64,000 bases of DNA from Suipraeoptans intestinalis (GTDB lineage Bacteria; Bacillota; Clostridia; Lachnospirales; Lachnospiraceae). This document shows positions 1 to 64,000 of this stretch, in pieces; the stretch's first letter is position 1, and each line of letters begins with the position of its first letter. Made by a program: the position numbers and the translations under genes. Under the pieces are notes generated by a model. That model did not search any database, was not told where the DNA came from, and was given only the letters and a program-made list of their open reading frames with translations. The stretch covers positions 2,157,906 through 2,221,905 of the forward strand of contig NZ_VULY01000018.1 in the NCBI RefSeq assembly GCF_009696485.1. Direction: 5' to 3'.

Positions 1-604
1 GTATGCCATCCGCTTCGGAGTTGCAAGAGGACTGTTTTCCAATGAATCCGGTCTTGGATCTGCCCCGATCGCAGCGGCGGCAGCTCAGACAAGAAATCCG
101 GTGCGTCAGGCTCTGGTATCTTCTACAGGAACCTTCTGGGATACGGTTGTAGTATGTCTGATGACAGGACTGGTTCTGGTAACGACCATCATGAAGAATC
201 CGGCGATCAATGCAGATCAGGTGGACAATGGGGGTGTACTGACTTCCCTGGCATTCGGACAGATTCCGGTACTTGGTCCCATTATTCTGACGCTGGGTAT
301 TATCTCCTTTGCGTATTCCACGATCCTGGGATGGGCTTATTACGGAGAACGCTGTGTAGAATACTTCGCAGGAAGCAAGGGACTGATCCCCTATCGTATC
401 CTGTATATCGCAGTAGCGGCGATCGCTCCTGTAGTAGCTTTGGATCTGGTATGGCTGATCGCAGATACACTGAACGCGTTGATGGCGATCCCCAACCTGG
501 TGGCGATCCTGCTCTTGTCCAATAAGATCGTGGCAGAGACGAAGAAGTATATCAACAACCTGGATGCAAAAGACGACACGCCGGTTCCTGTGATCAAGGA
601 CTAG
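1..604 (+). CDS. Sodium:alanine symporter (AGCS) family transporter, C-terminal part (5' end outside window)
   Basis: Frame starting at nt 2 reads YAIRFGVARGLFSNESGLGSAPIAAAAAQTRNPVRQALVSS..., the conserved AGCS core, continuing into listed ORF 101..604; hydrophobic TM segments to the stop at 604. Confidence 0.8.
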   Translation, partial: YAIRFGVARGLFSNESGLGSAPIAAAAAQTRNPVRQALVSSTGTFWDTVVVCLMTGLVLVTTIMKNPAINADQVDNGGVLTSLAFGQIPVLGPIILTLGIISFAYSTILGWAYYGERCVEYFAGSKGLIPYRILYIAVAAIAPVVALDLVWLIADTLNALMAIPNLVAILLLSNKIVAETKKYINNLDAKDDTPVPVIKD

Positions 605-656
605 GAAGTGGAAGCGAAGGGTTAAAGCCAGAAAAAGAAAAGAACGAAAAAAACTG

Positions 657-685
657 TTGACAAAGTTGCTTTCTTGCAGTAAAGT
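657..685 (+). promoter_or_regulatory. Sigma-A-type promoter (TTGACA 657-662, 17-nt spacer, TAAAGT 680-685) driving the T-box leader
   Basis: Consensus -35 hexamer and an A/T-rich -10 hexamer at canonical spacing, immediately upstream of the structured leader. Confidence 0.5.
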
Positions 686-691
686 AACCGC

Positions 692-958
692 ATAGACAAA
701 ACCGATGAGAAAGAGTAGTAGCTTTTCAGGCGATATTTCAGAGAGTGGCAGATGGTGGGATTGCCATATAGAACTGATCAGTGAATGGACTTTCGAGGGC
801 AGCCTGAAATGAAAAGAGTAGGAGCTGTCGGGAACCGAACCCGTTATCAATCAGGAGTGTATGTCAGTACACAAGAAGAGTGGACAGTCGTCAATTTGAG
901 TGGCACCGCGATAATGTGAATTACCGCCTCAAACTATCAGTTTGGGGCGGATTTTTTT
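692..958 (+). promoter_or_regulatory. T-box riboswitch leader controlling the downstream ABC transporter operon
   Basis: Stem-I k-turn-like GATGAGAAAGAGTA (698-711); AG-bulge/distal elements CAGAGAGTGG...GGTGGGA; T-box antiterminator motif TGAGTGGCACCGCG (897-910); intrinsic terminator CCGCCTCAAAC-tatcag-GTTTGGGGCGG + TTTTTTT (924-958) directly before the RBS of the gene starting at 1060. Confidence 0.7.
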
Positions 959-1059
959 ATTGTTTCACAGGAACTGTGTCCCAGAAAGGAAACCATGACG
1001 ACTCCCCCGGATGAACCAATTCTTTCGATCGGAAACCGCATCAGGAAGGGAGAAAAAAG

Positions 1060-2085
1060 ATGAAGAACAAAGCAATGAAAAACAGAGTAACGGCAGGGAT
1101 CGCAGTGACGGCGCTGGCAGCAGCCATGCTGACCGGGTGTGGAGGAAAAACGGGAGAAAGTGGCAAGAAGGAAACCTATACCATAGGAATCTCTCAGTTT
1201 GCAGAGCACAAATCCCTGGACAACTGCCGGGAGGGATTCTTGATGGGACTGGAAGAAGAAGGGATCAAGGAAGGGGACAATCTGAAGGTGGAATACAAAA
1301 ATTCGGCGGCAGATATGGGAACGGCCGGACAGATCGCGGACAGTTTTGTATCAGACAAGGTGGACTTGATCTGCACCATAGCGACTCCGAGCGCCCAGAC
1401 GGCATACAATGCGTCAATGGATTCAGACATTCCGGTGGTCTATACAGCGGTGACAGATCCCGTTGCGGCAGAATTGGCAGACAAGGACAAACAGCCGGTG
1501 GGAGAAGTGACAGGGACTTCCGACAAGCTGCCTATTGAGGAACAGTTGGAAATGATCCGAAAGATATTGCCGGATGCGAAAAAAATAGGTATTATGTATA
1601 CGACCAGTGAAGCGAATTCGGTTTCTGCCATCGCAGAATACAAAGAACTGGCAGGCAAATTTGGATTTGAGATCATAGAAAAGGGTGTGACGGCTGCAGC
1701 AGATGTACCGCTGGCAACCGACGACCTTCTGGATCAGGTGGACTGCATCACCAATCTGACAGACAACACGGTAGTATCCTCTCTGGCAACTGTTCTGGAG
1801 AAGGCGAATGAGAAGAAGATCCCGGTGTTCGGCAGTGAAGTGGAGCAGGTCAAGCTGGGATGTCTGGCAGCAGAGGGGATCGATTATATCAGCCTTGGAA
1901 AGCAGACGGGCAAGATGGCGGCAAAGATCCTGAAGGGAGAAAAGCAGGCGTCGCAGATGAAGTTTGAAACGATCACAAAACCAGGATTTTATGCCAATAC
2001 AAAAGTGGCGGAGACGCTGGGCATTGAGATTCCACAGGATATACTGGCGGAAGCGGTAGAAAGTTTTGATACAATAGAGAAATAA
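1060..2085 (+). CDS. ABC transporter substrate-binding lipoprotein (ABC_sub_bind/COG2984 family; TrpX-like)
   Basis: Lipoprotein signal peptide with LTGCGG lipobox; YTIGISQFAEH...ICTIATPSAQ pattern typical of the COG2984 binding-protein family; RBS AAGGGAGAAAAAAG before ATG. Confidence 0.8.
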   Translation: MKNKAMKNRVTAGIAVTALAAAMLTGCGGKTGESGKKETYTIGISQFAEHKSLDNCREGFLMGLEEEGIKEGDNLKVEYKNSAADMGTAGQIADSFVSDKVDLICTIATPSAQTAYNASMDSDIPVVYTAVTDPVAAELADKDKQPVGEVTGTSDKLPIEEQLEMIRKILPDAKKIGIMYTTSEANSVSAIAEYKELAGKFGFEIIEKGVTAAADVPLATDDLLDQVDCITNLTDNTVVSSLATVLEKANEKKIPVFGSEVEQVKLGCLAAEGIDYISLGKQTGKMAAKILKGEKQASQMKFETITKPGFYANTKVAETLGIEIPQDILAEAVESFDTIEK

Positions 2086-2127
2086 AGCGTCTGTGGGAAA
2101 TGGCAGACAGGCGTATGGGAGGCAAAC

Positions 2128-3009
2128 ATGGATTTTTTGATCACAATCATGGAGCAGGGACTGATCTATGGGATCCTGGCTCTGGGAGTCTACATTACAT
2201 ATAAAATATTGGATTTTCCGGATCTGACAGTAGACGGCAGTTTTCCTTTGGGAGCTGCCGTTACGGCTGCGATACTTACGCGGGGAGGATCTCCCTGGCT
2301 GACTCTTCCGGCTGCTTTTTTTGCCGGGGCCCTTGCCGGAGTTTTGACCGGCCTGATCCATGTAAAAGGAAAAGTGCGGGATCTGCTTTCCGGTATCATT
2401 ATGATGACTGCTCTGTGGTCGATCAATCTGTATCTGGCAGGAACCTCCAATGTTCCGTTGTTTTCCCAGAAGACGATCTTTAAAAATGATCTGACGGCAC
2501 GGATGTTCCAGGGAGAGCTGAAGTCTTATGGAACCCTGCTGATCATCCTGGTAATGGCAGTGATCTGTAAGCGGATACTGGACTGGTATCTACAGACAAA
2601 GTCCGGGTATCTGCTACGGGCGGTGGGAGATAACGACAAGCTGGTCACTTCGCTTGCAAAAGACCAGGGGAATGTAAAAATACTGGGTCTTTCCATTGCG
2701 AATGGGCTGGTGGCGCTGGCGGGCTGTGTTTTTGCCCAGGAAGAAAGGGTGTTTGAGATCTCCATGGGAACGGGAGCCATCGTGATCGGACTGGCCAGTG
2801 TGATCATCGGAACCAGTCTGTTTCGCCGACTCACACTGCTTCGGACAACAACGGTAGTCCTGGTGGGATCGATCATTTACAAAGGCTGCGTGGCACTGGC
2901 GATCCGTCATTTCAGTCCTTCGGCGATGAAGCTGATCACGGCAGTGTTGTTCCTGATCATTCTGGTATTTAGTATGGAAAGAAAAGCGAAGGGGAAGAAG
3001 AATGCTTGA
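2128..3009 (+). CDS. ABC transporter permease (COG4120 family)
   Basis: Multi-TM hydrophobic protein; start overlaps nothing, RBS GGGAGG; stop overlaps the start of the following ATPase gene (ATGCTTGA), indicating translational coupling. Confidence 0.8.
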   Translation: MDFLITIMEQGLIYGILALGVYITYKILDFPDLTVDGSFPLGAAVTAAILTRGGSPWLTLPAAFFAGALAGVLTGLIHVKGKVRDLLSGIIMMTALWSINLYLAGTSNVPLFSQKTIFKNDLTARMFQGELKSYGTLLIILVMAVICKRILDWYLQTKSGYLLRAVGDNDKLVTSLAKDQGNVKILGLSIANGLVALAGCVFAQEERVFEISMGTGAIVIGLASVIIGTSLFRRLTLLRTTTVVLVGSIIYKGCVALAIRHFSPSAMKLITAVLFLIILVFSMERKAKGKKNA

Positions 3010-3775
3010 ATTAAAACATATCCAAAAACATTATAATGTGGGAACGGTCAATGAGCTGTGCCTCTTCGAGGATTTTTCCCTGACGGTGGAGGAGGGAGAG
3101 TTTGTTTCGGTAGTGGGAAGCAACGGATCCGGAAAGACCTCTCTTTTGAATCTCATCTGTGGGAGCATCGAGCTGGAAAAGGGACAGATCTGTATGAATG
3201 GAAGAGATATTACCAGAGAAAAGGAATTTAAGCGGAACCGGAAGATCGGAAGAGTATATCAGAATCCATCGGTAGGAACCTGCCCTTCTATGACGATCCT
3301 GGAGAATATGGCGCTGGCAGATCACAAAGGAAAGCTATATGGTCTGGGCAGAGGAACAGACAAAAAACGGATCGATTTTTACCGGGAACAGTTAAGGACG
3401 CTGAATTTGGGTCTGGAGGACAAGCTGGATGTAAAGGTGGGAGTCCTTTCCGGAGGACAACGACAGGCCATGGCGCTTTTGATGTCTACTATGACGCCGA
3501 TTGAATTTCTGATCCTGGACGAGCATACGGCAGCGCTGGATCCCAAGACGGCAGAGAGGATCATGGAACTGACAGACCAGGTGGTCCGGGAAAAACATCT
3601 TACCACCATTATGGTCACGCACAATCTCAGATATGCAGTGGATTATGGAAACAGACTGCTGATGATGCATCAGGGAAGGGCGATCCTGGATAAGAGAGGA
3701 GCAGAAAAAGACGGCACCACGGTGGAAGATATCCTGGGATTGTTCAACGAGATCAGTATTGAATGCGGCAACTGA
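3002..3775 (+). CDS. ABC transporter ATP-binding protein (COG1101 family)
   Basis: Walker A GSNGSGKTS, ABC signature LSGGQRQ, Walker B LILDEHTAALD, H-loop VTHN. Confidence 0.9.
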   Translation: MLELKHIQKHYNVGTVNELCLFEDFSLTVEEGEFVSVVGSNGSGKTSLLNLICGSIELEKGQICMNGRDITREKEFKRNRKIGRVYQNPSVGTCPSMTILENMALADHKGKLYGLGRGTDKKRIDFYREQLRTLNLGLEDKLDVKVGVLSGGQRQAMALLMSTMTPIEFLILDEHTAALDPKTAERIMELTDQVVREKHLTTIMVTHNLRYAVDYGNRLLMMHQGRAILDKRGAEKDGTTVEDILGLFNEISIECGN

Positions 3776-3876
3776 CAGACTTGGGGAAAAGGAAGGGGAA
3801 AGCAGAAGGGATAGCCGGCAGAGACCGGGATGAAGCGGGCAAAAAAACGGAGAAGGACAGAGAAAGGCAGGAAGCT

Positions 3877-4413
3877 ATGGCAAAGAGGATCGCACGGTTT
3901 TATAAGGTGAGTTTGAAGCAGTTTGCAGAAGGATGCGGGGATCTGGGACTGGAAGAGAAGGAGGTGGAACGGATCTACCGGGAGATCGCGCTTCCCAGAA
4001 GGGCAACATCGGGATCGGCAGGGTATGATTTTTTTGCACCGATTCCCGTTACGCTGAAACCGGGACAGACGGCGAAAATCCCTACAGGCATCCGGGTGGA
4101 GATGGAAGAGGACTGGGTGCTGAAATGCTACCCCAGAAGCGGTCTGGGATTTCGCTATCGGCTGCAATTGAACAATACGGTAGGGATCATTGACAGCGAC
4201 TATTTTTATTCAGACAATGAAGGGCATATTTTTGCCAAGATCACTAACGATACCAACGAAGAAAAATGCCTGGAATTAAAGGCGGGAGACGGGTTTATGC
4301 AGGGGGTTTTTGTGGAGTACGGCATCACGGTGGATGACCGGGCGGACGGGGTGCGCAATGGGGGATTTGGAAGCACTTCAAAAGAATCAGAGAAAACCTT
4401 CACAGAAACTTAA
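3877..4413 (+). CDS. dut: dUTP diphosphatase (dUTPase family)
   Basis: dUTPase motifs: SAGYDF (motif I), PRSGLG (II), GIIDSDYFYSDNEGH (III), GGFGSTS (V). Start chosen at MAKRIA (ATG 3877) because the upstream part of ORF 3763.. overlaps the preceding gene and is a low-complexity K/E/R run. Confidence 0.7.
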   Translation: MAKRIARFYKVSLKQFAEGCGDLGLEEKEVERIYREIALPRRATSGSAGYDFFAPIPVTLKPGQTAKIPTGIRVEMEEDWVLKCYPRSGLGFRYRLQLNNTVGIIDSDYFYSDNEGHIFAKITNDTNEEKCLELKAGDGFMQGVFVEYGITVDDRADGVRNGGFGSTSKESEKTFTET

Positions 4414-4469
4414 GAAATTTGCATGAACAAGGGGAACATGGTATGATGTGAGTGTAAGGAGGGGATTTT

Positions 4470-5339
4470 ATGAACGCAAGTTATGTGATTACGGTCAACA
4501 GTACCGTAGACTTACCCAAAGCGTGGCTGAAGGAGAGAGAGGTTCCTGTAGTGCCGCTGCATTATACCATAGATGGGAAGACATATCCGGATGGGGAAGG
4601 ATTGTCATCAAAGGAGTTTTTTGATCTGCTGCGGGAAGGGAAACAGGCGGTGACTTCGCAGGTGAACTCGGAAGACGCAAAGGAAGTATTGGAGCCTCTT
4701 TTAAAAGAAGGGAAAGACATCCTGCACCTGGCGTTTTCTTCCGGACTCAGCGGAACCTGTCAGAGTATGATGCTGGCTGCCAGCGAACTTCGGGAGGCTT
4801 ATCCGGAAAGAAAGATCCAGGTGATCGATACGCTTTGCGCCTGCATGGGAGAAGGATTACTGTTGTATTATGCCCTGCAGAAGCAGGAGGAAGGGAAAAC
4901 ACTGGAAGAGGTGGCCGAATGGATCACAGAGAACCGGCTGCATATCTGCCATAATGTGGCGGTGGATGATCTGCATCATCTCCAAAGAGGCGGACGGATA
5001 TCCAAGACGGCGGCTGTGATTGGTACCATGGTACAGATCAAGCCTATCATCCATGTGGATGAAGAGGGGTGCCTGAAGGTTGTGGGGAAAGAAAGGGGAA
5101 GAAAGAAAGCCCTGAACAGGATCGCACAGAAAGCCATTGAGCAGACAGAGGGAGGATGGACCAACGAGATGGTTATGATCACGCACGGAGACTGTCTGGA
5201 AGATGCGGAGTATGTGGGGAGACTGATGGAAGAAGCCCTGCATCCCGAAGAGATCCTGATCCACAATATCGGGACTGTTATTGGAAGCCATACGGGACCG
5301 GGAGTGGTGGCTGTCTTTACGGTGGGGAATAAAAGATAG
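4470..5339 (+). CDS. DegV family fatty-acid-binding protein
   Basis: DegV signature N-terminus (VITVNSTVDLP...), SSGLSGT motif; strong RBS AAGGAGGGG. Confidence 0.85.
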   Translation: MNASYVITVNSTVDLPKAWLKEREVPVVPLHYTIDGKTYPDGEGLSSKEFFDLLREGKQAVTSQVNSEDAKEVLEPLLKEGKDILHLAFSSGLSGTCQSMMLAASELREAYPERKIQVIDTLCACMGEGLLLYYALQKQEEGKTLEEVAEWITENRLHICHNVAVDDLHHLQRGGRISKTAAVIGTMVQIKPIIHVDEEGCLKVVGKERGRKKALNRIAQKAIEQTEGGWTNEMVMITHGDCLEDAEYVGRLMEEALHPEEILIHNIGTVIGSHTGPGVVAVFTVGNKR

Positions 5340-5769
5340 GAACAACAAAAGAAAGGATGAGCAGAGAATTTGGCTGTTCGTCCTTTTCCTGTGTCACGGA
5401 CGAGAAAGGATGAACCTTTTAGAGACAGAGAAACGAATCGATGTCTACTTTAACTTTATAGGCAACTGTCAAGTACAACAGAAAGACAACAAAATAATAA
5501 TTTTTTTAAAAAAATAAAAACAACTGTACTGCTGTAAAAATCCACGTTGAATTTTACGGCTTTTTACTGTTTTTTTTGTTGCGCAAAATCAAAAAGAAAG
5601 GACAGGAAAAATGAAAAATATAGACGAAAAAATTTAATGGAGGACGAAAAAATCACTCTTTTTTTGCATCGTTTCATATCGCTGCCGCAGGATCCTGGCA
5701 GAGCATTTTTGTTTCATGGGATTGATTTCCTGTGAAACAGAAAACTGCCCGCCTTTTCAGACGGACAGT

Positions 5770-5828
5770 TGTAAAAAACTTTTTATCAGAGAGATTCTGC
5801 ATAGCTGCTCTCATGGGCAGGAATTTCT
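5770..5828 (-). terminator. Intrinsic terminator for the NSS transporter gene (minus strand)
   Basis: On the minus strand: GGCAGAAATTCCTGCC followed by GAGAGCAGCTATGCAGAATCTCTC hairpin and TGATAAAAAGTTTTTT immediately after the stop (5831-5833). Confidence 0.5.
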
Positions 5829-5830
5829 GC

Positions 5831-7186
5831 CTACAGGGAGAACAGTCCCAGTCCTGTGGCGATAGAGCTTGCCAGGATCACCACCAGAAGGATAGGAGCG
5901 ATCCACTTGATCATAACGGTAAACAACTTCTCGGACTTGAATGTTCCGCCGGATACACGAACCTCGTCTGCGACCACATCGGGCTTGATGATAAAGCCGA
6001 CAAAGATGCAGGTAAACAGTGCCAGGATCGGCATCAGGATGCTGTTGCTGATAAAGTCCATAATGTCCAGGATGCTCATACCATGCCAGGAAACAGAACT
6101 CAAAGGTCCAAATCCAAGAGAAGAAAGGCTTCCCAGGATCAAGGAGAGAACCGTTACAAAGACGCAGGCAAACTTCCTGGACCAGTGGAATTTGTCACGG
6201 AAGATAGACACGATGGTCTCCATCAGAGAGATGGCAGAGGTCAGTGCCGCGAAAAATACCATGATGAAGAAGATGGTTCCGATAAATCCGCCAAACTTCA
6301 TGCTGGCAAATACCTTTGGCAAAGTGATGAACATCAGCCCGGGTCCTGCGCCAAGTGCGGATTTGTCACCGCCGGAAAATACAAACACGGCCGGGATGAT
6401 CATAAGTCCGGCAAGGAATGCGATACCGGTATCAAAAATTTCGATCTGGTGTACAGAACCTTCCAGGTTGTCATCTTTTTTCATATAGGAACCATAAGTG
6501 ATCATAATACCCATTGCAAGGGACATGGAATAGAACATCTGTCCCATGGCTGCCAGAATGGTTTTGGCAGAAAAGTCGGACATACGGGGCCGCAGGTAGT
6601 AGATCAGTCCTTCCTTTGCTCCATCCAGTGTAACAGTGTAGACTGCAATGATGAGGGAAAGAAGGACAAGGATCGGCATCATGATCTTGCTGACCTTTTC
6701 AATTCCTTTTTCCACACCCAAAAGAACAATGATGGCGGTAAGTGCAATAAACAGGAAGAACCAAAGCAGCGGGCTTACAGAGTTGGTGATAAATCCTGTG
6801 AAGTAGTCGTCTCCCGTTGCAGCCTTCATATTTCCGGAAATAAATACGGAAAAATATTTCAGCACCCATCCTCCTATAACAGAATAGTAGGGGAAGATGA
6901 TGATGGGGATGACCGCCGCTAAAACACCCAGAAAACCAAACCGCTTATCCAGTGCGGTGAAGGCTCCGATGGCACTCAAGCCTGTCTTGCGCCCAAGAGC
7001 GATCTCGGCTGTCATCAAGGTGAACCCAAAGGTGACTGCCAGAACCACATAGGTTAAGAGAAATGTCCCTCCGCCGTATTTTGCCGCAAGATACGGGAAC
7101 CGCCAGATGTTTCCCAGTCCCACAGCAGATCCGGAAGCGGCCAGGACGAAACCGATCTTACTTGAAAAATTACTTCGTTTTTGCAT
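5831..7186 (-). CDS. Sodium-dependent transporter, neurotransmitter:sodium symporter (NSS/SNF) family
   Basis: N-terminal NSS signature GFVLAASGSAVGLGNIWRFPYLAAKYGGG; about 12 TM segments; RBS GAGGAGGG before ATG at 7186. Confidence 0.9.
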   Translation of the reverse strand: MQKRSNFSSKIGFVLAASGSAVGLGNIWRFPYLAAKYGGGTFLLTYVVLAVTFGFTLMTAEIALGRKTGLSAIGAFTALDKRFGFLGVLAAVIPIIIFPYYSVIGGWVLKYFSVFISGNMKAATGDDYFTGFITNSVSPLLWFFLFIALTAIIVLLGVEKGIEKVSKIMMPILVLLSLIIAVYTVTLDGAKEGLIYYLRPRMSDFSAKTILAAMGQMFYSMSLAMGIMITYGSYMKKDDNLEGSVHQIEIFDTGIAFLAGLMIIPAVFVFSGGDKSALGAGPGLMFITLPKVFASMKFGGFIGTIFFIMVFFAALTSAISLMETIVSIFRDKFHWSRKFACVFVTVLSLILGSLSSLGFGPLSSVSWHGMSILDIMDFISNSILMPILALFTCIFVGFIIKPDVVADEVRVSGGTFKSEKLFTVMIKWIAPILLVVILASSIATGLGLFSL

Positions 7187-7399
7187 AAAAAACCCTCCTC
7201 ACAATTTTCATAATAACTTAAATCCTCTATTTCATACGCATAAAACGTTTGCTCTTTTAAATAATGGAATAATTATTAAAAAAGTATAAAAATAGATTAT
7301 GCTCTATTATGCCATGAAACCAGATGGTTTTCAAGCAATAAATACAAGAATTTTTATTCTACAAACATCCTACAAACAGGAGATTGTCCGAAAAAAATA

Positions 7400-7590
7400 A
7401 AGATTGACAGAAAGGACTGGTTGTGGTAGTCTATTGGAGGTAAAGAAAGCAGAGTATCCACTCTCACCGTAGCACAAAGGTGACTCCGGTTTATATCGTA
7501 TTAGAGTCCGTTAATGGAGTTCTATGTAGATACGAAGGTGGATAGTCTCAGACTGTTCACTTATTTTTATGGAATAATGGAGGTGTACAA
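7400..7590 (+). promoter_or_regulatory. Promoter (TTGACA 7402-7407) plus structured 5' leader of the infC-rpmI-rplT operon (L20-leader-type autoregulatory region)
   Basis: Consensus -35 TTGACA with TGgTAGTCT extended -10-like element; about 180-nt untranslated GC-richer leader before infC, as in the L20-autoregulated infC operons of Firmicutes. Confidence 0.5.
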
Positions 7591-7592
7591 CA

Positions 7593-8099
7593 ATTAGCGA
7601 TTTAATGATTAACGGGCAGATTAGGGACAAGGAAGTAAGACTGATCGGCGAAGACGGAGAACAGTTAGGTATCATGTCCTCCAAAGAGGCGATGAAGCTG
7701 GCTCAGGAAGCAGAGCTGGACTTGGTAAAGATCGCACCGAAAGCGCAGCCACCTGTTTGCAAGATCATCGACTACGGAAAGTACAGATACGAGCTTGCAA
7801 GAAAAGAAAAAGAAGCAAAAAAGAAACAAAAGACGGTGGAGATCAAAGAAATCAGGATGTCTCCCAATATTGACACCAACGACTTAAATACTAAGGTGAA
7901 CAATGCCAGAAAGTTTCTGACGAAAGGCAACAAGGTGAAGATCACTCTTCGTTTCAGAGGCAGGGAAATGGCGCATGTACAGCAGAGCAGACATATTCTT
8001 GATGATTTTGCAAAACTGCTGGAGGATGTGGCGACTGTGGAAAAGGAAGCCAAACTGGAAGGAAGAAACATGAGTATGATTTTAACTGAAAGACGTTAA
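7593..8099 (+). CDS. infC: Translation initiation factor IF-3, probable non-canonical ATT start
   Basis: IF-3 sequence ...[28 protein letters not shown]...; in-frame ATT at 7593 sits 7 nt after GGAGGTG and yields [11 protein letters not shown], matching the conserved IF-3 N-terminus and the well-known AUU start of infC; the first ATG is 7605. Confidence 0.8.
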
Positions 8100-8131
8100 A
8101 AATATATTTTCAATTTAAGGAGGAATTTATC

Positions 8132-8329
8132 ATGCCAAAGATTAAGACAAATAGAGCGGCAGCAAAGCGCTTTAAAAAGACAGGAACCGGGAAGCTGAAA
8201 AGAAACAAAGCTTATAAGAGCCATATCTTAACCAAAAAGTCTACGAAGAGAAAGAGAAATCTCAGAAAGGCTACGATCACAGATGCAACCAACGTTAAGA
8301 ATATGAAGAAAGTATTACCGTATCTGTAA
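8132..8329 (+). CDS. rpmI: 50S ribosomal protein L35
   Basis: [24 protein letters not shown]... canonical L35; RBS AGGAGG. Confidence 0.95.
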
Positions 8330-8359
8330 GAAAGAAAAGATTTGAAGGAGGAATAAGAC

Positions 8360-8716
8360 ATGGCAAGAATTAAAGGCGGCTTGAACGCTAAGAAAAAACA
8401 TAACAGAACTTTAAAGCTGGCAAAGGGTTACAGAGGTGCCAGATCCAAACAGTATAGAGTAGCAAAACAGTCTGTAATGAGAGCGCTGGCAACGGCCTAT
8501 GCAGGAAGGAAAGAAAGAAAGAGACAGATGCGTCAGCTGTGGATCGCACGTATCAATGCAGCAGCAAGAATGAACGGACTGTCCTACAGCAAATTCATGC
8601 ATGGTCTGAAGCTTGCGAACATCGACATGAACAGAAAGATGCTGGCAGAGATGGCAGTCAATGATGCAGAAGGATTTGCAGCATTGGCAGAGGCAGCAAA
8701 GGCAAAGCTTGCTTAA
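8360..8716 (+). CDS. rplT: 50S ribosomal protein L20
   Basis: [37 protein letters not shown]... canonical L20; RBS GAAGGAGG. Confidence 0.95.
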
Positions 8717-8761
8717 GAAGAAAAGAAAAGGGATCGCCGGAGAGGGAAGATCTCAAAGAAA

Positions 8762-8797
8762 GGGGCAGGTGTGGCTCGTAAGAGTGGCACCTGCCCC
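8762..8797 (+). terminator. Hairpin terminator after rplT
   Basis: Perfect 10-bp stem GGGGCAGGTG...CACCTGCCCC with 16-nt loop 45 nt after the rplT stop; the U-tract is poor, so efficiency is uncertain. Confidence 0.45.
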
Positions 8798-8951
8798 TGA
8801 AATATGTTAAAAACAGTATGTTCGCATGAGTGAAATCATACTTTCCCCGCCGGACTTCCCCCGCCGGAAAAGGCGGTCGGTCTACCGTCTGAAGGTGTTC
8901 GGAAAAACCGGCGCAGCCTGAAACGGAGAAAGAACTGTCAGAATCCGTTGA

Positions 8952-9428
8952 TCAGGGATAGACCAGCTGATCTTCGGACGGGGATTCCAAAACGTCTGCC
9001 AGATATTTTTTTGCCAGATAGTTTGCCATAGGAAGGTTCAGATCCAGATAGTTGCCGCAATCCCTCGGGGAGGCTCCGGGAATATCGCCGGAAAATCCTG
9101 CAACAAACTGAAATGTTTCCCGAAGAAGGGGAAGGACCTGGGAGGAGGTATATTCTCCGGATAAAAGGAGGTAGAAACCGGTACGACAGCCCATGGGACC
9201 GAAATAAATGGTTTTGTCTCCGTAGTCCGGATGATTGCGTAAAAAGGTGGCTGCCAGATGTTCGATGGCGTGCATTTCCGCTGTGTTCATCACCGGTTCT
9301 TTGTTGGGGCGGGTGAATCGCAGATCAAACGTAGTGACGGGGTGCCCCTGCACGTGATCGATCCGAGATACGTAGACGCCGGGAAGCAACGATAAATGGT
9401 CTATGGTAAAGCTTGTGATTTTCTCCAT
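8952..9428 (-). CDS. luxS: S-ribosylhomocysteine lyase (autoinducer-2 synthase)
   Basis: MEKITSFTIDHLSL...HAIEHLAATFLRNH...GPMGCRTGFY: LuxS metal-binding HxxEH and conserved C; start taken at ATG 9428 (158 aa), not the longer listed ORF. Confidence 0.9.
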   Translation of the reverse strand: MEKITSFTIDHLSLLPGVYVSRIDHVQGHPVTTFDLRFTRPNKEPVMNTAEMHAIEHLAATFLRNHPDYGDKTIYFGPMGCRTGFYLLLSGEYTSSQVLPLLRETFQFVAGFSGDIPGASPRDCGNYLDLNLPMANYLAKKYLADVLESPSEDQLVYP

Positions 9429-9734
9429 GAAAGATTCCTCCTGTGTTGTTTGAATGAATGACCTCTCTTGGAGACAGTATAACATTTTTGCGCGAAAATG
9501 GCATGGATTTTCACGGGAGACCGCAGATTTTGTAAGAGGTCCCGGAACTTTGACCGTTTCAACAGTCGCTGGAAAAAGAGAGGATCCGGGTGGAAGGAAT
9601 GTGAAAAAAGTGATATAATCCTTTGTGTTTCCATCGATGTTCCCGGTTGGAAGAGGAAAGAAAAGGACAGTCAGACAAAGAGAGAACGGGAAATGAAAAA
9701 AGCGGAGAAAAGCTGAGAAGAAAGGAATGGGATC

Positions 9735-10364
9735 ATGGAGATATATTTGGTCAGACATGGAGAAACCGATTGGAATAAAGCAAGACTGATCCAGGGAAGG
9801 GCAGATATCCCACTGAATGATTTTGGAAGGAGTCTGGCAAGGAAGACGGGAGAAGGACTCAGGGACGTCGTGTTTGACGTCTGCTATTCCAGTCCTCTGC
9901 AAAGAGCCAGGGAGACGGCAGAACTGATCGTGGCCGGCCGGCAGATGGCGATACGGGAAGATGCCAGACTTCTGGAAATGGATTTTGGAGAGTACGAAGG
10001 GAAGTGCTGCAAATGGGATGACTGGGAGCTTCCCGCAGAGTTCCGTGATTTTTTTGAAGCGCCGGAGCAGTACAAAGCGCCGGCAGGAGGAGAGGATTTC
10101 CTTCAGGTAAAGGAAAGAACGGGGCGGTTTTTAAAGGAACTGACAGAAAAAGAGGAACTGCAGGAATCCAGGATTTTGGTGGTCAGCCATGGCGCTGCCC
10201 TGGCAGGGATGCTGAACGTTATGCGGCGAGATCCACTGGCGAAATACTGGGGAAACGGAGTCGCAAAAAATTGTGCGGTAACCATTGTGGAAGCCTCGAA
10301 AGAGTGCTATTCTATTTTGGAAGACGGCAGAGTCTATTATGACGATCAGGTAAAGCCGTGGTAG
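9735..10364 (+). CDS. Histidine phosphatase family protein (phosphoglycerate-mutase-like)
   Basis: N-terminal RHGETDWN catalytic motif of the histidine phosphatase superfamily; ends 15 nt before trpS, so probably co-transcribed. Confidence 0.8.
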   Translation: MEIYLVRHGETDWNKARLIQGRADIPLNDFGRSLARKTGEGLRDVVFDVCYSSPLQRARETAELIVAGRQMAIREDARLLEMDFGEYEGKCCKWDDWELPAEFRDFFEAPEQYKAPAGGEDFLQVKERTGRFLKELTEKEELQESRILVVSHGAALAGMLNVMRRDPLAKYWGNGVAKNCAVTIVEASKECYSILEDGRVYYDDQVKPW

Positions 10365-10379
10365 AAGAGGAGAGGAAAC

Positions 10380-11384
10380 ATGTTACAAGGAAAAAAAGTG
10401 TTATTTAGCGGAATGCAGGCTACCGGAAATCTGACCCTTGGCAATTATCTGGGGGCGCTGAAAAACTGGGTGAGCTTAAGTGATGAATATGAATGCTTCT
10501 ACAGTGTGGTGGATATGCACTCCATTACCGTCAGACAGGATCCGGCGACGCTGAGAAAGCGGGCCAGAGCTCTTTTGACTCTGTATCTGGCGGCAGGGAT
10601 CGATCCGGAGAAAAACTGTATCTATTATCAGTCCCATGTGTCCGGTCATGCAGAACTGGCATGGATCCTGAATTGCTTTACTTATATGGGAGAGCTGAAC
10701 AGGATGACACAGTTTAAGGATAAGTCTGCAAAGCATGCCGATAATATCAATGCCGGACTATTTACCTATCCGGTGCTGATGGCAGCGGATATTCTGCTGT
10801 TTCAGGCAGATGTGGTGCCGGTGGGGATCGATCAGATGCAGCATCTGGAGATTACCAGGGATATTGCCCAGAGATTCAACAATATTTACGGGGAGGTCTT
10901 CACCGTTCCGGAGGCCTATATCGGAAAAGTGGGAGCCAAGATCATGAGCCTCCAGGAGCCGACGAAAAAAATGTCCAAGTCTGATGAGAATCCCAATGCC
11001 AGCATTTATCTGATGGATGATGCGGATACCATCCTGCGCAAATGCAAGCGGGCAGTGACGGATTCAGAAGGAGCGATCCGCTACAGAGAAGAGCAGCCGG
11101 GAGTCCGCAATCTGATCGATATTTACAGTGCATGTACCGGAAAAACGCCCGAGGAAACAGTGGGTGAATTTGAAGGAAAAGGGTATGGTGTGTTTAAAGA
11201 GGCGGTAGGAGAAGCGGTGGTTTCTGTGCTTCGCCCGCTGCAGGAAGAAGTACGGAGGCTGGAAAAGGACAAGACTTATCTTGATGAGATCATCAAGAAC
11301 AATGGAGAAAAAGCGGGATATTTTGCCAACAAAACACTGCGTAAGGTGCAAAAGAAGGTAGGTTTCCCGGAAAGGATCCGTTAA
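10380..11384 (+). CDS. trpS: Tryptophan--tRNA ligase
   Basis: Class I aaRS motifs: TGNLTLGNYLG (HIGH-like region), KMSKS (KMSKSDENP); 334 aa typical of TrpRS. Confidence 0.95.
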   Translation: MLQGKKVLFSGMQATGNLTLGNYLGALKNWVSLSDEYECFYSVVDMHSITVRQDPATLRKRARALLTLYLAAGIDPEKNCIYYQSHVSGHAELAWILNCFTYMGELNRMTQFKDKSAKHADNINAGLFTYPVLMAADILLFQADVVPVGIDQMQHLEITRDIAQRFNNIYGEVFTVPEAYIGKVGAKIMSLQEPTKKMSKSDENPNASIYLMDDADTILRKCKRAVTDSEGAIRYREEQPGVRNLIDIYSACTGKTPEETVGEFEGKGYGVFKEAVGEAVVSVLRPLQEEVRRLEKDKTYLDEIIKNNGEKAGYFANKTLRKVQKKVGFPERIR

Positions 11385-11401
11385 GATCCACGGAGATAGA
11401 A

Positions 11402-11450
11402 AGAGAGACAGATCTATGAACACATAGAAATGTCTCTCTCTTTTCTTTTA
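11402..11450. terminator. Bidirectional intrinsic terminator between convergent trpS and ABC-F genes
   Basis: AGAGAGACA...TGTCTCTCT 9-bp stem followed by CTTTTCTTTTA; A-rich on the other side, so it can serve both strands. Confidence 0.7.
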
Positions 11451-11461
11451 TGAAGATAAGG

Positions 11462-13093
11462 TTAGTTGTCCTCCTCCTGGAGCGTATAGGTCTGACGTTT
11501 TCTTGCCATTTCGTCACTTTCCAGATACTCGTCGTAGGTGGTGATCTTATCGATCAGCTTTCCGCCGGGAACGATCTCCATGATGCGGTTGGCGGTGGTC
11601 TGTACGATCTGGTGATCTCTGGAAGAGAACAGAATAACGCCGGGATATTTGATCATGCCGTTGTTCAGGGCAGTGATGGATTCCATATCCAGGTGGTTGG
11701 TAGGCTCGTCCAAGATCAGGACATTTGCCCCGGAGATCATCATCTTGGACAGAAGACAGCGAACCTTTTCTCCTCCGGAAAGGACCTTTACCCGTTTGAC
11801 TCCGTCGTCTCCCGCAAAGAGCATACGTCCTAAAAAGCCTCTGACATAGGTGACATCTTTTTCTTCGGAATACTGCGTCAGCCATTCCACAATGGTAGAA
11901 TCATTTTCAAACTCGTCTCCCGGATCCAGAGGGAAGTAGGCCTGAGAGGTAGTGATCCCCCATTTATAGGTACCTTCATCCGGTTCCAGCTCTCCGGTGA
12001 GAATCTGGAACAGAGTAGTCTTTGCCAGCTCGTTGCCTCCTACAAAGGCCACCTTGTCGTCACGGTTCAGGGTAAAGGTCAATTGATCCAGTACCTTTTC
12101 CCCATCGATGGTCTTGCTCAATCCTTCCACCGAAAGGACTTCATTTCCGATCTCCCTGTTAGGACGGAAGTCGATGTAGGGGTATTTTCGGCTGGATGGC
12201 TGGATATCGTCCAGTTGGATCTTTTCCAGAGCGCGTTTTCTGGAAGTGGCCTGCTTGGATTTGGAAGCATTGGCGCTGAACCGGGAAATGAAATCCTGTA
12301 ATTCCTTGATCTTTTCTTCCTTTTTCTTGTTGGCTTCCTTCATCTGGCGAATGAGCAGCTGACTGGATTCATACCAGAAGTCATAGTTTCCGGCATACAG
12401 CTTGATCTTTCCATAGTCGATATCGGCGATCTGGGTGCAGACTTTATTTAAAAAGTAACGGTCGTGGGACACCACGATTACAGTGTTTTCAAAATTGATC
12501 AAAAACTCTTCCAGCCACGCAATGGCGTCCAGATCCAGGTGGTTGGTAGGCTCGTCCAGAAGCAGGATATCCGGGGAACCAAAAAGCGCTTGGGCAAGAA
12601 GAACCTTAACCTTTTCCGGTCCGGCAAGAGTCTGCATAAGGCTATAGTGCAGGTCGGTGGAAATTCCCAGTCCATTGAGCAGGGTAGCAGCGTCCGATTC
12701 TGCCTCCCAGCCGTTCATAGCGGCAAATTCTGCCTCCAGTTCACTGGCTTTGATTCCATCCTCGTCCGTAAAGTCCTCTTTGGCATAGATCACTTCCTTT
12801 TCCTTCATGATCTCATAGAGGCGAGGATTTCCCAGCATAACCGTATCCAGTACCGTATAGGCATCGTACTTAAAGTGATCCTGCTGCAGGAAGGACAGAC
12901 GCTGTCCGGGGGTCAGGATCACCTCTCCTTTAGAGGGTTCCAGCTGTCCGGAAAGAATCTTCAAAAAAGTAGATTTTCCAGCTCCGTTGGCTCCGATCAG
13001 ACCGTAGCAGTTTCCTTCGGTAAATTTAATGTTGACATCTTCAAAGAGGGCTTTTTTGCCCACTCGCAGCGTAATATTACTTGTGCTTATCAT
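11462..13093 (-). CDS. ABC-F family ATPase, YbiT/EttA-like (translation-associated)
   Basis: Two ABC domains (Walker A GANGAGKST and GGNELAKTT, two LSGGE signatures) joined by a K/E-rich linker; end-to-end similarity to E. coli YbiT (MxxSSNVTxxFGxKxLFExxxxKFxxGNxYGLIGANGxGKSTF...). Start placed at ATG 13093 (MISTSNITL) preceded by AAAGGAG; the listed ORF begins at an upstream GTG. Confidence 0.85.
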   Translation of the reverse strand: MISTSNITLRVGKKALFEDVNIKFTEGNCYGLIGANGAGKSTFLKILSGQLEPSKGEVILTPGQRLSFLQQDHFKYDAYTVLDTVMLGNPRLYEIMKEKEVIYAKEDFTDEDGIKASELEAEFAAMNGWEAESDAATLLNGLGISTDLHYSLMQTLAGPEKVKVLLAQALFGSPDILLLDEPTNHLDLDAIAWLEEFLINFENTVIVVSHDRYFLNKVCTQIADIDYGKIKLYAGNYDFWYESSQLLIRQMKEANKKKEEKIKELQDFISRFSANASKSKQATSRKRALEKIQLDDIQPSSRKYPYIDFRPNREIGNEVLSVEGLSKTIDGEKVLDQLTFTLNRDDKVAFVGGNELAKTTLFQILTGELEPDEGTYKWGITTSQAYFPLDPGDEFENDSTIVEWLTQYSEEKDVTYVRGFLGRMLFAGDDGVKRVKVLSGGEKVRCLLSKMMISGANVLILDEPTNHLDMESITALNNGMIKYPGVILFSSRDHQIVQTTANRIMEIVPGGKLIDKITTYDEYLESDEMARKRQTYTLQEEDN

Positions 13094-13357
13094 AGAGATG
13101 AAAGGCTCCTTTATTATAGATTTGGCAGTTCTTGCCACTAGCTTATCTTAACAAAAGCCTATGAAAATAGCAAGGAGAAAGAAATTCCCATAATAAGGAA
13201 GGAAAATCCCGAAAAACGGGAAAGCCGGAAGGAGGAAAACAGACAGAGAGGAAGAAAACTGCCTGTGGAGAAAACAGGGGTGTTGTGGTAGGATGAAAAG
13301 CAGGAGGTCTTTTGCCTCGATACAAATGAAGAAACAACAGAAAAAGAAGGTGGAAAC

Positions 13358-13972
13358 TTGGACTACGACAGAGTATTAAAGATCATGAAGGTAGCAGAAC
13401 GGCTGAAATGTAACCCCAGGCATTCCTGGACCAGCACCGGGAGAAGGGAAAGCGTAGCGGAGCATACCTACAGGCTGTGCCTGTTTGCCTGGCTGGTGGG
13501 AAGAGAATTTCCGGAATGTGATCAGGAGAAGCTGATGAAGATGTGCCTGTTTCATGATCTGGGAGAGGCGGTAACGGGGGACATTCCCTGTTTTGAGAAA
13601 AAAGAAGCGGACAGAGAAACGGAAAAGCAGGCAATCGATACATTACTGTCAGAACTGCTTCCTTGGGAGGAAGAGGCAGAGCTTCGGGAATTGTTTGTAG
13701 AAATGGAAGCGTGCGTGACACCAGAGGCCAGGATATTTCACGCTCTGGACAAAATGGAAGCGGTAATCCAGCATAATGAAGCGCCCATAGCTACCTGGAT
13801 CCCGCTGGAACATGAATTGCAGCTGACTTACGGGGAGAAAGAAGCGGGATTTCATCCCTATCTGCGAGGACTTCGGGAGAGATTGAAGCAGGATTCGCAG
13901 GAGAAAATGCAAAAAGAATTGCCTGAAATGGGGAAGAAGGAACAAAACAGTGAAAGAGAAACAGACAGGTGA
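13358..13972 (+). CDS. HD-domain phosphohydrolase (YfbR-like 5'-deoxynucleotidase family)
   Basis: HD motif region ESVAEHTYRL...CLFHDLGEAVTGDIP; TTG start 5 nt after RBS GAAGGTGGA. Confidence 0.75.
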   Translation: MDYDRVLKIMKVAERLKCNPRHSWTSTGRRESVAEHTYRLCLFAWLVGREFPECDQEKLMKMCLFHDLGEAVTGDIPCFEKKEADRETEKQAIDTLLSELLPWEEEAELRELFVEMEACVTPEARIFHALDKMEAVIQHNEAPIATWIPLEHELQLTYGEKEAGFHPYLRGLRERLKQDSQEKMQKELPEMGKKEQNSERETDR

Positions 13973-14001
13973 ACGCAAAAGCAGGAGAGGCAGGGAGGAG
14001 A

Positions 14002-14883
14002 TCATCCCTGCTTTCTTAGTTTCAGCTTACCCCAGACGGACAGAAGGATCCCCAGCCAGATCAGGGAAAAAGAAATCTTTTCTCCAAAAGAAGGAGATTC
14101 CCGGTAATGAAAGATACCGATCAAAAATTGAATGGTAGGATTCAGATACATCAGGATGCCTGACAGATAATAGGGAACCTTTTTGATGCCGGAACTGTAT
14201 ACAAGAAGAGGCACGGAAGTCACAAGTCCGCACAGCGGGAGCAAAAGAAACTGACTGCCGTGAAGAATTCCCAGGCTCCCCTTATGCGAAAGCTCCATCC
14301 AGATGATGAAAGGAAGAGCGAGAGGGGTGACGCACAGGGTTTCCAAAAACAGAGAAACGATGGGATCTGTGGGGAGAGAGTTTTTGACGGCTCCATAAAC
14401 GGCAAAGGTGGAAGCGATCAGTATGGTAAAAAGAGGGATGGCTCTGGTGTAAAAAATCATACAGAGCAGACCGAGAAAAGAAAGCAGATAAGCTCCTTTA
14501 TCCCAGAAACTGAGAGATTCCTTAAAAAAGAAGATGCCGATCAGCCCCACCAGAAGAGGCTGCACAAAATAGCCCAGACTGGCGTCCAGTACATGACCGC
14601 TGCTGACCGCATAAATATAAAGCCCCCAGTTGAGGGAGATCAAAAGACCGGAAAGCAGGCAGATCCGCATAACGGAACCGGTGACAAAGGCGGCCCGGAG
14701 CAGGGCGAAGCGCTGAGTGGCTAAAATCACCACAAAAAGAAGACCCATAGACCAGAAGATCCGTTGAGCCAGAACATATACCGGATGCACATGGGATAAG
14801 AGTCCCCAAAACAGAGTGAGGAACCCCCAGCACACATAGGAAAACAGGATTTCGGCGGTGCCAAGGGTCTGCTCTTTATTCAT
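14002..14883 (-). CDS. rarD: RarD/EamA family (DMT superfamily) transporter
   Basis: 10-TM DMT protein with RarD-like N-terminus MNKEQTLGTAEILFSYVCWGF; ATG 14883 overlaps the truA stop (ATGAATAA), so start taken at MNKEQ rather than the longer listed ORF. Confidence 0.75.
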   Translation of the reverse strand: MNKEQTLGTAEILFSYVCWGFLTLFWGLLSHVHPVYVLAQRIFWSMGLLFVVILATQRFALLRAAFVTGSVMRICLLSGLLISLNWGLYIYAVSSGHVLDASLGYFVQPLLVGLIGIFFFKESLSFWDKGAYLLSFLGLLCMIFYTRAIPLFTILIASTFAVYGAVKNSLPTDPIVSLFLETLCVTPLALPFIIWMELSHKGSLGILHGSQFLLLPLCGLVTSVPLLVYSSGIKKVPYYLSGILMYLNPTIQFLIGIFHYRESPSFGEKISFSLIWLGILLSVWGKLKLRKQG

Positions 14884-15616
14884 AGGACACTTCCTGTAGG
14901 TAGAGTCCCTTTGGATCGCAGGGATTGCTTGCCGGCAGGTTTCCGGCAAAGATCTCCTCGATCTCTTCCTTTTTCCGAATGCCAAGGCCGATATCCAGAA
15001 GGGTTCCGATCAGGATGCGCGCCATGTTGTGAAGAAAATCATCTGCCTTGATGGTGATCAGCATTTCCTCGATATCTGCGTAGATGTCCAGGTCATAGAT
15101 GGTCTTGACGGTAGACTTGCTCTTTTTTACAGAAGAAAAGTTGCGAAAATCATGGGTGCCTATGAGAGAGAGGGCGGCCTGCTGCATGACTTTCTTATCC
15201 GGGATCTTAAAGCTGTGATAGATATACCGCCTGTCAAATACGCTGGGAACCTCGTCGATAGTGATCCGGTAAACATAGGTTTTGGACAGGGCGTTCAACT
15301 GCGCATGAAATCTTTCCGGCTTTTCTTCCACTTTGGTGACAGCAATGTCCATAGGAAGATAGCGGTTCAGATAATGCTGGATTTCTTTGGTGGTCATGCT
15401 GCACTCTGTTTTGAAGTTAGCAACCTGAAGGTAGGCGTGCACCCCGACCTCTGTGCGGCAGCCGCAGTGAAGCTCGCAGAGATATTCCCCCGTCATTTTC
15501 CGCAGGACTTCGATGATCTTGTTGGAGATGGTATTGCCGGATTCGTCCTTTCCCAGGCGGGTCCAGCCCTGATACCTGCTCCCGTCATATTCGATGGTGA
15601 GTTTTATGTTTCGCAT
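14876..15616 (-). CDS. truA: tRNA pseudouridine(38-40) synthase
   Basis: MRNIKLTIEYDGSRYQGWTRLG... TruA N-terminus with catalytic-Asp-containing motif; 246 aa. Confidence 0.9.
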   Translation of the reverse strand: MRNIKLTIEYDGSRYQGWTRLGKDESGNTISNKIIEVLRKMTGEYLCELHCGCRTEVGVHAYLQVANFKTECSMTTKEIQHYLNRYLPMDIAVTKVEEKPERFHAQLNALSKTYVYRITIDEVPSVFDRRYIYHSFKIPDKKVMQQAALSLIGTHDFRNFSSVKKSKSTVKTIYDLDIYADIEEMLITIKADDFLHNMARILIGTLLDIGLGIRKKEEIEEIFAGNLPASNPCDPKGLYLQEVSYE

Positions 15617-15825
15617 AGGATATACTCCTTTTTATAAGAGAAAGAGAACCTGTGAAAGAAGCTGTGCCGGAACTTTTCTGTCAGACAGAAAAATTTCCCG
15701 GCAGGACAACAGGTTCTGTGGATTTGTAAGTTACCGGTTCCAGTATAGCAAATCCTATGATACAATGGAAGAGTTCTTTCAGGAGAGAGAACGGAATTGT
15801 AAAATCGCAGAAGAGAGGGAAACAT

Positions 15826-16302
15826 ATGGATATGGAAAGCAGAACAGTCTCAGAGTCTGTCGTGGAGACCGTGCACATTGTCAGACCGAATCATCTAAAT
15901 GCAGCCGGGCGTCTGTTTGGAGGCGTGCTGATGCAGTGGATCGACGAAGTGGCGGGCCTTGTGGGGAAAAGACACACCAGAATGAATGTGATCACCGCTT
16001 CCGTGGATAATCTGAAATTTTTGCATGGAGCCTACCAGAAGGATGTGATCGTCATCATAGGAAAGACGACTTATGTGGGCAATACCTCTATGGAGGTAAA
16101 GGTGGATACCTATGTAGAGCATATGGACGGAGGAAGGACGCTGATCAACCGGGCATATTTTACCATGGTGGCGCTGGATGAGAACGACAGGCCGGCAAGG
16201 GTTCCAAGACTGGAGCTGGAAAAAGAGGAAGAGTACGAAGAGTGGGAGAAGGCCAAAAAGCGTCAGGAAGTCAGAAAGATGAGAAAAGAAGAGGACTTTT
16301 GA
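15826..16302 (+). CDS. Acyl-CoA thioesterase (hotdog fold, YciA/BFIT-like)
   Basis: HIVRPNHLNAAGRLFGGVLMQWIDEVAG hotdog thioesterase core; K/E-rich C-terminal tail; start at MDMESRT (ATG 15826) after a purine-rich RBS. Confidence 0.75.
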   Translation: MDMESRTVSESVVETVHIVRPNHLNAAGRLFGGVLMQWIDEVAGLVGKRHTRMNVITASVDNLKFLHGAYQKDVIVIIGKTTYVGNTSMEVKVDTYVEHMDGGRTLINRAYFTMVALDENDRPARVPRLELEKEEEYEEWEKAKKRQEVRKMRKEEDF

Positions 16303-16374
16303 TCTGGTGAGGAGTTTTCTTCAGAAGGGAATTTTGGCGCACGGGCGGGCTTGAGAGACCGGAAAGCAGGAAAA

Positions 16375-16413
16375 GACAGGTGTCAAGAAAAAATACTTGA
16401 CACCTGTCTTTTT
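16375..16413 (+). terminator. Intrinsic terminator after the thioesterase gene
   Basis: Perfect 13-bp stem GACAGGTGTCAAG...CTTGACACCTGTC with 8-nt A-rich loop followed by TTTTT. Confidence 0.8.
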
Positions 16414-16425
16414 GCGGTGTATGAT
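16397..16425 (+). promoter_or_regulatory. Consensus sigma-A promoter (TTGACA-17-TATGAT) for ylxM-ffh, embedded in the 3' arm of the upstream terminator
   Basis: TTGACA (16397-16402) lies inside the terminator 3' stem; 17-nt spacer; TATGAT at 16420-16425. Confidence 0.6.
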
Positions 16426-16435
16426 AGCACAGGTG

Positions 16436-16786
16436 ATGAAAATGGATGAACTTTTGGAACGTACATTATTATTCGATTTTTACGGCGAGCTTCTGACAAA
16501 GCACCAGAAGGAGATCTACGAGCAGTATATTTCAGAGGATCTTTCTCTGGGAGAGATCGCAAAAGAAGCCGGAATCAGCAGGCAGGGAGTCCATGACCTG
16601 ATCAGAAGATGCTCTGCTACCCTAAAAGGGTACGAGGAGAAGCTGCATCTGGTAGGACGGTTTGTGTCTGTGCGGGAGAAGGCCAGGAGGCTGGAAGAGC
16701 TGCTGGAGGACAAGGACGGATCTGATGCAGAAGCCTGTCTGGAGAAAGCCCGGAAGCTTTCCCGGGAGATCATAGAGGAATTGTAA
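16436..16786 (+). CDS. ylxM: YlxM/p13-like putative DNA-binding protein (UPF0122), SRP-operon associated
   Basis: ...LFDFYGELLTKHQKEIYEQYISEDLSLGEIAKEAGISRQGVHDLIRR helix-turn-helix; immediately precedes ffh as in B. subtilis. Start uncertain (ATG 16436 or 16442) because the putative -10 lies only about 10 nt upstream. Confidence 0.75.
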   Translation: MKMDELLERTLLFDFYGELLTKHQKEIYEQYISEDLSLGEIAKEAGISRQGVHDLIRRCSATLKGYEEKLHLVGRFVSVREKARRLEELLEDKDGSDAEACLEKARKLSREIIEEL

Positions 16787-16787
16787 A

Positions 16788-18131
16788 ATGGCATTTGACA
16801 GTTTAACAGAAAAATTACAAAATATATTCAGGCAGCTAAGGAGCAAAGGACGACTGACGGAAGAGGACGTAAAGGAAGCCCTAAAGGAGATCAAGCGGGC
16901 GCTTCTGGCAGCAGACGTCAACTTTAAAGTTGTCAAAGAATTTATCGGAAATGTACAGCAAAGAGCGGTGGGGCAGGACGTAATGAACGGATTGAACCCG
17001 GGACAGATGGTGGTCAAGATCGTCAACGAAGAGCTGACTTCTCTGATGGGCTCCGAGACGACAGAGATCGCACTGCAGCCGGGGAAAGCCATGACCGTCA
17101 TTATGATGGCGGGACTTCAGGGTGCGGGAAAGACTACCACCACGGCAAAGCTGGCGGGCAAATTCAAGCAAAAGGGAAAGAAGCCCTTGCTGGTAGCCTG
17201 TGACGTGTACCGGCCGGCGGCGATCTCCCAGCTAAAGATCAACGGAGAAAAGCAGCAGGTGGAAGTGTTTTCCATGGAGGATAGCCGCAAACCTGCGGAG
17301 ATCGCGAGGGAGGCGGTCGCCTATGCGGAAAAGAACGGTCACAATCTCGTGATCCTGGACACGGCGGGGCGGCTTCATATCGACGAAGAGATGATGGAGG
17401 AGCTGCAGCAGATCAAAAAAGCAGTAACGGTACATCAGACCATCCTGGTGATCGACGCCATGACGGGACAGGACGCTGTAAATGCGGCAAAGGAGTTCCA
17501 CGAGAAGGCGGGCATTGACGGAGTCATCATCACGAAGCTGGACGGAGACACCAGAGGCGGAGCGGCGCTGTCAGTGAAGGCGGTGACCGGAAAGCCTATA
17601 TTCTATGTGGGTATGGGAGAGAAGCTGTCGGATCTGGAGCAGTTTTATCCGGAGCGGATGGCATCCAGGATCCTGGGAATGGGAGATGTGCTGTCCCTGA
17701 TCGAAAAAGCAGAGGCCCAGATCGATGAGGACAAGGCGAAGGAGATGAGCCGTAAGCTAAAGAAGGCTCAGTTTGACTTTGAGGACTATCTGGAAAGTGT
17801 CAAACAGATGAAGAACATGGGAGGCATCGGCAATATCATGAACATGCTGCCGATGGGAGGACTGGGTAAGATGAAAGGTCTCAGCGAAGATCAGACTTCC
17901 CAGGCGGAAAGAAGCATGGCCAGGATGGAAGCTATGATCTATTCCATGACGGTTCAGGAAAGACGGGATCCGGATCTTCTGAATCCTTCCAGAAAGCATC
18001 GAATCGCGAAGGGCGCCGGAGTGGACATCAGCGAGGTCAACCGTATGATCAAACAGTTCGGCGAGATGAAGAAGATGATGAAGATGATGGGAAAAGGCGG
18101 AAGAAGGGGAGGATTCAGGCTTCCTTTTTAA
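16788..18131 (+). CDS. ffh: Signal recognition particle protein Ffh
   Basis: SRP54 N and G domains ([21 protein letters not shown]) and methionine-rich M domain (MMKMMGKGG). Confidence 0.95.
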
Positions 18132-18208
18132 CCGGTATGGCTATGGTATATCGCAGTATGCGTTATATAGATCAAAAAGAACAGAAAGATGAATGGAGGA
18201 AAAGTAAG

Positions 18209-18454
18209 ATGGCAGTAAAAATGAGATTAAGAAGAATGGGACAGAAGAAGGCTCCTTTTTATAGAATCATAGTGGCTGATTCAAGATCCCCAAGAGATGG
18301 AAAGTTTATCGCAGAGATCGGAACCTATGATCCGACCCGCAATCCAAGTGCGATCCATGTAAATGAAGAAGAAGCAAAGAAATGGCTGGCAAACGGAGCA
18401 CAGCCGACCGAAGCAGTCAGCAAAATTTTGAAAGTGGCAGGCATCGAGAAATAA
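18209..18454 (+). CDS. rpsP: 30S ribosomal protein S16
   Basis: [31 protein letters not shown]... canonical S16; RBS GGAGGAAAAG; the listed ORF starts upstream at a non-conserved ATG. Confidence 0.9.
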
Positions 18455-18480
18455 GATATGCCTTTGGAGGTGTACATTAG

Positions 18481-18711
18481 ATGAAAAATCTTGTAGAAGT
18501 GATCGTCAAGGCGCTGGTAGACCACCCGGGAGAAGTTGTCATCCACGAAAAAGAAGAAAAGGGCGTAGAGGTCCTGGAAGTTCGTGTGGCAGAGTCAGAT
18601 ATGGGCAAGGTGATCGGCAAGCAGGGACGGATCGCCAAGGCGATTCGCTCTGTGGTAAAGGCTGCTGCGACAAAGGAAAACAAGAAAGTCAGTGTAGATA
18701 TTATGGACTAG
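18481..18711 (+). CDS. KH-domain RNA-binding protein (YlqC/UPF0109 family)
   Basis: GKVIGKQGRIAKAIR KH GXXG loop; conserved position between rpsP and rimM. Confidence 0.85.
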   Translation: MKNLVEVIVKALVDHPGEVVIHEKEEKGVEVLEVRVAESDMGKVIGKQGRIAKAIRSVVKAAATKENKKVSVDIMD

Positions 18712-18777
18712 GGAAAGATCCCTGTGGGGCAGGCAGTTGTGACAGTCTGTCCCTGTTTCTGTTTTGAGGAGAGATGT

Positions 18778-19284
18778 ATGGAAGAAATGTTACAGGTAGG
18801 AGTGATCGCTTCTACCCACGGGATCAGGGGAGAGGTCAAGGTGTTTCCCACCACAGACGATGTGGGACGGTTCCGGGATCTGAAACAGGTATATCTGGAT
18901 ACCGGCAGAGAGAAACTGCTACTGGATGTGGAATCGACAAAGTTTTTTAAACAGATGGTCATCCTGAAATTCCGGCAGTTTCAAAGCATCAATCAGGTGG
19001 AGGGCTTTAGGCGGCGCCCCTTATTGGTACGGCGGGAGGATGCTCTTCCTCTGGAAGAGGATGAATATTATATTGCGGATATGCTGGGGATGGATGTGGT
19101 ACTGGAAGGGGGAGAGCATTTCGGGGTTCTTGCCGATGTGATCGAAACAGGCGCCAACGACGTATATGTGGTGGACAGCGACTGTCACGGTCAGGTGCTG
19201 CTGCCGGCCATCAAAGACTGCATCCTGTCTGTGGATATTGCACAGAGACAGATGTGCGTCAGACTTATGAAAGGACTGGTATAA
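18778..19284 (+). CDS. rimM: 16S rRNA processing protein RimM
   Basis: LQVGVIASTHGIRGEVKVFPTTDD RimM N-terminal barrel; PRC-like C-terminus; RBS GAGGAGAG before ATG 18778. Confidence 0.85.
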   Translation: MEEMLQVGVIASTHGIRGEVKVFPTTDDVGRFRDLKQVYLDTGREKLLLDVESTKFFKQMVILKFRQFQSINQVEGFRRRPLLVRREDALPLEEDEYYIADMLGMDVVLEGGEHFGVLADVIETGANDVYVVDSDCHGQVLLPAIKDCILSVDIAQRQMCVRLMKGLV

Positions 19285-19289
19285 AGAAG

Positions 19290-20063
19290 ATGGAGATTCA
19301 TATCATGACACTGTTTCCGGAGATGGTCATGCAGGGGCTTGGCGCCAGCATCACCGGACGGGCAATGGACAAAGGGCTGTTGAAGATCCATCCGTGGAAC
19401 ATCAGAGATTATGCCTTCAACAAGCACAGCAGTGTGGACGACTATCTCTACGGAGGAGGAGCCGGGATGCTGATGCAGGCAGAGCCGGTGTACCAGACCT
19501 ACCAGGCGATCTGCAAAGAGACAAAGGGCCATCCAAGAGTCGTCTATCTCTGTCCGCAGGGCAGGACATTCTGCCAGGAGATGGCAGAAGAGTTTTCCGG
19601 GGAAGAGGAACTGGTGCTTCTATGCGGACATTATGAAGGGATCGATCAGCGGGTACTGGACGAGATCGTGACAGATTATGTATCCATAGGAGATTTTGTG
19701 CTCACCGGAGGAGAACTTCCGGCCATGATGCTGGTAGATGCTGTGGGGAGACTGGTTCCGGGAGTTTTAAACAACAGCCAGTCGGCAGAAAAGGAAAGCT
19801 TTCAGGAGTATCTTCTGGAGCATCCGCAGTACTCCCGTCCGGAGGTCTGGAATGGAAAAAAGGTTCCGGAGGTGTTGCTTTCCGGGCACCATGCCAATAT
19901 TGAAAAATGGAAACGGCAGCAGTCCGTCCTGCAGACGGCAAAGCACAGACCGGATCTTCTGGAAAAAGCGGACCTTACCGGAGAAGAAAAACAGATGGTA
20001 AAAGAATTTCGGGAGCGGCAGGTATCTGACAAGGAGGTGTCGGACATATGCAGGAGGAATTGA
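19290..20063 (+). CDS. trmD: tRNA (guanine37-N1)-methyltransferase
   Basis: MEIHIMTLFPEM... TrmD start, DDYLYGGGAGM SAM-binding knot region; about 25-aa C-terminal extension relative to typical TrmD. Confidence 0.9.
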   Translation: MEIHIMTLFPEMVMQGLGASITGRAMDKGLLKIHPWNIRDYAFNKHSSVDDYLYGGGAGMLMQAEPVYQTYQAICKETKGHPRVVYLCPQGRTFCQEMAEEFSGEEELVLLCGHYEGIDQRVLDEIVTDYVSIGDFVLTGGELPAMMLVDAVGRLVPGVLNNSQSAEKESFQEYLLEHPQYSRPEVWNGKKVPEVLLSGHHANIEKWKRQQSVLQTAKHRPDLLEKADLTGEEKQMVKEFRERQVSDKEVSDICRRN

Positions 20064-20776
20064 GACAGATCATTGAAAAGGGGCGACGGATCGTGTTTTT
20101 TGGAGGGGCGGGAGTTTCCACAGAAAGCGGCCTTCCGGATTTTCGTTCCGAGCAGGGATTATATCAGGCAAAACAAGAATACGGATATTCTCCCGAGGAA
20201 ATGTTAAGTCACAGCTTTTTCATGAAAGACAAGGAATTGTTTTTCAAATATTACAAGGAAAATCTGATCTGGAAGGAGGCGCTTCCCAATGACGCGCATC
20301 TTGCCCTGGCCAGACTGGAGCAGGAAGGGAAGCTGCGGGCGGTAGTCACGCAAAATATAGACGGGCTGCATCAGATGGCGGGAAGCAGGACCGTACTGGA
20401 GCTTCACGGCAGCGTTCAGAGAAATTATTGCATGGAGTGCGGGCAGTTCTATGATCTGGATTATATTCTGGAAAAAGATCACTGCGAAGGATATATCCCC
20501 CGATGTAAAAAGTGCGGAGGAGTGGTAAAGCCGGATGTGGTGCTGTATGAGGAGGCGTTGTCGGACACTGTTTTAAAGGAATCCATCCGAATGATCGCAG
20601 AGGCGGATGTCCTGATCGTAGGAGGAACCAGTCTGGTGGTCTATCCGGCGGCGGGACTGATCGATTATTTCAACGGCGACAGACTGGTGCTGATCAACAG
20701 ACAGCCCACCGCCTGTGACAACAGGGCGGATCTGGTTCTGCATGATTCCATTGGGAAGGTACTGGCCTTTTCCTGA
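20048..20776 (+). CDS. cobB: NAD-dependent protein deacylase (Sir2/CobB family)
   Basis: GAGVSTESGLPDFRS Rossmann motif, QNIDGLH, Zn ribbon CxxC...CxxC (CMECG...CKKCGG). Confidence 0.85.
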   Translation: MQEELRQIIEKGRRIVFFGGAGVSTESGLPDFRSEQGLYQAKQEYGYSPEEMLSHSFFMKDKELFFKYYKENLIWKEALPNDAHLALARLEQEGKLRAVVTQNIDGLHQMAGSRTVLELHGSVQRNYCMECGQFYDLDYILEKDHCEGYIPRCKKCGGVVKPDVVLYEEALSDTVLKESIRMIAEADVLIVGGTSLVVYPAAGLIDYFNGDRLVLINRQPTACDNRADLVLHDSIGKVLAFS

Positions 20777-20887
20777 GAGGAAAGAGCAGATAACATGTGC
20801 GGATACGACAGGATAGAAAAGGCAGTGGAAAAGAAGGAAAGTCCGTGAATATGCGAGAATATACGAATGTACGAAAAAAATAAAAAA

Positions 20888-20997
20888 TCTTGCAAAGCGG
20901 AACTAAGTGTGATAAGATAGGACAGGTTATGAGAAGGAAGATGGTCCGCTGGTACGAAGGTATTAAGAACATCCAGTTTTAATAGGAGGAAAATAGC
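20888..20997 (+). promoter_or_regulatory. Promoter (TTGCAA-17-TAAGAT) and about 80-nt leader upstream of rplS (possible L19-leader-type element)
   Basis: TTGCAA 20888-20893, 17-nt spacer, TAAGAT; untranslated leader up to the AGGAGG RBS. Confidence 0.35.
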
Positions 20998-21345
20998 ATG
21001 AATGAAATTATCAGAAGCCTGGAAGCGGAGCAGTTAAAGGCAGAGGCGCCTCAGTTTCGCGTGGGAGATACCGTAAAGGTATACGGAAAGATCAAAGAAG
21101 GAAACAGAGAAAGAGTACAGGTATTTGAAGGCACCGTACTGAAAAGACAGGGCGGAGGCTCCAAAGAGACCTTTACCGTAAGAAAGAACTCCAACGGGGT
21201 AGGCGTGGAAAAAACTTGGCCGCTGCACTCTCCAAATGTGGAAAGAGTAGAAGTTGTTCGCAGAGGTAAAGTAAGAAGAGCGAAACTGAACTACTTAAGA
21301 GACCGTGTAGGTAAGAGAGCAAAAGTAAAAGAACTGGTAAAATAG
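20998..21345 (+). CDS. rplS: 50S ribosomal protein L19
   Basis: Canonical L19 sequence (FRVGDTVKV...[12 protein letters not shown]-like). Confidence 0.95.
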
Positions 21346-21407
21346 AGATGAGGGAAGAGGGCAAGTACATAGCGTATGTTGCCCTTTTTTGCTATATGAG
21401 AGGGATT

Positions 21408-22058
21408 ATGAAGAAAAGAACCAAAAATTCCTATATCAGCTCCTACAAAAGAAAAAAACGGATCATGCAGCTGGCGAAAGGGAAGCAGGGCGGCAAAAAA
21501 CGGAGAAAAGAACTGCTGAAAGCGTTGTGGAAGCGCCTTCCGAAAGCCGGAATATGGGTGTTCCAGATTGTGATCGTGTGCCTGCTGGCATTTGTACTGG
21601 TCTATTATTTCGGTCAGAGAGTCAGCACGGTGGGGGACTCCATGCGTCCTGTCCTGCAAAATAAGGATGTGGTACTGGTCAATCGGATGGTGTACAATGT
21701 CAGCGTACCGAAGCGGGGGGATGTGATCGTATTTAAACCCAAGGGGAACGAGAACTCCCACTACTACATGAAACGGATCGTGGGACTGCCGGGCGAGACT
21801 GTGGAGATCATTGAAAACAACGTCTATATCAACGGGAAAAAATTAAAAGAAGACTATCAGGTGACGGACATAGATGACGTGGGGATCGTGCATGAAAAGA
21901 TGCAGCTGTCGAAAGAGGAGTATTTTGTCCTGGGAGACAACCGGAAAAACAGCGAGGACAGCCGGGACGCCGACGTGGGAAATGTAAAAAAAGAGTACAT
22001 CTATGGGAAGGCATGGATGGTTATTTCTTTTACCAGACAATTTGGATGGATTCGATAA
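21408..22058 (+). CDS. lepB: Signal peptidase I
   Basis: TM anchor then GDSMRP (catalytic Ser box), YMKRIVGLPGETVEI (Lys box), GDNRKNSEDSR box E; start tentatively at MKKRT (21408). Confidence 0.8.
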   Translation: MKKRTKNSYISSYKRKKRIMQLAKGKQGGKKRRKELLKALWKRLPKAGIWVFQIVIVCLLAFVLVYYFGQRVSTVGDSMRPVLQNKDVVLVNRMVYNVSVPKRGDVIVFKPKGNENSHYYMKRIVGLPGETVEIIENNVYINGKKLKEDYQVTDIDDVGIVHEKMQLSKEEYFVLGDNRKNSEDSRDADVGNVKKEYIYGKAWMVISFTRQFGWIR

Positions 22059-22068
22059 GGAGAAACAG

Positions 22069-22926
22069 ATGCAAGTACAATGGTATCCTGGTCATATGAC
22101 AAAAGCAAAGCGTATGATGCAGGAAAATATAAAACTGGTGGATCTCATCATAGAGCTGGTGGACGCCAGAGCTCCCATCAGCAGCCGGAACCCGGATATA
22201 GATACTCTGGGAGCGGGAAAATCCAGGCTGATCCTGCTGAATAAAGCAGATCTGGCAGAGGAGCACTGGAACAGCCGGTGGATCGAGCATTTTAAAGAGA
22301 AAGGGATCCTGGCAGTAAAGGTCAATTCCAAAAAGGGCGGAGGGATAAAATCTATCCAGGGAGTGATCCAGGAAGCCTGCAAGGAAAAGATGGAAAGAGA
22401 CAGAAAGAGAGGGATCCTGAACCGCCCGGTCAGAGCGATGGTGGCCGGCATCCCAAACGTGGGGAAATCCACCTTTATCAACAGTCTTGCGGGAAAAGCC
22501 TGCACGAAGACGGGGAACAAGCCGGGAGTTACCAGAGGAAAACAGTGGATCCGCCTGAACCGCCAGGTGGAGCTTTTGGATACACCGGGGATCCTGTGGC
22601 CGAAGTTTGAAGATCAGAGGATCGGTCTTTGTCTGGCGATGATCGGTTCCATAAAGGAAGAAGTCCTAAATCTGGAAGAGCTGGCGGCGCACGCCGTTTC
22701 CTTTCTGAACCGGGAGTATCCGGGAATGTTAGAGGACAAGTATGGGACGTCCCGCTGCGAAGATCCCTATGAGGCGCTGGCAGCCATTGCGCAAAGCAGA
22801 AACTGCCTGCTAAAAGGGGGAGAAGCAGACATTGAAAAAGCGGCGCTGCTTTTTCTGGATGATTTTAGAAACGGAAGACTGGGCAGGCTGACACTGGAGC
22901 GCCCGGTTAAGGAGGAAATAGAATGA
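22069..22926 (+). CDS. rbgA: Ribosome biogenesis GTPase A (RbgA/YlqF)
   Basis: Circularly permuted GTPase: MQVQWYPGHMTKA start, G4 NKADL before G1 GIPNVGKST, DTPG; RBS AAGGAGAAAC. Confidence 0.9.
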   Translation: MQVQWYPGHMTKAKRMMQENIKLVDLIIELVDARAPISSRNPDIDTLGAGKSRLILLNKADLAEEHWNSRWIEHFKEKGILAVKVNSKKGGGIKSIQGVIQEACKEKMERDRKRGILNRPVRAMVAGIPNVGKSTFINSLAGKACTKTGNKPGVTRGKQWIRLNRQVELLDTPGILWPKFEDQRIGLCLAMIGSIKEEVLNLEELAAHAVSFLNREYPGMLEDKYGTSRCEDPYEALAAIAQSRNCLLKGGEADIEKAALLFLDDFRNGRLGRLTLERPVKEEIE

Positions 22927-23504
22927 GCAGGAAAACAGAAGGGGAAGGACTGCTGGTCCGCGTATTTGGGAAAGTGATCGGGGGGATTCTTGGCTGGATC
23001 CTTTATCTGCTGATCATCGTAGGGCTGACCTATCTGATCATTACCTATGTGGGGCAGCGGACCCGGGTCAGTGGTTCTTCCATGGAAACGACCTTAAGCG
23101 ACGGCGATAATCTGATCGTGGACAAACTGTCCTATCATTTCCGTGCCCCCAGCCGATTTGACATTGTGGTATTCCCCTATCAGTATGCGGAAAACACCTA
23201 TTATATCAAGCGGATCATCGGCCTGCCCGGGGATACGGTACAGGTGATCGACGGGTATGTGTGGATCAACGGAGAACGGCTGGAATCAGACACCTACGGG
23301 AATGAAGTGATGAACAGTCCGGGGATTGCAGCAGAACCTATCACGCTGGGAGAGGATGAGTATTTTGTACTGGGAGACAACAGGAATCACAGTGCGGACA
23401 GCCGGGAGCCCAGCGTAGGAGTCATCAAAAGGAAAAACCTGATGGGCCGGGCGTGGGTAAGGATCTATCCTTTCGATAAAGTGGGGACGATCCGGCATGA
23501 GTAG
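22923..23504 (+). CDS. lepB: Signal peptidase I (second copy)
   Basis: SGSSMETTL Ser box, [15 protein letters not shown] Lys box, [11 protein letters not shown]; start overlaps the rbgA stop (ATGA). Confidence 0.85.
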
Positions 23505-24300
23505 AAGGAAGGACGATCCGATCGCCGGATGTAAAGGACAGGAAGCGTCGGAATCACAAAAAAAAGATCAGACAGAAAACGGGACGCCAAAAAACAGACA
23601 GGAGAAGCGGCAGGCAGAACAAGGACCAAGCAGAAAACAGATCAGGGAAGCGGAGAAGAAACAGAGACAGGAAGAACGCCTCCAAAAGGAGCGGGCACGT
23701 ACAGAGCAGATGTACCAGTTTGAAGAAGCATACAGAGAGTACCAGGCTATTTGCGGAATTGACGAGGTGGGAAGAGGTCCTTTTGCGGGGCCGGTAGTGG
23801 CGGCAGCGGTGATCCTGCCCAAAGAAGAACGGCTGCTTTATCTGAATGATTCCAAGAAGCTGACTGAAAAGAAGCGGGAACTGTTATATGAGAAGATCAT
23901 GGAAAAAGCGGTGGCAGTAGGGATCGGGATGGTCAGTCCGGCCAGGATCGATGCCATCAATATTTTGCAGGCCACCTATGAGGCTATGCGGATGGCGGTA
24001 TCTGAGCTTTCGGTGGCGCCGGACCTGCTGTTGAACGATGCGGTGACGATTCCGGAACTTCCCATGAAGCAGGTGCCTATCATCAAAGGAGATGCCAAAA
24101 GTGCTTCCATTGCGGCGGCAAGTATCGTCGCAAAGGTGACCAGGGACCGGCTGATGTGTGAATATGACAAAATACTTCCGGGATACGGCTTTGCCTCCAA
24201 CAAGGGGTATGGAACCAAAGCCCATATCGAAGGGCTGCAAAAGCTGGGAGTAACACCCATCCACCGACGCACTTTTTTGAAGAACTATATAGACGATTGA
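23497..24300 (+). CDS. rnhB: Ribonuclease HII with highly charged N-terminal extension
   Basis: [21 protein letters not shown] RNase HII active-site region (DE..GRG); the first ~70 aa are K/E/Q/R-rich low complexity. Start assumed at ATG 23497 overlapping the lepB stop; a later start (MYQFEE, about 23712) cannot be excluded. Confidence 0.8.
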
Positions 24301-24406
24301 TTTTTCTTAAAATATCATAAAACAAAAGATTTTCTCTGAAAGACTATGGGAATGGCAGACTTTTTGAAAAATCAGACGGAGAGTGGATTCTCTTTGGGGA
24401 AAGCGG

Positions 24407-24772
24407 ATGGCACAGAAAAAGAGACAAAAAGCAGATACCAGACGGCAGACAGGGAAGGCCTATGAAGAAAGAGCGGCGGCTTTTCTTCAGAACCGGGGAT
24501 ATACGGTCATAGAACGTAATGTATTCAGCCGGATCGGAGAGATCGATATCGTTGCAGAAGAAGGAGGATATCTGGTGTTTTGCGAGGTGAAATACCGGAG
24601 AAAAGGAACCTTCGGAATAGCGGCGGAAGCAGTAGACGCAAGAAAGCAGAAAAAGCTGTTTTACTGTGCGATGGAATATCTCAGGCAAAAAGGCCTGCAG
24701 GAAATCCCCTGCCGCTTTGATGTGGTGGCATTTGACGGGGAAAGTGTCGAAGTTTATCAAAACGCATTTTGA
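24407..24772 (+). CDS. yraN: YraN family (UPF0102) putative endonuclease
   Basis: GEIDIVAEEGGYLVFCEVKYRR...AVDARKQ PD-(D/E)xK-like core typical of YraN. Confidence 0.75.
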   Translation: MAQKKRQKADTRRQTGKAYEERAAAFLQNRGYTVIERNVFSRIGEIDIVAEEGGYLVFCEVKYRRKGTFGIAAEAVDARKQKKLFYCAMEYLRQKGLQEIPCRFDVVAFDGESVEVYQNAF

Positions 24773-24797
24773 AGTGAAAAGAAACGGAGGCGGAAGC

Positions 24798-25631
24798 ATG
24801 AAACCGGAGCTTACCTACAAACCGGGCAGCAGAACGTTTGTACCGAAGGAGCAGCAAGGGGTTCCTTTTTTGTCCTGTGAGGGACTGGAAAAAACAGGGA
24901 TCGTACATCAGGGCTTTTCCACCAGACTGGGAGGGGTCAGCAAAGGGTGCTACAGCACCATGAATATCAGTACCAGCAGAGGGGATGATCCGGCTGCCAT
25001 CCGGGAGAATCAGAGGAGGATCGCAAAAGCCATAGGGATAGAACCGGAATCTATGGTATACACCCATCAGGTACATGGCACCAGGGTGGTGCGGGTTGGA
25101 AGAGACGACTGTGGAACCTGTATTCCTGAGACAGACGGACTGGTCACAAACGAAACAGGAGTCTGCCTGGTTACTTTTTTTGCGGACTGCGTTCCTCTGT
25201 TTTTTATCGACAGAAAGAATCGTGCCATCGGACTGAGCCATTCCGGGTGGCGGGGAACGGTAGGCCGTATGGGAGAAGTGACGCTAAGGAGGATGGCAGA
25301 GGAATTTGGAACCCGAAGCGAAGACGTAACGGCGGCCATTGCTCCTTCCATCTGCCAGGACTGCTACGAGGTCAGTGAAGATGTAGTGGAACAGTTTCGG
25401 CGGGCGTTTGACGAGAGGCTGTGGCAGGATATTTTTTATGAAAAAGGGCGGGGGAAGTACCAGCTAAATCTTTGGAAGGCCAATGAATACGTGCTGTTGG
25501 AAGCAGGGATCAAAAGGGAAAACCTGTTTGTAACGACCATCTGCACCCATTGCAACCCCCAGATACTGTTTTCCCACAGAAGGACGGGAAATCAGAGGGG
25601 CAATCTAAGCGCCTTTCTTGCACTGAAATAG
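24798..25631 (+). CDS. pgeF: Peptidoglycan editing factor PgeF / YfiH (DUF152, purine nucleoside phosphorylase LACC1 family)
   Basis: HQVHGTRVV, ADCVPLFF, HSGWRG, ICTHC conserved YfiH motifs; RBS GGAGGCGGAAGC before ATG 24798. Confidence 0.85.
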   Translation: MKPELTYKPGSRTFVPKEQQGVPFLSCEGLEKTGIVHQGFSTRLGGVSKGCYSTMNISTSRGDDPAAIRENQRRIAKAIGIEPESMVYTHQVHGTRVVRVGRDDCGTCIPETDGLVTNETGVCLVTFFADCVPLFFIDRKNRAIGLSHSGWRGTVGRMGEVTLRRMAEEFGTRSEDVTAAIAPSICQDCYEVSEDVVEQFRRAFDERLWQDIFYEKGRGKYQLNLWKANEYVLLEAGIKRENLFVTTICTHCNPQILFSHRRTGNQRGNLSAFLALK

Positions 25632-25641
25632 GAGTAGGAAA

Positions 25642-26529
25642 ATGGAGATGTGTGTATTAACGACGGAAAGTACAAAAGAAGTGACAGAAACGGTACAGGA
25701 TACGGTAGGTGAAGTTGGCAGGATGACAGAATACCTGCAAAACCACCTTCCGGATATCCTGGCCTATGGGATCAGGGTGCTCCTGGCACTAGTGGTGTTT
25801 TTTGTGGGACGCATCGTCATCAAGTGGATACGGGCGCTGGTGGGGCGTTCCTTTCAGCGTTCCGGAGTGGATGCAGGCGTCAGGCAGTTTACCGATTCCT
25901 TCCTCAAATTTGCGCTGTATGTGGTGCTGATCTTCAGCATCGTAACCAAGCTTGGCGTAGACACGGCGTCGGTGGCGGCTGTTCTGGCGTCGGCGGGAGT
26001 GGCCATCGGCCTGGCGCTGCAGGGAAGTCTGGCAAACTTTGCCGGAGGAGTACTGATCCTGCTTTTAAAGCCGTTTGAGGTAGGGGATTATATTGTGGAG
26101 GATACCAATAAAAATGAGGGAACTGTGAAAGAAATCCAAATTTTTTACACGAAACTCAGTACCCTGGACAATAAGACCATCGTGATCCCAAACGGGATGC
26201 TGACCAACAACAGCATCACCAACGTAACGGCCAAAAATGAAAGGAGACTGGATCTTAGAGTGACGATCGCCTACGATTCAGATCTTCGCCGGGCAAAACA
26301 GCTGCTGGAGCAGGTGGTAAAAACAGACGGGCAGATTCTGCAGGAAGAGGAGATACTGATTTTTGTGGATGAGCTGGGAGAAAGAGGCGTTGTTCTGGGA
26401 GCCAGGGCCTGGGTGGTCAGCGAGCATTACTGGGAAGCCAGATGGCGCATCCTGGAAAATATCCGGCTCGCATTTGAAGAGCATGGGGTCCGCCTTCCGG
26501 AAGTGGGAGTGATCAGCAGACCCAGATAG
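25642..26529 (+). CDS. Small-conductance mechanosensitive channel (MscS family)
   Basis: Three TM helices then MscS pore/beta domain ...GLALQGSLANFAGGVLILLLKPFEVGDYI... Confidence 0.85.
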   Translation: MEMCVLTTESTKEVTETVQDTVGEVGRMTEYLQNHLPDILAYGIRVLLALVVFFVGRIVIKWIRALVGRSFQRSGVDAGVRQFTDSFLKFALYVVLIFSIVTKLGVDTASVAAVLASAGVAIGLALQGSLANFAGGVLILLLKPFEVGDYIVEDTNKNEGTVKEIQIFYTKLSTLDNKTIVIPNGMLTNNSITNVTAKNERRLDLRVTIAYDSDLRRAKQLLEQVVKTDGQILQEEEILIFVDELGERGVVLGARAWVVSEHYWEARWRILENIRLAFEEHGVRLPEVGVISRPR

Positions 26530-26659
26530 GAGAGCGAAGATCAAAGAGCTTACGAAGAATCTGCAAATACCCTGCAGCGCGCTGCCAAACCGGTGGAAAC
26601 CTTGAAAACAAAAGGGTTTTCTCTTGAAATCTTTTTGAAAATATGATAACATCTAAAGG

Positions 26660-26690
26660 TCGCAAAAAACACGCATTTGTTTGCCGGAGA
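26660..26690 (+). promoter_or_regulatory. Promoter for rpsB-tsf (TTGAAA-17-TAACAT) followed by about 100-nt leader containing a GCCGCAG-gat-CTGCGGT hairpin
   Basis: Near-consensus -35/-10 at 17-nt spacing; structured untranslated leader before the rpsB RBS GGAGGAAAAAAC. Confidence 0.4.
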
Positions 26691-26760
26691 CGGTGCCGCA
26701 GGATCTGCGGTTTGAAGGCTTACACATATGCGGAAGAAAAAACCAAATGGAGGAAAAAAC

Positions 26761-27498
26761 ATGAGTGTAATTTCAATGAAACAGCTTTTGGAGGCAGGTG
26801 TACATTTTGGACACCAGACAAGAAGATGGAACCCGAAAATGGCCCCGTATATCTACACAGAGAGAAACGGGATCTACATCATTGACCTGCAGAAATCTGT
26901 AGGAAAAGTAGATGAGGCTTACCAGGCGATCTCTGATGTAGCGGCAGAGGGCGGAACCGTTCTGTTTGTAGGAACCAAGAAGCAGGCACAGGATGCGATC
27001 CGTACAGAAGCAGAGCGCTGCGGTATGTACTATGTAAATGAGAGATGGCTGGGTGGTATGCTGACCAACTTCAAGACCATCAAGAGCAGAGTGGCACGTC
27101 TGAAAGAGATCGAGAGAATGTCAGAAGACGGAACCTTTGAGGTGCTGCCGAAGAAGGAAGTGATCCAGTTGAGAAAAGAATGGGAAAAGCTGGAGAAGAA
27201 CCTGGGCGGAATCAAGGATATGAACAGACTGCCGGATGTGATCTTCATCGTAGATCCGAAAAAAGAGAGAATCTGTGTGCAGGAAGCGCATACGCTGGGA
27301 ATTCCGTTGGTAGGAATCGCGGACACCAACTGTGATCCGGAAGAGCTGGATTATGTGATCCCGGGAAATGACGACGCTATCCGCGCTGTCAAGCTGATCG
27401 TATCTAAGATGGCAGATGCCGTGATCGAAGCAAACCAGGGAATGACAGGAGAAGACGTATACGAAGAGGCTGTTTCCGAGGAAGAAGCGGCAGAGTAG
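26761..27498 (+). CDS. rpsB: 30S ribosomal protein S2
   Basis: [27 protein letters not shown]... canonical S2. Confidence 0.95.
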
Positions 27499-27549
27499 TC
27501 ATTCTCATAAAAGATAGAAAATAGAAAATAGGAACGGAGGAATAGAAGC

Positions 27550-28470
27550 ATGGCAATTACAGCTAGCATGGTAAAAGAGCTGAGAGAAATGACCGGAGCA
27601 GGAATGATGGACTGCAAGAAGGCTCTGAATGAGACCAACGGAGACATGGATGCAGCCATTGAGTACCTGAGAAAGAACGGTCAGGCAAAGGCAGAGAAGA
27701 AGGCGGGACGTATTGCGGCTGAGGGAATCGTTATGGCAGAGGTAAGAGACGATAAGACGGCAGCGATCGTAGAGGTGAATTCTGAGACAGACTTTGTTGC
27801 AAAGAACGCAGAATTCCAGGGATTTGTAAAGGCAGTGGTAAATCAGGCGCTGGCAACAGATTCTGCGGATCTGGACGCTTTCATGGCAGAGGCATGGAAC
27901 GAGGACGCTTCCAAGACAGTAAAAGACGCCTTGACAGAAAAGATTTCTGTGATCGGAGAAAATCTCAGCATCAGAAGATTTGAGAAGGTAGTATCCGAAG
28001 GGTGTGCCGTATCTTACATCCACGGCGGCGGACGGATCGGAGTCATCGTAGACGCAGAGACGGACGTTGTGAATGATGAGATCAGAACCTGCCTGAAAAA
28101 TGTTGCAATGCAGGTGGCGGCAATGTCTCCCAAGTATGTATCCAGAGAGGAAGTGTCTCAGGATTATCTGGAGCACGAAAAAGAGATCCTTCTGGCACAG
28201 GCAAAGCTGGAAAATCCGAACAAGCCGGACAACATCATCGAAAAGATGATCATCGGACGTCTGAACAAAGAATTGAAAGAGATCTGCCTGCTGGATCAGG
28301 TATATGTGCAGGATGGAGATCTGACAGTAGAAAAATATGTGGAAAAAGTTGCAAAGGAAAACGGAGCAACCGTTACCGTAAAGAGATTTGTGCGTTTCGA
28401 GACCGGAGAAGGAATCGAGAAAAAGCAGGAGGACTTTGCAGCAGAAGTTGCAGCTCAGATGGGAAAATAA
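27550..28470 (+). CDS. tsf: Elongation factor Ts
   Basis: MAITASMVKELREMTGAGMMDCKKAL... canonical EF-Ts UBA-like N-terminus and dimerization domains. Confidence 0.95.
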   Translation: MAITASMVKELREMTGAGMMDCKKALNETNGDMDAAIEYLRKNGQAKAEKKAGRIAAEGIVMAEVRDDKTAAIVEVNSETDFVAKNAEFQGFVKAVVNQALATDSADLDAFMAEAWNEDASKTVKDALTEKISVIGENLSIRRFEKVVSEGCAVSYIHGGGRIGVIVDAETDVVNDEIRTCLKNVAMQVAAMSPKYVSREEVSQDYLEHEKEILLAQAKLENPNKPDNIIEKMIIGRLNKELKEICLLDQVYVQDGDLTVEKYVEKVAKENGATVTVKRFVRFETGEGIEKKQEDFAAEVAAQMGK

Positions 28471-28565
28471 GCGATCCTGTGTGAAAAGCAGCCTGGCGAA
28501 ATGAAAAGAAGACCCCTACGATCGGCATGTGATTCCGGTCGCAGGGGTTTTGTAGGAGAAAAGGA

Positions 28566-29780
28566 ATGAAGAAAAAATTGTCGTTAACGACGCAGATATT
28601 TATTGCGCTGGTACTGGGGATCCTGGCGGGAATTGCCCTGACGGGACATCCGGATATCGCAACCACCTACATCAATCCCATCGGTACCATTTTTTTAAAT
28701 CTGATCAAATGGATCGTGACTCCGCTGGTGTTTTTCTCAATTATGGCAGGGGTTATTTCGTTACAGGACATTAAAAAGGTGGGCTCCATTGGGGGCAAGA
28801 CCATCCTGTATTATATGTGTACCACGGCATTTGCCGTCACGATAGGGCTGGCGTTTGCCAATGGGCTGAAGGGGATCTTTCCGGTGCTGAGCACGTCGGA
28901 TCTGAAATATGAGGGAAGTGATCCGGTAAGTTTTATGGAAACGCTGGTCAATATGTTTCCTTCCAACTTCATAGCACCGTTTTTAGATGCAGCCATGCTG
29001 CAGGTGATCATAGGCTCCCTGCTGGTGGGGTTTGCCATTATGCAGGTGGGAGACAAGGGAAAAAAGGCTGTGCAGGCGGTGGATACCATCAATGACATTT
29101 GTCTGATGGTCATGGAACTGATCCTGAAGCTTTCTCCGATCGGAGTATTTTGCCTTCTTTGTCCGGTGGTGGCCGTGAATGGACCTTCCATCATCGGATC
29201 CCTGGCAAAGGTGCTTCTGGTAGCCTACGTATGCTATGTCGTACACGGAGTTTTTGTGTATTCCCTGTCTGTGAAAGCAGTGGCGGGGATGAATCCCGTT
29301 ACGTTTTTCAAGGGGATGCTGCCGGCGATCCTGTTTGCGTTTTCGTCAGCTTCCTCTGTAGGAACGCTTCCTTTGAATATGGAATGTACGGAAAAGCTGG
29401 GGGCAAAAAAGGAAGTATCCTCTTTCGTGCTCCCACTTGGGGCGACGATCAATATGGATGGAACGGCCATCTATCAGGGAGTCTGTGTGGTATTCATTGC
29501 TTCCTGCTATGGCATCAACCTGACGATCTCCCAGATGATCACCATCGTACTGACGGCCACCCTGGCTTCCATCGGAACGGCGGGAGTGCCGGGATCCGGG
29601 ATGGTGATGCTGGCCATGGTGCTGCAATCGGTGGGGCTTCCTGTGGAAGGGATCGCACTGGTAGCCGGAGTGGACAGATTGTTTGATATGGGACGGACGA
29701 CGGTAAATATCACAGGAGACGCTTCCTGTGCCATTGTGGTAAATGCATTGTTGGAGAAAAAAGAAGCAAAACGGCAGTAA
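28566..29780 (+). CDS. Dicarboxylate/amino acid:cation symporter (DAACS; GltP/SstT-like)
   Basis: 404-aa multi-TM protein with DAACS hairpin motifs (SSASSVGTLP, GATINMDGTA, GVPGSGM). Confidence 0.85.
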   Translation: MKKKLSLTTQIFIALVLGILAGIALTGHPDIATTYINPIGTIFLNLIKWIVTPLVFFSIMAGVISLQDIKKVGSIGGKTILYYMCTTAFAVTIGLAFANGLKGIFPVLSTSDLKYEGSDPVSFMETLVNMFPSNFIAPFLDAAMLQVIIGSLLVGFAIMQVGDKGKKAVQAVDTINDICLMVMELILKLSPIGVFCLLCPVVAVNGPSIIGSLAKVLLVAYVCYVVHGVFVYSLSVKAVAGMNPVTFFKGMLPAILFAFSSASSVGTLPLNMECTEKLGAKKEVSSFVLPLGATINMDGTAIYQGVCVVFIASCYGINLTISQMITIVLTATLASIGTAGVPGSGMVMLAMVLQSVGLPVEGIALVAGVDRLFDMGRTTVNITGDASCAIVVNALLEKKEAKRQ

Positions 29781-29805
29781 TGACAGTGTTCTTGGAGGGA
29801 AGAGT

Positions 29806-30072
29806 ATGGGAAAAGTAATGCTTTCAAAAACAGAGTCGCTTTTTATGCATAACAGGTTGAAAGAACGATTGGCTGCCCGGGGGATTGCTTTTGAAGAGGA
29901 GGCAGCTGTCGGGGCAGGGATCAAGGAAATGATAAAGAACATTCTTGTGTTTCAAAGGCCGAGCAGCGGTGTTCGAAGAAGCGAATCTCCGGGAACATAC
30001 ACCCTTTGGATCGAGGAAGAAGACAGTGAGAAGGCAAGGCTCATAAAAGAAGAGCTGGAGAAAGCCTTATAG
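29806..30072 (+). CDS. Hypothetical small protein (88 aa)
   Basis: ORF with strong RBS GGAGGGAAG 6 nt before ATG 29806; no family recognisable by eye; followed by a terminator. Confidence 0.5.
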   Translation: MGKVMLSKTESLFMHNRLKERLAARGIAFEEEAAVGAGIKEMIKNILVFQRPSSGVRRSESPGTYTLWIEEEDSEKARLIKEELEKAL

Positions 30073-30088
30073 AATTTACGAGAATTTC

Positions 30089-30124
30089 AGGGATGCTTTT
30101 CTTGAGGGAAGCATCCCTTTCCTG
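30089..30124 (+). terminator. Intrinsic terminator
   Basis: GGGATGCTT...AAGCATCCC 9-bp stem followed by TTTCCTG; a consensus promoter TTGAAA-17-TAAAAT (30146-30174) for azlCD follows. Confidence 0.7.
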
Positions 30125-30197
30125 TAAAAAAAGTCAGGTTGAAATTCCGTCCGAATCAAAGTAAAATGAGGGGAACAGAAGAAAGGAAGACAAGTTG

Positions 30198-30920
30198 ATG
30201 CAAAGACACAAAGACATAAAAAAAGCATTTCTGGCAGCATTTCCCCATACGGTCCCGATCCTGGCGGGCTTTCTGTTCCTGGGGCTGTCCTATGGGATCT
30301 ACATGAATGCTTCCGGATTTTCCTTTTGGTATCCCATGCTGATGAGTATGCTGATATTTGCAGGGTCCATGGAATTTGTGGCTGTCAGTATACTGTTAGG
30401 CGGGTTTCATCCTCTGCAGACTTTCCTTCTTACGATTGTGATCAATGCAAGGCATCTGTTTTACGGCCTGTCTATGCTGGATCGGTACAGAGGGCATGGC
30501 AGGAAAGATCTCTACCTGATCTTTGGGATGTGTGATGAAACCTTTTCCATTAATTATACGGCAGATATACCGGAGGGAGTGGATCCAGGATGGTTTATGA
30601 CGTTTGTGACGCTCCTGAATCATTTTTACTGGGTGCTGGGAGCTACGCTGGGAGGCCTTTTGGGAGGACTTCTGCACATCAATACCAAGGGGATCGAATT
30701 TGTGATGACGGCGATGTTCGTTGTTATTTTTCTGGAGCAGTGGAGAAAAGAAAAAAGCCATGAAAGCGGCGTGCTGGGGCTGGGAATCTCCCTTCTGTGT
30801 CTTTTGGTATTTGGAAGAGACCATTTTATCATTCCGTCGATGGTGGGGATCCTGGTGGTGTTAAGCGGGATGCGGATCTATACACGGCAGAGGGAAAAAG
30901 GAAGGGAGGAAGTTGTATGA
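30198..30920 (+). CDS. azlC: Branched-chain amino acid exporter AzlC family
   Basis: AzlC signature N-terminus ([23 protein letters not shown]...) and hydrophobic profile; ATG 30198 (the listed ORF begins at TTG 30195). Confidence 0.85.
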
Positions 30921-31243
30921 CGGTGGGACAGCAGATGATCCTGATCGGCCTGATCGTACTGGGAACGGTTCTGACGCGGTTTTTTCCCTTTCTGCTATTT
31001 CCCGGAGGGAAGGAAACGCCAAAGTATATCGTCTATCTGGGTAAAGTGCTTCCTATGGCGGTATTTGGCCTTCTGGTAGTGTATTCTGTAAAACAGGTAC
31101 ACATACTTCAAAGACCGTATGGGATTCCGGAGGCTCTTGGGATTTTGGCGGTCATAGCCCTGCATTGCTGGAAAAAACAGATGCTTTTGTCCATTGGAGG
31201 AGGAACGGTGTTTTATATGTTGCTGGTGCAGCTGGTCTTTTAG
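30917..31243 (+). CDS. azlD: Branched-chain amino acid transport protein AzlD
   Basis: About 108-aa 4-TM protein, start overlapping the azlC stop (ATGA); typical azlCD pairing. Confidence 0.8.
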
Positions 31244-31367
31244 CCGGAGGAAACATCCGGGAGGGAACAGTACAGAAAACACAGGGAAGAAATCAGATTT
31301 TACGGAGAAGATGGCGGCGCAAGCCGCAGGAGATAACGCTTGCAAAAAGCAGGAAAGGAGATAGGAT

Positions 31368-32633
31368 ATGGGATTGATCAAAGCAGGATTCGGTGCGGCA
31401 GGAGGAACCTTGGCAGATCAGTGGAAGGAGTTTTTCTATTGTGACGCTCTGGAGGGGGACGTGCTGGCGGTACGAGGAGAAAAAAGAGTCGGAGGCCGTT
31501 CCTCCAACAAAAAAGGGAACGACAACGTGATCTCTAATGGTTCAGGGATCGCAGTGGCAGACGGCCAGTGCATGATGATCGTGGAGCAGGGAAAAGTGGT
31601 GGAGGTCTGTGCAGAGCCGGGAGAATACACCTACGACACTTCCACAGAACCCAGCATTTTTACGGGAAGTCTGGGAGAAAGCATCAAGGAGGTTTTCCGG
31701 ACGATAGGAAAACGGTTTACCTTTGGGGGAGATACGGGAAAGGATCAGAGAGTTTACTATTTTAATACCAAGGAGATTATGGACAATAAATTTGGGACAG
31801 CCAATCCCTTTTTGTTCCGGGTGGTGGATAAAAATGTAGGGCTGGACCGGGATGTATCGGTGCGCTGCAATGGGATCTATTCCTACCGGATCACCAATCC
31901 GCTGCTGTTTTATACCAATGTGTGCGGAAATGTAGAAAATATATATGAAAGAGAAGAGATAGACGGGCAGTTAAAGACGGAGTTTGTCAGCGCACTGCAG
32001 CCGGCTTTTGCCAAGCTGTCTCTGTTAGAACTGCGGCCCAGCCAGATTCCGGCACATTCTGCGGAACTGGAACAGGCTATGAATGAAGTGCTGACGAAAA
32101 AATGGTCGGAGCAAAGAGGGATTACGGTAGTGTCGGTAGCCATGAATCCCATCACACTGAAAGAGGAAGACCTTCAGAAGATCCAGCAGGCACAGGACAG
32201 TGCGATCCTGAGGGATCCCACCATGCTGGCAGCAACGCTGGGCGGAGCGCAGGCAGAGGCAATGAAAGCGGCGGCAGCCAATCCCAACGGAGCCATGATG
32301 GGATTTATGGGAATGAACATGGCGGGAAATGCCACAGGGACCAATGTGCAGAATCTCTTTGAAATGGGGGAACAAAGGCAGGCACAGCAGATGGGGGCAG
32401 GAACTTTTGCTTCGGGACAGCAGATGCAGACAGGACAGGTGCAGCAGTGGTTCTGCCCATCCTGCAAAACGGCCAACGAAGGAAAGTTTTGCTGTAATTG
32501 TGGCACAAAAAAGCCGGAAGGAAGCGCAGGCTACCGATGTGATAAGTGTGGATGGCAGCCACAGGCAGGACAGAATCCGCCGAAATTTTGTCCGGAATGT
32601 GGAGATCCGTTTCGCGAGGAGGATAAGATCTGA
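31368..32633 (+). CDS. SPFH (stomatin/prohibitin/band-7)-like domain protein with C-terminal double zinc ribbon (COG4260-like)
   Basis: N-terminus MGLIKAGFGAAGGTLADQWKEFF typical of this family; Q/M/G-rich linker; C-terminal CPSC...CCNCG and CDKCG...CPECG zinc ribbons. Confidence 0.7.
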   Translation: MGLIKAGFGAAGGTLADQWKEFFYCDALEGDVLAVRGEKRVGGRSSNKKGNDNVISNGSGIAVADGQCMMIVEQGKVVEVCAEPGEYTYDTSTEPSIFTGSLGESIKEVFRTIGKRFTFGGDTGKDQRVYYFNTKEIMDNKFGTANPFLFRVVDKNVGLDRDVSVRCNGIYSYRITNPLLFYTNVCGNVENIYEREEIDGQLKTEFVSALQPAFAKLSLLELRPSQIPAHSAELEQAMNEVLTKKWSEQRGITVVSVAMNPITLKEEDLQKIQQAQDSAILRDPTMLAATLGGAQAEAMKAAAANPNGAMMGFMGMNMAGNATGTNVQNLFEMGEQRQAQQMGAGTFASGQQMQTGQVQQWFCPSCKTANEGKFCCNCGTKKPEGSAGYRCDKCGWQPQAGQNPPKFCPECGDPFREEDKI

Positions 32634-32635
32634 AC

Positions 32636-33790
32636 ATGACAGGTACAGTGGAATATAAATGTCCCGCGTGCGGGGGCGCCATGGAGTTTGACAGCGCTAC
32701 CCAGAAGATGAAATGCCCCTTTTGTGGGACGGAACTGGAAGTAGAGGAATTTCTCAGACTGCAGGAGCAGGAGGAGGCGAAGCGCGCAGAAACGTCAGGG
32801 GTATCAGAACTGTCTGAGCCTGCGGAGGTGAAAGCGGGGGAAAGCGCCCAAAAGCCGGAGGAGCAGAAATCCTGGGAATCCGAAAAAGAGGGATGGTCCC
32901 CGGAAGAAGCGGAACAGATCTGCGTTTATATCTGTCAGTCCTGCGGAGGAGAGATCGTGGCAGAAGCGACCACAGGCGCCATGTCCTGTCCGTTTTGCGG
33001 CAACCATGTGACCGTTCGCGGGAAATTTGAACAGGATGCAAAACCGGATTACGTCATTCCCTTCAAGAAAAACAAACAGGAGGCAAAAGCGGCTTACCGG
33101 AAGCATTTGGAAAGAAAGCCTTTTTTGCCCAAGGTGTTTTCCAAAGAAAATCACATAGATGAGATCAGAGGGCTTTATGTGCCCTTTTGGATTTTTGATA
33201 CACAGGCGGAGGGCGATATTTCCTACGAAGGAGAGAAGATCCGGAAGTGGAGGATCGGAGATATCGAGTATACGGAACATGAGCTGTACCAGATACAAAG
33301 AAGCGGAAGAATAGAATTCAGGCACATTCCAGCAGATGCTTCCAGAAAAATGGAAGACACCCTGATGGAATCCATTGAGCCTTACGAGTTTTCCGAGGCG
33401 GTGCCGTTTGAACTGGCGTACCTGGCAGGCTACGTGGCAGACCGTTACGACGTGGAAAGAAAAGAGTGTGAAAAGCGGGCGAAGGAAAGGGTAAAAGCCA
33501 GCGTAGAAAGAGAATTTGCGGCTACGGTGGAAGGGTATCTGGCGGTCAGCTGTACCGACAGCAGGCTGGATGTCTCCAAGGGAAGATACTGGTACACCCT
33601 GTATCCGGTCTGGATGCTGAATACCACCTGGAAGGGCAAACAATATACCTTTGCCATGAATGGGCAGACCGGGAAGTTTGTAGGAGATCTTCCCATGGAT
33701 AAGAAGGCATTTTGGATGTTTGTCCTTCCCTGTGGACTGATACTGAGCGTGGTGATCTATGCCATCGTATGGCTGTTGTCCATGTTGTAG
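32636..33790 (+). CDS. Zinc-ribbon domain membrane protein (two N-terminal CxxC...CxxC ribbons, C-terminal TM anchor)
   Basis: CPACGG...CPFCG and CQSCGG...CPFCG motifs; conserved-looking central domain; single C-terminal TM helix FWMFVLPCGLILSVVIYAIVWLL. Confidence 0.6.
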   Translation: MTGTVEYKCPACGGAMEFDSATQKMKCPFCGTELEVEEFLRLQEQEEAKRAETSGVSELSEPAEVKAGESAQKPEEQKSWESEKEGWSPEEAEQICVYICQSCGGEIVAEATTGAMSCPFCGNHVTVRGKFEQDAKPDYVIPFKKNKQEAKAAYRKHLERKPFLPKVFSKENHIDEIRGLYVPFWIFDTQAEGDISYEGEKIRKWRIGDIEYTEHELYQIQRSGRIEFRHIPADASRKMEDTLMESIEPYEFSEAVPFELAYLAGYVADRYDVERKECEKRAKERVKASVEREFAATVEGYLAVSCTDSRLDVSKGRYWYTLYPVWMLNTTWKGKQYTFAMNGQTGKFVGDLPMDKKAFWMFVLPCGLILSVVIYAIVWLLSML

Positions 33791-33802
33791 GAGGGAAAAC
33801 GC

Positions 33803-34606
33803 ATGAAAAAAAGAAGAAGACTTCTTGCGGTGGGGATTTTGTTTCTGGCAGTGCTGGCCGGATGGGCGACCGGCGGGGAAGCGTCGGGACATCCGTCAGA
33901 AAGAATCCTGGATCAGGCAGACCTTTTGACGGACCGGGAGGAGAGCAGGCTGTCACAGCTTCTGGACAGGTACAGTCAAGAGAATCAATGTGATATTGTG
34001 GCGGCTACGGTGGATTCCCTGGGAAACAAGACGGCGCAGGAGGCGGCGGACGATCTGTTTGATGAAAAGGGATATGGCACAGGAACGGAAAGAGACGGGA
34101 TTCTCTTACTGGTCAGCATGGAGCGCCGGGACTGGGCCATCAGCACCTCCGGATTTGCCATGCAGGCGTTCTCCTTGGACGGGCAGACGTATATCATGGA
34201 TCAGGTAAAGCCTCTTCTTGGGGAAGAAGAGTATTTCCAGGCATTTCAGACATATGCAAACCTGTCTGCGGAGCTTGTGGAACAGGCAAGGGAAGGGAAT
34301 CCTTACGGAGAGGGAAAGAGCTCCGGAAAGCCGGTTCCTCTCTACTGGATCCCGGTGAGTATAATCCTGGGAATGGGACTGGCATGGGTATTTGGAAGAA
34401 TCAGAGCCTCTGCATTAAAATCTGTCACAGGAGAGAAGCTGGCAGCCAGGTACATCGTTCCAAAGAGCTTCCATCTGACGGTCAGACAGGATCAGCTGAT
34501 CCGAAAATTTGTTACCACCAGAAGAATAGAAAAAAGCGGGTCGGGAAGCGGAGCGCACACAAGCTCTTCCGGCAGAACCCATGGCGGTTCCAGCGGAAAA
34601 TTTTAG
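33803..34606 (+). CDS. TPM-domain protein (YgcG-like): signal peptide, TPM domain, TM helix, Gly/Ser-rich tail
   Basis: Signal peptide, ILDQADLLTD...ATVDSLGN...GILLLVSMERRDWAIS TPM (TLP/MOLO-1/YgcG) pattern, TM WIPVSIILGMGLAWVFG, tail SGSGSGAHTSSSGRTHGGSSGKF. Confidence 0.75.
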   Translation: MKKRRRLLAVGILFLAVLAGWATGGEASGHPSERILDQADLLTDREESRLSQLLDRYSQENQCDIVAATVDSLGNKTAQEAADDLFDEKGYGTGTERDGILLLVSMERRDWAISTSGFAMQAFSLDGQTYIMDQVKPLLGEEEYFQAFQTYANLSAELVEQAREGNPYGEGKSSGKPVPLYWIPVSIILGMGLAWVFGRIRASALKSVTGEKLAARYIVPKSFHLTVRQDQLIRKFVTTRRIEKSGSGSGAHTSSSGRTHGGSSGKF

Positions 34607-34628
34607 GAGGAAAGCTGTACGCATACAA

Positions 34629-34660
34629 AAAGAAGGAGGCATCAGGCGTCCTTCTTTTTG
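34629..34660 (+). terminator. Intrinsic terminator after the TPM gene
   Basis: GAAGGAGGC-atcag-GCGTCCTTC stem plus TTTTTG; followed by promoter TTGAAC-17-TGcTATATT (34782-34811). Confidence 0.7.
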
Positions 34661-34844
34661 TATAAGAATCCATGGGGAATTTCCCTGAAAAATCCGAAAG
34701 GATCCGTTGCCGAAAGAAGGGCAAAAGCCTGTAGAAAAAGAAGGAAACAGAGGGAAACCGGGAGCTGACTCATATTGAACCGGGAAAAAAATTGTGCTAT
34801 ATTGGAGACAGCAAAACTATATCAATTTGACGGAGGACAACAAA

Positions 34845-36236
34845 ATGGAACGTAAAAATGTCTGGAAAGAGTATACCAAAGAGCAGCTGGACCAAGTGGA
34901 AGCTATGGCAGTGCGCTACAAGACCTGTCTGGATCTGGGGAAGACAGAAAGGGAATGTGTAAAAATCTCCATAGACATGGCGAAAGAGAGAGGATATGTA
35001 GACCTGAACGAATGTATTGCGCAGGGAAAGACTCTGAAAGCCGGAGATAAGGTGTATGCATCCTGGATGGGTAAGGCGGTAGCCTTCTTCCATATCGGAG
35101 AAAGACCGTTGGAAGAGGGGATGAACATCCTGGGAGCCCACATTGATTCTCCCAGGATCGACCTGAAGCAGAATCCGCTGTACGAAGATTCGGAGCTGGC
35201 TTTTCTGGACACACACTATTATGGCGGTATCAAAAAATACCACTGGGTAGCCATGCCGCTGGCACTTCACGGAGTAGTGGCAAAGAAGGACGGGACGGTT
35301 CAGGAAGTGGTGATCGGAGAAAGGGAGGAAGATCCGGTTCTGGTCATTACAGACCTGCTGATCCATCTGTCACAGGAGCAGATGGAGAAGAAGGCAAGTG
35401 TCGTGATCGAGGGAGAAAACCTGGATGTGCTGGTAGGAAGCAGACCTTTGACGGGAGAGGAAAAGAAAGAAGGAGAAGAGGTAAAAGAAGCGATCCTCAA
35501 ATTCCTGAAGGACACCTATGACATAGAAGAAGAGGACTTTCTGTCTGCAGAGCTGGAACTGGTTCCGGCAGGAAAGGCAAGAGACTGCGGACTGGATCGG
35601 AGCATGGTCATGGGATATGGGCAGGATGACAGGGTATGTGCCTTCACCTCCCTGTTTGCCATGCTGGAAGCAGACGCTCTGAAGCGGACGGGCTGCTGCC
35701 TTCTGGTAGACAAGGAAGAAATCGGAAGTATGGGAGCAAGCGGGATGCAGTCCAGATTTTTCGAGGATATGGTGGAGGAAGTGGCTCTGTTGACAGGAAA
35801 CGGCAATACGGTTGCGGCGAGAAGAACTCTGCGGAATTCTTTCATGCTGTCTTCGGATGTAAGCGCCGCCTTTGATCCTTTGTATGCCAGTGCTTTTGAA
35901 AAGAAGAATACGGCGTTCTTTGGGAAAGGAATGGTGCTGAACAAATACACAGGTGTTCGAGGCAAGGCAGGAAGCAGTGATGCCAATGCAGAATACATTG
36001 CAAAGATCCGCAAAGTGTTTGCGGACAGGCAGATCGCTTTCCAGACGGCAGAGCTGGGAAGAGTCGATCTGGGCGGCGGCGGTACCATTGCCTATATCAT
36101 GGCGAATTACGGAATGAACGTAATCGACAGCGGAGTGGCTGTTCTGGCCATGCATGCACCCTATGAGATCAGCAGCAAGGCAGATATTTACGAGACCTGT
36201 CGGGGATATAAGGCCTTTTTGGAAGAGATGGAATAG
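34845..36236 (+). CDS. M18 family aminopeptidase
   Basis: M18 motifs ILGAHIDSPR, HYYGGIKKYHW, MGYGQDDRVC, metal-binding HAPYE; RBS ACGGAGGA before ATG 34845. Confidence 0.85.
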   Translation: MERKNVWKEYTKEQLDQVEAMAVRYKTCLDLGKTERECVKISIDMAKERGYVDLNECIAQGKTLKAGDKVYASWMGKAVAFFHIGERPLEEGMNILGAHIDSPRIDLKQNPLYEDSELAFLDTHYYGGIKKYHWVAMPLALHGVVAKKDGTVQEVVIGEREEDPVLVITDLLIHLSQEQMEKKASVVIEGENLDVLVGSRPLTGEEKKEGEEVKEAILKFLKDTYDIEEEDFLSAELELVPAGKARDCGLDRSMVMGYGQDDRVCAFTSLFAMLEADALKRTGCCLLVDKEEIGSMGASGMQSRFFEDMVEEVALLTGNGNTVAARRTLRNSFMLSSDVSAAFDPLYASAFEKKNTAFFGKGMVLNKYTGVRGKAGSSDANAEYIAKIRKVFADRQIAFQTAELGRVDLGGGGTIAYIMANYGMNVIDSGVAVLAMHAPYEISSKADIYETCRGYKAFLEEME

Positions 36237-36247
36237 GGGGAAGCGTG

Positions 36248-36592
36248 ATGACGAAAGCAGGAGAAAGAGAAGTAGTGCGGGCAGAGCATGTCAACGGAGG
36301 AGCCGGATACATCCTAAAGGAAGCTCTCCTGAATCAGGAGGAGATGGGAGCGCACTGCCGGATGTTCAGCAAGGTTGTTATCCCGCCGGGAGGCGAGCTT
36401 GGATGTCATGAGCATGTGGGAGAGACGGAAACCTACTATATTTTGTCCGGACAGGGCGTTTACACCGACAACGGAACGGAGCTGACGGCAGAAGCGGGAG
36501 ATGTTTTCTTCTGTAAGGATGGAGACAGCCACGGTCTGAGAAATACGGGAACAGAGGACATTGCCTTTGTGGCAGTGATCCTGAAAAAGTAG
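36248..36592 (+). CDS. Cupin domain protein
   Basis: Cupin motifs GCHEHVGETETYYILSG and GDVFFCKDGDSHGLRN. Confidence 0.8.
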   Translation: MTKAGEREVVRAEHVNGGAGYILKEALLNQEEMGAHCRMFSKVVIPPGGELGCHEHVGETETYYILSGQGVYTDNGTELTAEAGDVFFCKDGDSHGLRNTGTEDIAFVAVILKK

Positions 36593-36635
36593 CGTAGAAG
36601 CAAAGACAGAATACAAAGACAGGATACAGATACAA

Positions 36636-36683
36636 AGAGGATCCACAAACAGCCAGAGAGACAGCTGACGGGATCCTCTTTTG
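36636..36683 (+). terminator. Putative terminator after the cupin gene
   Basis: AGAGGATCC...GGATCCTCT 9-bp stem (long 26-nt loop) followed by TTTT. Confidence 0.45.
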
Positions 36684-36812
36684 GTGTCACAGACAAAAAG
36701 AAACCACCTGCCTAGTCGGTGCCCCTGATTTCGACAGAAACGAGCCAGAGCGCAGGCTTGCCCAAGACCCCGGCGACTGCAGGGGGACCGGAATGCCTGT
36801 GCAGTTCGGTGA

Positions 36813-37910
36813 TCAGGCATATTGGGCAAACAGTCTTTGAAAAAATTCCAGCAGCCGCTGATCTTCCTGTGGCAGGCGGTAGCAGAAGCGGACATATTCT
36901 CCCTTTAGCCCTGCAAAAGAAGAGCAGTCCCGGATCAGAAATCCTTCCCGGATGGCGGCCTCAAAGACCTGCGGGGAAGTCGGGCCGCGCAGGATCTGCA
37001 CCAGCTGGAAGTTGGCAAAGGAAGGATATAGTTTCAGAGCGGGAATGGTAGACAGCGCTTTCTGGCAGCGCAGGCGTTCCTGCCGGATCAGTTCCTTCGT
37101 CTGTTGGATGTAGTCGGTATCCTGAAACAGCCGTTCTCCGGCAAAGGCTGCGATGCTGTTTAGGCTCCAGGGATTCTGAAGCTTCTGCAGATGGGCCAGG
37201 AAGTGCCGACTGCCGGTGACGCCGTAGCCCAGACGCAGGCCGGGTGCGGCGAAAAACTTGGAAACACCCCGGATGACCATCAGGTTGTCATAGCGCGTTG
37301 TCAGAGAAACAGAGGAAATGTTGTCCGCAGGGGCGAACTCCACATAGGTTTCATCGATCATCACATAGATGTTTCTGGCTTTGCAGAAGCGTATGATCTC
37401 TTCCATCTCGTCCAGGCAGATGGCGGAGGAGGTGGGATTGTTGGGGTTACAAAGGATCAGAAGGGAGATGGTTTCATCCAGCGCCTGAAGAAAATGAGGA
37501 AGATTCAGGCGAAAATCATCCTCTCTGCGAAGGAAATAAGAAACCTTGCCGCAGCCGTTCAGGGAAAGCTCCCGTTCGTATTCCGAATAGGACGGAGAAA
37601 GGAGCAATGCCCTTTTCCGGGCGTACAGTCGGATAAACAAAGAGATCAGCTCTGTAGATCCGTTGCCGATGGCGACGGAAGAGGGGGAAACATCCAGATA
37701 CTGCCCGATGGCCTCTTTCAGAGCCGTATAATTCCGGTCCGGGTATCTGGTGACAACATCCAGATGAGCTGCCAGCTCCTGACGGACGGCAGGGGAAAAT
37801 CCCAGAGGATTTACGTTGTCGGCAAAGGGAAGGATGGACTCGGGAGGGATCCGGTAAAAAGCGGATATTTCTTCCAGATCACTTCCGTGAAAGGTGGTTG
37901 TTTTTGTCAT
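36813..37910 (-). CDS. PLP-dependent aminotransferase, HisC/CobD family (possible threonine-phosphate decarboxylase)
   Basis: Class II aminotransferase fold with N-terminus HGSDLEEISAFYRIP...FADNVNPLGFSP (CobD-like HGG.../ANINP pattern) and a GVSKFFAAPGLRLGY PLP-lysine region. Confidence 0.7.
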   Translation of the reverse strand: MTKTTTFHGSDLEEISAFYRIPPESILPFADNVNPLGFSPAVRQELAAHLDVVTRYPDRNYTALKEAIGQYLDVSPSSVAIGNGSTELISLFIRLYARKRALLLSPSYSEYERELSLNGCGKVSYFLRREDDFRLNLPHFLQALDETISLLILCNPNNPTSSAICLDEMEEIIRFCKARNIYVMIDETYVEFAPADNISSVSLTTRYDNLMVIRGVSKFFAAPGLRLGYGVTGSRHFLAHLQKLQNPWSLNSIAAFAGERLFQDTDYIQQTKELIRQERLRCQKALSTIPALKLYPSFANFQLVQILRGPTSPQVFEAAIREGFLIRDCSSFAGLKGEYVRFCYRLPQEDQRLLEFFQRLFAQYA

Positions 37911-38039
37911 ATATAGGGTCCTCCTGTCATTGTGTTCAAGATTTTGTGTCTATTCCATTGCTATTTTCCTTAGAGTGATGATATAATTTATTATAATTAT
38001 GCGTGTAGAAAAAAGCAATGGAAGAAGCAGGTGTGAAAG

Positions 38040-41000
38040 TTGAAGAATAAGATTCAAAAATTTTCAAAAGGGGATTTTCAGGAATCCAGGACACAGGTGG
38101 TGCTGGATGAGACCAATCTGGTTTTGATCATCGGAGAGGGAGAAGTCTATCGGGGGAGTTTTACAATCCGGACCAATGGAAAGGGAACGGTAAGAGGGCT
38201 GGTCTATCCCTCTTCTTTTCGCGTCAGTTTCAAGGACCAGGGATTTGAAGGCAATCCGGCCAGGGTCGAGTTTACCTACGACGGAAGAGGACTGCGCCCC
38301 GGACATGTGGAGGAAGGAAAGTTTACGGTGGTCTGCAATGGAGGAGAGCTGGATCTGGCCTTTACGGCGATCATCGAAAAGCCTTATGTGATGACCTCCT
38401 ACGGCAAAGTCCAGAGTACGGATGATTTTCGGAAACTTGCCATTAAGGATTTTTCGGAAGCGGTGCGGCTTTTCCGCTCCAGAGAATTTTATGAGATCTT
38501 AAAATACGAAAACGAACGGATTTTTCACCTGTATGACAATATGAGAAAATGGTCCCTGGGAGAACAGGCGATGGAGGAGTTTCTGGTGGGGATCAAGCAG
38601 AAGGAGTGTATCTTCCTGACCATGCAGGGAGACGGGATGCTGTTTGAAGACATCCAGGAGCCTACCAAGGGGACACTGACTCTGATGAAGAATACCTGGG
38701 GATTCATGCCGGTCAGGATCGAGACGGAAGGGGAGTTTCTACGGGTTTCCCGCACGCAGTTAAGTACCGATGATTTTGTAGGAAATGTGTACGAGGTAGA
38801 ATATGTGGTGCGTCCGGAAAAGCTGCACGGAGGCCGGAACTTTGGCATGCTGAAGTTTGTCACGCCCTACGAGGAGCTGACCTACCAGGTGGAAGTGCTT
38901 CAGAATCAGGAATATCATGACGATCATGGGATCGCGGAGCTTTTGAAGGCGCAGATCCTGAAAGAATATATCGGATATGTTGCAGGCAGAAATGAACTGG
39001 GACGATGGGTGGACAGCGCCACGGAAAAGATGACGGCGCTGCGAAAGATAGACCCTCTGAATGAAATGTACCAGCTGATGCAGGCGCATGTGTACCTGTT
39101 CGGCAACAAGGTGGAGGAAGCAAAGTGGATCCTTGAGAATTATAACTACAACCGTTTTGCCATCGGAAAGGATCCGGTCACCAATTGCTACTATCTGTTT
39201 TTGACGGCGATGGTCAGGGGAAAGGGCAATCATGTGGAGCGGGTGCTGGACGAGATCGGGAAGACCTACATGAAGCATCAGGATTCCTGGTTTTTGCTGT
39301 TTATGATCATGAAGCTGGATCCCCGCTACAAAAACCCGTACAAACGGATCGAAGTGCTGGAACAGCAGTTTCAGTATGGAATCAACGAAGCGTTGTTTCT
39401 GCTGGAATCCTACCTGTGCTACCAGGAGAAGCCGATCCTGCTGAAAAAACTGGGACGGTTTGAGATCCAGGTACTGAATTTTGCGTCCAAATACCGGCTG
39501 ATGACCAGGGAACTGGCGCTGTATGTGGCCAATTTTGCCAGCCAGCAGAAGCAGTACAGTGACGAGATGTTCCGGATCCTGGAGCGTATCTACAAAATGT
39601 ACAGTGAGCCGATGATCTTAAACACCATCAGCACCTTCCTGATGAAGGGAGATAAAAAAGAGCAGAGGTATTTTGGCTGGTATCAGAAAGCGGTGGAGGC
39701 GAAGCTGAAGATCGCAAGGCTGTATGAATATTACATGATGACGATCCGGGAAGATGTGGTAAGAGGGCCTCTTCCCAAGGAGATCCTCCTTTACTTTATG
39801 CACGGGAATTCCCTGGACTACAGAAAGGCGGCTCTTTTATATACCAACCTGGTGACCTACGAGGAACAGGCGGGAGATTTGTACCTGGCTTACCGGGAGC
39901 AGATGGTGGCTTTTACCTGGGAGCAGTTGGAGAAGCGTCATATCACAGAATCCCTTCGGGTTTTGTATAAGCGCTTTTGCCGGGAGGAAGAGATGACGCC
40001 GGAGAGGATGGAGGCGATGCGGGATATCTGCTATTCCTACGAGATCACTACCAGGGTGCCCAATATGAAGTGCGTGCTGGTGATCGAAAAGGACGGAAGC
40101 ATCCGACAGCGGATCCCCTATACGGAAGAGGGAACCATCGTCCGCTTGTACGACAAGGAGTCCAGAGTGGTGTGGGAGTCGGTGGAAGGCCGCTATTACA
40201 CAGACTCGGTGGCTTATGAGACGAAACGCCTCTTTTATGAACCGAGGTTTCTGGAAATGTGCCGCAACTATGAGGGCGGCACAGGGGCGTGGAAACAGGA
40301 GCAGAAAAAAGAAGAGCCTACGTTTGAGAACATTCATCAGAAAGGACTGGATGCCTTCGATGAAAAGGATGTATTTATCCTCTGCAGCAAACGGATCCGG
40401 GAAGACAACTACGAAGAAGATGACTTCCTGAGCCATCTTTGTTTTGAACTGTTTAAGCGGGGACAGTACGATAAAGTCACCCTCACCTACCTGGCAAGTT
40501 ACTACTGCGGAGCAACTTCGGACATGAAGCGTCTGTGGAAGGCTCTGAAGGAGTATGAAGTGCCTGCCCATAAGGTGGGAGAACGGATCATTACCCAGAT
40601 GGTCTTTTCGGAAAACCTGTTCGGGGAAGAAAAGATCTTTGAGGATTATTATCTGACGGATATGGTATATTTCCGATTAAAGCAGGCGTACCTGGCCTAT
40701 GTTGCTAGAGAATACATTTTGTACGAGAGAGAACTGGAAGAAAGCGTGTTCCAGATCATTGGGAACGAGTGCGAGAAAAAGGAAGATCTGCCGGATGTAT
40801 GCAAAATTGCCCTTCTGAAGTTCTACGCCGGAAAAAGCTGTTCCTCCGACATGGAGGCGGTGCTGCACCAGGCGCTGCGGGAGATGTGTGAAAAGCAGAT
40901 CGTATTCCCCTTTTACTTTCAGTACCGGGAAGAGTGGCTGCGGGAGGTGCTGTTGTACGATAAGGTGCTGCTGTCCTACCGGGGCAGACCGGGCAGCAGC

Positions 41001-41330
41001 GTGGTGCTGTATCACAAGAGCAAGGAGGCCGGGAAGGAAGAGCTGGGCTATCGGTCAGAAGCCATGATCTCTGCCTACGAAAACATCTATGTAAAACGGT
41101 TTGTATTGTTCCAGGACGAGGCGGTGCATTACTACATACAGGAAACGGACGGAGATCAGATCCTCACCACGGATAAGCATGTTTTGACGGGAGAGGCCAA
41201 CCGTACCGTTTCCGGAAAATACGGAAGACTGAACCAGATGACAGAAATGGAAGGCGGAAATCTGCTGAGAGCCATGCAGGCGTATGCGGAAGAGGAAGAG
41301 ATGGCAAAGAAGCTGTTCCATAAATACTAA
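38040..41330 (+). CDS. Large (1096 aa) uncharacterized multidomain protein: two N-terminal about 90-aa repeat (beta-rich) modules plus an about 800-aa alpha-helical/TPR-like body
   Basis: Long ORF with TTG start after AGGTG; internal repeat (res. about 25-115 vs about 205-290: both G.G..(Y/L)RG.F.I/V.T.G.G....V). No Walker A, HD, PD-(D/E)xK, DEAD or other catalytic motif recognisable by eye. Confidence 0.6.
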   Translation: MKNKIQKFSKGDFQESRTQVVLDETNLVLIIGEGEVYRGSFTIRTNGKGTVRGLVYPSSFRVSFKDQGFEGNPARVEFTYDGRGLRPGHVEEGKFTVVCNGGELDLAFTAIIEKPYVMTSYGKVQSTDDFRKLAIKDFSEAVRLFRSREFYEILKYENERIFHLYDNMRKWSLGEQAMEEFLVGIKQKECIFLTMQGDGMLFEDIQEPTKGTLTLMKNTWGFMPVRIETEGEFLRVSRTQLSTDDFVGNVYEVEYVVRPEKLHGGRNFGMLKFVTPYEELTYQVEVLQNQEYHDDHGIAELLKAQILKEYIGYVAGRNELGRWVDSATEKMTALRKIDPLNEMYQLMQAHVYLFGNKVEEAKWILENYNYNRFAIGKDPVTNCYYLFLTAMVRGKGNHVERVLDEIGKTYMKHQDSWFLLFMIMKLDPRYKNPYKRIEVLEQQFQYGINEALFLLESYLCYQEKPILLKKLGRFEIQVLNFASKYRLMTRELALYVANFASQQKQYSDEMFRILERIYKMYSEPMILNTISTFLMKGDKKEQRYFGWYQKAVEAKLKIARLYEYYMMTIREDVVRGPLPKEILLYFMHGNSLDYRKAALLYTNLVTYEEQAGDLYLAYREQMVAFTWEQLEKRHITESLRVLYKRFCREEEMTPERMEAMRDICYSYEITTRVPNMKCVLVIEKDGSIRQRIPYTEEGTIVRLYDKESRVVWESVEGRYYTDSVAYETKRLFYEPRFLEMCRNYEGGTGAWKQEQKKEEPTFENIHQKGLDAFDEKDVFILCSKRIREDNYEEDDFLSHLCFELFKRGQYDKVTLTYLASYYCGATSDMKRLWKALKEYEVPAHKVGERIITQMVFSENLFGEEKIFEDYYLTDMVYFRLKQAYLAYVAREYILYERELEESVFQIIGNECEKKEDLPDVCKIALLKFYAGKSCSSDMEAVLHQALREMCEKQIVFPFYFQYREEWLREVLLYDKVLLSYRGRPGSSVVLYHKSKEAGKEELGYRSEAMISAYENIYVKRFVLFQDEAVHYYIQETDGDQILTTDKHVLTGEANRTVSGKYGRLNQMTEMEGGNLLRAMQAYAEEEEMAKKLFHKY

Positions 41331-41345
41331 AAAGGAGGATGTGCG

Positions 41346-42629
41346 GTGAGAAAGGGCGGTATTCTTGGCTATGACTTAAACGATAAGTATTGCCAGATCA
41401 GCTATTATGACGAATCAAAGGAAGAACCACAGACACTGGAATCCTCCGGAGAAAACTACCAGATCCCCATGATGATCGGATATGTGCGGGAGCACTGGGT
41501 CTATGGCAGGGAAGCGAAAAAGTACAGCGTTATCAATGAAGGTCATATCGTATCGGGAATTTTTGAGAAGGCGGTCAAGCGGGAAAAGGTTATGATCGGC
41601 GGAAAGAGCTTTGACGGAGTGTGGCTGTTGGCCAGATTCATCCGACTGAGCCTGCAGGAATTTGACTCCATCGATTTCATCACATTTTCCGTTCCCTATA
41701 CGGATATCGACATGTCCAAAATGCTAAAAGGCATCGGACAGCATATTGGCGTGGAGAAGGATAGGATCTTTATAGAAGACTATAAGGAAAGCTATTGCAA
41801 CTATATGTTTTATCAGCCAAAGGAGCTGTGGCAGTACGAATCGGCTCTGTTTTACTGCGATGCAAGAGAGATCCGCGCCTACATGCTGAGAAAGCTGAAC
41901 GCCATCAGCGGAAGAGGAAACGACAGATTCGTGACGGTGGATGAGGTGGCAAATGCCAGGATCCAGGAGTTGTCGGCTATCTACCCGGTTTTAAATGTGG
42001 ACCGGGCAAAGGATGCAGACGAAAAGTTTAAGGGGTTTATCGAAAATATTTTTGAGAAAAAGGTGGTTTCTTCCGTGTATCTTACGGGGGAAGGATTTGA
42101 AAACAGCTGGTATCCCAATTCTTTGAAGATTCTTTGCAACGGAAGGCGGGCATTTATCGGGAATAACCTGTACAGCAAGGGCGCCTGCTATCACTCCATG
42201 AAGAAACTGAGAGGATATGAGGAGGGGCCGATCTATCTGGATGAATCCAAGATGGCGGAGCAGATCTGTCTCCGGATGCGGGTGAGAGGACAGGAAAGAT
42301 GGTATCCCATCGTAGCATGGGGAACCCACTGGTACGAAGCGGACGGCGAATGGGAAGTTCTTTTGGAGGATGCTTCGGACATTGAGATCCGTGTGGAGAC
42401 GCTGGCAGGCAGCGAGGTGCAGATGGAGCGGGTATCCCTGTCGGGACTGCCTTCCAGAAGGGACTACTCTTTGAGGCTTCGGATCGAAGTGATGTTTTTG
42501 GATGAGAGGACCTGCAAGATCATCTTCCGGGATGCGGGGTTTGGAGAATTCTTCCCCGCCACGGATTTTTATGCAGAGAAGCTGTTGAATTTAGGAGGGA
42601 TCAATGGGCAGTTTAATTCTATGTCATAG
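41346..42629 (+). CDS. Degenerate Hsp70/actin-fold (ASKHA-like) protein, truncated after the NBD-SBD linker
   Basis: GILGYDLNDKYCQISYY aligns with the Hsp70 phosphate-1 IGIDLGTTNSCVAV; VYLTGEGFENSW with the phosphate-2/adenosine VLVGGSTRIP; C-terminal LRLRIEVMFLDERTCKIIFRDAGFG resembles the Hsp70 linker/first SBD strands (IEVTFDIDANGIL.V.A.D..TG). GTG start 8 nt after AAGGAGG, 16 nt after the upstream stop. Confidence 0.55.
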   Translation: MRKGGILGYDLNDKYCQISYYDESKEEPQTLESSGENYQIPMMIGYVREHWVYGREAKKYSVINEGHIVSGIFEKAVKREKVMIGGKSFDGVWLLARFIRLSLQEFDSIDFITFSVPYTDIDMSKMLKGIGQHIGVEKDRIFIEDYKESYCNYMFYQPKELWQYESALFYCDAREIRAYMLRKLNAISGRGNDRFVTVDEVANARIQELSAIYPVLNVDRAKDADEKFKGFIENIFEKKVVSSVYLTGEGFENSWYPNSLKILCNGRRAFIGNNLYSKGACYHSMKKLRGYEEGPIYLDESKMAEQICLRMRVRGQERWYPIVAWGTHWYEADGEWEVLLEDASDIEIRVETLAGSEVQMERVSLSGLPSRRDYSLRLRIEVMFLDERTCKIIFRDAGFGEFFPATDFYAEKLLNLGGINGQFNSMS

Positions 42630-43386
42630 GCAAAAAGCAAAGCAACCATATGAGATCGCCAGGGTCCATGTACGGGTCTATACCATAGAGGAACTTTGCT
42701 ATTACATCTGCAACAACCTGTATCTCATTGATTATACCCTGATGAATCGAAGGCTTTGCAGATGGTTTGAAACAGAACTGGGACTTTTGGAGCTGGCAAA
42801 AAAGCTGCGGGAAGCGCTGGATGAAAACTGTTCGCTGGAACAGTTTGTGATGATGATCCTGAAAGAATCCTGCATTTATCTTCCGGCTGATCTGAACCGG
42901 ATCCAGGGGATCCTGGAGCATCTGCAGTCCCAGAAGGAAGTGGAAAGGGCCAAGCACAAGGCGGACAGCCTTTGGGAAGGCGGAGAATACGAGGCTTCGA
43001 TCCTGGTGTATCAGACCATTGTGGATGGCGAATGGGATGATTCTCTGGATAAGAGCTTTTACGGAAAAGTGTACGCCTGCCTGGGGGCGGCTTACGGCAG
43101 GCTGTTTTTGTACAAAGAAGCAATCCGTATGTATGAAGAGGCCTGCAGGCTGTGTGAAGAACCGGAATTTTTAAAAGCATACCTGTATTGCTGTAAAAGA
43201 GGGCGGTCCGAGGCGGAGTATGTCAAGATGCTTTCGGGCAATCCGGCATTTTTAAGCCTGGACTCTGTCCTGAAAGAGGAATTAAAGCAGATTTCGGTGG
43301 AAAGTGAACCGGTCTGCACACAGGAGCAGTTGACACTCTGGAAAAAAGACTACAAAAAGGTTGACAATCATTCCGAAGCGTGTTAG
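42604..43386 (+). CDS. TPR-like helical repeat protein
   Basis: Start overlaps the upstream gene by 26 nt with RBS GGAGGG; helical repeats fitting the TPR consensus (YGKVYACLGAAYGRLFLYKEAIRMYEEACRL). Confidence 0.55.
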   Translation: MGSLILCHRQKAKQPYEIARVHVRVYTIEELCYYICNNLYLIDYTLMNRRLCRWFETELGLLELAKKLREALDENCSLEQFVMMILKESCIYLPADLNRIQGILEHLQSQKEVERAKHKADSLWEGGEYEASILVYQTIVDGEWDDSLDKSFYGKVYACLGAAYGRLFLYKEAIRMYEEACRLCEEPEFLKAYLYCCKRGRSEAEYVKMLSGNPAFLSLDSVLKEELKQISVESEPVCTQEQLTLWKKDYKKVDNHSEAC

Positions 43387-43487
43387 TATGACAAAGTAAT
43401 TTAGCAAGGTAAAGTAGTCAATTATTAGCAAGGTAGCATAATGACGAAACGAAAGCATACCGACGGAACAGATTTGGAGGAATGGTT

Positions 43488-44309
43488 ATGAAGAGGAAAC
43501 TGGCAGTTGTATTGGCACTGACGATGGCGGCAGCAGTGGTATTGGCAGGCTGCGGCAGCAATAAGAAAGAAACAAAGAAGGAAAGCAAGGCAGAATTTGC
43601 AGCCAAGGAAAAAGGGGATACCTTTACAGTAGGGTTCGATCAGGATTTCCCGCCTATGGGCTTTGTGGGGGATGATGGGGAATATACAGGATTTGACCTG
43701 GAGGTGGCAAAGGCTGTGTGTGAAAAACTGGGCCTGAAATTTGTACCCAAGCCTATTGCCTGGGATGCAAAGGATGCAGAGCTGAAATCCGGCGGGATCG
43801 ACTGTGTATGGAACGGATTTACCATCAATGGAAGAGAAGACGATTATACCTGGAGCAAGCCGTATCTGAATAACAAGCAGGTGTTTGTGGTCAGGAAGGA
43901 CTCCGGGATCAAGACGGAGAAGGATCTGGCAGGGAAGGTGGTAGACGTACAGACGGACTCTTCTGCCCAGGTAGCGCTGGAAGACAACAAAGAACTGACA
44001 GACACCTTTGGAAATCTGCAGGTGGTTGCGGATTATAATACCGGCTTTATGGATCTGGAATCCGGCGCAGTGGATGCGGTTGCCATGGATATTGTGGTGG
44101 CGGCTTACCAGATTGAAAAAAGAGAAGCAGAGTTTGAAATTCTGGATTACGAGATCGCTTCCGAGGAGTACGGAGTGGGATTTGCAAAAGGAAATGAAGC
44201 CCTGCGTGACCAGATCCAGAAGGCGCTGGAAGAGCTGGCAGATGAAGGGACACTGGCACAGATCTCCGAAAAGTGGTTCCAGAAAGATATTACAACGATC
44301 AATCAATAA
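43488..44309 (+). CDS. Polar amino acid ABC transporter substrate-binding lipoprotein (family 3 SBP)
   Basis: Signal peptide with LAGCGS lipobox; FDQDFPPMGF...AWDAKDAELKSGGIDCVWNGFTI type-3 SBP motifs. Confidence 0.9.
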   Translation: MKRKLAVVLALTMAAAVVLAGCGSNKKETKKESKAEFAAKEKGDTFTVGFDQDFPPMGFVGDDGEYTGFDLEVAKAVCEKLGLKFVPKPIAWDAKDAELKSGGIDCVWNGFTINGREDDYTWSKPYLNNKQVFVVRKDSGIKTEKDLAGKVVDVQTDSSAQVALEDNKELTDTFGNLQVVADYNTGFMDLESGAVDAVAMDIVVAAYQIEKREAEFEILDYEIASEEYGVGFAKGNEALRDQIQKALEELADEGTLAQISEKWFQKDITTINQ

Positions 44310-44381
44310 GCTTAGGGGAAGCGAAACAGGTGAGCTGTCCGAAAGATGGCTCGCCTTTCGTTTCGTAGGAAGGAGTAAGTT

Positions 44382-45032
44382 ATGTCCGTTTCAGTCATGA
44401 TTCATAAATTGATGGAGGGCATGCTGGTGTCGCTGGCAATCTTTGCCGTTACACTGGTGTTTTCTTTGCCGCTGGGACTTTTGGTGTCCTTTGGAAGGAT
44501 GTCCAGAAATCCGGTGGTCCGGGGTGTATTTAAAATTTATATTTCCATTATGCGGGGAACGCCTCTGATGCTCCAGCTGATGGTCATTTATTTTGGACCC
44601 TACTATCTGCTGGGGATCCAAAACAGCTACACCTGGAAAAACATGGCGGTGGCAGTGGGCTTTGTGCTGAACTATGCAGCATATTTTGCGGAGATCTACC
44701 GGGGCGGGATCGAATCGATGCCAAAGGGACAGTATGAGGCGGCAAAGATCCTGGGCTATAACAGCAGCCAGACATTTCTTCGGATCATTCTTCCCCAGGT
44801 AATGAAAAGGATCCTTCCTTCCATCACAAACGAAACGATCACGCTGGTCAAGGACACCTCTTTGGCCTTTACCATCGGCATCATGGAGATGTTCACCATT
44901 GCCAAGGCACTGGCAGCGTCCCAGACCACCATGCTTCCGTATCTGTTTGCAGGGATCTTCTATTATGTGTTTAATTTTGTAGTAGCATTCCTGATGGAAA
45001 CCATCGAAAAGAAAATGAACTATTACAGTTAG
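44382..45032 (+). CDS. Amino acid ABC transporter permease (HisM/GlnP type)
   Basis: EAA-loop-containing permease (AAKILGYNSSQTFLRIILPQ). Confidence 0.9.
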   Translation: MSVSVMIHKLMEGMLVSLAIFAVTLVFSLPLGLLVSFGRMSRNPVVRGVFKIYISIMRGTPLMLQLMVIYFGPYYLLGIQNSYTWKNMAVAVGFVLNYAAYFAEIYRGGIESMPKGQYEAAKILGYNSSQTFLRIILPQVMKRILPSITNETITLVKDTSLAFTIGIMEMFTIAKALAASQTTMLPYLFAGIFYYVFNFVVAFLMETIEKKMNYYS

Positions 45033-45043
45033 GGGGGAATCAG

Positions 45044-45733
45044 ATGAACTTATTGGAAATGCGTCATATCAGAAAAAGCTTTGACGGTGTGGAAGTGTTG
45101 AAAGATATCTCCCTGACGGTGAAGGAGGGAGAGGTATTGGGGATCATCGGACCCTCCGGCTCCGGGAAATCCACGCTGCTTCGCTGCGCGACAAAGCTGG
45201 AGACTTACGACGCCGGAGAAGTGACATACGGAGGAAGCGTGGGCCTGGTCTTCCAGAATTTTAATCTTTTTCCACATTTTTCAGTGCTGAAGAATATCAT
45301 GGATGCACCTATACGGGTACAGAAGAGGAACCGGGCGGAGGTAAAACAGGAGGCGGAGGAGCTTCTGGAAAAAATGGGTCTGAAAGACAAGGCGAACGCC
45401 TATCCTTGCCAGCTGTCAGGCGGACAGCAGCAGAGGGTATCTATCGCGCGGGCTTTGGCTATGAAGCCGGACATCCTGTTTTTTGACGAGCCGACTTCTG
45501 CTTTGGATCCGGAGCTGACAGGCGAGATCCTGAAGGTGATCCGGCAGCTGGCGCAGGAGAAGATGACCATGGTGATCGTGACGCATGAGATGGATTTTGC
45601 AAAACATGTTTCGGATCACATTATTTTCATGGAAGAAGGATATATTGCCCTGGAAGGAAGCCCGGAGGAGGTTTTTGAGTCTTCTAATGCCAGGATTCAG
45701 GAGTTTTTAGGGAGGTTTTCCAAGAACCGGTAG
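45044..45733 (+). CDS. Amino acid ABC transporter ATP-binding protein
   Basis: Walker A GPSGSGKST, Q-loop, LSGGQQQRVSIARAL, Walker B ILFFDEPTSALD, H-loop VTHEM. Confidence 0.95.
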   Translation: MNLLEMRHIRKSFDGVEVLKDISLTVKEGEVLGIIGPSGSGKSTLLRCATKLETYDAGEVTYGGSVGLVFQNFNLFPHFSVLKNIMDAPIRVQKRNRAEVKQEAEELLEKMGLKDKANAYPCQLSGGQQQRVSIARALAMKPDILFFDEPTSALDPELTGEILKVIRQLAQEKMTMVIVTHEMDFAKHVSDHIIFMEEGYIALEGSPEEVFESSNARIQEFLGRFSKNR

Positions 45734-45888
45734 AGGACAGGAAATTTTTCTCGGAGAAGCAGGATCAGAAAGGCGTGTCGCAAAAGCGGCTGCCGATTCA
45801 AATACATGGGACAAAACTAATAAGTGATGAAAATAAATTAGGTATACTAATAAATAATCACAATAGAAATAATAATCAAATACAAGAC

Positions 45889-45930
45889 ACAGGCAGGGGG
45901 AAATATTGCTTTTCCCCCTGCCTTGTATTA
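45889..45930 (+). terminator. Hairpin (probable terminator of the ABC operon; overlaps the purC promoter region)
   Basis: CAGGCAGGGGGAAAA...TTTTCCCCCTGCCTTG near-perfect 15-bp stem followed by a U-rich TATTATACT. Confidence 0.55.
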
Positions 45931-45982
45931 TACTGAGAAGGCACACAAAGGGCAATGAATTCAGAAAAGGATGGGTGTTATT

Positions 45983-46690
45983 ATGCAAAAATTAGAGCAA
46001 TTGTACGAGGGAAAAGCAAAGAAAGTGTTTCGGACGGACGATCCGGATGTGGTGATCGTAGACTATAAGGATGACGCTACTGCTTTTAACGGAGAGAAAA
46101 AAGGAACAATTGTGGGGAAGGGTGTAATCAACAACCGTATGACCAATTATATTTTTCAGAAATTAGAGGAAGAGGGCGTGCCGACACACTATGTGCAGGA
46201 GCTGAGCGACCGGGAGACGGCAGTAAAGAAAGTGGAGATCGTACCTCTGGAGGTGATCGTGCGTAATGTGGCGGCAGGAAGCTTTTCCAAAAGGCTCGGG
46301 ATCGAAGAGGGAACGGCCCTTCTTGCCCCGACGCTGGAGTTCAGCTACAAGGACGACGATCTGGGCGATCCTCTGATCAACGATTATATGGCGATCGCCA
46401 TCGGAGCTTCCACCAGGGAAGAAATTGAAAAGATCACAGAATATACCTTTAAGGTCAACGATGTCCTGAAAGCGTTTTTCAAAGAAGCAGGGATCGAACT
46501 GATTGACTTTAAGATTGAGTTTGGGCGCTACCACGGAGAAGTGATCCTGGCAGATGAGATCTCTCCGGATACCTGCCGCCTGTGGGACAGCAAGACCAGA
46601 GAAAAGCTGGATAAAGACAGATTCCGCAGGGATATGGGAAATGTGGAGGACGCTTATCAGGAAGTATTCAGAAGGATCGGAATTCAGTAA
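45983..46690 (+). CDS. purC: Phosphoribosylaminoimidazole-succinocarboxamide synthase
   Basis: [10 protein letters not shown] PurC start and SAICAR synthetase core; start at ATG 45983 ([15 protein letters not shown]) with RBS AAGGATGGG. Confidence 0.9.
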
Positions 46691-46701
46691 GGAGCAGAAG
46701 A

Positions 46702-48135
46702 ATGAGTCAGGACAGATACAAAAGCCCTCTTTCCGAGAGGTACTCCAGCAAGGAGATGCAATATATATTTTCGCCTCATAAGAAATTTACCACCTGGAGA
46801 AAATTATGGGTGGCCCTGGCGGAGACAGAAATGGAACTGGGACTTCCCATTACACAAGAGCAGATCGACGAACTGAAGGCAAATGTAGAAAACATCAACT
46901 ATGACGTGGCCCGGGAAAGAGAAAAGCTGGTGCGCCACGATGTGATGTCCCACGTATATGCCTACGGGGAACAGTGCCCGAAAGCCAGAGGGATCATCCA
47001 TCTGGGAGCCACCTCCTGCTATGTGGGAGACAATACGGATATCCTGATCATGGCAGAAGCATTGGAACTGATCCGAAAAAAGCTTCTGAATGTGATCGAC
47101 AGGCTGGCAGGATTTGCGGACCGGTACAAGGATCTTCCTACCCTGGCATTTACCCACTTTCAGCCGGCACAGCCTACCACCGTGGGAAAAAGAGCTGCAC
47201 TGTGGATCCAGGAATTTATGATGGATCTGGAGGATCTGGACTATGTGCGCGGCAGCCTGAAGCTTTTGGGATCCAAGGGAACAACGGGAACACAGGCAAG
47301 CTTCCAGGAATTGTTTGAGGGCGAGGAGGAAAAAATCTCCCAGATAGACAAAAAAATCGCGGAAAAAATGGGAATGCCGGACTGTTATCCGGTTTCCGGA
47401 CAGACCTATTCCAGAAAGGTCGATACCAGGGTGCTGAATATCCTGGCGGGGATTGCTGCCAGCGCCACCAAGATGTCCAATGATATCCGTCTGCTGCAGC
47501 ATCTGAAAGAGGTGGAGGAGCCTTTTGAAAAAAATCAGATCGGTTCATCCGCCATGGCTTACAAGAGAAATCCCATGCGGAGCGAGCGGATTGCGTCTCT
47601 CTCCCGGTATGTGATGGTGGATGCACTGAATCCGGCTATTACCTCCGCTACACAGTGGTTTGAGCGGACGCTGGATGATTCTGCCAACAAGCGGTTGAGC
47701 GTGGCGGAAGGCTTTCTTGCCACAGACGGGATTTTGGATCTGTGCATGAACGTAGCGGACGGACTGGTGGTCTATCCCAAGGTGATAGAGAAACGTCTCC
47801 GCTCGGAGCTGCCTTTCATGGCTACAGAAAACATCCTGATGGACGCAGTGAAGGCAGGAGGAGACAGACAGGAGCTTCATGAGAAGATCCGGGAAATGTC
47901 CATGGAGGCAGGCCGTAACGTAAAGGAAAACGGGCAGGAGAACAATCTGCTGGAGCTGATCGCAAAGGATTCTTCCTTTGATCTGTCAGAAGCAGACCTG
48001 GAGAGGGTGATGGATCCCTCCAGATATGTAGGGCGCTCCGGCCGCCAGGTAGAAGCATATCTGGCGGATCATGTAAGGCCGGTACTGGCTGCAAACCAGG
48101 GAGAACTGGGCATGATGTCTGACATAACGGTATAG
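46702..48135 (+). CDS. purB: Adenylosuccinate lyase
   Basis: MSQDRYKSPLSERYSSKEM start and the fumarase/ASL signature GSSAMAYKRNPMRSE. Confidence 0.95.
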   Translation: MSQDRYKSPLSERYSSKEMQYIFSPHKKFTTWRKLWVALAETEMELGLPITQEQIDELKANVENINYDVAREREKLVRHDVMSHVYAYGEQCPKARGIIHLGATSCYVGDNTDILIMAEALELIRKKLLNVIDRLAGFADRYKDLPTLAFTHFQPAQPTTVGKRAALWIQEFMMDLEDLDYVRGSLKLLGSKGTTGTQASFQELFEGEEEKISQIDKKIAEKMGMPDCYPVSGQTYSRKVDTRVLNILAGIAASATKMSNDIRLLQHLKEVEEPFEKNQIGSSAMAYKRNPMRSERIASLSRYVMVDALNPAITSATQWFERTLDDSANKRLSVAEGFLATDGILDLCMNVADGLVVYPKVIEKRLRSELPFMATENILMDAVKAGGDRQELHEKIREMSMEAGRNVKENGQENNLLELIAKDSSFDLSEADLERVMDPSRYVGRSGRQVEAYLADHVRPVLAANQGELGMMSDITV

Positions 48136-48317
48136 CTGAAAAATGAAGTCAATCCAGAAAGTTTCACAAAAAAACTGACAGGAAACTGTGCAAAAAAGAC
48201 AAATTAAAGCGATTGGTTTTTGGGGCTTGAAAAATAAATAACAATGGATTATTATTGACGTATGCAATAGTTATTTATAAATAAAACCTATAATACATAT
48301 AAAAATGGAGCGGGTTG

Positions 48318-48525
48318 AGATTTTTCTGGAGAGAACTTTTAAAGTCGCCGAAGAGGCAAGCTTGTAAACGGATCGTATTTACAAAGTGAAACTTTCAGGC
48401 AAAAGGACAGAGAAATGGACTGCATTCTGGATATTGTACTGTGCGACTGAAGATAGTGAAGGCAGGACAAAAGACAGGAAGGGCGAGATACACAAGGTGT
48501 ATGTTCGTCCTTTTTCTTATTCTGT
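48318..48525 (+). promoter_or_regulatory. Glycine riboswitch (well-conserved aptamer 1, degenerate aptamer-2-like segment) with terminator-type expression platform, upstream of grdX
   Basis: Aptamer 1 (48318-48412): CTGGAGAG...CGCCGAAGAGGCAA...CTTTCAGGCAAAAGGACAGAG matches the glycine-riboswitch consensus (GGAGAG / GCACCGAAGGAGCAA / CTCTCAGGCAAAAGGACAG). A second, weaker copy (ACTGTGCGACTGAAGATAG...TGAAGGCAGGACAAAAGACAGG). Then hairpin GGGCGAGATACACA...TGTATGTTCGTCC + TTTTTCTTATT (48481-48521). Confidence 0.65.
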
Positions 48526-48668
48526 GGGAACATTGTCTCCTGTGCAATCAAAATTCCCTGACAGGAGGGCACCGCGGGAGAAGCGCCTTATGACAGAGAG
48601 GCTTCCGACAGTGGATCCCCGGGAGAAGAAGTTTGATTTATAGAAAATTTCAATAAGGAAACGAAAAA

Positions 48669-49055
48669 ATGGCAAAAGAAGATTATATCATAGTTACCAA
48701 CAATCCTATGGTGTATCAGAAGTACGACGGACAGAGGAAGATGATCTATGCAGAAACTTCCTATGAAGGACTTTTGCAGCAGGTCCGGGATAAAGTACAC
48801 GAGGGACATCATTTGCTGTCCCACCCCCTTTCCGGAAGCGTCAAGCCCAATGAGACGCCCTATAAGTCTGTGATGATCTCAGCAAGGCCGGGTAGTCTTT
48901 CGCAGGAATCCCTGCGGATGATCGAGTCGGCGATAGAGGCCTGTAAGAAGTTCGCATTTCGGACGGAGACTTATGATGAAGCAGTCCACAGAGATTTTCA
49001 GTGGGTAGACCTTAACCTGATCGAAAGCGGGATGGAATCCGCCGATCTTATGTAA
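48669..49055 (+). CDS. grdX: Glycine reductase complex-associated protein GrdX
   Basis: About 128-aa protein MAKEDYIIVTNNPMVY... at the head of the grd operon; matches GrdX in size, position and N-terminal pattern. Confidence 0.7.
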   Translation: MAKEDYIIVTNNPMVYQKYDGQRKMIYAETSYEGLLQQVRDKVHEGHHLLSHPLSGSVKPNETPYKSVMISARPGSLSQESLRMIESAIEACKKFAFRTETYDEAVHRDFQWVDLNLIESGMESADLM

Positions 49056-49123
49056 CAGGAACCAATCGGTTGCAGAGCGTTTCGCTATGACAATACACAT
49101 TTCATATGAAGGAGGAATTTACA

Positions 49124-50404
49124 GTGAGATTAGAAATGGGACACATTTACATCAAGGATGTTCAATTCGCTTCAGAATCCAAGATTGAAGACGGAATCCT
49201 TTATGTATCCGAAGAGGAAGTGCGCAAAGTGGCAATGGAGGATGACAAGATCAAAAAAGTATCCTTTGACATTGCAAAACCGGGAGAGTCTGTAAGAATC
49301 ACACCGGTAAAGGACGTAATCGAGCCGCGTGTAAAAGTGGAAGGACGCGGAGGGATCTTCCCGGGCGTGATCGCAAAAGTGGACACGGTAGGAGAGGGAA
49401 AAACCTATGCACTAAAAGGAATGGCTGTAGTGACAGCAGGCCCCATTGTAGGATTTCAGGAAGGGATCATTGATATGACGGGACCGGGCGCCGACTATAC
49501 TCCGTTCTCCCAGACATTGAACCTGGTAATGGTATGTGAGCCGGTGGACGACATTAAGCCTCATGATTATGAAAAGGCAGTAAGATTTGCAGGGTTCCGT
49601 GTAGCTGTTTATCTGGGAGAGCTGGCAAGAAACCTGACTCCGGATGAGACAAAGGTATATGAGACATGCACCATCAAGGAAGGAATGACCCAGTATCCGG
49701 AGCTTCCCAGAGTGGCTTATGTGCAGATGCTTCAGAGCCAGGGACTGCTTCACGACACCTATGTATACGGAGTGGACGCAAAGAAGATCGTGCCGACCAT
49801 CATGAGCCCGACAGAGATCATGGACGGAGCCATCGTATCAGGAAACTGTGTTTCTGCATGCGACAAAAATCCTACCTATGTACACCTGAACAACCCGGTA
49901 GTACACGACCTGTTTGAACAGCACGGAAAGACCATCAATTTTGTGTGTCAGATCATCACCAATGAAAATGTGTATCTGGCAGACAAGCAGCGCTCTTCCG
50001 ACTGGACGGCAAAGCTTTGCAAGATGCTGGATCTGGACGGAGTGATCGTATCACAGGAAGGATTTGGAAATCCGGATACCGACCTGATCATGAACTGCAA
50101 GAAGATCGAGGCAGAAGGGGTTAAGACAGTCATCATCACAGATGAATACGCAGGACGCGACGGAAAATCCCAGTCTCTGGCAGATGCAGATGCAGCGGCA
50201 GACGCAGTGGTAACAGGCGGTAATGCAAATCAGGTGATCATCCTGCCGAAGCTGGACAAGGTGATCGGAACGATGGAGTATGTAACGAAGATCGCAGGAG
50301 CCAGCGATGAAACACTTCGTGAAGATGGATCTTTAGAGGTAGAGCTTCAGGTGTTGACTGGTGCTACGAACGAAACCGGATTCAACAAGCTGAGTGCAAG
50401 ATAA
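49124..50404 (+). CDS. grdE: Glycine reductase protein B proprotein GrdE (component B alpha/beta subunits)
   Basis: Starts MRLEMGHIYIKDVQF (GTG 49124, 7 nt after AAGGAGG), matching the GrdE N-terminus; conserved PrdA/GrdE proprotein body; the ORF track's upstream ATG 49106 has no RBS. Confidence 0.85.
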   Translation: MRLEMGHIYIKDVQFASESKIEDGILYVSEEEVRKVAMEDDKIKKVSFDIAKPGESVRITPVKDVIEPRVKVEGRGGIFPGVIAKVDTVGEGKTYALKGMAVVTAGPIVGFQEGIIDMTGPGADYTPFSQTLNLVMVCEPVDDIKPHDYEKAVRFAGFRVAVYLGELARNLTPDETKVYETCTIKEGMTQYPELPRVAYVQMLQSQGLLHDTYVYGVDAKKIVPTIMSPTEIMDGAIVSGNCVSACDKNPTYVHLNNPVVHDLFEQHGKTINFVCQIITNENVYLADKQRSSDWTAKLCKMLDLDGVIVSQEGFGNPDTDLIMNCKKIEAEGVKTVIITDEYAGRDGKSQSLADADAAADAVVTGGNANQVIILPKLDKVIGTMEYVTKIAGASDETLREDGSLEVELQVLTGATNETGFNKLSAR

Positions 50405-50417
50405 GGAGGACAGTACG

Positions 50418-51728
50418 ATGGCAAAATTAAGAGTGGTTCATTACATCAATCAGTTCTTTGCTCAGATTGGTGGAGAAGAAAAAGCGGATTATCCTGCAGA
50501 GATTCGTGTGGGAGAAGTAGTAGGACCGGGTGTGGCATTTGCGGCATCCTTTGGAGAAGAGGCAGAGATCGTTGCGACCATCATCTGTGGAGACTCTTAC
50601 TTCAATGAAAATCTGGAAAAAGCAAAGGCAGACATCCTGGCGATGGTAAAAGAGCAGGCTCCGGATGTATTTATCGCAGGACCGGCATTTAACGCAGGAC
50701 GTTACGGTGTTGCATGCGGAACTATCGCAGCGGCTGTTCAGGAAGAACTGGGTATCCCGTCCCTGACAGGTATGTATGTGGAAAATCCGGGTGCGGACAT
50801 GTTCAAGAACCAGGTATATATGGTTTCAACCAAGAACAATGCGGCAGGTATGAGAGACGCGGTGAAGAAGATGGCGCCGTTGGCTCTGAAGCTGGCGAAA
50901 AAAGAGCAGATCGGAGCTTCGGCAGAGGAAGGATACATGCCAAACGGCGTGCGTGTCAACTTCTTTGAGAAAGAAAGAGGATCTAAGAGAGCGGTAAAAA
51001 TGCTGCTGAACAAGCTGGCTGACAAACCGTTTGTAACAGAATTCCCCATGCCTGACTTTGACAGGGTAGAGCCCAATCCGGCCGTGAAGGATCTGGCACA
51101 CGCTAAGATCGCTATCGTGACTTCCGGAGGTATCGTTCCAAAAGGAAATCCGGATCACATTGAAAGCTCCAGTGCTTCCCGCTACGGCGAGTATGATATT
51201 ACCGGAGTAAATGATCTGACAGAGGAAACCTATGAGACGGCTCACGGCGGATATGATCCGATTTATGCAAATGAGGATTCAGACCGTGTTATCCCGGTGG
51301 ACGTGCTTCGAGATATGGAAAGAGAAGGCGTGATCGGAGAGCTGCATCACCTGTTCTATACCACGACAGGAAACGGAACGGCTGTTGCATCTTCCAAAGC
51401 GTTTGCAGCAGAATTTTCCCAGAAACTGAAAGCAGACGGAGTAGACGCTGTGATTCTCACTTCTACATGAGGAACCTGTACTCGTTGCGGTGCAACGATG
51501 GTGAAAGAAGTGGAGAGAGCAGGAATCCCGGTGGTACACATCTGTACCGTTACACCGATTTCCATGACAGTTGGAGCAAACAGGATCGTTCCGGCTATCG
51601 CGATTCCTCACCCGCTGGGAAATCCGGCACTGGATAAGGCGGAAGAAAAAGTGCTTCGTCGTCATATTGTAGAAAAAGCATTAGAGGCTTTGACGACAGA
51701 AGTAGACGGACAGACTATTTTTGATTAA
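50418..51728 (+). CDS. grdB: Glycine/sarcosine/betaine reductase selenoprotein B (GrdB family) with in-frame UGA (selenocysteine) at 51468-51470
   Basis: ORFs 50394..51470 and 51498..51728 are in the same frame, separated only by TGA; read-through gives ...DAVILTST-U-GTCTRCGATMVKEVERAG..., the GrdB UxxC active-site context; a stem-loop (TCGTTGC-GGT-GCAACGA, 51483-51499) lies about 12 nt downstream of the UGA as expected for a bacterial SECIS. Confidence 0.85.
51483..51499 (+). other. Candidate SECIS hairpin for grdB UGA decoding
   Basis: 7-bp perfect stem with GGU apical loop starting 12 nt 3' of the UGA. Confidence 0.4.
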
Positions 51729-51761
51729 TTCCAAGAGAGGAAAGAAGGAGGCAGAAAACAG

Positions 51762-52706
51762 ATGAGCAAAGTGTATGATGTGGTAATCCTGGGAGCAGGA
51801 CCTGCCGGTCTGGCAGCCGGACTGTATGCAGGCAGAAGCCGTTTGTCTACCCTCATCATTGAGAAGGGACAGGACGGCGGACAGATCGCCATCACGGACG
51901 AGATCGAAAATTATCCGGGGCAGATCGTGGAGGGAGAGTCAGGACCTTCCCTGATCGCAAGGATGACCAAGCAGGCAGAAAGATTTGGTGTGGAGAGAGT
52001 ATCTGATACCATCAAGGAAGTACAGCTGGAAGGAGACGTAAAAGTCCTGAAAAGCGAAAAAGGAGAGTATCAGGGAAAAAATGTGATCATCGCTACCGGA
52101 GCGTATGCACGCCCCATCGGATGCAAGGGAGAGGCTGATTTCATCGGAAAAGGCGTATCCTACTGTGCCACCTGTGACGCCAACTTCTTTGAAGATTTTG
52201 AAGTGTATGTGGTAGGCGGCGGAGATTCAGCCGTAGAAGAGGCGATGTATCTGTCCAAGTTTGCAAGGAAAGTGACCATTATCCACAGACGTGATGAACT
52301 TCGTGCGGCAAAATCCATCCAGGAAAAAGCATTTGCCAATCCAAAGATCGAATTCTTCTGGGATTCCGTAGTAGAGGAGATCTACGGCGAAGATATCCTG
52401 CAGGGAATGATCGTAAAAAATGTAAAGACCGGAGAAACCAGAAAGGTAGAAGCAGATCCGGAAGACGGAATGTTCGGCTTGTTTGGGTTCATCGGAACCA
52501 TCCCCAATTCCAAATTGTTTGAGGGGATCATCGATATGGATGAAAGAGGATACATCAAGGGAGATGAGGATATGCACACCAATGTTCCCGGTGTATATGT
52601 GGCAGGAGACGTTCGTATCAAGAGCCTTCGCCAGGTAGTAACGGCGGCGGCTGACGGAGCGATCGCAGCAACCCAGGTGGAAAGAAGCCTGTCCAACTAT
52701 TTCTAA
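51762..52706 (+). CDS. trxB: Thioredoxin-disulfide reductase
   Basis: FAD motif GAGPAGLAAGLYAGR, redox-active CATCD, NADPH GGGDSAVEEA. Confidence 0.95.
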   Translation: MSKVYDVVILGAGPAGLAAGLYAGRSRLSTLIIEKGQDGGQIAITDEIENYPGQIVEGESGPSLIARMTKQAERFGVERVSDTIKEVQLEGDVKVLKSEKGEYQGKNVIIATGAYARPIGCKGEADFIGKGVSYCATCDANFFEDFEVYVVGGGDSAVEEAMYLSKFARKVTIIHRRDELRAAKSIQEKAFANPKIEFFWDSVVEEIYGEDILQGMIVKNVKTGETRKVEADPEDGMFGLFGFIGTIPNSKLFEGIIDMDERGYIKGDEDMHTNVPGVYVAGDVRIKSLRQVVTAAADGAIAATQVERSLSNYF

Positions 52707-52823
52707 AAAATGAGGGGAGGCAGCCGAAGGAGGAGAGGATTCCTCCGGTTGCCTTCCGAAAGAAAGCAGACAGCCGAAGCTGTCAGAATCAATCAGAGAA
52801 CGATGAAAAATGGAGGTAGCAAG

Positions 52824-53141
52824 ATGTTAGATCTGGATAAGACAAATTTTGAAGAAGAAGTATTGAAGGCAGATGGATACGTATTTGTAGACTTTTACGG
52901 AGACGGATGTGTTCCCTGTCAGGCACTGATGCCGAAGGTGCATGAGTTTGCAGAAACTTATGGAGACAAGATGAAGTTTACGTCTTTGAACACTACAAAG
53001 GCACGCCGTCTTGCAATTTCCCAGAAGATCCTGGGACTTCCGGTTATGGCGATCTACAAAGGCGGAGAAAAGATCGATGAAGTCGTAAAGGACGACGCGA
53101 CACCGGAAAGCATTGAAGCAATGATTCAGAAATACATTTAA
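52824..53141 (+). CDS. trxA: Thioredoxin (Grd-associated, atypical GCVPC active site)
   Basis: Thioredoxin fold with [10 protein letters not shown] in place of the canonical WCGPC; start at MLDLDK (ATG 52824, RBS TGGAGGT). Confidence 0.85.
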
Positions 53142-53207
53142 TCGGGGGTATTTCTTGATCATAAAGCAACTTGAAGTAGGTATTTTCAGAAAGGAGAAAG
53201 CATAATT

Positions 53208-53681
53208 ATGGCTATTTTAGAAGGAAAAAAAGCAATAATTATCGGAGACCGTGACGGAATTCCGGGACCGGCGATCGCAGAATGTGTGCAGACGGCCGGA
53301 GCCGAGATTGTGTTTTCCTCAACGGAGTGCTTCGTTTGAACGAGCGCAGGTGCAATGGATTTAGAGAACCAGAAAAGGGTAAAAGAATTTGCTGACGAGT
53401 ATGGTGCAGAGAACTTGATCGTAGTTCTTGGTGCAGCAGAAGGTGAAGCAGCAGGACTTGCTGCTGAAACTGTAACAGCAGGTGACCCGACGTTCGCAGG
53501 TCCATTGACGGGAGTCCAGCTTGGACTTTTAGTATATCATGTATGTGAACCGGAGATGAAAGAAGAGTTTGATGAGGCTGTTTATGATGAACAGATCAGT
53601 ATGATGGAGATGGTACTTGACATTGATGACATTGTCAGCGAGATGACAGCCATCAGAGATGAATTCTGTAAGTTTTTATAA
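53208..53681 (+). CDS. grdA: Glycine reductase selenoprotein A (GrdA) with in-frame UGA (selenocysteine) at 53337-53339
   Basis: [58 protein letters not shown]...: the conserved GrdA N-terminus and CFVU motif; ATG 53208 (RBS AAAGGAGAAAG) and the listed ORF 53355.. are in the same frame. Confidence 0.85.
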
Positions 53682-53698
53682 AGTGAAAGGTTACACTT

Positions 53699-53727
53699 TC
53701 GGCGGAGGCAGGTCGGACCGCTCCGCC
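53699..53727 (+). other. Stem-loop between grdA and grdC (possible partial terminator / processing site)
   Basis: CGGCGGAG-12nt-CTCCGCC 8-bp stem 18 nt after the grdA stop, not followed by a U-tract. Confidence 0.3.
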
Positions 53728-53803
53728 GATATCATCATAAGGGTCTGACCGGCAGGCTCTTTCTTTTCTAATAAGAGAAAATAAGAAAGGTGGAAAACCA
53801 AGA

Positions 53804-55339
53804 ATGAATAGCGTAATTAAGGGAGCAAGTTATGTTTTAGTGCATACACCGGATATGGTGTTATATAATGGAACGACACAGACGACGGAAAAGATCGTAA
53901 ATCCGGAGTCCGACTATTTAAAAGAAGTACCCAACCATCTTCGTACCTACGAGGAGGCGCTTACTTACTGGCCGAATCAGACCTATATTGGGAACGCTCA
54001 TCCGGAAGAGCTTGCTGCGGTAGAGTTTCCGTGGTTTGACAAGAAAAAAGAAGATGCAAAACGCTATGGTAAATATGGAGAGATCATGCCACAAGAGGAA
54101 TTTTTACTGCTGGTGCAGGCTTGTGACATGTTTGAAGTCGTAAGACTGGATAAAGAATTTGTAGCAGAACACAAGGAGGCTTTTGCTGCCAATCCTGTGA
54201 TTTCCCAGGATATTGTGGAAAAGATCCACGAGGGCGCAGAGCTTTCTGAAATCGAAAAGTTTGTAACGGAAGAACATGCGGAAGGTCTGTACCATGACGG
54301 AAAGCTGGTAGGATGCGTAAAAAGAGCGCACGATATCGACGTAAACCTTTCCTCCCACGTTATGCACGAGAATCTGATGAGCAAGGCTTCCAGCGTACTG
54401 GCTCTGCTTCACGCAGTGAAAAATGCAGGGATCAGCAAAGAGGATGTAGACTACGTGGTGGACTGTGCAGAGGAAGCCTGCGGAGATATGAACCAGAGAG
54501 GCGGCGGCAACTTTGCAAAAGCGGCAGCCGAGATCGCAGGGCTGGTAAACGCTACCGGTTCCGATGCAAGAGGATTCTGTGCAGCGCCGACCCATGCGGT
54601 GATCGAAGCGGCGGCTTTGGTAAAATCCGGAGCATACAAGACGGTTGTAGTAACATCCGGAGGATGCACGGCGAAACTTGGCATGAATGGAAAAGATCAT
54701 CTGAAGAAGGGGCTTCCTATTCTGGAGGATTGTCTGGGAGGATTTGCCGTAGTCATTACAGAAAACGATGGAGTGAGCCCGGAGATCAATCTGAATATTC
54801 TGGGACGTCACTGCGTAGGAACAGGAAGCGCACCGCAGGCGGTAATCGGAAGTCTGGTTTCTGAGCCACTGGAGCGGGTAGGAATGAAGATCACGGACAT
54901 CGATAAATATTCGCCGGAGATGCAGAACCCGGATATCACAAAACCGGCAGGAGCAGGGGACGTTCCGATGGCAAATTACAAGATGATCGCAGCCCTGGCG
55001 GTAAAACGCGGCGACATCGACAGAAAAGAGCTGGCATCCTTTACGGAAAAGCATGGTCTGACCGGATGGGCGCCTACGCAGGGACATATTCCTTCCGGTG
55101 TGCCTTACATCGGGTTTGCATGTGATGATATTCTGGCAGATAAGATCAAAAACGCCATGATCATCGGAAAAGGAAGTCTGTTCCTGGGACGTATGACCAA
55201 CCTGTTTGACGGAGTATCCTTCGTGATCCAGAAAAATGAGGGAGCAACGGAAGAGACGGCAGGGGTTTCCGAAGAAGAGGTAAAAGGACTGATCGCAAAG
55301 GCAATGAAAGAGTTTGCTGCTACTCTTATGGCAGAGTAA
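53804..55339 (+). CDS. grdC: Glycine reductase complex protein C, beta subunit (GrdC)
   Basis: 511-aa ketoacyl-synthase-like protein with GrdC-type N-terminus (MNSVIKGASYVLVHTPD...) and conserved Cys region. Confidence 0.85.
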   Translation: MNSVIKGASYVLVHTPDMVLYNGTTQTTEKIVNPESDYLKEVPNHLRTYEEALTYWPNQTYIGNAHPEELAAVEFPWFDKKKEDAKRYGKYGEIMPQEEFLLLVQACDMFEVVRLDKEFVAEHKEAFAANPVISQDIVEKIHEGAELSEIEKFVTEEHAEGLYHDGKLVGCVKRAHDIDVNLSSHVMHENLMSKASSVLALLHAVKNAGISKEDVDYVVDCAEEACGDMNQRGGGNFAKAAAEIAGLVNATGSDARGFCAAPTHAVIEAAALVKSGAYKTVVVTSGGCTAKLGMNGKDHLKKGLPILEDCLGGFAVVITENDGVSPEINLNILGRHCVGTGSAPQAVIGSLVSEPLERVGMKITDIDKYSPEMQNPDITKPAGAGDVPMANYKMIAALAVKRGDIDRKELASFTEKHGLTGWAPTQGHIPSGVPYIGFACDDILADKIKNAMIIGKGSLFLGRMTNLFDGVSFVIQKNEGATEETAGVSEEEVKGLIAKAMKEFAATLMAE

Positions 55340-55351
55340 GGGGTGGTGACG

Positions 55352-56503
55352 ATGGCAAATAAGATAGAGCAGATGATCGCATCCACATTCATGGAGATGG
55401 CACAGGGACTGGAGACCGGAAGCTTTGGCAAAAAGCCCAGGATCGCCCTGACAGGGATGGGAAGCGAGCATGGAGAAGAAAACGCAATGGAAGCTGCCAT
55501 GATGGCAGCAAAAGAAGGGATCGAGGTTTATTACATCGGGACCCTGGAAGCGGAGGGTGTGATCACCGTAACCGTGAAGGATGAAGAAGAAGGCCACAAG
55601 AAAATGGAGGAGCTCCTGAAAAACAAAGAGGTGGATGGAGCCGTTACCATGCATTTCCCCTTCCCTATCGGGGTATCGACGGTAGGAAGAGCGATCACGC
55701 CTGCAAAGGGAAGAGAGATGTTTGTGGCGACCACTACCGGTACTTCCAGTGCAGATCGTATTGAAGGTATGATCAAAAATGCGATCTATGGAATCATTGC
55801 TGCAAAGGCCTGCGGCAAACAGGATCCGACGGTAGGGATCCTGAACGTGGATGGAGCAAGGCAGACCGAGATCGCATTGAAGCAGTTAAGAGACAACGGA
55901 TATGCTATCAGTTTTGCAGAGTCTGCAAGAAGTGACGGCGGCTGCGTCATGCGGGGAAATGATGTGCTTCAGGGATCGGCGGATGTAATGGTGTGCGATT
56001 CCCTGTCAGGAAATATCCTGATCAAGATGCTTTCTTCCTACACGACAGGGGGAAGCTACGAAGCTGCCGGATATGGATATGGCCCCGGTATCGGAGAAGG
56101 CTATGAGCAGCTGGTAATGATCATTTCCAGAGCATCCGGCGCGCCTCTGATCGCAGGAGCGATCCGCTATGCGGCAGAACTGGTCAGAGGAAAGGTGTTT
56201 GAGGTGGCAAAGAAAGAGTTTGCCGCAGCCAAGAAGGCCGGCCTGACAGAGATCCTTGCTGCAAGAAAAGGAGCAGAGAAGCCGGCTGCAGCAGAGGAAG
56301 TAGCGGCGCCGCCCAAAGAGGTGGTCACAGAACAGATCGCCGGTATTGAGATCATGGATCTGGAGGATGGCGTAAAGACGTTGTGGAAGCTGGGGATCTA
56401 TGCGGAAAGTGGAATGGGCTGTACCGGACCGATCATCCTGGTATCTGCACAGAACCTGGAAAAAGCAGCGGAAGAGCTGAAAAAAGCAGGGTATATTAAT
56501 TAA
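55352..56503 (+). CDS. grdD: Glycine reductase complex protein C, alpha subunit (GrdD)
   Basis: PlsX-like fold; start ATG 55352 (MANKIEQMIAS) after RBS GTAAGGGGTGGTG. Confidence 0.85.
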   Translation: MANKIEQMIASTFMEMAQGLETGSFGKKPRIALTGMGSEHGEENAMEAAMMAAKEGIEVYYIGTLEAEGVITVTVKDEEEGHKKMEELLKNKEVDGAVTMHFPFPIGVSTVGRAITPAKGREMFVATTTGTSSADRIEGMIKNAIYGIIAAKACGKQDPTVGILNVDGARQTEIALKQLRDNGYAISFAESARSDGGCVMRGNDVLQGSADVMVCDSLSGNILIKMLSSYTTGGSYEAAGYGYGPGIGEGYEQLVMIISRASGAPLIAGAIRYAAELVRGKVFEVAKKEFAAAKKAGLTEILAARKGAEKPAAAEEVAAPPKEVVTEQIAGIEIMDLEDGVKTLWKLGIYAESGMGCTGPIILVSAQNLEKAAEELKKAGYIN

Positions 56504-56537
56504 AACAAACGGCAGGATCTTGTCTGTCATAAAAAGG

Positions 56538-56589
56538 GTGTCCAAGCACTCTGAATGGAAGCATTCAGATGTTTGGGCATTCTTTTTTT
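56538..56589 (+). terminator. Intrinsic terminator of the grd operon
   Basis: Long hairpin GTGTCCAAGCACTCTGAATG...CATTCAGATGTTTGGGCAT followed by TCTTTTTTT. Confidence 0.8.
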
Positions 56590-56739
56590 GTGCCCCCTTT
56601 TGGAAATTTCGAAAGCCTAAAAAGCCTGGAGGGAGGAAAAATGACGGAAAGAAATATCACCAAGAGATGGCATTGTACACAAGAATAGAAGGGTGATTTT
56701 GTGCAAACAAACAAAAACGATAATAAACGATAATAAATA

Positions 56740-56772
56740 AACTAAAAATGTTGACTGAAAAGAATAAAAACG
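56740..56772 (+). promoter_or_regulatory. Promoter of the sugar ABC cassette (TTGACT-17-TAATAT) flanked by three copies of AACGATAAT
   Basis: TTGACT (56750) and TAATAT at canonical spacing; repeats at about 56716, 56727 and 56766. Confidence 0.5.
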
Positions 56773-56815
56773 ATAATATAACTTCATCAAAACTACCTAA
56801 GAGGAGGAAAAGTGA

Positions 56816-57769
56816 ATGAAAAAGAAAATCGTAGCAGGACTGTTGACGGCAGCCATGGTATGCGTGATGATCGCAGGCTGTGCAGGGCAGAAAGAGACAA
56901 AGAAGGAAGGAGAAAAGAAGGAGGAGGCGTTTAAGGCAGGGTTTGTGGTAGGTTCCTTTGAACATGTGTTTTATCAGCAGATCCGCGACGGGATTGAGGA
57001 GCAGGCAAAAGAACTGGGAATGGATGCAACCGTTACAGACGCAGAGCTGGATCCCAATATCGCATCCGACAGGATCCAGGATTTTGTAACGCAGGGCTGT
57101 GACGCAGTGGCTCTTTCCTGTAATGATGCGGCAGGGGTAAAACCGGCCATTGAGAATGCAGACAAAGAAGGCGTAAAGATGTTTACCTTTGATTGTACGA
57201 CGGATTCAGAAGCGATCCAGTGCTTTGTAGGAACAGACAATCTGGAAGGCGGAAGACTGGGCGGACAGGAACTGCTGAAATATTCCAAAGATGGAGATAC
57301 AGTAGGGATTATCTGTTATCCGACAGCTTCTTCCTGTCTGGATCGTCAAAACGGAGCATTGGAAGTGCTGGAAAAAGAGGACCGTAAAGTGGTTTATGAC
57401 AACAACTACGAAGGGGATGCCAACAAAGCGCAGGAGATCATGGAAAACATGCTGACGGCACATCCGGATATGGCGGCAGTGTTCTGTGTGGGAGATCCGG
57501 CTGCAACAGGAGCGCTTGCAGCGATCAAGGCGGCAGGATCCGACTGTAAGATCATCGGATTTGACGGAAATCCGGAAGCAAAAGAAGCGATTGCCGATAA
57601 AGAAGGAAACGGAAAATGGTGGGTGTCTGAAATCGCACAGAATCCGAAGGAAATCGGAAAACAGATCGTAGAACAGATGCATCAGTATCTGAGCACCGGA
57701 AAAGTGAAAGAAAAAACGATTTACATTGCTCCGTATGTCATTGATGCAAGTAATGTAAGCGAAAAATAG
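56816..57769 (+). CDS. Sugar ABC transporter substrate-binding lipoprotein (CUT2, ribose/galactose-binding-like)
   Basis: Lipoprotein signal (MIAGCAG); periplasmic-binding-protein type I fold motifs (FVVGSFEHVFYQQ, GIICYPTASSCLDR). Confidence 0.85.
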   Translation: MKKKIVAGLLTAAMVCVMIAGCAGQKETKKEGEKKEEAFKAGFVVGSFEHVFYQQIRDGIEEQAKELGMDATVTDAELDPNIASDRIQDFVTQGCDAVALSCNDAAGVKPAIENADKEGVKMFTFDCTTDSEAIQCFVGTDNLEGGRLGGQELLKYSKDGDTVGIICYPTASSCLDRQNGALEVLEKEDRKVVYDNNYEGDANKAQEIMENMLTAHPDMAAVFCVGDPAATGALAAIKAAGSDCKIIGFDGNPEAKEAIADKEGNGKWWVSEIAQNPKEIGKQIVEQMHQYLSTGKVKEKTIYIAPYVIDASNVSEK

Positions 57770-57859
57770 GAGACATCTACAGCAGGCAAAAGCCAGATAA
57801 GGACAAAAAGGAGCAGGCGGGCAGTTTGTGTCCGCCTGAACTTGTGAAGGGATAGGGAT

Positions 57860-59359
57860 ATGAAGCCGATTTTTCAAGTAAAGCAAATCAGTAAAAGCTT
57901 CCCGGGAGTAAAAGCGTTGACAGAGGTCAGTATTGATTTTTATCCGGGAGAGGTTCATGCATTGGTTGGAGAAAATGGTGCGGGAAAATCTACATTGATC
58001 AAGATCATGTCGGGAGTGTACACCCCAACGGACGGAGAATTGATCTATCAGGGAGAAAAACTGTCGTTCAAGGCGCCAAAGGAAGCCATTGATCTGGGAA
58101 TTCTGGTGATCCACCAGGAGCTGAGCGTAGCAAATCATCTGACTGTGGCGGAAAATATCTATCTGGGCTGCGAGCCCAGAAGGAAGAACGGAATGCTGGA
58201 CAGGAAGAAAATGAACCGGGATGCACAGGCAATTCTGGACGAGATGAATGTAGATATACAGGCGGATATGCTGGCAGGACATTTAAACGCCGCCCAGCAG
58301 CAAATGATCGAAATTGCAAAAGTAATTTCCAAGCAGGCCAAGATCGTGATCATGGACGAGCCTACCTCGTCACTTTCAGAGCATGAGATACAGTCTTTGT
58401 TTATCCAGATCAAAAAACTGATCGAGAAAAATGTATCTGTTGTATATATCACACACAGGATGAAAGAGATCACAGAGATCGGACACCGTGTTACCGTCCT
58501 GAGAGACGGCTGCAAGGTAGACACCATGCAGGTGAAGGAAGTAACCGAAAAAGAGATCGTTTCACGGATGGTAGGAAGGGAAATAGGCGATTACTACCAC
58601 AAAAAAGAGCATAAGAGAGGAAAAGAAATGCTCCGTGTGGAAAACCTGTCTAAACAGGGAGTGTTCTCAGAGATTTCCTTCTGTGCGTATGCAGGAGAAA
58701 TCGTAGGATTTTCAGGACTGGTAGGAGCCGGAAGAACGGAAGTGATGGAAGCGATCTTCGGAGCCACCGGATATGAGGAAGGAAAGGTCTATCTGGAGGG
58801 GAAAGAGGTGCTGTTTCGGACGCCGAAGGAGGCCATCCGAAGTAAGATCGGACTGGTGACGGAAGACAGAAGACGGACGGGACTTCTCCTCAAGAAAAAG
58901 ATCCGGGAGAATATCGTTCTGCCCAGCCTGACAAGGCACCGAAAAAAGCTGGGATTTCTGAACAAGGCATGGGAGGTCACATCCAGCAGGCAATATATGG
59001 AAAAATTAAAGATCAAAGCGCCGGGCATCGATACGGTGGTAGGAACCTTGTCGGGAGGGAATCAACAGAAGGTCATACTGGCAAAATGGCTGGTTGCGGA
59101 TTCCAAGATTCTGATACTGGATGAACCTACAAGAGGGATCGATGTCAATGCAAGGTCGGAATTCTATACGCTGATGAATGACTTTGTGGAACAAGGCGGG
59201 GCGATCATCATGATTTCTTCCGAAATGCCGGAAATCCTGGGAGTATCTGACAGGATTATCGTGATGCGGGAAGGAAGGATCAGCGGAGAACTGTCCAGAG
59301 AGGAAGCGACAGAACAAAGAGTGATTCATATGGCAAGTATCACCAGTGAGAAGGAGTAA
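57860..59359 (+). CDS. Sugar ABC transporter ATP-binding protein (duplicated ABC domains, RbsA/MglA type)
   Basis: Two ABC domains (Walker A GENGAGKST; LSGGNQQK), 499 aa. Confidence 0.9.
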   Translation: MKPIFQVKQISKSFPGVKALTEVSIDFYPGEVHALVGENGAGKSTLIKIMSGVYTPTDGELIYQGEKLSFKAPKEAIDLGILVIHQELSVANHLTVAENIYLGCEPRRKNGMLDRKKMNRDAQAILDEMNVDIQADMLAGHLNAAQQQMIEIAKVISKQAKIVIMDEPTSSLSEHEIQSLFIQIKKLIEKNVSVVYITHRMKEITEIGHRVTVLRDGCKVDTMQVKEVTEKEIVSRMVGREIGDYYHKKEHKRGKEMLRVENLSKQGVFSEISFCAYAGEIVGFSGLVGAGRTEVMEAIFGATGYEEGKVYLEGKEVLFRTPKEAIRSKIGLVTEDRRRTGLLLKKKIRENIVLPSLTRHRKKLGFLNKAWEVTSSRQYMEKLKIKAPGIDTVVGTLSGGNQQKVILAKWLVADSKILILDEPTRGIDVNARSEFYTLMNDFVEQGGAIIMISSEMPEILGVSDRIIVMREGRISGELSREEATEQRVIHMASITSEKE

Positions 59360-59379
59360 GGAAGAGAGGACGAAAGACT

Positions 59380-60366
59380 ATGAGTGTTAAAAAATGGCTG
59401 AACCAGAATATTGTAATCGTCGTGTTGGTTTTGCTTTGTATTGGATTTGGACTGGCATCACCGGTGTTTTTTACAGTGAAAAACATTACGAACATTTTAT
59501 CGCAAATGTGTATCAATGCGCTTCTGGCGTCCGGACTGGTGTATGTCATCATCCTGGGCGGGATTGATATTTCGGTAGGAAGTGTGGTCGGACTTTCCGG
59601 AGTCCTTTCTGCGTGGATCGGACTGCATTTTTTCCCAAACATGAATGTGGTGGAAGGCGTTCTTCTTTTACTGGTATCAGGATTGGCGGTGGGAACGGTT
59701 ATTGGAGCGATCAACGGGATCATGATCGCAAAATTTAAAGTGGTTCCCATGATCGCAACGCTCGCCATGCTCTCCATTGCAAGAGGAGCGGCTTATATTG
59801 TGTCAGACGGACAGCCTGTTTACGGACTTCCCAACAGTTTTGCGTTTCTGGGAGCCGGACGCATCATAAAAACAGAAAATTCCCCCAATGGGATCATTCC
59901 GGTTATCGTAATCTTCACAGCAGTGATCGTGGTGATCATGCATATACTGTTGTCGAAAACAGTGTTTGGACGTCATGTTTATGCGTGCGGGAGTAACGCA
60001 AATGTTGCGCACTTAAGTGGAATCAGCGTACCTAAGATTACATTTATCTGCCATGTTCTATGTGGAATAACGGCAGCGCTTGGCGGAATCGCCATGGCGT
60101 CCAAGCTTCAAAACGGGCAACCGGCAGGAGGAGAAGCTTATGAAATGTATGCAATCGCATCGACCGTGCTGGGAGGAACCTCATTGGCCGGAGGAAGCGG
60201 ATCTGTGGGAAGAGCCATGTTTGGAGCGGCGGTGATCGCAGTGATCAATAACGGAATGAATCTGATGCAGATCAATTCCTATTGGCAGAAGGTGGTGATC
60301 GGAGCGATCATCCTGATGGCGGTAGTTCTGGATATGGCACAGCAGGGAAAGACGAACAAACACTAG
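59380..60366 (+). CDS. Sugar ABC transporter permease (RbsC/BPD type 2)
   Basis: 328-aa about 10-TM permease with typical CUT2 branched-chain-like permease profile. Confidence 0.85.
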   Translation: MSVKKWLNQNIVIVVLVLLCIGFGLASPVFFTVKNITNILSQMCINALLASGLVYVIILGGIDISVGSVVGLSGVLSAWIGLHFFPNMNVVEGVLLLLVSGLAVGTVIGAINGIMIAKFKVVPMIATLAMLSIARGAAYIVSDGQPVYGLPNSFAFLGAGRIIKTENSPNGIIPVIVIFTAVIVVIMHILLSKTVFGRHVYACGSNANVAHLSGISVPKITFICHVLCGITAALGGIAMASKLQNGQPAGGEAYEMYAIASTVLGGTSLAGGSGSVGRAMFGAAVIAVINNGMNLMQINSYWQKVVIGAIILMAVVLDMAQQGKTNKH

Positions 60367-60405
60367 GAAGCAGACAAGGCAGGGAAGCGGGGTGAGGCTG
60401 GAATC

Positions 60406-61374
60406 ATGAAAAAGTATTATATTGCGTTGGATATAGGAGGAACAAAGACGTCGGGAGCCGTTTTTTTACAGGGTGGAACGATCGCAGAGGATTATGTGTA
60501 CGTCACCCCCTCGAAAACTTTTGACGGAGAAGAGGCCGTGTACCAAAACACAAAAGGAGTGGTGGATCATCTGCTCCGTCGTTTTCAGATAGAAATCTCA
60601 GATGTTCTGGGAATCGGAGTGGGATGTCCGGGGCCGCTGGATCGAAAGACAGGAGTGATCCTGCACGCCCCTATGATGCGATGGAGAAATTTTCCGCTGA
60701 TAAAGAGGCTTCAGGAAGATTTTCCGGTACCGATCTGTCTGGACAATGACGGAAATTTGGGAGCTCTGGCTGAACAAAGATGCGGAGAGGCCAAAGGAGA
60801 GGAAGCGGTTTTCTATATGACTGTCAGTACAGGCTGCGGCGGCGGATTGGTAGTAGATGGAACGATCTATCATGGGGCAAAAGACGGAGCGATGGAAATC
60901 GGACATATGTGTGTGGAAACAGAAGGAAGGCAGTGCCCCTGCGGAGCAAAAGGATGCTTTGAATTATATGCATCAGGGACGGCTCTGAACAGGCGGGCGA
61001 ACAGTCAGATCCGGCAGCACGAAGACAGCATCCTGTACAGGCTGGCAATGGAAGAAGAGCGGGAAATTACAGGAAAAGATATTTTGGAAGCGGCAGAGAA
61101 AGGGGACTTTTTTGCCCTGGAGCTTTACCGAAAGGAAGGAGAATATCTGGGGATCGGAATCGGAAACATTCTGCGGCTGTTTGATCCTTCGGCCGTCGTG
61201 CTGGGAGGAGGCGTGACAAAAGCAAAGGCATTTTTTCACGATGCGATGGTCCGCACGCTGAAAAGCCGGGGATTTGTAAATATGAAAGAAGATATGATCC
61301 GTTATTCTCGCATGAATGACAGGGTAGTACTTTATGGAGCTTATTATCTGATAAAAGAAGAAACACTTTCATAA
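60406..61374 (+). CDS. ROK family sugar kinase
   Basis: N-terminal ALDIGGTKTSGAVF ATP motif; ROK zinc motif GHMCVETEGRQCPCGAKGCFELYASG. Confidence 0.85.
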   Translation: MKKYYIALDIGGTKTSGAVFLQGGTIAEDYVYVTPSKTFDGEEAVYQNTKGVVDHLLRRFQIEISDVLGIGVGCPGPLDRKTGVILHAPMMRWRNFPLIKRLQEDFPVPICLDNDGNLGALAEQRCGEAKGEEAVFYMTVSTGCGGGLVVDGTIYHGAKDGAMEIGHMCVETEGRQCPCGAKGCFELYASGTALNRRANSQIRQHEDSILYRLAMEEEREITGKDILEAAEKGDFFALELYRKEGEYLGIGIGNILRLFDPSAVVLGGGVTKAKAFFHDAMVRTLKSRGFVNMKEDMIRYSRMNDRVVLYGAYYLIKEETLS

Positions 61375-61390
61375 GTGGGAAGGAGATTAT

Positions 61391-62260
61391 ATGTTAGTGA
61401 CTTTGAAGGAAATCTTATCGAAAACAAGGACAGAAGGATACGGAGTAGGCGCTTTTAACTATAACGACTATGAGGATGCAAAGGGAATCGTGGAAGCCGC
61501 GGTGGAAGAGGATGCACCGGTTATTCTGATGGCTTCTATGGGCGCGGTAAAATACATGGGATTAAAGCATGCGGCAGAGATGGTGAAGGAACTGGCAGAA
61601 AAGGCTCCTGTTCCGGTGTGCCTGCATCTGGATCATGCGACGGATGTGGATTTGATCAAGGATGCGGTACGTGCCGGATTTACCTCTGTTATGATAGATG
61701 CGTCGAAACTGGATTACGAGGATAATATCCGGGTGACAAAAGAGGTGGTGGAATTTGCAAGACCCTATGGATGCTCTGTGGAATCCGAGCTGGGAACAGT
61801 GGGGGGAAAAGAAGAACAGATCGAAGCGGAAGACGATGTATCCGGATATACCAGACCGGAAGACGTTCCGGATTTTGTGGGACGTACAGGGATCGACGCA
61901 CTTGCGGTTGCCATTGGGACCTGTCATGGATTTTATAAAAAAGAGCCCAAAATAGATTTTGACAGACTGGGAAAGATCGTAGAACTGACAGACTGTCCGC
62001 TGGTACTTCATGGCGGCTCCGGCGTTCCGGAAGAGGACTTTAAAACCTGTGTGAAAATGGGAATGAGTAAGATCAACGTCGGGACGGAATTAAAGGCGGG
62101 CTTTTCCCGGGCTCTCCGTGAAGCAGTGGAAAAAGAACCGAAGGAAGAATTTGACCCGAGAAATTATATGAAGTATGTGATCCGCACCTGTAAGGCGATC
62201 GCAAAGGAAAAGATGCAGATTTTTGGAAGTACGGGCAAAGCATGGAAGGAGCAGGCATGA
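61391..62260 (+). CDS. Class II ketose-bisphosphate aldolase (tagatose/fructose-1,6-bisphosphate aldolase family)
   Basis: Class II aldolase motifs LHLDHATD, GVPEEDF..., metal ligand His pattern; 289 aa like GatY/KbaY. Confidence 0.8.
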   Translation: MLVTLKEILSKTRTEGYGVGAFNYNDYEDAKGIVEAAVEEDAPVILMASMGAVKYMGLKHAAEMVKELAEKAPVPVCLHLDHATDVDLIKDAVRAGFTSVMIDASKLDYEDNIRVTKEVVEFARPYGCSVESELGTVGGKEEQIEAEDDVSGYTRPEDVPDFVGRTGIDALAVAIGTCHGFYKKEPKIDFDRLGKIVELTDCPLVLHGGSGVPEEDFKTCVKMGMSKINVGTELKAGFSRALREAVEKEPKEEFDPRNYMKYVIRTCKAIAKEKMQIFGSTGKAWKEQA

Positions 62261-63204
62261 AGCTTGGAGTCATTACCAGCGGAGGAGATGCCCCGGGCAT
62301 GAACCCCTGTTTGGCACAGATCATTCGGGAAGGACAAAAACGCGGGCATGAGATCATAGGGTTTGAAGGAGGATTTCGCGGGATCGCAGAAAACAGATGC
62401 CGAAAACTTTCGCCGGAGGAAGTGACTTTGTGGTACCAAAGAGGAGGCACCTGCATCAAAACAGGGAGGTTTCCGGAGCTGGAAAAGGAGTCGGCACAGA
62501 AAAAGGTTGCAGAGCAGCTAAGAGCGCACCGGATAGAAGGTCTGATGGTTTTGGGAGGAGACGGCTCCTTTAAGGGAGCGCTGGCGGTTCACCGCATGTT
62601 CCCGGAACTCAATATCATCGGGATTCCCTGTACCATAGACAACAATGTGTACGGAAGTGACTACACACTGGGATTTGACACGGCTTTGAATACACAGACA
62701 ACCTACCTGGACGGACTGATGGATACGGGAGAATCTCTGGACGGAAGGGTGTTTTTCATTGAAACCCTGGGAGCCTATGACGGATATCTGGCACAGAGCA
62801 CCTACCTGATGGGCATGGCGGAATTTGCGGTTCTGGATGAAATGCCAATGGAAGAGGAAGAGATCATTCGGAAGGTGCTGCAGGCAAGAGAAGAAAAAAG
62901 ATCAGGAAGTATTTATGTGATGTTTTCCGAAAGCGACGGGAAGCATAGATGTTTAAGGATTGCAGATGTGATTCGGGATAGATATAATATAAATATCAAG
63001 TGTAGTATATTAGGATTCAGTCAGAGAGGAAATGCGCCAACAGCCAGGGACAGATTGATGGCATCCGGATTTGCGGACAGAGCGATCCGGGCGATGGAAA
63101 CGGGAGTGAAGAACCAGTATATTGTATATCGCAAAGGTGAGTTTCAGTACATGGATATTTCAAATGCATCAAAGAAGAAAGTATTTGACTGGCACCACAT
63201 ATAA
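62257..63204 (+). CDS. PfkA-family (ATP-dependent 6-phosphofructokinase-like) kinase with non-canonical sugar-phosphate site
   Basis: GGDAPGMN, GGDGS and TIDNNV (catalytic Asp) retained. At the positions of the F6P-binding MGR and GHxQRGG motifs it has LGA (ETLGAYDGY) and LGFSQRGN. Start overlaps the aldolase stop (ATGA) with RBS GGAAGGAG. Confidence 0.75.
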   Translation: MKLGVITSGGDAPGMNPCLAQIIREGQKRGHEIIGFEGGFRGIAENRCRKLSPEEVTLWYQRGGTCIKTGRFPELEKESAQKKVAEQLRAHRIEGLMVLGGDGSFKGALAVHRMFPELNIIGIPCTIDNNVYGSDYTLGFDTALNTQTTYLDGLMDTGESLDGRVFFIETLGAYDGYLAQSTYLMGMAEFAVLDEMPMEEEEIIRKVLQAREEKRSGSIYVMFSESDGKHRCLRIADVIRDRYNINIKCSILGFSQRGNAPTARDRLMASGFADRAIRAMETGVKNQYIVYRKGEFQYMDISNASKKKVFDWHHI

Positions 63205-63240
63205 TCTACTTCACGATAAATAAAGGCGGTGGAGACGAGT

Positions 63241-64000
63241 ATGTTACCTGAGGAAAGAAAAAATTATATCTATAACATCATCAACGAACGAAAAGTGGTC
63301 AAGGTTTCAGAACTGAGCAAAGAACTGGAACTGACAGAGGCAACCATCCGGAGAGACCTGGAAGAACTGCAAAATGAGAAAAAGCTCCGGCGCACCCATG
63401 GCGGGGCAGTAGCGCTGCAGCCGGAAGAAACCTTTTATGTGATTCGGCAGCTGGCGACCATCCATGTGCAGGAAAAGCGGGCGATCGCCAAAAAGGCGTA
63501 TGAATTTATTGAGGACGGAGACACCCTGATTCTGGATGCGTCCAGCACGACGCAGGAGCTTTGTAAGCTGATCGCAGAAGGCAATAAAAAAGAGCTGACG
63601 GTTATTACAAACGCATTCAGCGTGGTGAATATTCTGCGGGTAAAGCACGATATGATCATTATCCACACAGGGGGAGTGGTGGAGCCAAAAACAGAGTCCA
63701 GTATAGGAGATTTTGCCGTTCGCCAGCTGTCTAAGCTAAAGGCAGACAAGGTGTTTATGGGTGTCAACGGGATCGATCCGGAATTTGGTTATTCCATCAC
63801 AAACCTAAATGAAGGAAATGTAAAAAGGGCCATGATCAATTGCGCGGCAGAGGTCTTTGTGATCGCAGATCACAGCAAATTTTCTTCAACGTTTTTATCT
63901 CAGGTGGCAGAGCCGGAAGGAGAGGTGGACTACCTGATCACCGACCGGAAACATCCCAAGATAGATTACAGTGTGTATGAAAAAAAAGTACATTTGATTT
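63241..64000 (+). CDS. DeoR family transcriptional regulator (3' end outside window)
   Basis: N-terminal HTH (ERKNYIYNIINERKVVKVSELSKELELTEATIRRDL) and DeoR C-terminal sugar-phosphate sensor region; frame open to the window end, so absent from the ORF list. Confidence 0.8.
   Translation, partial: MLPEERKNYIYNIINERKVVKVSELSKELELTEATIRRDLEELQNEKKLRRTHGGAVALQPEETFYVIRQLATIHVQEKRAIAKKAYEFIEDGDTLILDASSTTQELCKLIAEGNKKELTVITNAFSVVNILRVKHDMIIIHTGGVVEPKTESSIGDFAVRQLSKLKADKVFMGVNGIDPEFGYSITNLNEGNVKRAMINCAAEVFVIADHSKFSSTFLSQVAEPEGEVDYLITDRKHPKIDYSVYEKKVHLI

What the first reader, a model, noticed from the sequence alone, without database searches (positions are those of the whole stretch)
56716..64000. 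Sugar catabolic cassette with a PfkA-family kinase lacking canonical fructose-6-phosphate contacts
The cassette comprises a CUT2 ABC transporter, a ROK kinase, a class II ketose-bisphosphate aldolase (GatY/KbaY-like), a PfkA-fold kinase and a DeoR regulator, and it may continue past the window. The PfkA homologue keeps the ATP and catalytic motifs (GGDGS, TIDNN) but has LGA in place of MGR and F in place of the F6P-binding His in the GHIQRGG motif. That predicts a different ketose-phosphate substrate, for example tagatose-6-P, psicose-6-P or sorbose-type sugars. This would be analogous to a Gat/Aga-type pathway, but with a dedicated PfkA paralog rather than a PfkB/LacC kinase.

Three AACGATAAT repeats bracket the promoter (56716-56775) and are candidate operator sites for the DeoR regulator.
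Basis: partly seen in the sequence, partly recalled or inferred. Interest (0 to 1): 0.6.

Follow-up and report, generated by a model that had tools for sequence, protein, structure and literature searches.

The report
Rare-sugar operon with divergent phosphofructokinase paralog
This is the front part of a repressor-controlled operon that imports a free sugar (probably tagatose or a similar rare ketohexose), phosphorylates it twice and splits it. Its second kinase belongs to a previously undescribed but widespread gut-bacterial branch of the phosphofructokinase family.

Summary
Window 56.7-64.0 kb carries, on the + strand, a CUT2 ABC importer (3 genes), a ROK kinase, a class II ketose-bisphosphate aldolase, a PfkA-fold kinase and a truncated DeoR gene. 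They sit behind a strong terminator and a sigma-70-like promoter flanked by three exact AACGATAAT copies.

The PfkA homologue has N129, L169, A171, K243 and F249 where E. coli PfkA has D, M, R, R and H. These changes are not private to this protein. They define a monophyletic subfamily (95 of the 120 best homologues; 50/50 bootstraps) that also has a degenerate allosteric site.

In every related locus with enough sequence, the ROK-aldolase-PfkA-like triad is intact. Accessory genes are tagatose-kinase-like PfkB, GatZ, and DhaK/DhaL plus a FruK-like PfkB. An 83%-identical relative shows that the operon continues past the window with DhaK, DhaL and that PfkB. The aldolases keep the terminal-phosphate ligands, which points to a bisphosphate substrate.

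Best reading: free ketohexose to 6-phosphate to 1,6-bisphosphate to trioses, with tagatose the leading candidate. Substrate identity is inferred, not shown. H249Y alone does not exclude fructose-6-phosphate. This is a new variant of a known kind of pathway.

The parts
56537..56589 (+). Intrinsic terminator closing the upstream glycine-reductase (grdC/grdD) unit. It makes the cassette a separate transcription unit.
   Evidence: Hairpin of -34.9 kcal/mol, z = -9.65 against shuffles, followed by a T-run. The upstream genes are Gly_reductase, GRDB and FA_synthesis-type GrdD.
56715..56734 (+). Two tandem copies of AAACGATAAT spaced 10 bp apart, just upstream of the -35. Candidate DeoR operator.
   Evidence: Equivalent 10-bp-spaced AAACGAWA pairs occur in the DeoR-type loci L005 and L106, and none in the RpiR-type loci L003 and L110.
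56751..56779 (+). Sigma-70-like promoter, TTGACT-17 nt-TAATAT.
   Evidence: 9 of 12 matches. It is the only such site upstream of the first gene.
56768..56777 (+). Third AAACGATAAT copy, overlapping the -10 hexamer. Candidate operator that would block RNA polymerase.
   Evidence: The same copy is kept in the 83%-identical relative L114.
56816..57769 (+). Lipoprotein-type sugar-binding protein of a CUT2 ABC importer.
   Evidence: PF13407, 179 bits. Below every NCBIfam equivalog cutoff; RbsB is best at 126 against a cutoff of 337. 32% identical to the E. coli Nissle tagatose SBP.
57860..59359 (+). Fused two-domain ABC ATPase (CUT2 type).
   Evidence: Two ABC_tran domains. Resembles AraG, RbsA and XylG but is below their cutoffs.
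59380..60366 (+). CUT2 permease.
   Evidence: PF02653. 39% identical to the Nissle tagatose permease.
60406..61374 (+). ROK-family sugar kinase with no DNA-binding domain. Proposed ketohexose 6-kinase.
   Evidence: PF00480, 224 bits. Scores 207.9 against the glucokinase subfamily cutoff of 260. Closest solved structures are glucokinases. Always adjacent to the aldolase and the PFK-like gene in relatives.
61391..62260 (+). Class II (IIB, FbaA/GatY-type) ketose-bisphosphate aldolase.
   Evidence: PF01116, 347 bits. Passes TIGR00167 'ketose-bisphosphate aldolase' (305.6 > 215.6) and is below the FBA and TBP equivalog cutoffs. Keeps S49, K235 (TELK) and R257 (DPR), the terminal-phosphate ligands.
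62257..63204 (+). PfkA-fold kinase of a distinct subfamily (N129, L169, A171, K243, F249; degenerate effector site). Proposed ATP-dependent ketohexose-6-phosphate 1-kinase.
   Evidence: The start at 62257 overlaps the aldolase stop (ATGA), read directly from the sequence.
63243..64000 (+). DeoR-family regulator, truncated by the window end. Proposed repressor of the operon.
   Evidence: (HTH_DeoR+DeoRC in L001).

Best explanation
The region is the first seven genes of a roughly ten-gene, DeoR-repressed operon for PTS-independent catabolism of a free ketohexose other than fructose. D-tagatose is the leading candidate.

Proposed steps:
1. The CUT2 ABC system imports the sugar.
2. The ROK kinase makes the 6-phosphate.
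3. The PfkA-fold paralog makes the 1,6-bisphosphate using ATP. It belongs to a monophyletic subfamily that has lost D129, M169/R171, H249 and the allosteric-site arginines, but keeps the catalytic base D127, the Mg/ATP motifs and three of the four 6-phosphate ligands.
4. The adjacent class II aldolase cleaves the bisphosphate to DHAP and glyceraldehyde-3-phosphate.
5. DeoR binds AAACGATAAT direct repeats that flank the -35 and overlap the -10. It is presumably released by a sugar-phosphate intermediate.

Downstream DhaK-DhaL-FruK-like PfkB, seen in near-identical contigs, form an accessory module whose role is unresolved.

Shown: gene content and order, family membership, the residue signature and its clade-wide conservation, the invariant ROK-aldolase-PFK synteny, the retained phosphate ligands in the aldolase, and the repeat/promoter geometry.

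Inferred: the sugar, the order of the two phosphorylations, ATP as donor, and repression by DeoR.
For: Signature and clade:
- L169, A/G171, Y/F249, non-R154 and M/I/L185 occur in all of P0001-P0095, and N129 in 92 of those 95. None of P0096-P0120 carries the full set; all 25 keep M169, R154 and G185.
- The clade is monophyletic in 50/50 NJ bootstraps. Mean identity is 59% within the clade and 36% to other PFKs.
- Positions 104 (G) and 124 (G/C/S/A) are of the ATP type.

Synteny:
- ROK-aldolase-PFK-like are adjacent in every locus with enough sequence. These come from Lachnospiraceae-type, Anaerotignum, Spirochaetaceae, Oscillospiraceae and termite/human/mouse gut contigs.
- The triad is kept even where the transporter is a different CUT2 or a CUT1 system.

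Tagatose link:
- GatZ sits in the operon in Anaerotignum (L003) and next to it in L005 (521 and 503 bits to agaZ_gatZ).
- PfkB neighbours in five lineages hit the NCBIfam 'tagatose kinase' model best (267-330 bits). One is 43% identical to the experimentally validated Nissle tagatose kinase.
- These loci share orthologous SBP (53-55%), ROK (59-60%), aldolase (60-65%) and PFK-like (51-53%) with the window.

Bisphosphate substrate:
- All associated aldolases keep S/T49, K235 and R257 (K in one locus). These match the 6-phosphate ligands described for class II FBP aldolases. Sulfofructose-phosphate aldolases have Ala at the Arg position (PMC10665668).

Precedent:
- The E. coli Nissle pathway uses ABC import, then Tag-6-P, then Tag-1,6-BP, then trioses, with PfkA as the essential 1-kinase (PMC9720028).

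Regulation.
Against: - No biochemical data exist for any member of the subfamily, as far as the searchable literature shows.
- Canonical PfkA already accepts tagatose-6-P (PMC9720028, PMC10339645), so the substitutions are not explained by that substrate.
- H249Y occurs in PPi-PFKs that use F6P (PMC10339645).
- The window SBP is no closer to the Nissle tagatose SBP (32%) than to ribose-binding proteins.
- The aldolase scores marginally higher on FBA models than on TBP models.
- The window lineage itself has neither GatZ nor a TagK-like gene.
- Nearly all loci carry more kinases than a two-step route needs, namely PfkB and often DhaKL. The pathway as drawn is therefore incomplete.
Confidence: 0.5

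Rival explanations
1. Ordinary fructose (or mannose/glucose-derived F6P) catabolism. The ROK protein is a fructo/mannokinase. The PFK-like and aldolase genes are sugar-induced, non-allosteric isoenzymes of PFK and FBA. The substitutions remove cooperativity and allosteric control rather than change sugar specificity.
For: - The protein passes the NCBIfam subfamily model 'ATP-dependent 6-phosphofructokinase' (260.5 > 253).
- The aldolase is just under the FBA equivalog cutoff (337.9 against 343) and scores above the TBP models.
- The ROK protein is closest to glucokinases.
- Y249 is compatible with F6P use in PPi-PFKs (PMC10339645).
- Effector-site residues R25, R54 and R154 are lost.
- From memory: R171 mutants of E. 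coli PfkA mainly alter cooperativity (Berger and Evans 1990).
Against: - Clade-wide loss of R171 and D129 is not seen in the canonical ATP- or PPi-PFKs sampled.
- GatZ and tagatose-kinase-like genes recur in orthologous loci.
- The equivalog PFK model is missed by a wide margin (261 against 371).
- Duplicating glycolytic steps in a transporter operon is unusual.
Confidence: 0.2
2. Fructolysis-like route. The PfkA-like enzyme phosphorylates C1 of an unphosphorylated (or otherwise 6-modified) ketose. The aldolase releases DHAP plus free glyceraldehyde, and DhaK/DhaL acts as the triokinase.
For: - DhaK/DhaL are co-operonic in the window lineage and in at least four other lineages.
- One 6-phosphate ligand is lost (H249F, and R243K).
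- SqiK shows that PfkA-family enzymes can take a non-phosphorylated 6-substituent (PMC9594981).
Against: - R162, K243 and R252 are retained, so the pocket is still strongly cationic.
- The aldolase keeps all the terminal-phosphate ligands.
- Dak is absent from about half the lineages, while ROK is invariant.
- DhaL is fused or adjacent to a FruK-like 1-phosphoketose kinase, which points to a bisphosphate product rather than triose salvage.
Confidence: 0.1
3. Heptulose route: sedoheptulose (or another ketoheptose) to S7P (ROK), to sedoheptulose-1,7-bisphosphate (PFK-like), to DHAP plus erythrose-4-phosphate.
For: H249Y/L substitutions occur in PPi-PFKs that phosphorylate S7P (PMC10339645). Class IIB aldolases can cleave SBP (same paper).
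Against: - R162, which is replaced in those PPi-PFKs, is kept here.
- No transketolase or transaldolase genes appear in any of the contexts.
- The GatZ and TagK links point to hexoses.
Confidence: 0.07
4. Sulfoglycolysis (sulfo-EMP2). The PFK-like protein is a SqiK-type sulfofructose kinase and the aldolase is a SqiA-type SFP aldolase.
For: It has the same two Pfam families as SqiK and SqiA (PF00365, PF01116; PMC9594981). The 6-position pocket is altered.
Against: - No sulfoquinovosidase, SqvD/SqvB isomerase, sulfolactaldehyde reductase/dehydrogenase or sulfonate exporter appears in any locus.
- The aldolase keeps the Arg that SqiA replaces by Ala (PMC10665668).
- A ROK hexose 6-kinase has no role on a 6-sulfo sugar.
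Confidence: 0.02

Closest known systems
ABC-mediated D-tagatose cluster of E. coli Nissle 1917 / B2 phylogroup (PMC9720028)
   Same: CUT2 ABC importer, cytosolic kinase to the 6-phosphate, PfkA-fold enzyme for the 1-phosphorylation, class II GatY-type aldolase, and a DeoR-family regulator. The permease is 39% and the aldolase 42% identical.
   Different: In Nissle the 6-kinase is a PfkB-family protein and the 1-kinase is the housekeeping, canonical PfkA encoded elsewhere. Here the 6-kinase is proposed to be ROK and the 1-kinase is a dedicated, divergent PfkA paralog inside the operon. The SBP is only 32% identical. There is no aldose 1-epimerase. A DhaK/DhaL/PfkB module is added.
Galactitol / N-acetylgalactosamine pathways of enterobacteria (GatYZ, KbaYZ plus PfkA)
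   Same: Tagatose-6-P goes to tagatose-1,6-BP by a PfkA-fold kinase and is then cleaved by a class II aldolase. GatZ homologues accompany the aldolase in two related loci.
   Different: Those pathways start from PTS uptake, whereas this one starts from ABC uptake of a free sugar. The aldolase here is below the GatY and KbaY model cutoffs. The window lineage has no GatZ.
Canonical bacterial ATP-PFK (PfkA, EC 2.7.1.11; 1PFK, 4PFK)
   Same: Same fold and length. G11-D12, R72, D103-G-S, T125, D127, R162, E222 and R252 are kept. About 35-40% identity.
   Different: D129N, M169L, R171A, R243K, H249F and G185M. Effector-site residues R25, R54 and R154 are lost. Scores 261 bits against the 371-bit cutoff of the equivalog model.
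SqiK/SqiA of the sulfo-EMP2 pathway (PMC9594981, PMC10665668)
   Same: Precedent for a PfkA-family kinase plus class II aldolase pair recruited to a non-F6P ketose.
   Different: No sulfoquinovose genes are present. The aldolase keeps the phosphate-binding Arg.
Gram-positive tagatose-6-phosphate pathway (LacABCD)
   Same: Tagatose-6-P goes to the bisphosphate and then to trioses.
   Different: LacC is PfkB-family and LacD is a class I aldolase. Entry is via galactose-6-P from PTS lactose or galactose.

Membership tests
PfkA family (Pfam PF00365) | Full-length match to the PFK domain above the gathering score | tested here: met
   259.7 bits against a cutoff of 30.9, covering residues 7-284.
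Canonical ATP-dependent 6-phosphofructokinase (EC 2.7.1.11) | Score above the NCBIfam equivalog TIGR02482 cutoff | tested here: not met
   261 bits against a cutoff of 371.35. Only the broad subfamily model NF002872 is passed (260.5 against 253).
Canonical ATP-dependent 6-phosphofructokinase (EC 2.7.1.11) | Complete F6P/catalytic residue set of E. coli PfkA (T125, D127, D129, R162, M169-G170-R171, E222, R243, H249, R252) | tested here: not met
   D129N, M169L, R171A, R243K and H249F. The rest are kept.
Canonical ATP-dependent 6-phosphofructokinase (EC 2.7.1.11) | Allosteric ADP/PEP effector site (R21/R25, R54, R154, E187, K213) | tested here: not met
   Residue 154 is M in the window protein (S/T/M across the clade), residue 54 is P, and residue 213 is S in the window protein.
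Canonical ATP-dependent 6-phosphofructokinase (EC 2.7.1.11) | Phosphorylates fructose-6-phosphate efficiently | not testable with these tools
   Needs an enzyme assay.
ATP- rather than PPi-dependent PfkA-family enzyme | G at position 104 (GGDG) and no Lys at position 124 | tested here: met
   G104 is invariant. Position 124 is C in the window protein and G/C/S/A in the clade.
Tagatose-bisphosphate aldolase GatY/KbaY | Score above the TBP-aldolase equivalog/subfamily cutoffs | tested here: not met
   TIGR01858 298 against 443.6; NF009374 317 against 383; NF006626 320 against 384.
Class II ketose-bisphosphate aldolase (TIGR00167 / PF01116) | Family score, the HLDH metal/catalytic motif, and the terminal-phosphate ligands | tested here: met
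   305.6 against 215.6. D81-H82, S49, K235 and R257 are conserved in the window protein and across the associated aldolases.
ROK sugar kinase | ROK domain, no N-terminal HTH, catalytic Asp, ExGH motif and Zn-binding Cys motif | tested here: met
   PF00480, 224.5 bits. LDNDGN, EIGH and CPCGAKGC are read in the translation. Specificity is untested; the protein is below the glucokinase subfamily cutoff.
CUT2 (TC 3.A.1.2) monosaccharide ABC importer | Peripla_BP_4 SBP, one polypeptide with two ABC domains, and a BPD_transp_2 permease | tested here: met
E. coli Nissle-type ABC tagatose pathway | Orthologous tagatose-binding SBP and PfkB tagatose kinase | tested here: not met
   The SBP is 32% identical, no better than to RbsB-type proteins. 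There is no TagK-like gene in the window or in L114. TagK-like genes are present in five related lineages.
E. coli Nissle-type ABC tagatose pathway | Growth on, or induction by, D-tagatose | not testable with these tools
   Needs culture or expression data.
Sulfo-EMP2 (SqiK/SqiA) | Co-location with sulfoquinovosidase, SqvD and SLA reductase; Ala at the partner-subunit Arg of the aldolase | tested here: not met
   None of these genes appears in any locus. The Arg is retained.
DeoR-family repressor with direct-repeat operators | HTH_DeoR plus DeoRC domains; repeated operator half-sites at the regulated promoter | tested here: met
   Domains. Repeats at the promoter, conserved in DeoR-type but not RpiR-type orthologous loci. 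Binding itself is untested.

The most novel reading that the evidence does not exclude
The PfkA-like clade is a new enzyme activity: an ATP-dependent, non-allosteric ketohexose-6-phosphate 1-kinase that discriminates against fructose-6-phosphate. The co-operonic DhaK/DhaL plus FruK-like PfkB (fused in some genomes) forms a second, PTS-independent entry in which a Dak-family enzyme phosphorylates C1 of a ketohexose and the PfkB enzyme then phosphorylates C6. Two kinase pairs would then converge on one bisphosphate aldolase. This would give gut Firmicutes a dual-entry route for rare ketohexoses such as tagatose, sorbose or psicose.
Probability: 0.2. Interest if true: 0.7.

Novelty: new variant of a known kind. 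Interest (0 to 1): 0.5.

Why it matters
D-tagatose and related rare ketohexoses are used as low-calorie sweeteners and are fermented mainly by gut microbes. The only PTS-independent bisphosphate route described so far is the E. coli B2 cluster, which borrows the housekeeping PfkA (PMC9720028).

The operon here is common in human, mouse and termite gut contigs. Some member proteins were seen on about 90 contigs. It would be the corresponding route in Lachnospiraceae, Anaerotignum, spirochaetes and relatives.

It also defines a cleanly separable PfkA subfamily that current annotation pipelines call '6-phosphofructokinase'. That label inflates the apparent glycolytic capacity in genome-scale models.

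The subfamily is a natural experiment on which PfkA active-site residues set sugar specificity and which set allostery.

Tried and rejected
1. A genome-contig scan with the subfamily alignment was wasted. A hand-made DNA pattern for TIDNN[IV][YF]GSDYT on metagenome contigs recovered 20 loci instead.

2. Substrate assignment through the SBP was inconclusive. The SBP is 32% identical to the Nissle tagatose SBP, and its best solved homologues are ribose- and allose-binding proteins at similar scores.

3. Aldolase assignment through NCBIfam and PDB was inconclusive between FBA and TBP aldolase.

4. The SqiK/sulfoglycolysis idea was rejected on context and on the aldolase Arg.

5. A second TIDNN-bearing PFK-like clade (L096, L098) was tested as a possible SqiK. 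Its neighbours are a PRD/EIIA regulator and unrelated ABC exporters, so it is not sulfoglycolytic.

6. Literature searches for a characterised member of this subfamily, for an MGR-motif reference and for Dak-FruK fusions found nothing.

7. The first NJ/bootstrap script timed out and was rerun with numpy distances.

8. No structure prediction was run, because the tools return no coordinates for inspecting the pocket.

Full report
**What is there**

The + strand from 56.8 kb to the window end holds seven tightly packed genes.
- 56816-57769: a Peripla_BP_4 sugar-binding lipoprotein.
- 57860-59359: an ABC ATPase with two fused ABC domains.
- 59380-60366: a BPD_transp_2 permease. Together these three have the CUT2 architecture.
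- 60406-61374: a ROK protein with no DNA-binding domain and with the catalytic and zinc motifs of ROK kinases.
- 61391-62260: a class II aldolase.
- a PFK-domain protein.
- from 63243: a DeoR-family gene that runs off the window.

The PFK-like ORF opens at 62242. Homologues begin at the methionine encoded at 62257, whose ATG overlaps the aldolase stop as ATGA. I therefore take 62257 as the start, which also implies translational coupling.

Upstream lies a glycine/sarcosine/betaine reductase cluster. It ends in a very stable terminator hairpin (-34.9 kcal/mol, z = -9.65). The cassette is therefore its own transcription unit.

The only sigma-70-like site in front of it is TTGACT-17-TAATAT at 56751-56779.

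**The observation about the kinase is correct, with one correction**

I aligned the protein with E. coli PfkA, using literature numbering (sequence index minus one).
- Kept: G11-D12, R72, D103-G104-S105, T125, the catalytic base D127, R162, E222 and R252.
- Changed: N for D129, L-G-A for M169-G170-R171, K for R243 and F for H249.

The canonical motif is TIDND, so D129N is part of the deviation. According to PMC10339645, D129 is the residue that contacts Mg2+/NH4+.

The same paper lists R162 and H249 among the ligands of the 6-phosphate of F6P. The substitutions therefore do fall in the active site.

Positions 104 (G) and 124 (C) are of the ATP-dependent, not the PPi-dependent, type.

**The substitutions define a subfamily**

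Among the 120 best homologues in the 5.8-billion-protein collection, the first 95 are 40-92% identical to the query (most about 310-320 aa).
- All 95 carry L169, A or G at 171, Y or F at 249, a non-arginine at effector-site position 154, and M/I/L at 185.
- 92 of the 95 carry N129.
- From hit 96 onward the pattern switches to the canonical M-G-R, H249, R154 and G185.
- A neighbour-joining analysis recovers the group as monophyletic in 50 of 50 bootstraps. Mean identity is 59% inside the group and 36% to the other PFKs.
- NCBIfam places the protein 110 bits below the 6-phosphofructokinase equivalog cutoff. It only just passes a broad subfamily model.
- Named members are annotated simply as '6-phosphofructokinase'. 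They come from Lachnospiraceae, Anaerotignum, Oscillospiraceae, Spirochaetaceae/Treponema and Fretibacterium.

**Genomic context**

Contigs carrying the identical or related proteins gave about fifteen distinct lineages.
- Wherever enough sequence is present, the order ROK, class II aldolase, PFK-like is invariant.
- The transporter varies. Most loci carry the same CUT2 orthologues as the window (SBP 50-82% identical). Two carry distant CUT2 systems (L007, L088). One carries a CUT1 system with a LacI regulator (L089).
- Regulators are DeoR, RpiR or LacI.
- Accessory genes recur:
  - a PfkB kinase whose best NCBIfam hit is 'tagatose kinase' (267-330 bits, below the 420 cutoff), found in five lineages. 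The Anaerotignum copy is 43% identical to the experimentally validated tagatose kinase of E. coli Nissle;
  - GatZ/KbaZ homologues (503-521 bits), in the operon in Anaerotignum and beside it in one Lachnospiraceae-type lineage;
  - DhaK plus DhaL plus a FruK-type 'hexose kinase' PfkB in five or six lineages. DhaL and the PfkB kinase are fused into one protein in some of them.

For the window's own lineage, the near-identical contig L001 shows DeoR-DhaK-DhaL after the PFK-like gene. The 83%-identical relative L114 shows the full ten-gene operon ending in the FruK-type PfkB. The window itself contains no GatZ or TagK-like gene.

**The aldolase**

It scores between the FBA and tagatose-bisphosphate aldolase models and passes only the generic 'ketose-bisphosphate aldolase' model. 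Solved homologues do not discriminate between the two.

The structural study of class II sulfofructose-phosphate aldolases (PMC10665668) names the 6-phosphate ligands of class II FBP aldolases: Ser49 and Arg259 in the protomer, and Arg280 from the partner subunit. It notes that SqiA has Ala at the last position.

In the window enzyme and all 19 associated aldolases, the equivalents are S or T at 49, K at 235 (the TELK motif shared with AgaY and the Nissle enzyme) and the Arg of the DPR motif at 257. One locus has K at 257. The mapping of R280 onto the DPR arginine is by position in Thermus and H. pylori-length enzymes and is an inference.

A terminal phosphate is therefore expected on the substrate. 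That fits two sequential phosphorylations before cleavage.

**Most likely mechanism**

A free ketohexose is imported by the ABC system and phosphorylated at C6 by the ROK kinase. It is then phosphorylated at C1 by the PfkA-like enzyme and cleaved to DHAP and glyceraldehyde-3-phosphate.

This is the logic of the ABC-mediated tagatose pathway shown genetically in E. coli Nissle. There, a PfkB tagatose kinase and a GatY-like aldolase are encoded in the cluster, and deleting the housekeeping pfkA abolishes growth on tagatose (PMC9720028).

Here the 1-kinase is a dedicated paralog inside the operon, and the 6-kinase is proposed to be ROK.

Tagatose is the leading candidate because GatZ and TagK-like genes accompany orthologous copies of the same SBP, ROK, aldolase and PFK genes.

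I put about 0.75 on 'ketose-6-P to bisphosphate to trioses', about 0.6 on a preferred substrate other than F6P, and about 0.4 on tagatose specifically.

**Why caution is needed**

- Canonical PfkA enzymes already use tagatose-6-P (PMC9720028; M. tuberculosis PfkA in PMC10339645), so the substitutions are not required for that substrate.
- Y249 is found in PPi-PFKs that phosphorylate F6P and also sedoheptulose-7-P (PMC10339645).
- The loss of R171 and of the effector-site arginines could instead reflect loss of cooperativity and allostery in an inducible isoenzyme. From memory, R171 mutants of E. coli PfkA chiefly change cooperativity. I could not find an open-access source for this.
- The SBP gives no substrate signal.
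- Almost every locus has at least three kinases, one more than the drawn pathway needs. The recurrent DhaK-DhaL-FruK-type module, with a DhaL-PfkB fusion, suggests a second route (C1 first, then C6), a second sugar, or triose salvage. This is unresolved (notebook).

**Rivals**

- A plain fructose isoenzyme module: 0.2.
- A fructolysis-like route with Dak as triokinase: 0.1. The retained cationic 6-phosphate pocket and the aldolase phosphate ligands argue against it.
- A heptulose route via S7P: 0.07.
- Sulfoglycolysis, SqiK/SqiA-like: 0.02. None of the sulfoquinovose genes is present in any locus, and the aldolase keeps the Arg that SqiA lacks.

**Regulation**

Exact AACGATAAT occurs only at 56716, 56726 and 56769 in the 64-kb window.
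- The first two copies are 10 bp apart and lie just upstream of the -35.
- The third copy overlaps the -10 and is retained in the 83%-identical relative.
- The core AAACGAWA occurs three times in the 250 bp upstream of the SBP gene, against 0.08 expected (0 of 2000 shuffles).
- 10-bp-spaced pairs of the same core occur at the orthologous promoters of the DeoR-type loci L005 and L106. Degenerate AAA[CT]GA[AT]A runs occur in L090, L103, L107 and L115. The RpiR-type loci L003 and L110 have none.

Because the motif is AT-rich and short, the cross-species evidence is moderate rather than strong. Binding is untested.

**Novelty and verdict**

I found no paper describing this PfkA subfamily or the ROK-aldolase-PFK triad.

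The pathway type is known (Nissle tag cluster; Gat/Aga pathways). So is the idea that PfkA-family enzymes can be recruited to non-F6P ketoses (SqiK).

I therefore rate it a new variant of a known kind. It is a well-supported, testable hypothesis about a mis-annotated enzyme subfamily that is common in gut Firmicutes and spirochaetes.

Interest is 0.5.

Noticed in passing
L005 12340-14964; L090 9776-12390; L104 3212-5343; L114 7360-10130; L103 3-2312; L001 9511-11225 (downstream of window end): DhaK plus DhaL plus a FruK-type 'hexose kinase' PfkB recur next to the triad. In three lineages DhaL and the PfkB kinase are fused into one ~530-aa protein, and no DhaM is visible. This is a possible PTS-independent Dak-family ketose 1-kinase coupled to a 6-kinase, or a triose-salvage module.
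   Followed up: partly
L096 3521-4510; L098 1155-2144: A second, unrelated non-canonical PfkA-like clade, about 30% identical to the query. It has GGEGS (D103E), TIDNN, F-G-G for MGR, S for E222 and Y249. It is encoded directly after a ~700-aa PRD/EIIA-containing PTS regulator (HTH-Mga-PRD-EIIA2). Function unknown; not sulfoglycolytic by context.
   Followed up: partly
window 49106-56503: A glycine/sarcosine/betaine reductase cluster lies immediately upstream. It contains Gly_reductase component B, GRDB selenoprotein B (the ORF at 50394-51470 probably ends at an in-frame UGA selenocysteine codon), a thioredoxin-reductase-like gene, and GrdC/GrdD-like genes. It indicates a Stickland-type amino-acid fermenter.
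   Followed up: partly
window 56537-56589: A very stable intrinsic terminator (-34.9 kcal/mol, z -9.65) that the simple consensus terminator scan did not list.
   Followed up: yes
L088 359-4917: In one lineage the triad sits behind two SDRs, a xylose-isomerase-like TIM-barrel protein (possible ketose 3-epimerase), a ROK-type regulator and a D-lyxose/mannose isomerase. This suggests polyols or aldoses such as talose or mannose are funnelled into the same kinase-kinase-aldolase core.
   Followed up: no
L005 10955-11338; L090 8318-8701; L104; L112: A small VOC/glyoxalase-fold protein is conserved between the PFK-like gene and the TagK-like kinase in one Lachnospiraceae-type lineage. It has no assigned role in any known tagatose route.
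   Followed up: no
window 62242-63204 vs PDB 4xyj: D129N and R171A/G are also found in the non-catalytic C-terminal (fructose-2,6-bisphosphate-binding) half of animal PFK (TVSNN, MGG). The query aligns with that half as a single full-length stretch (108 bits), whereas its match to the catalytic N-half is split into two stretches (46 + 65 bits). Unlike the animal C-half, D127 is retained here.
   Followed up: no
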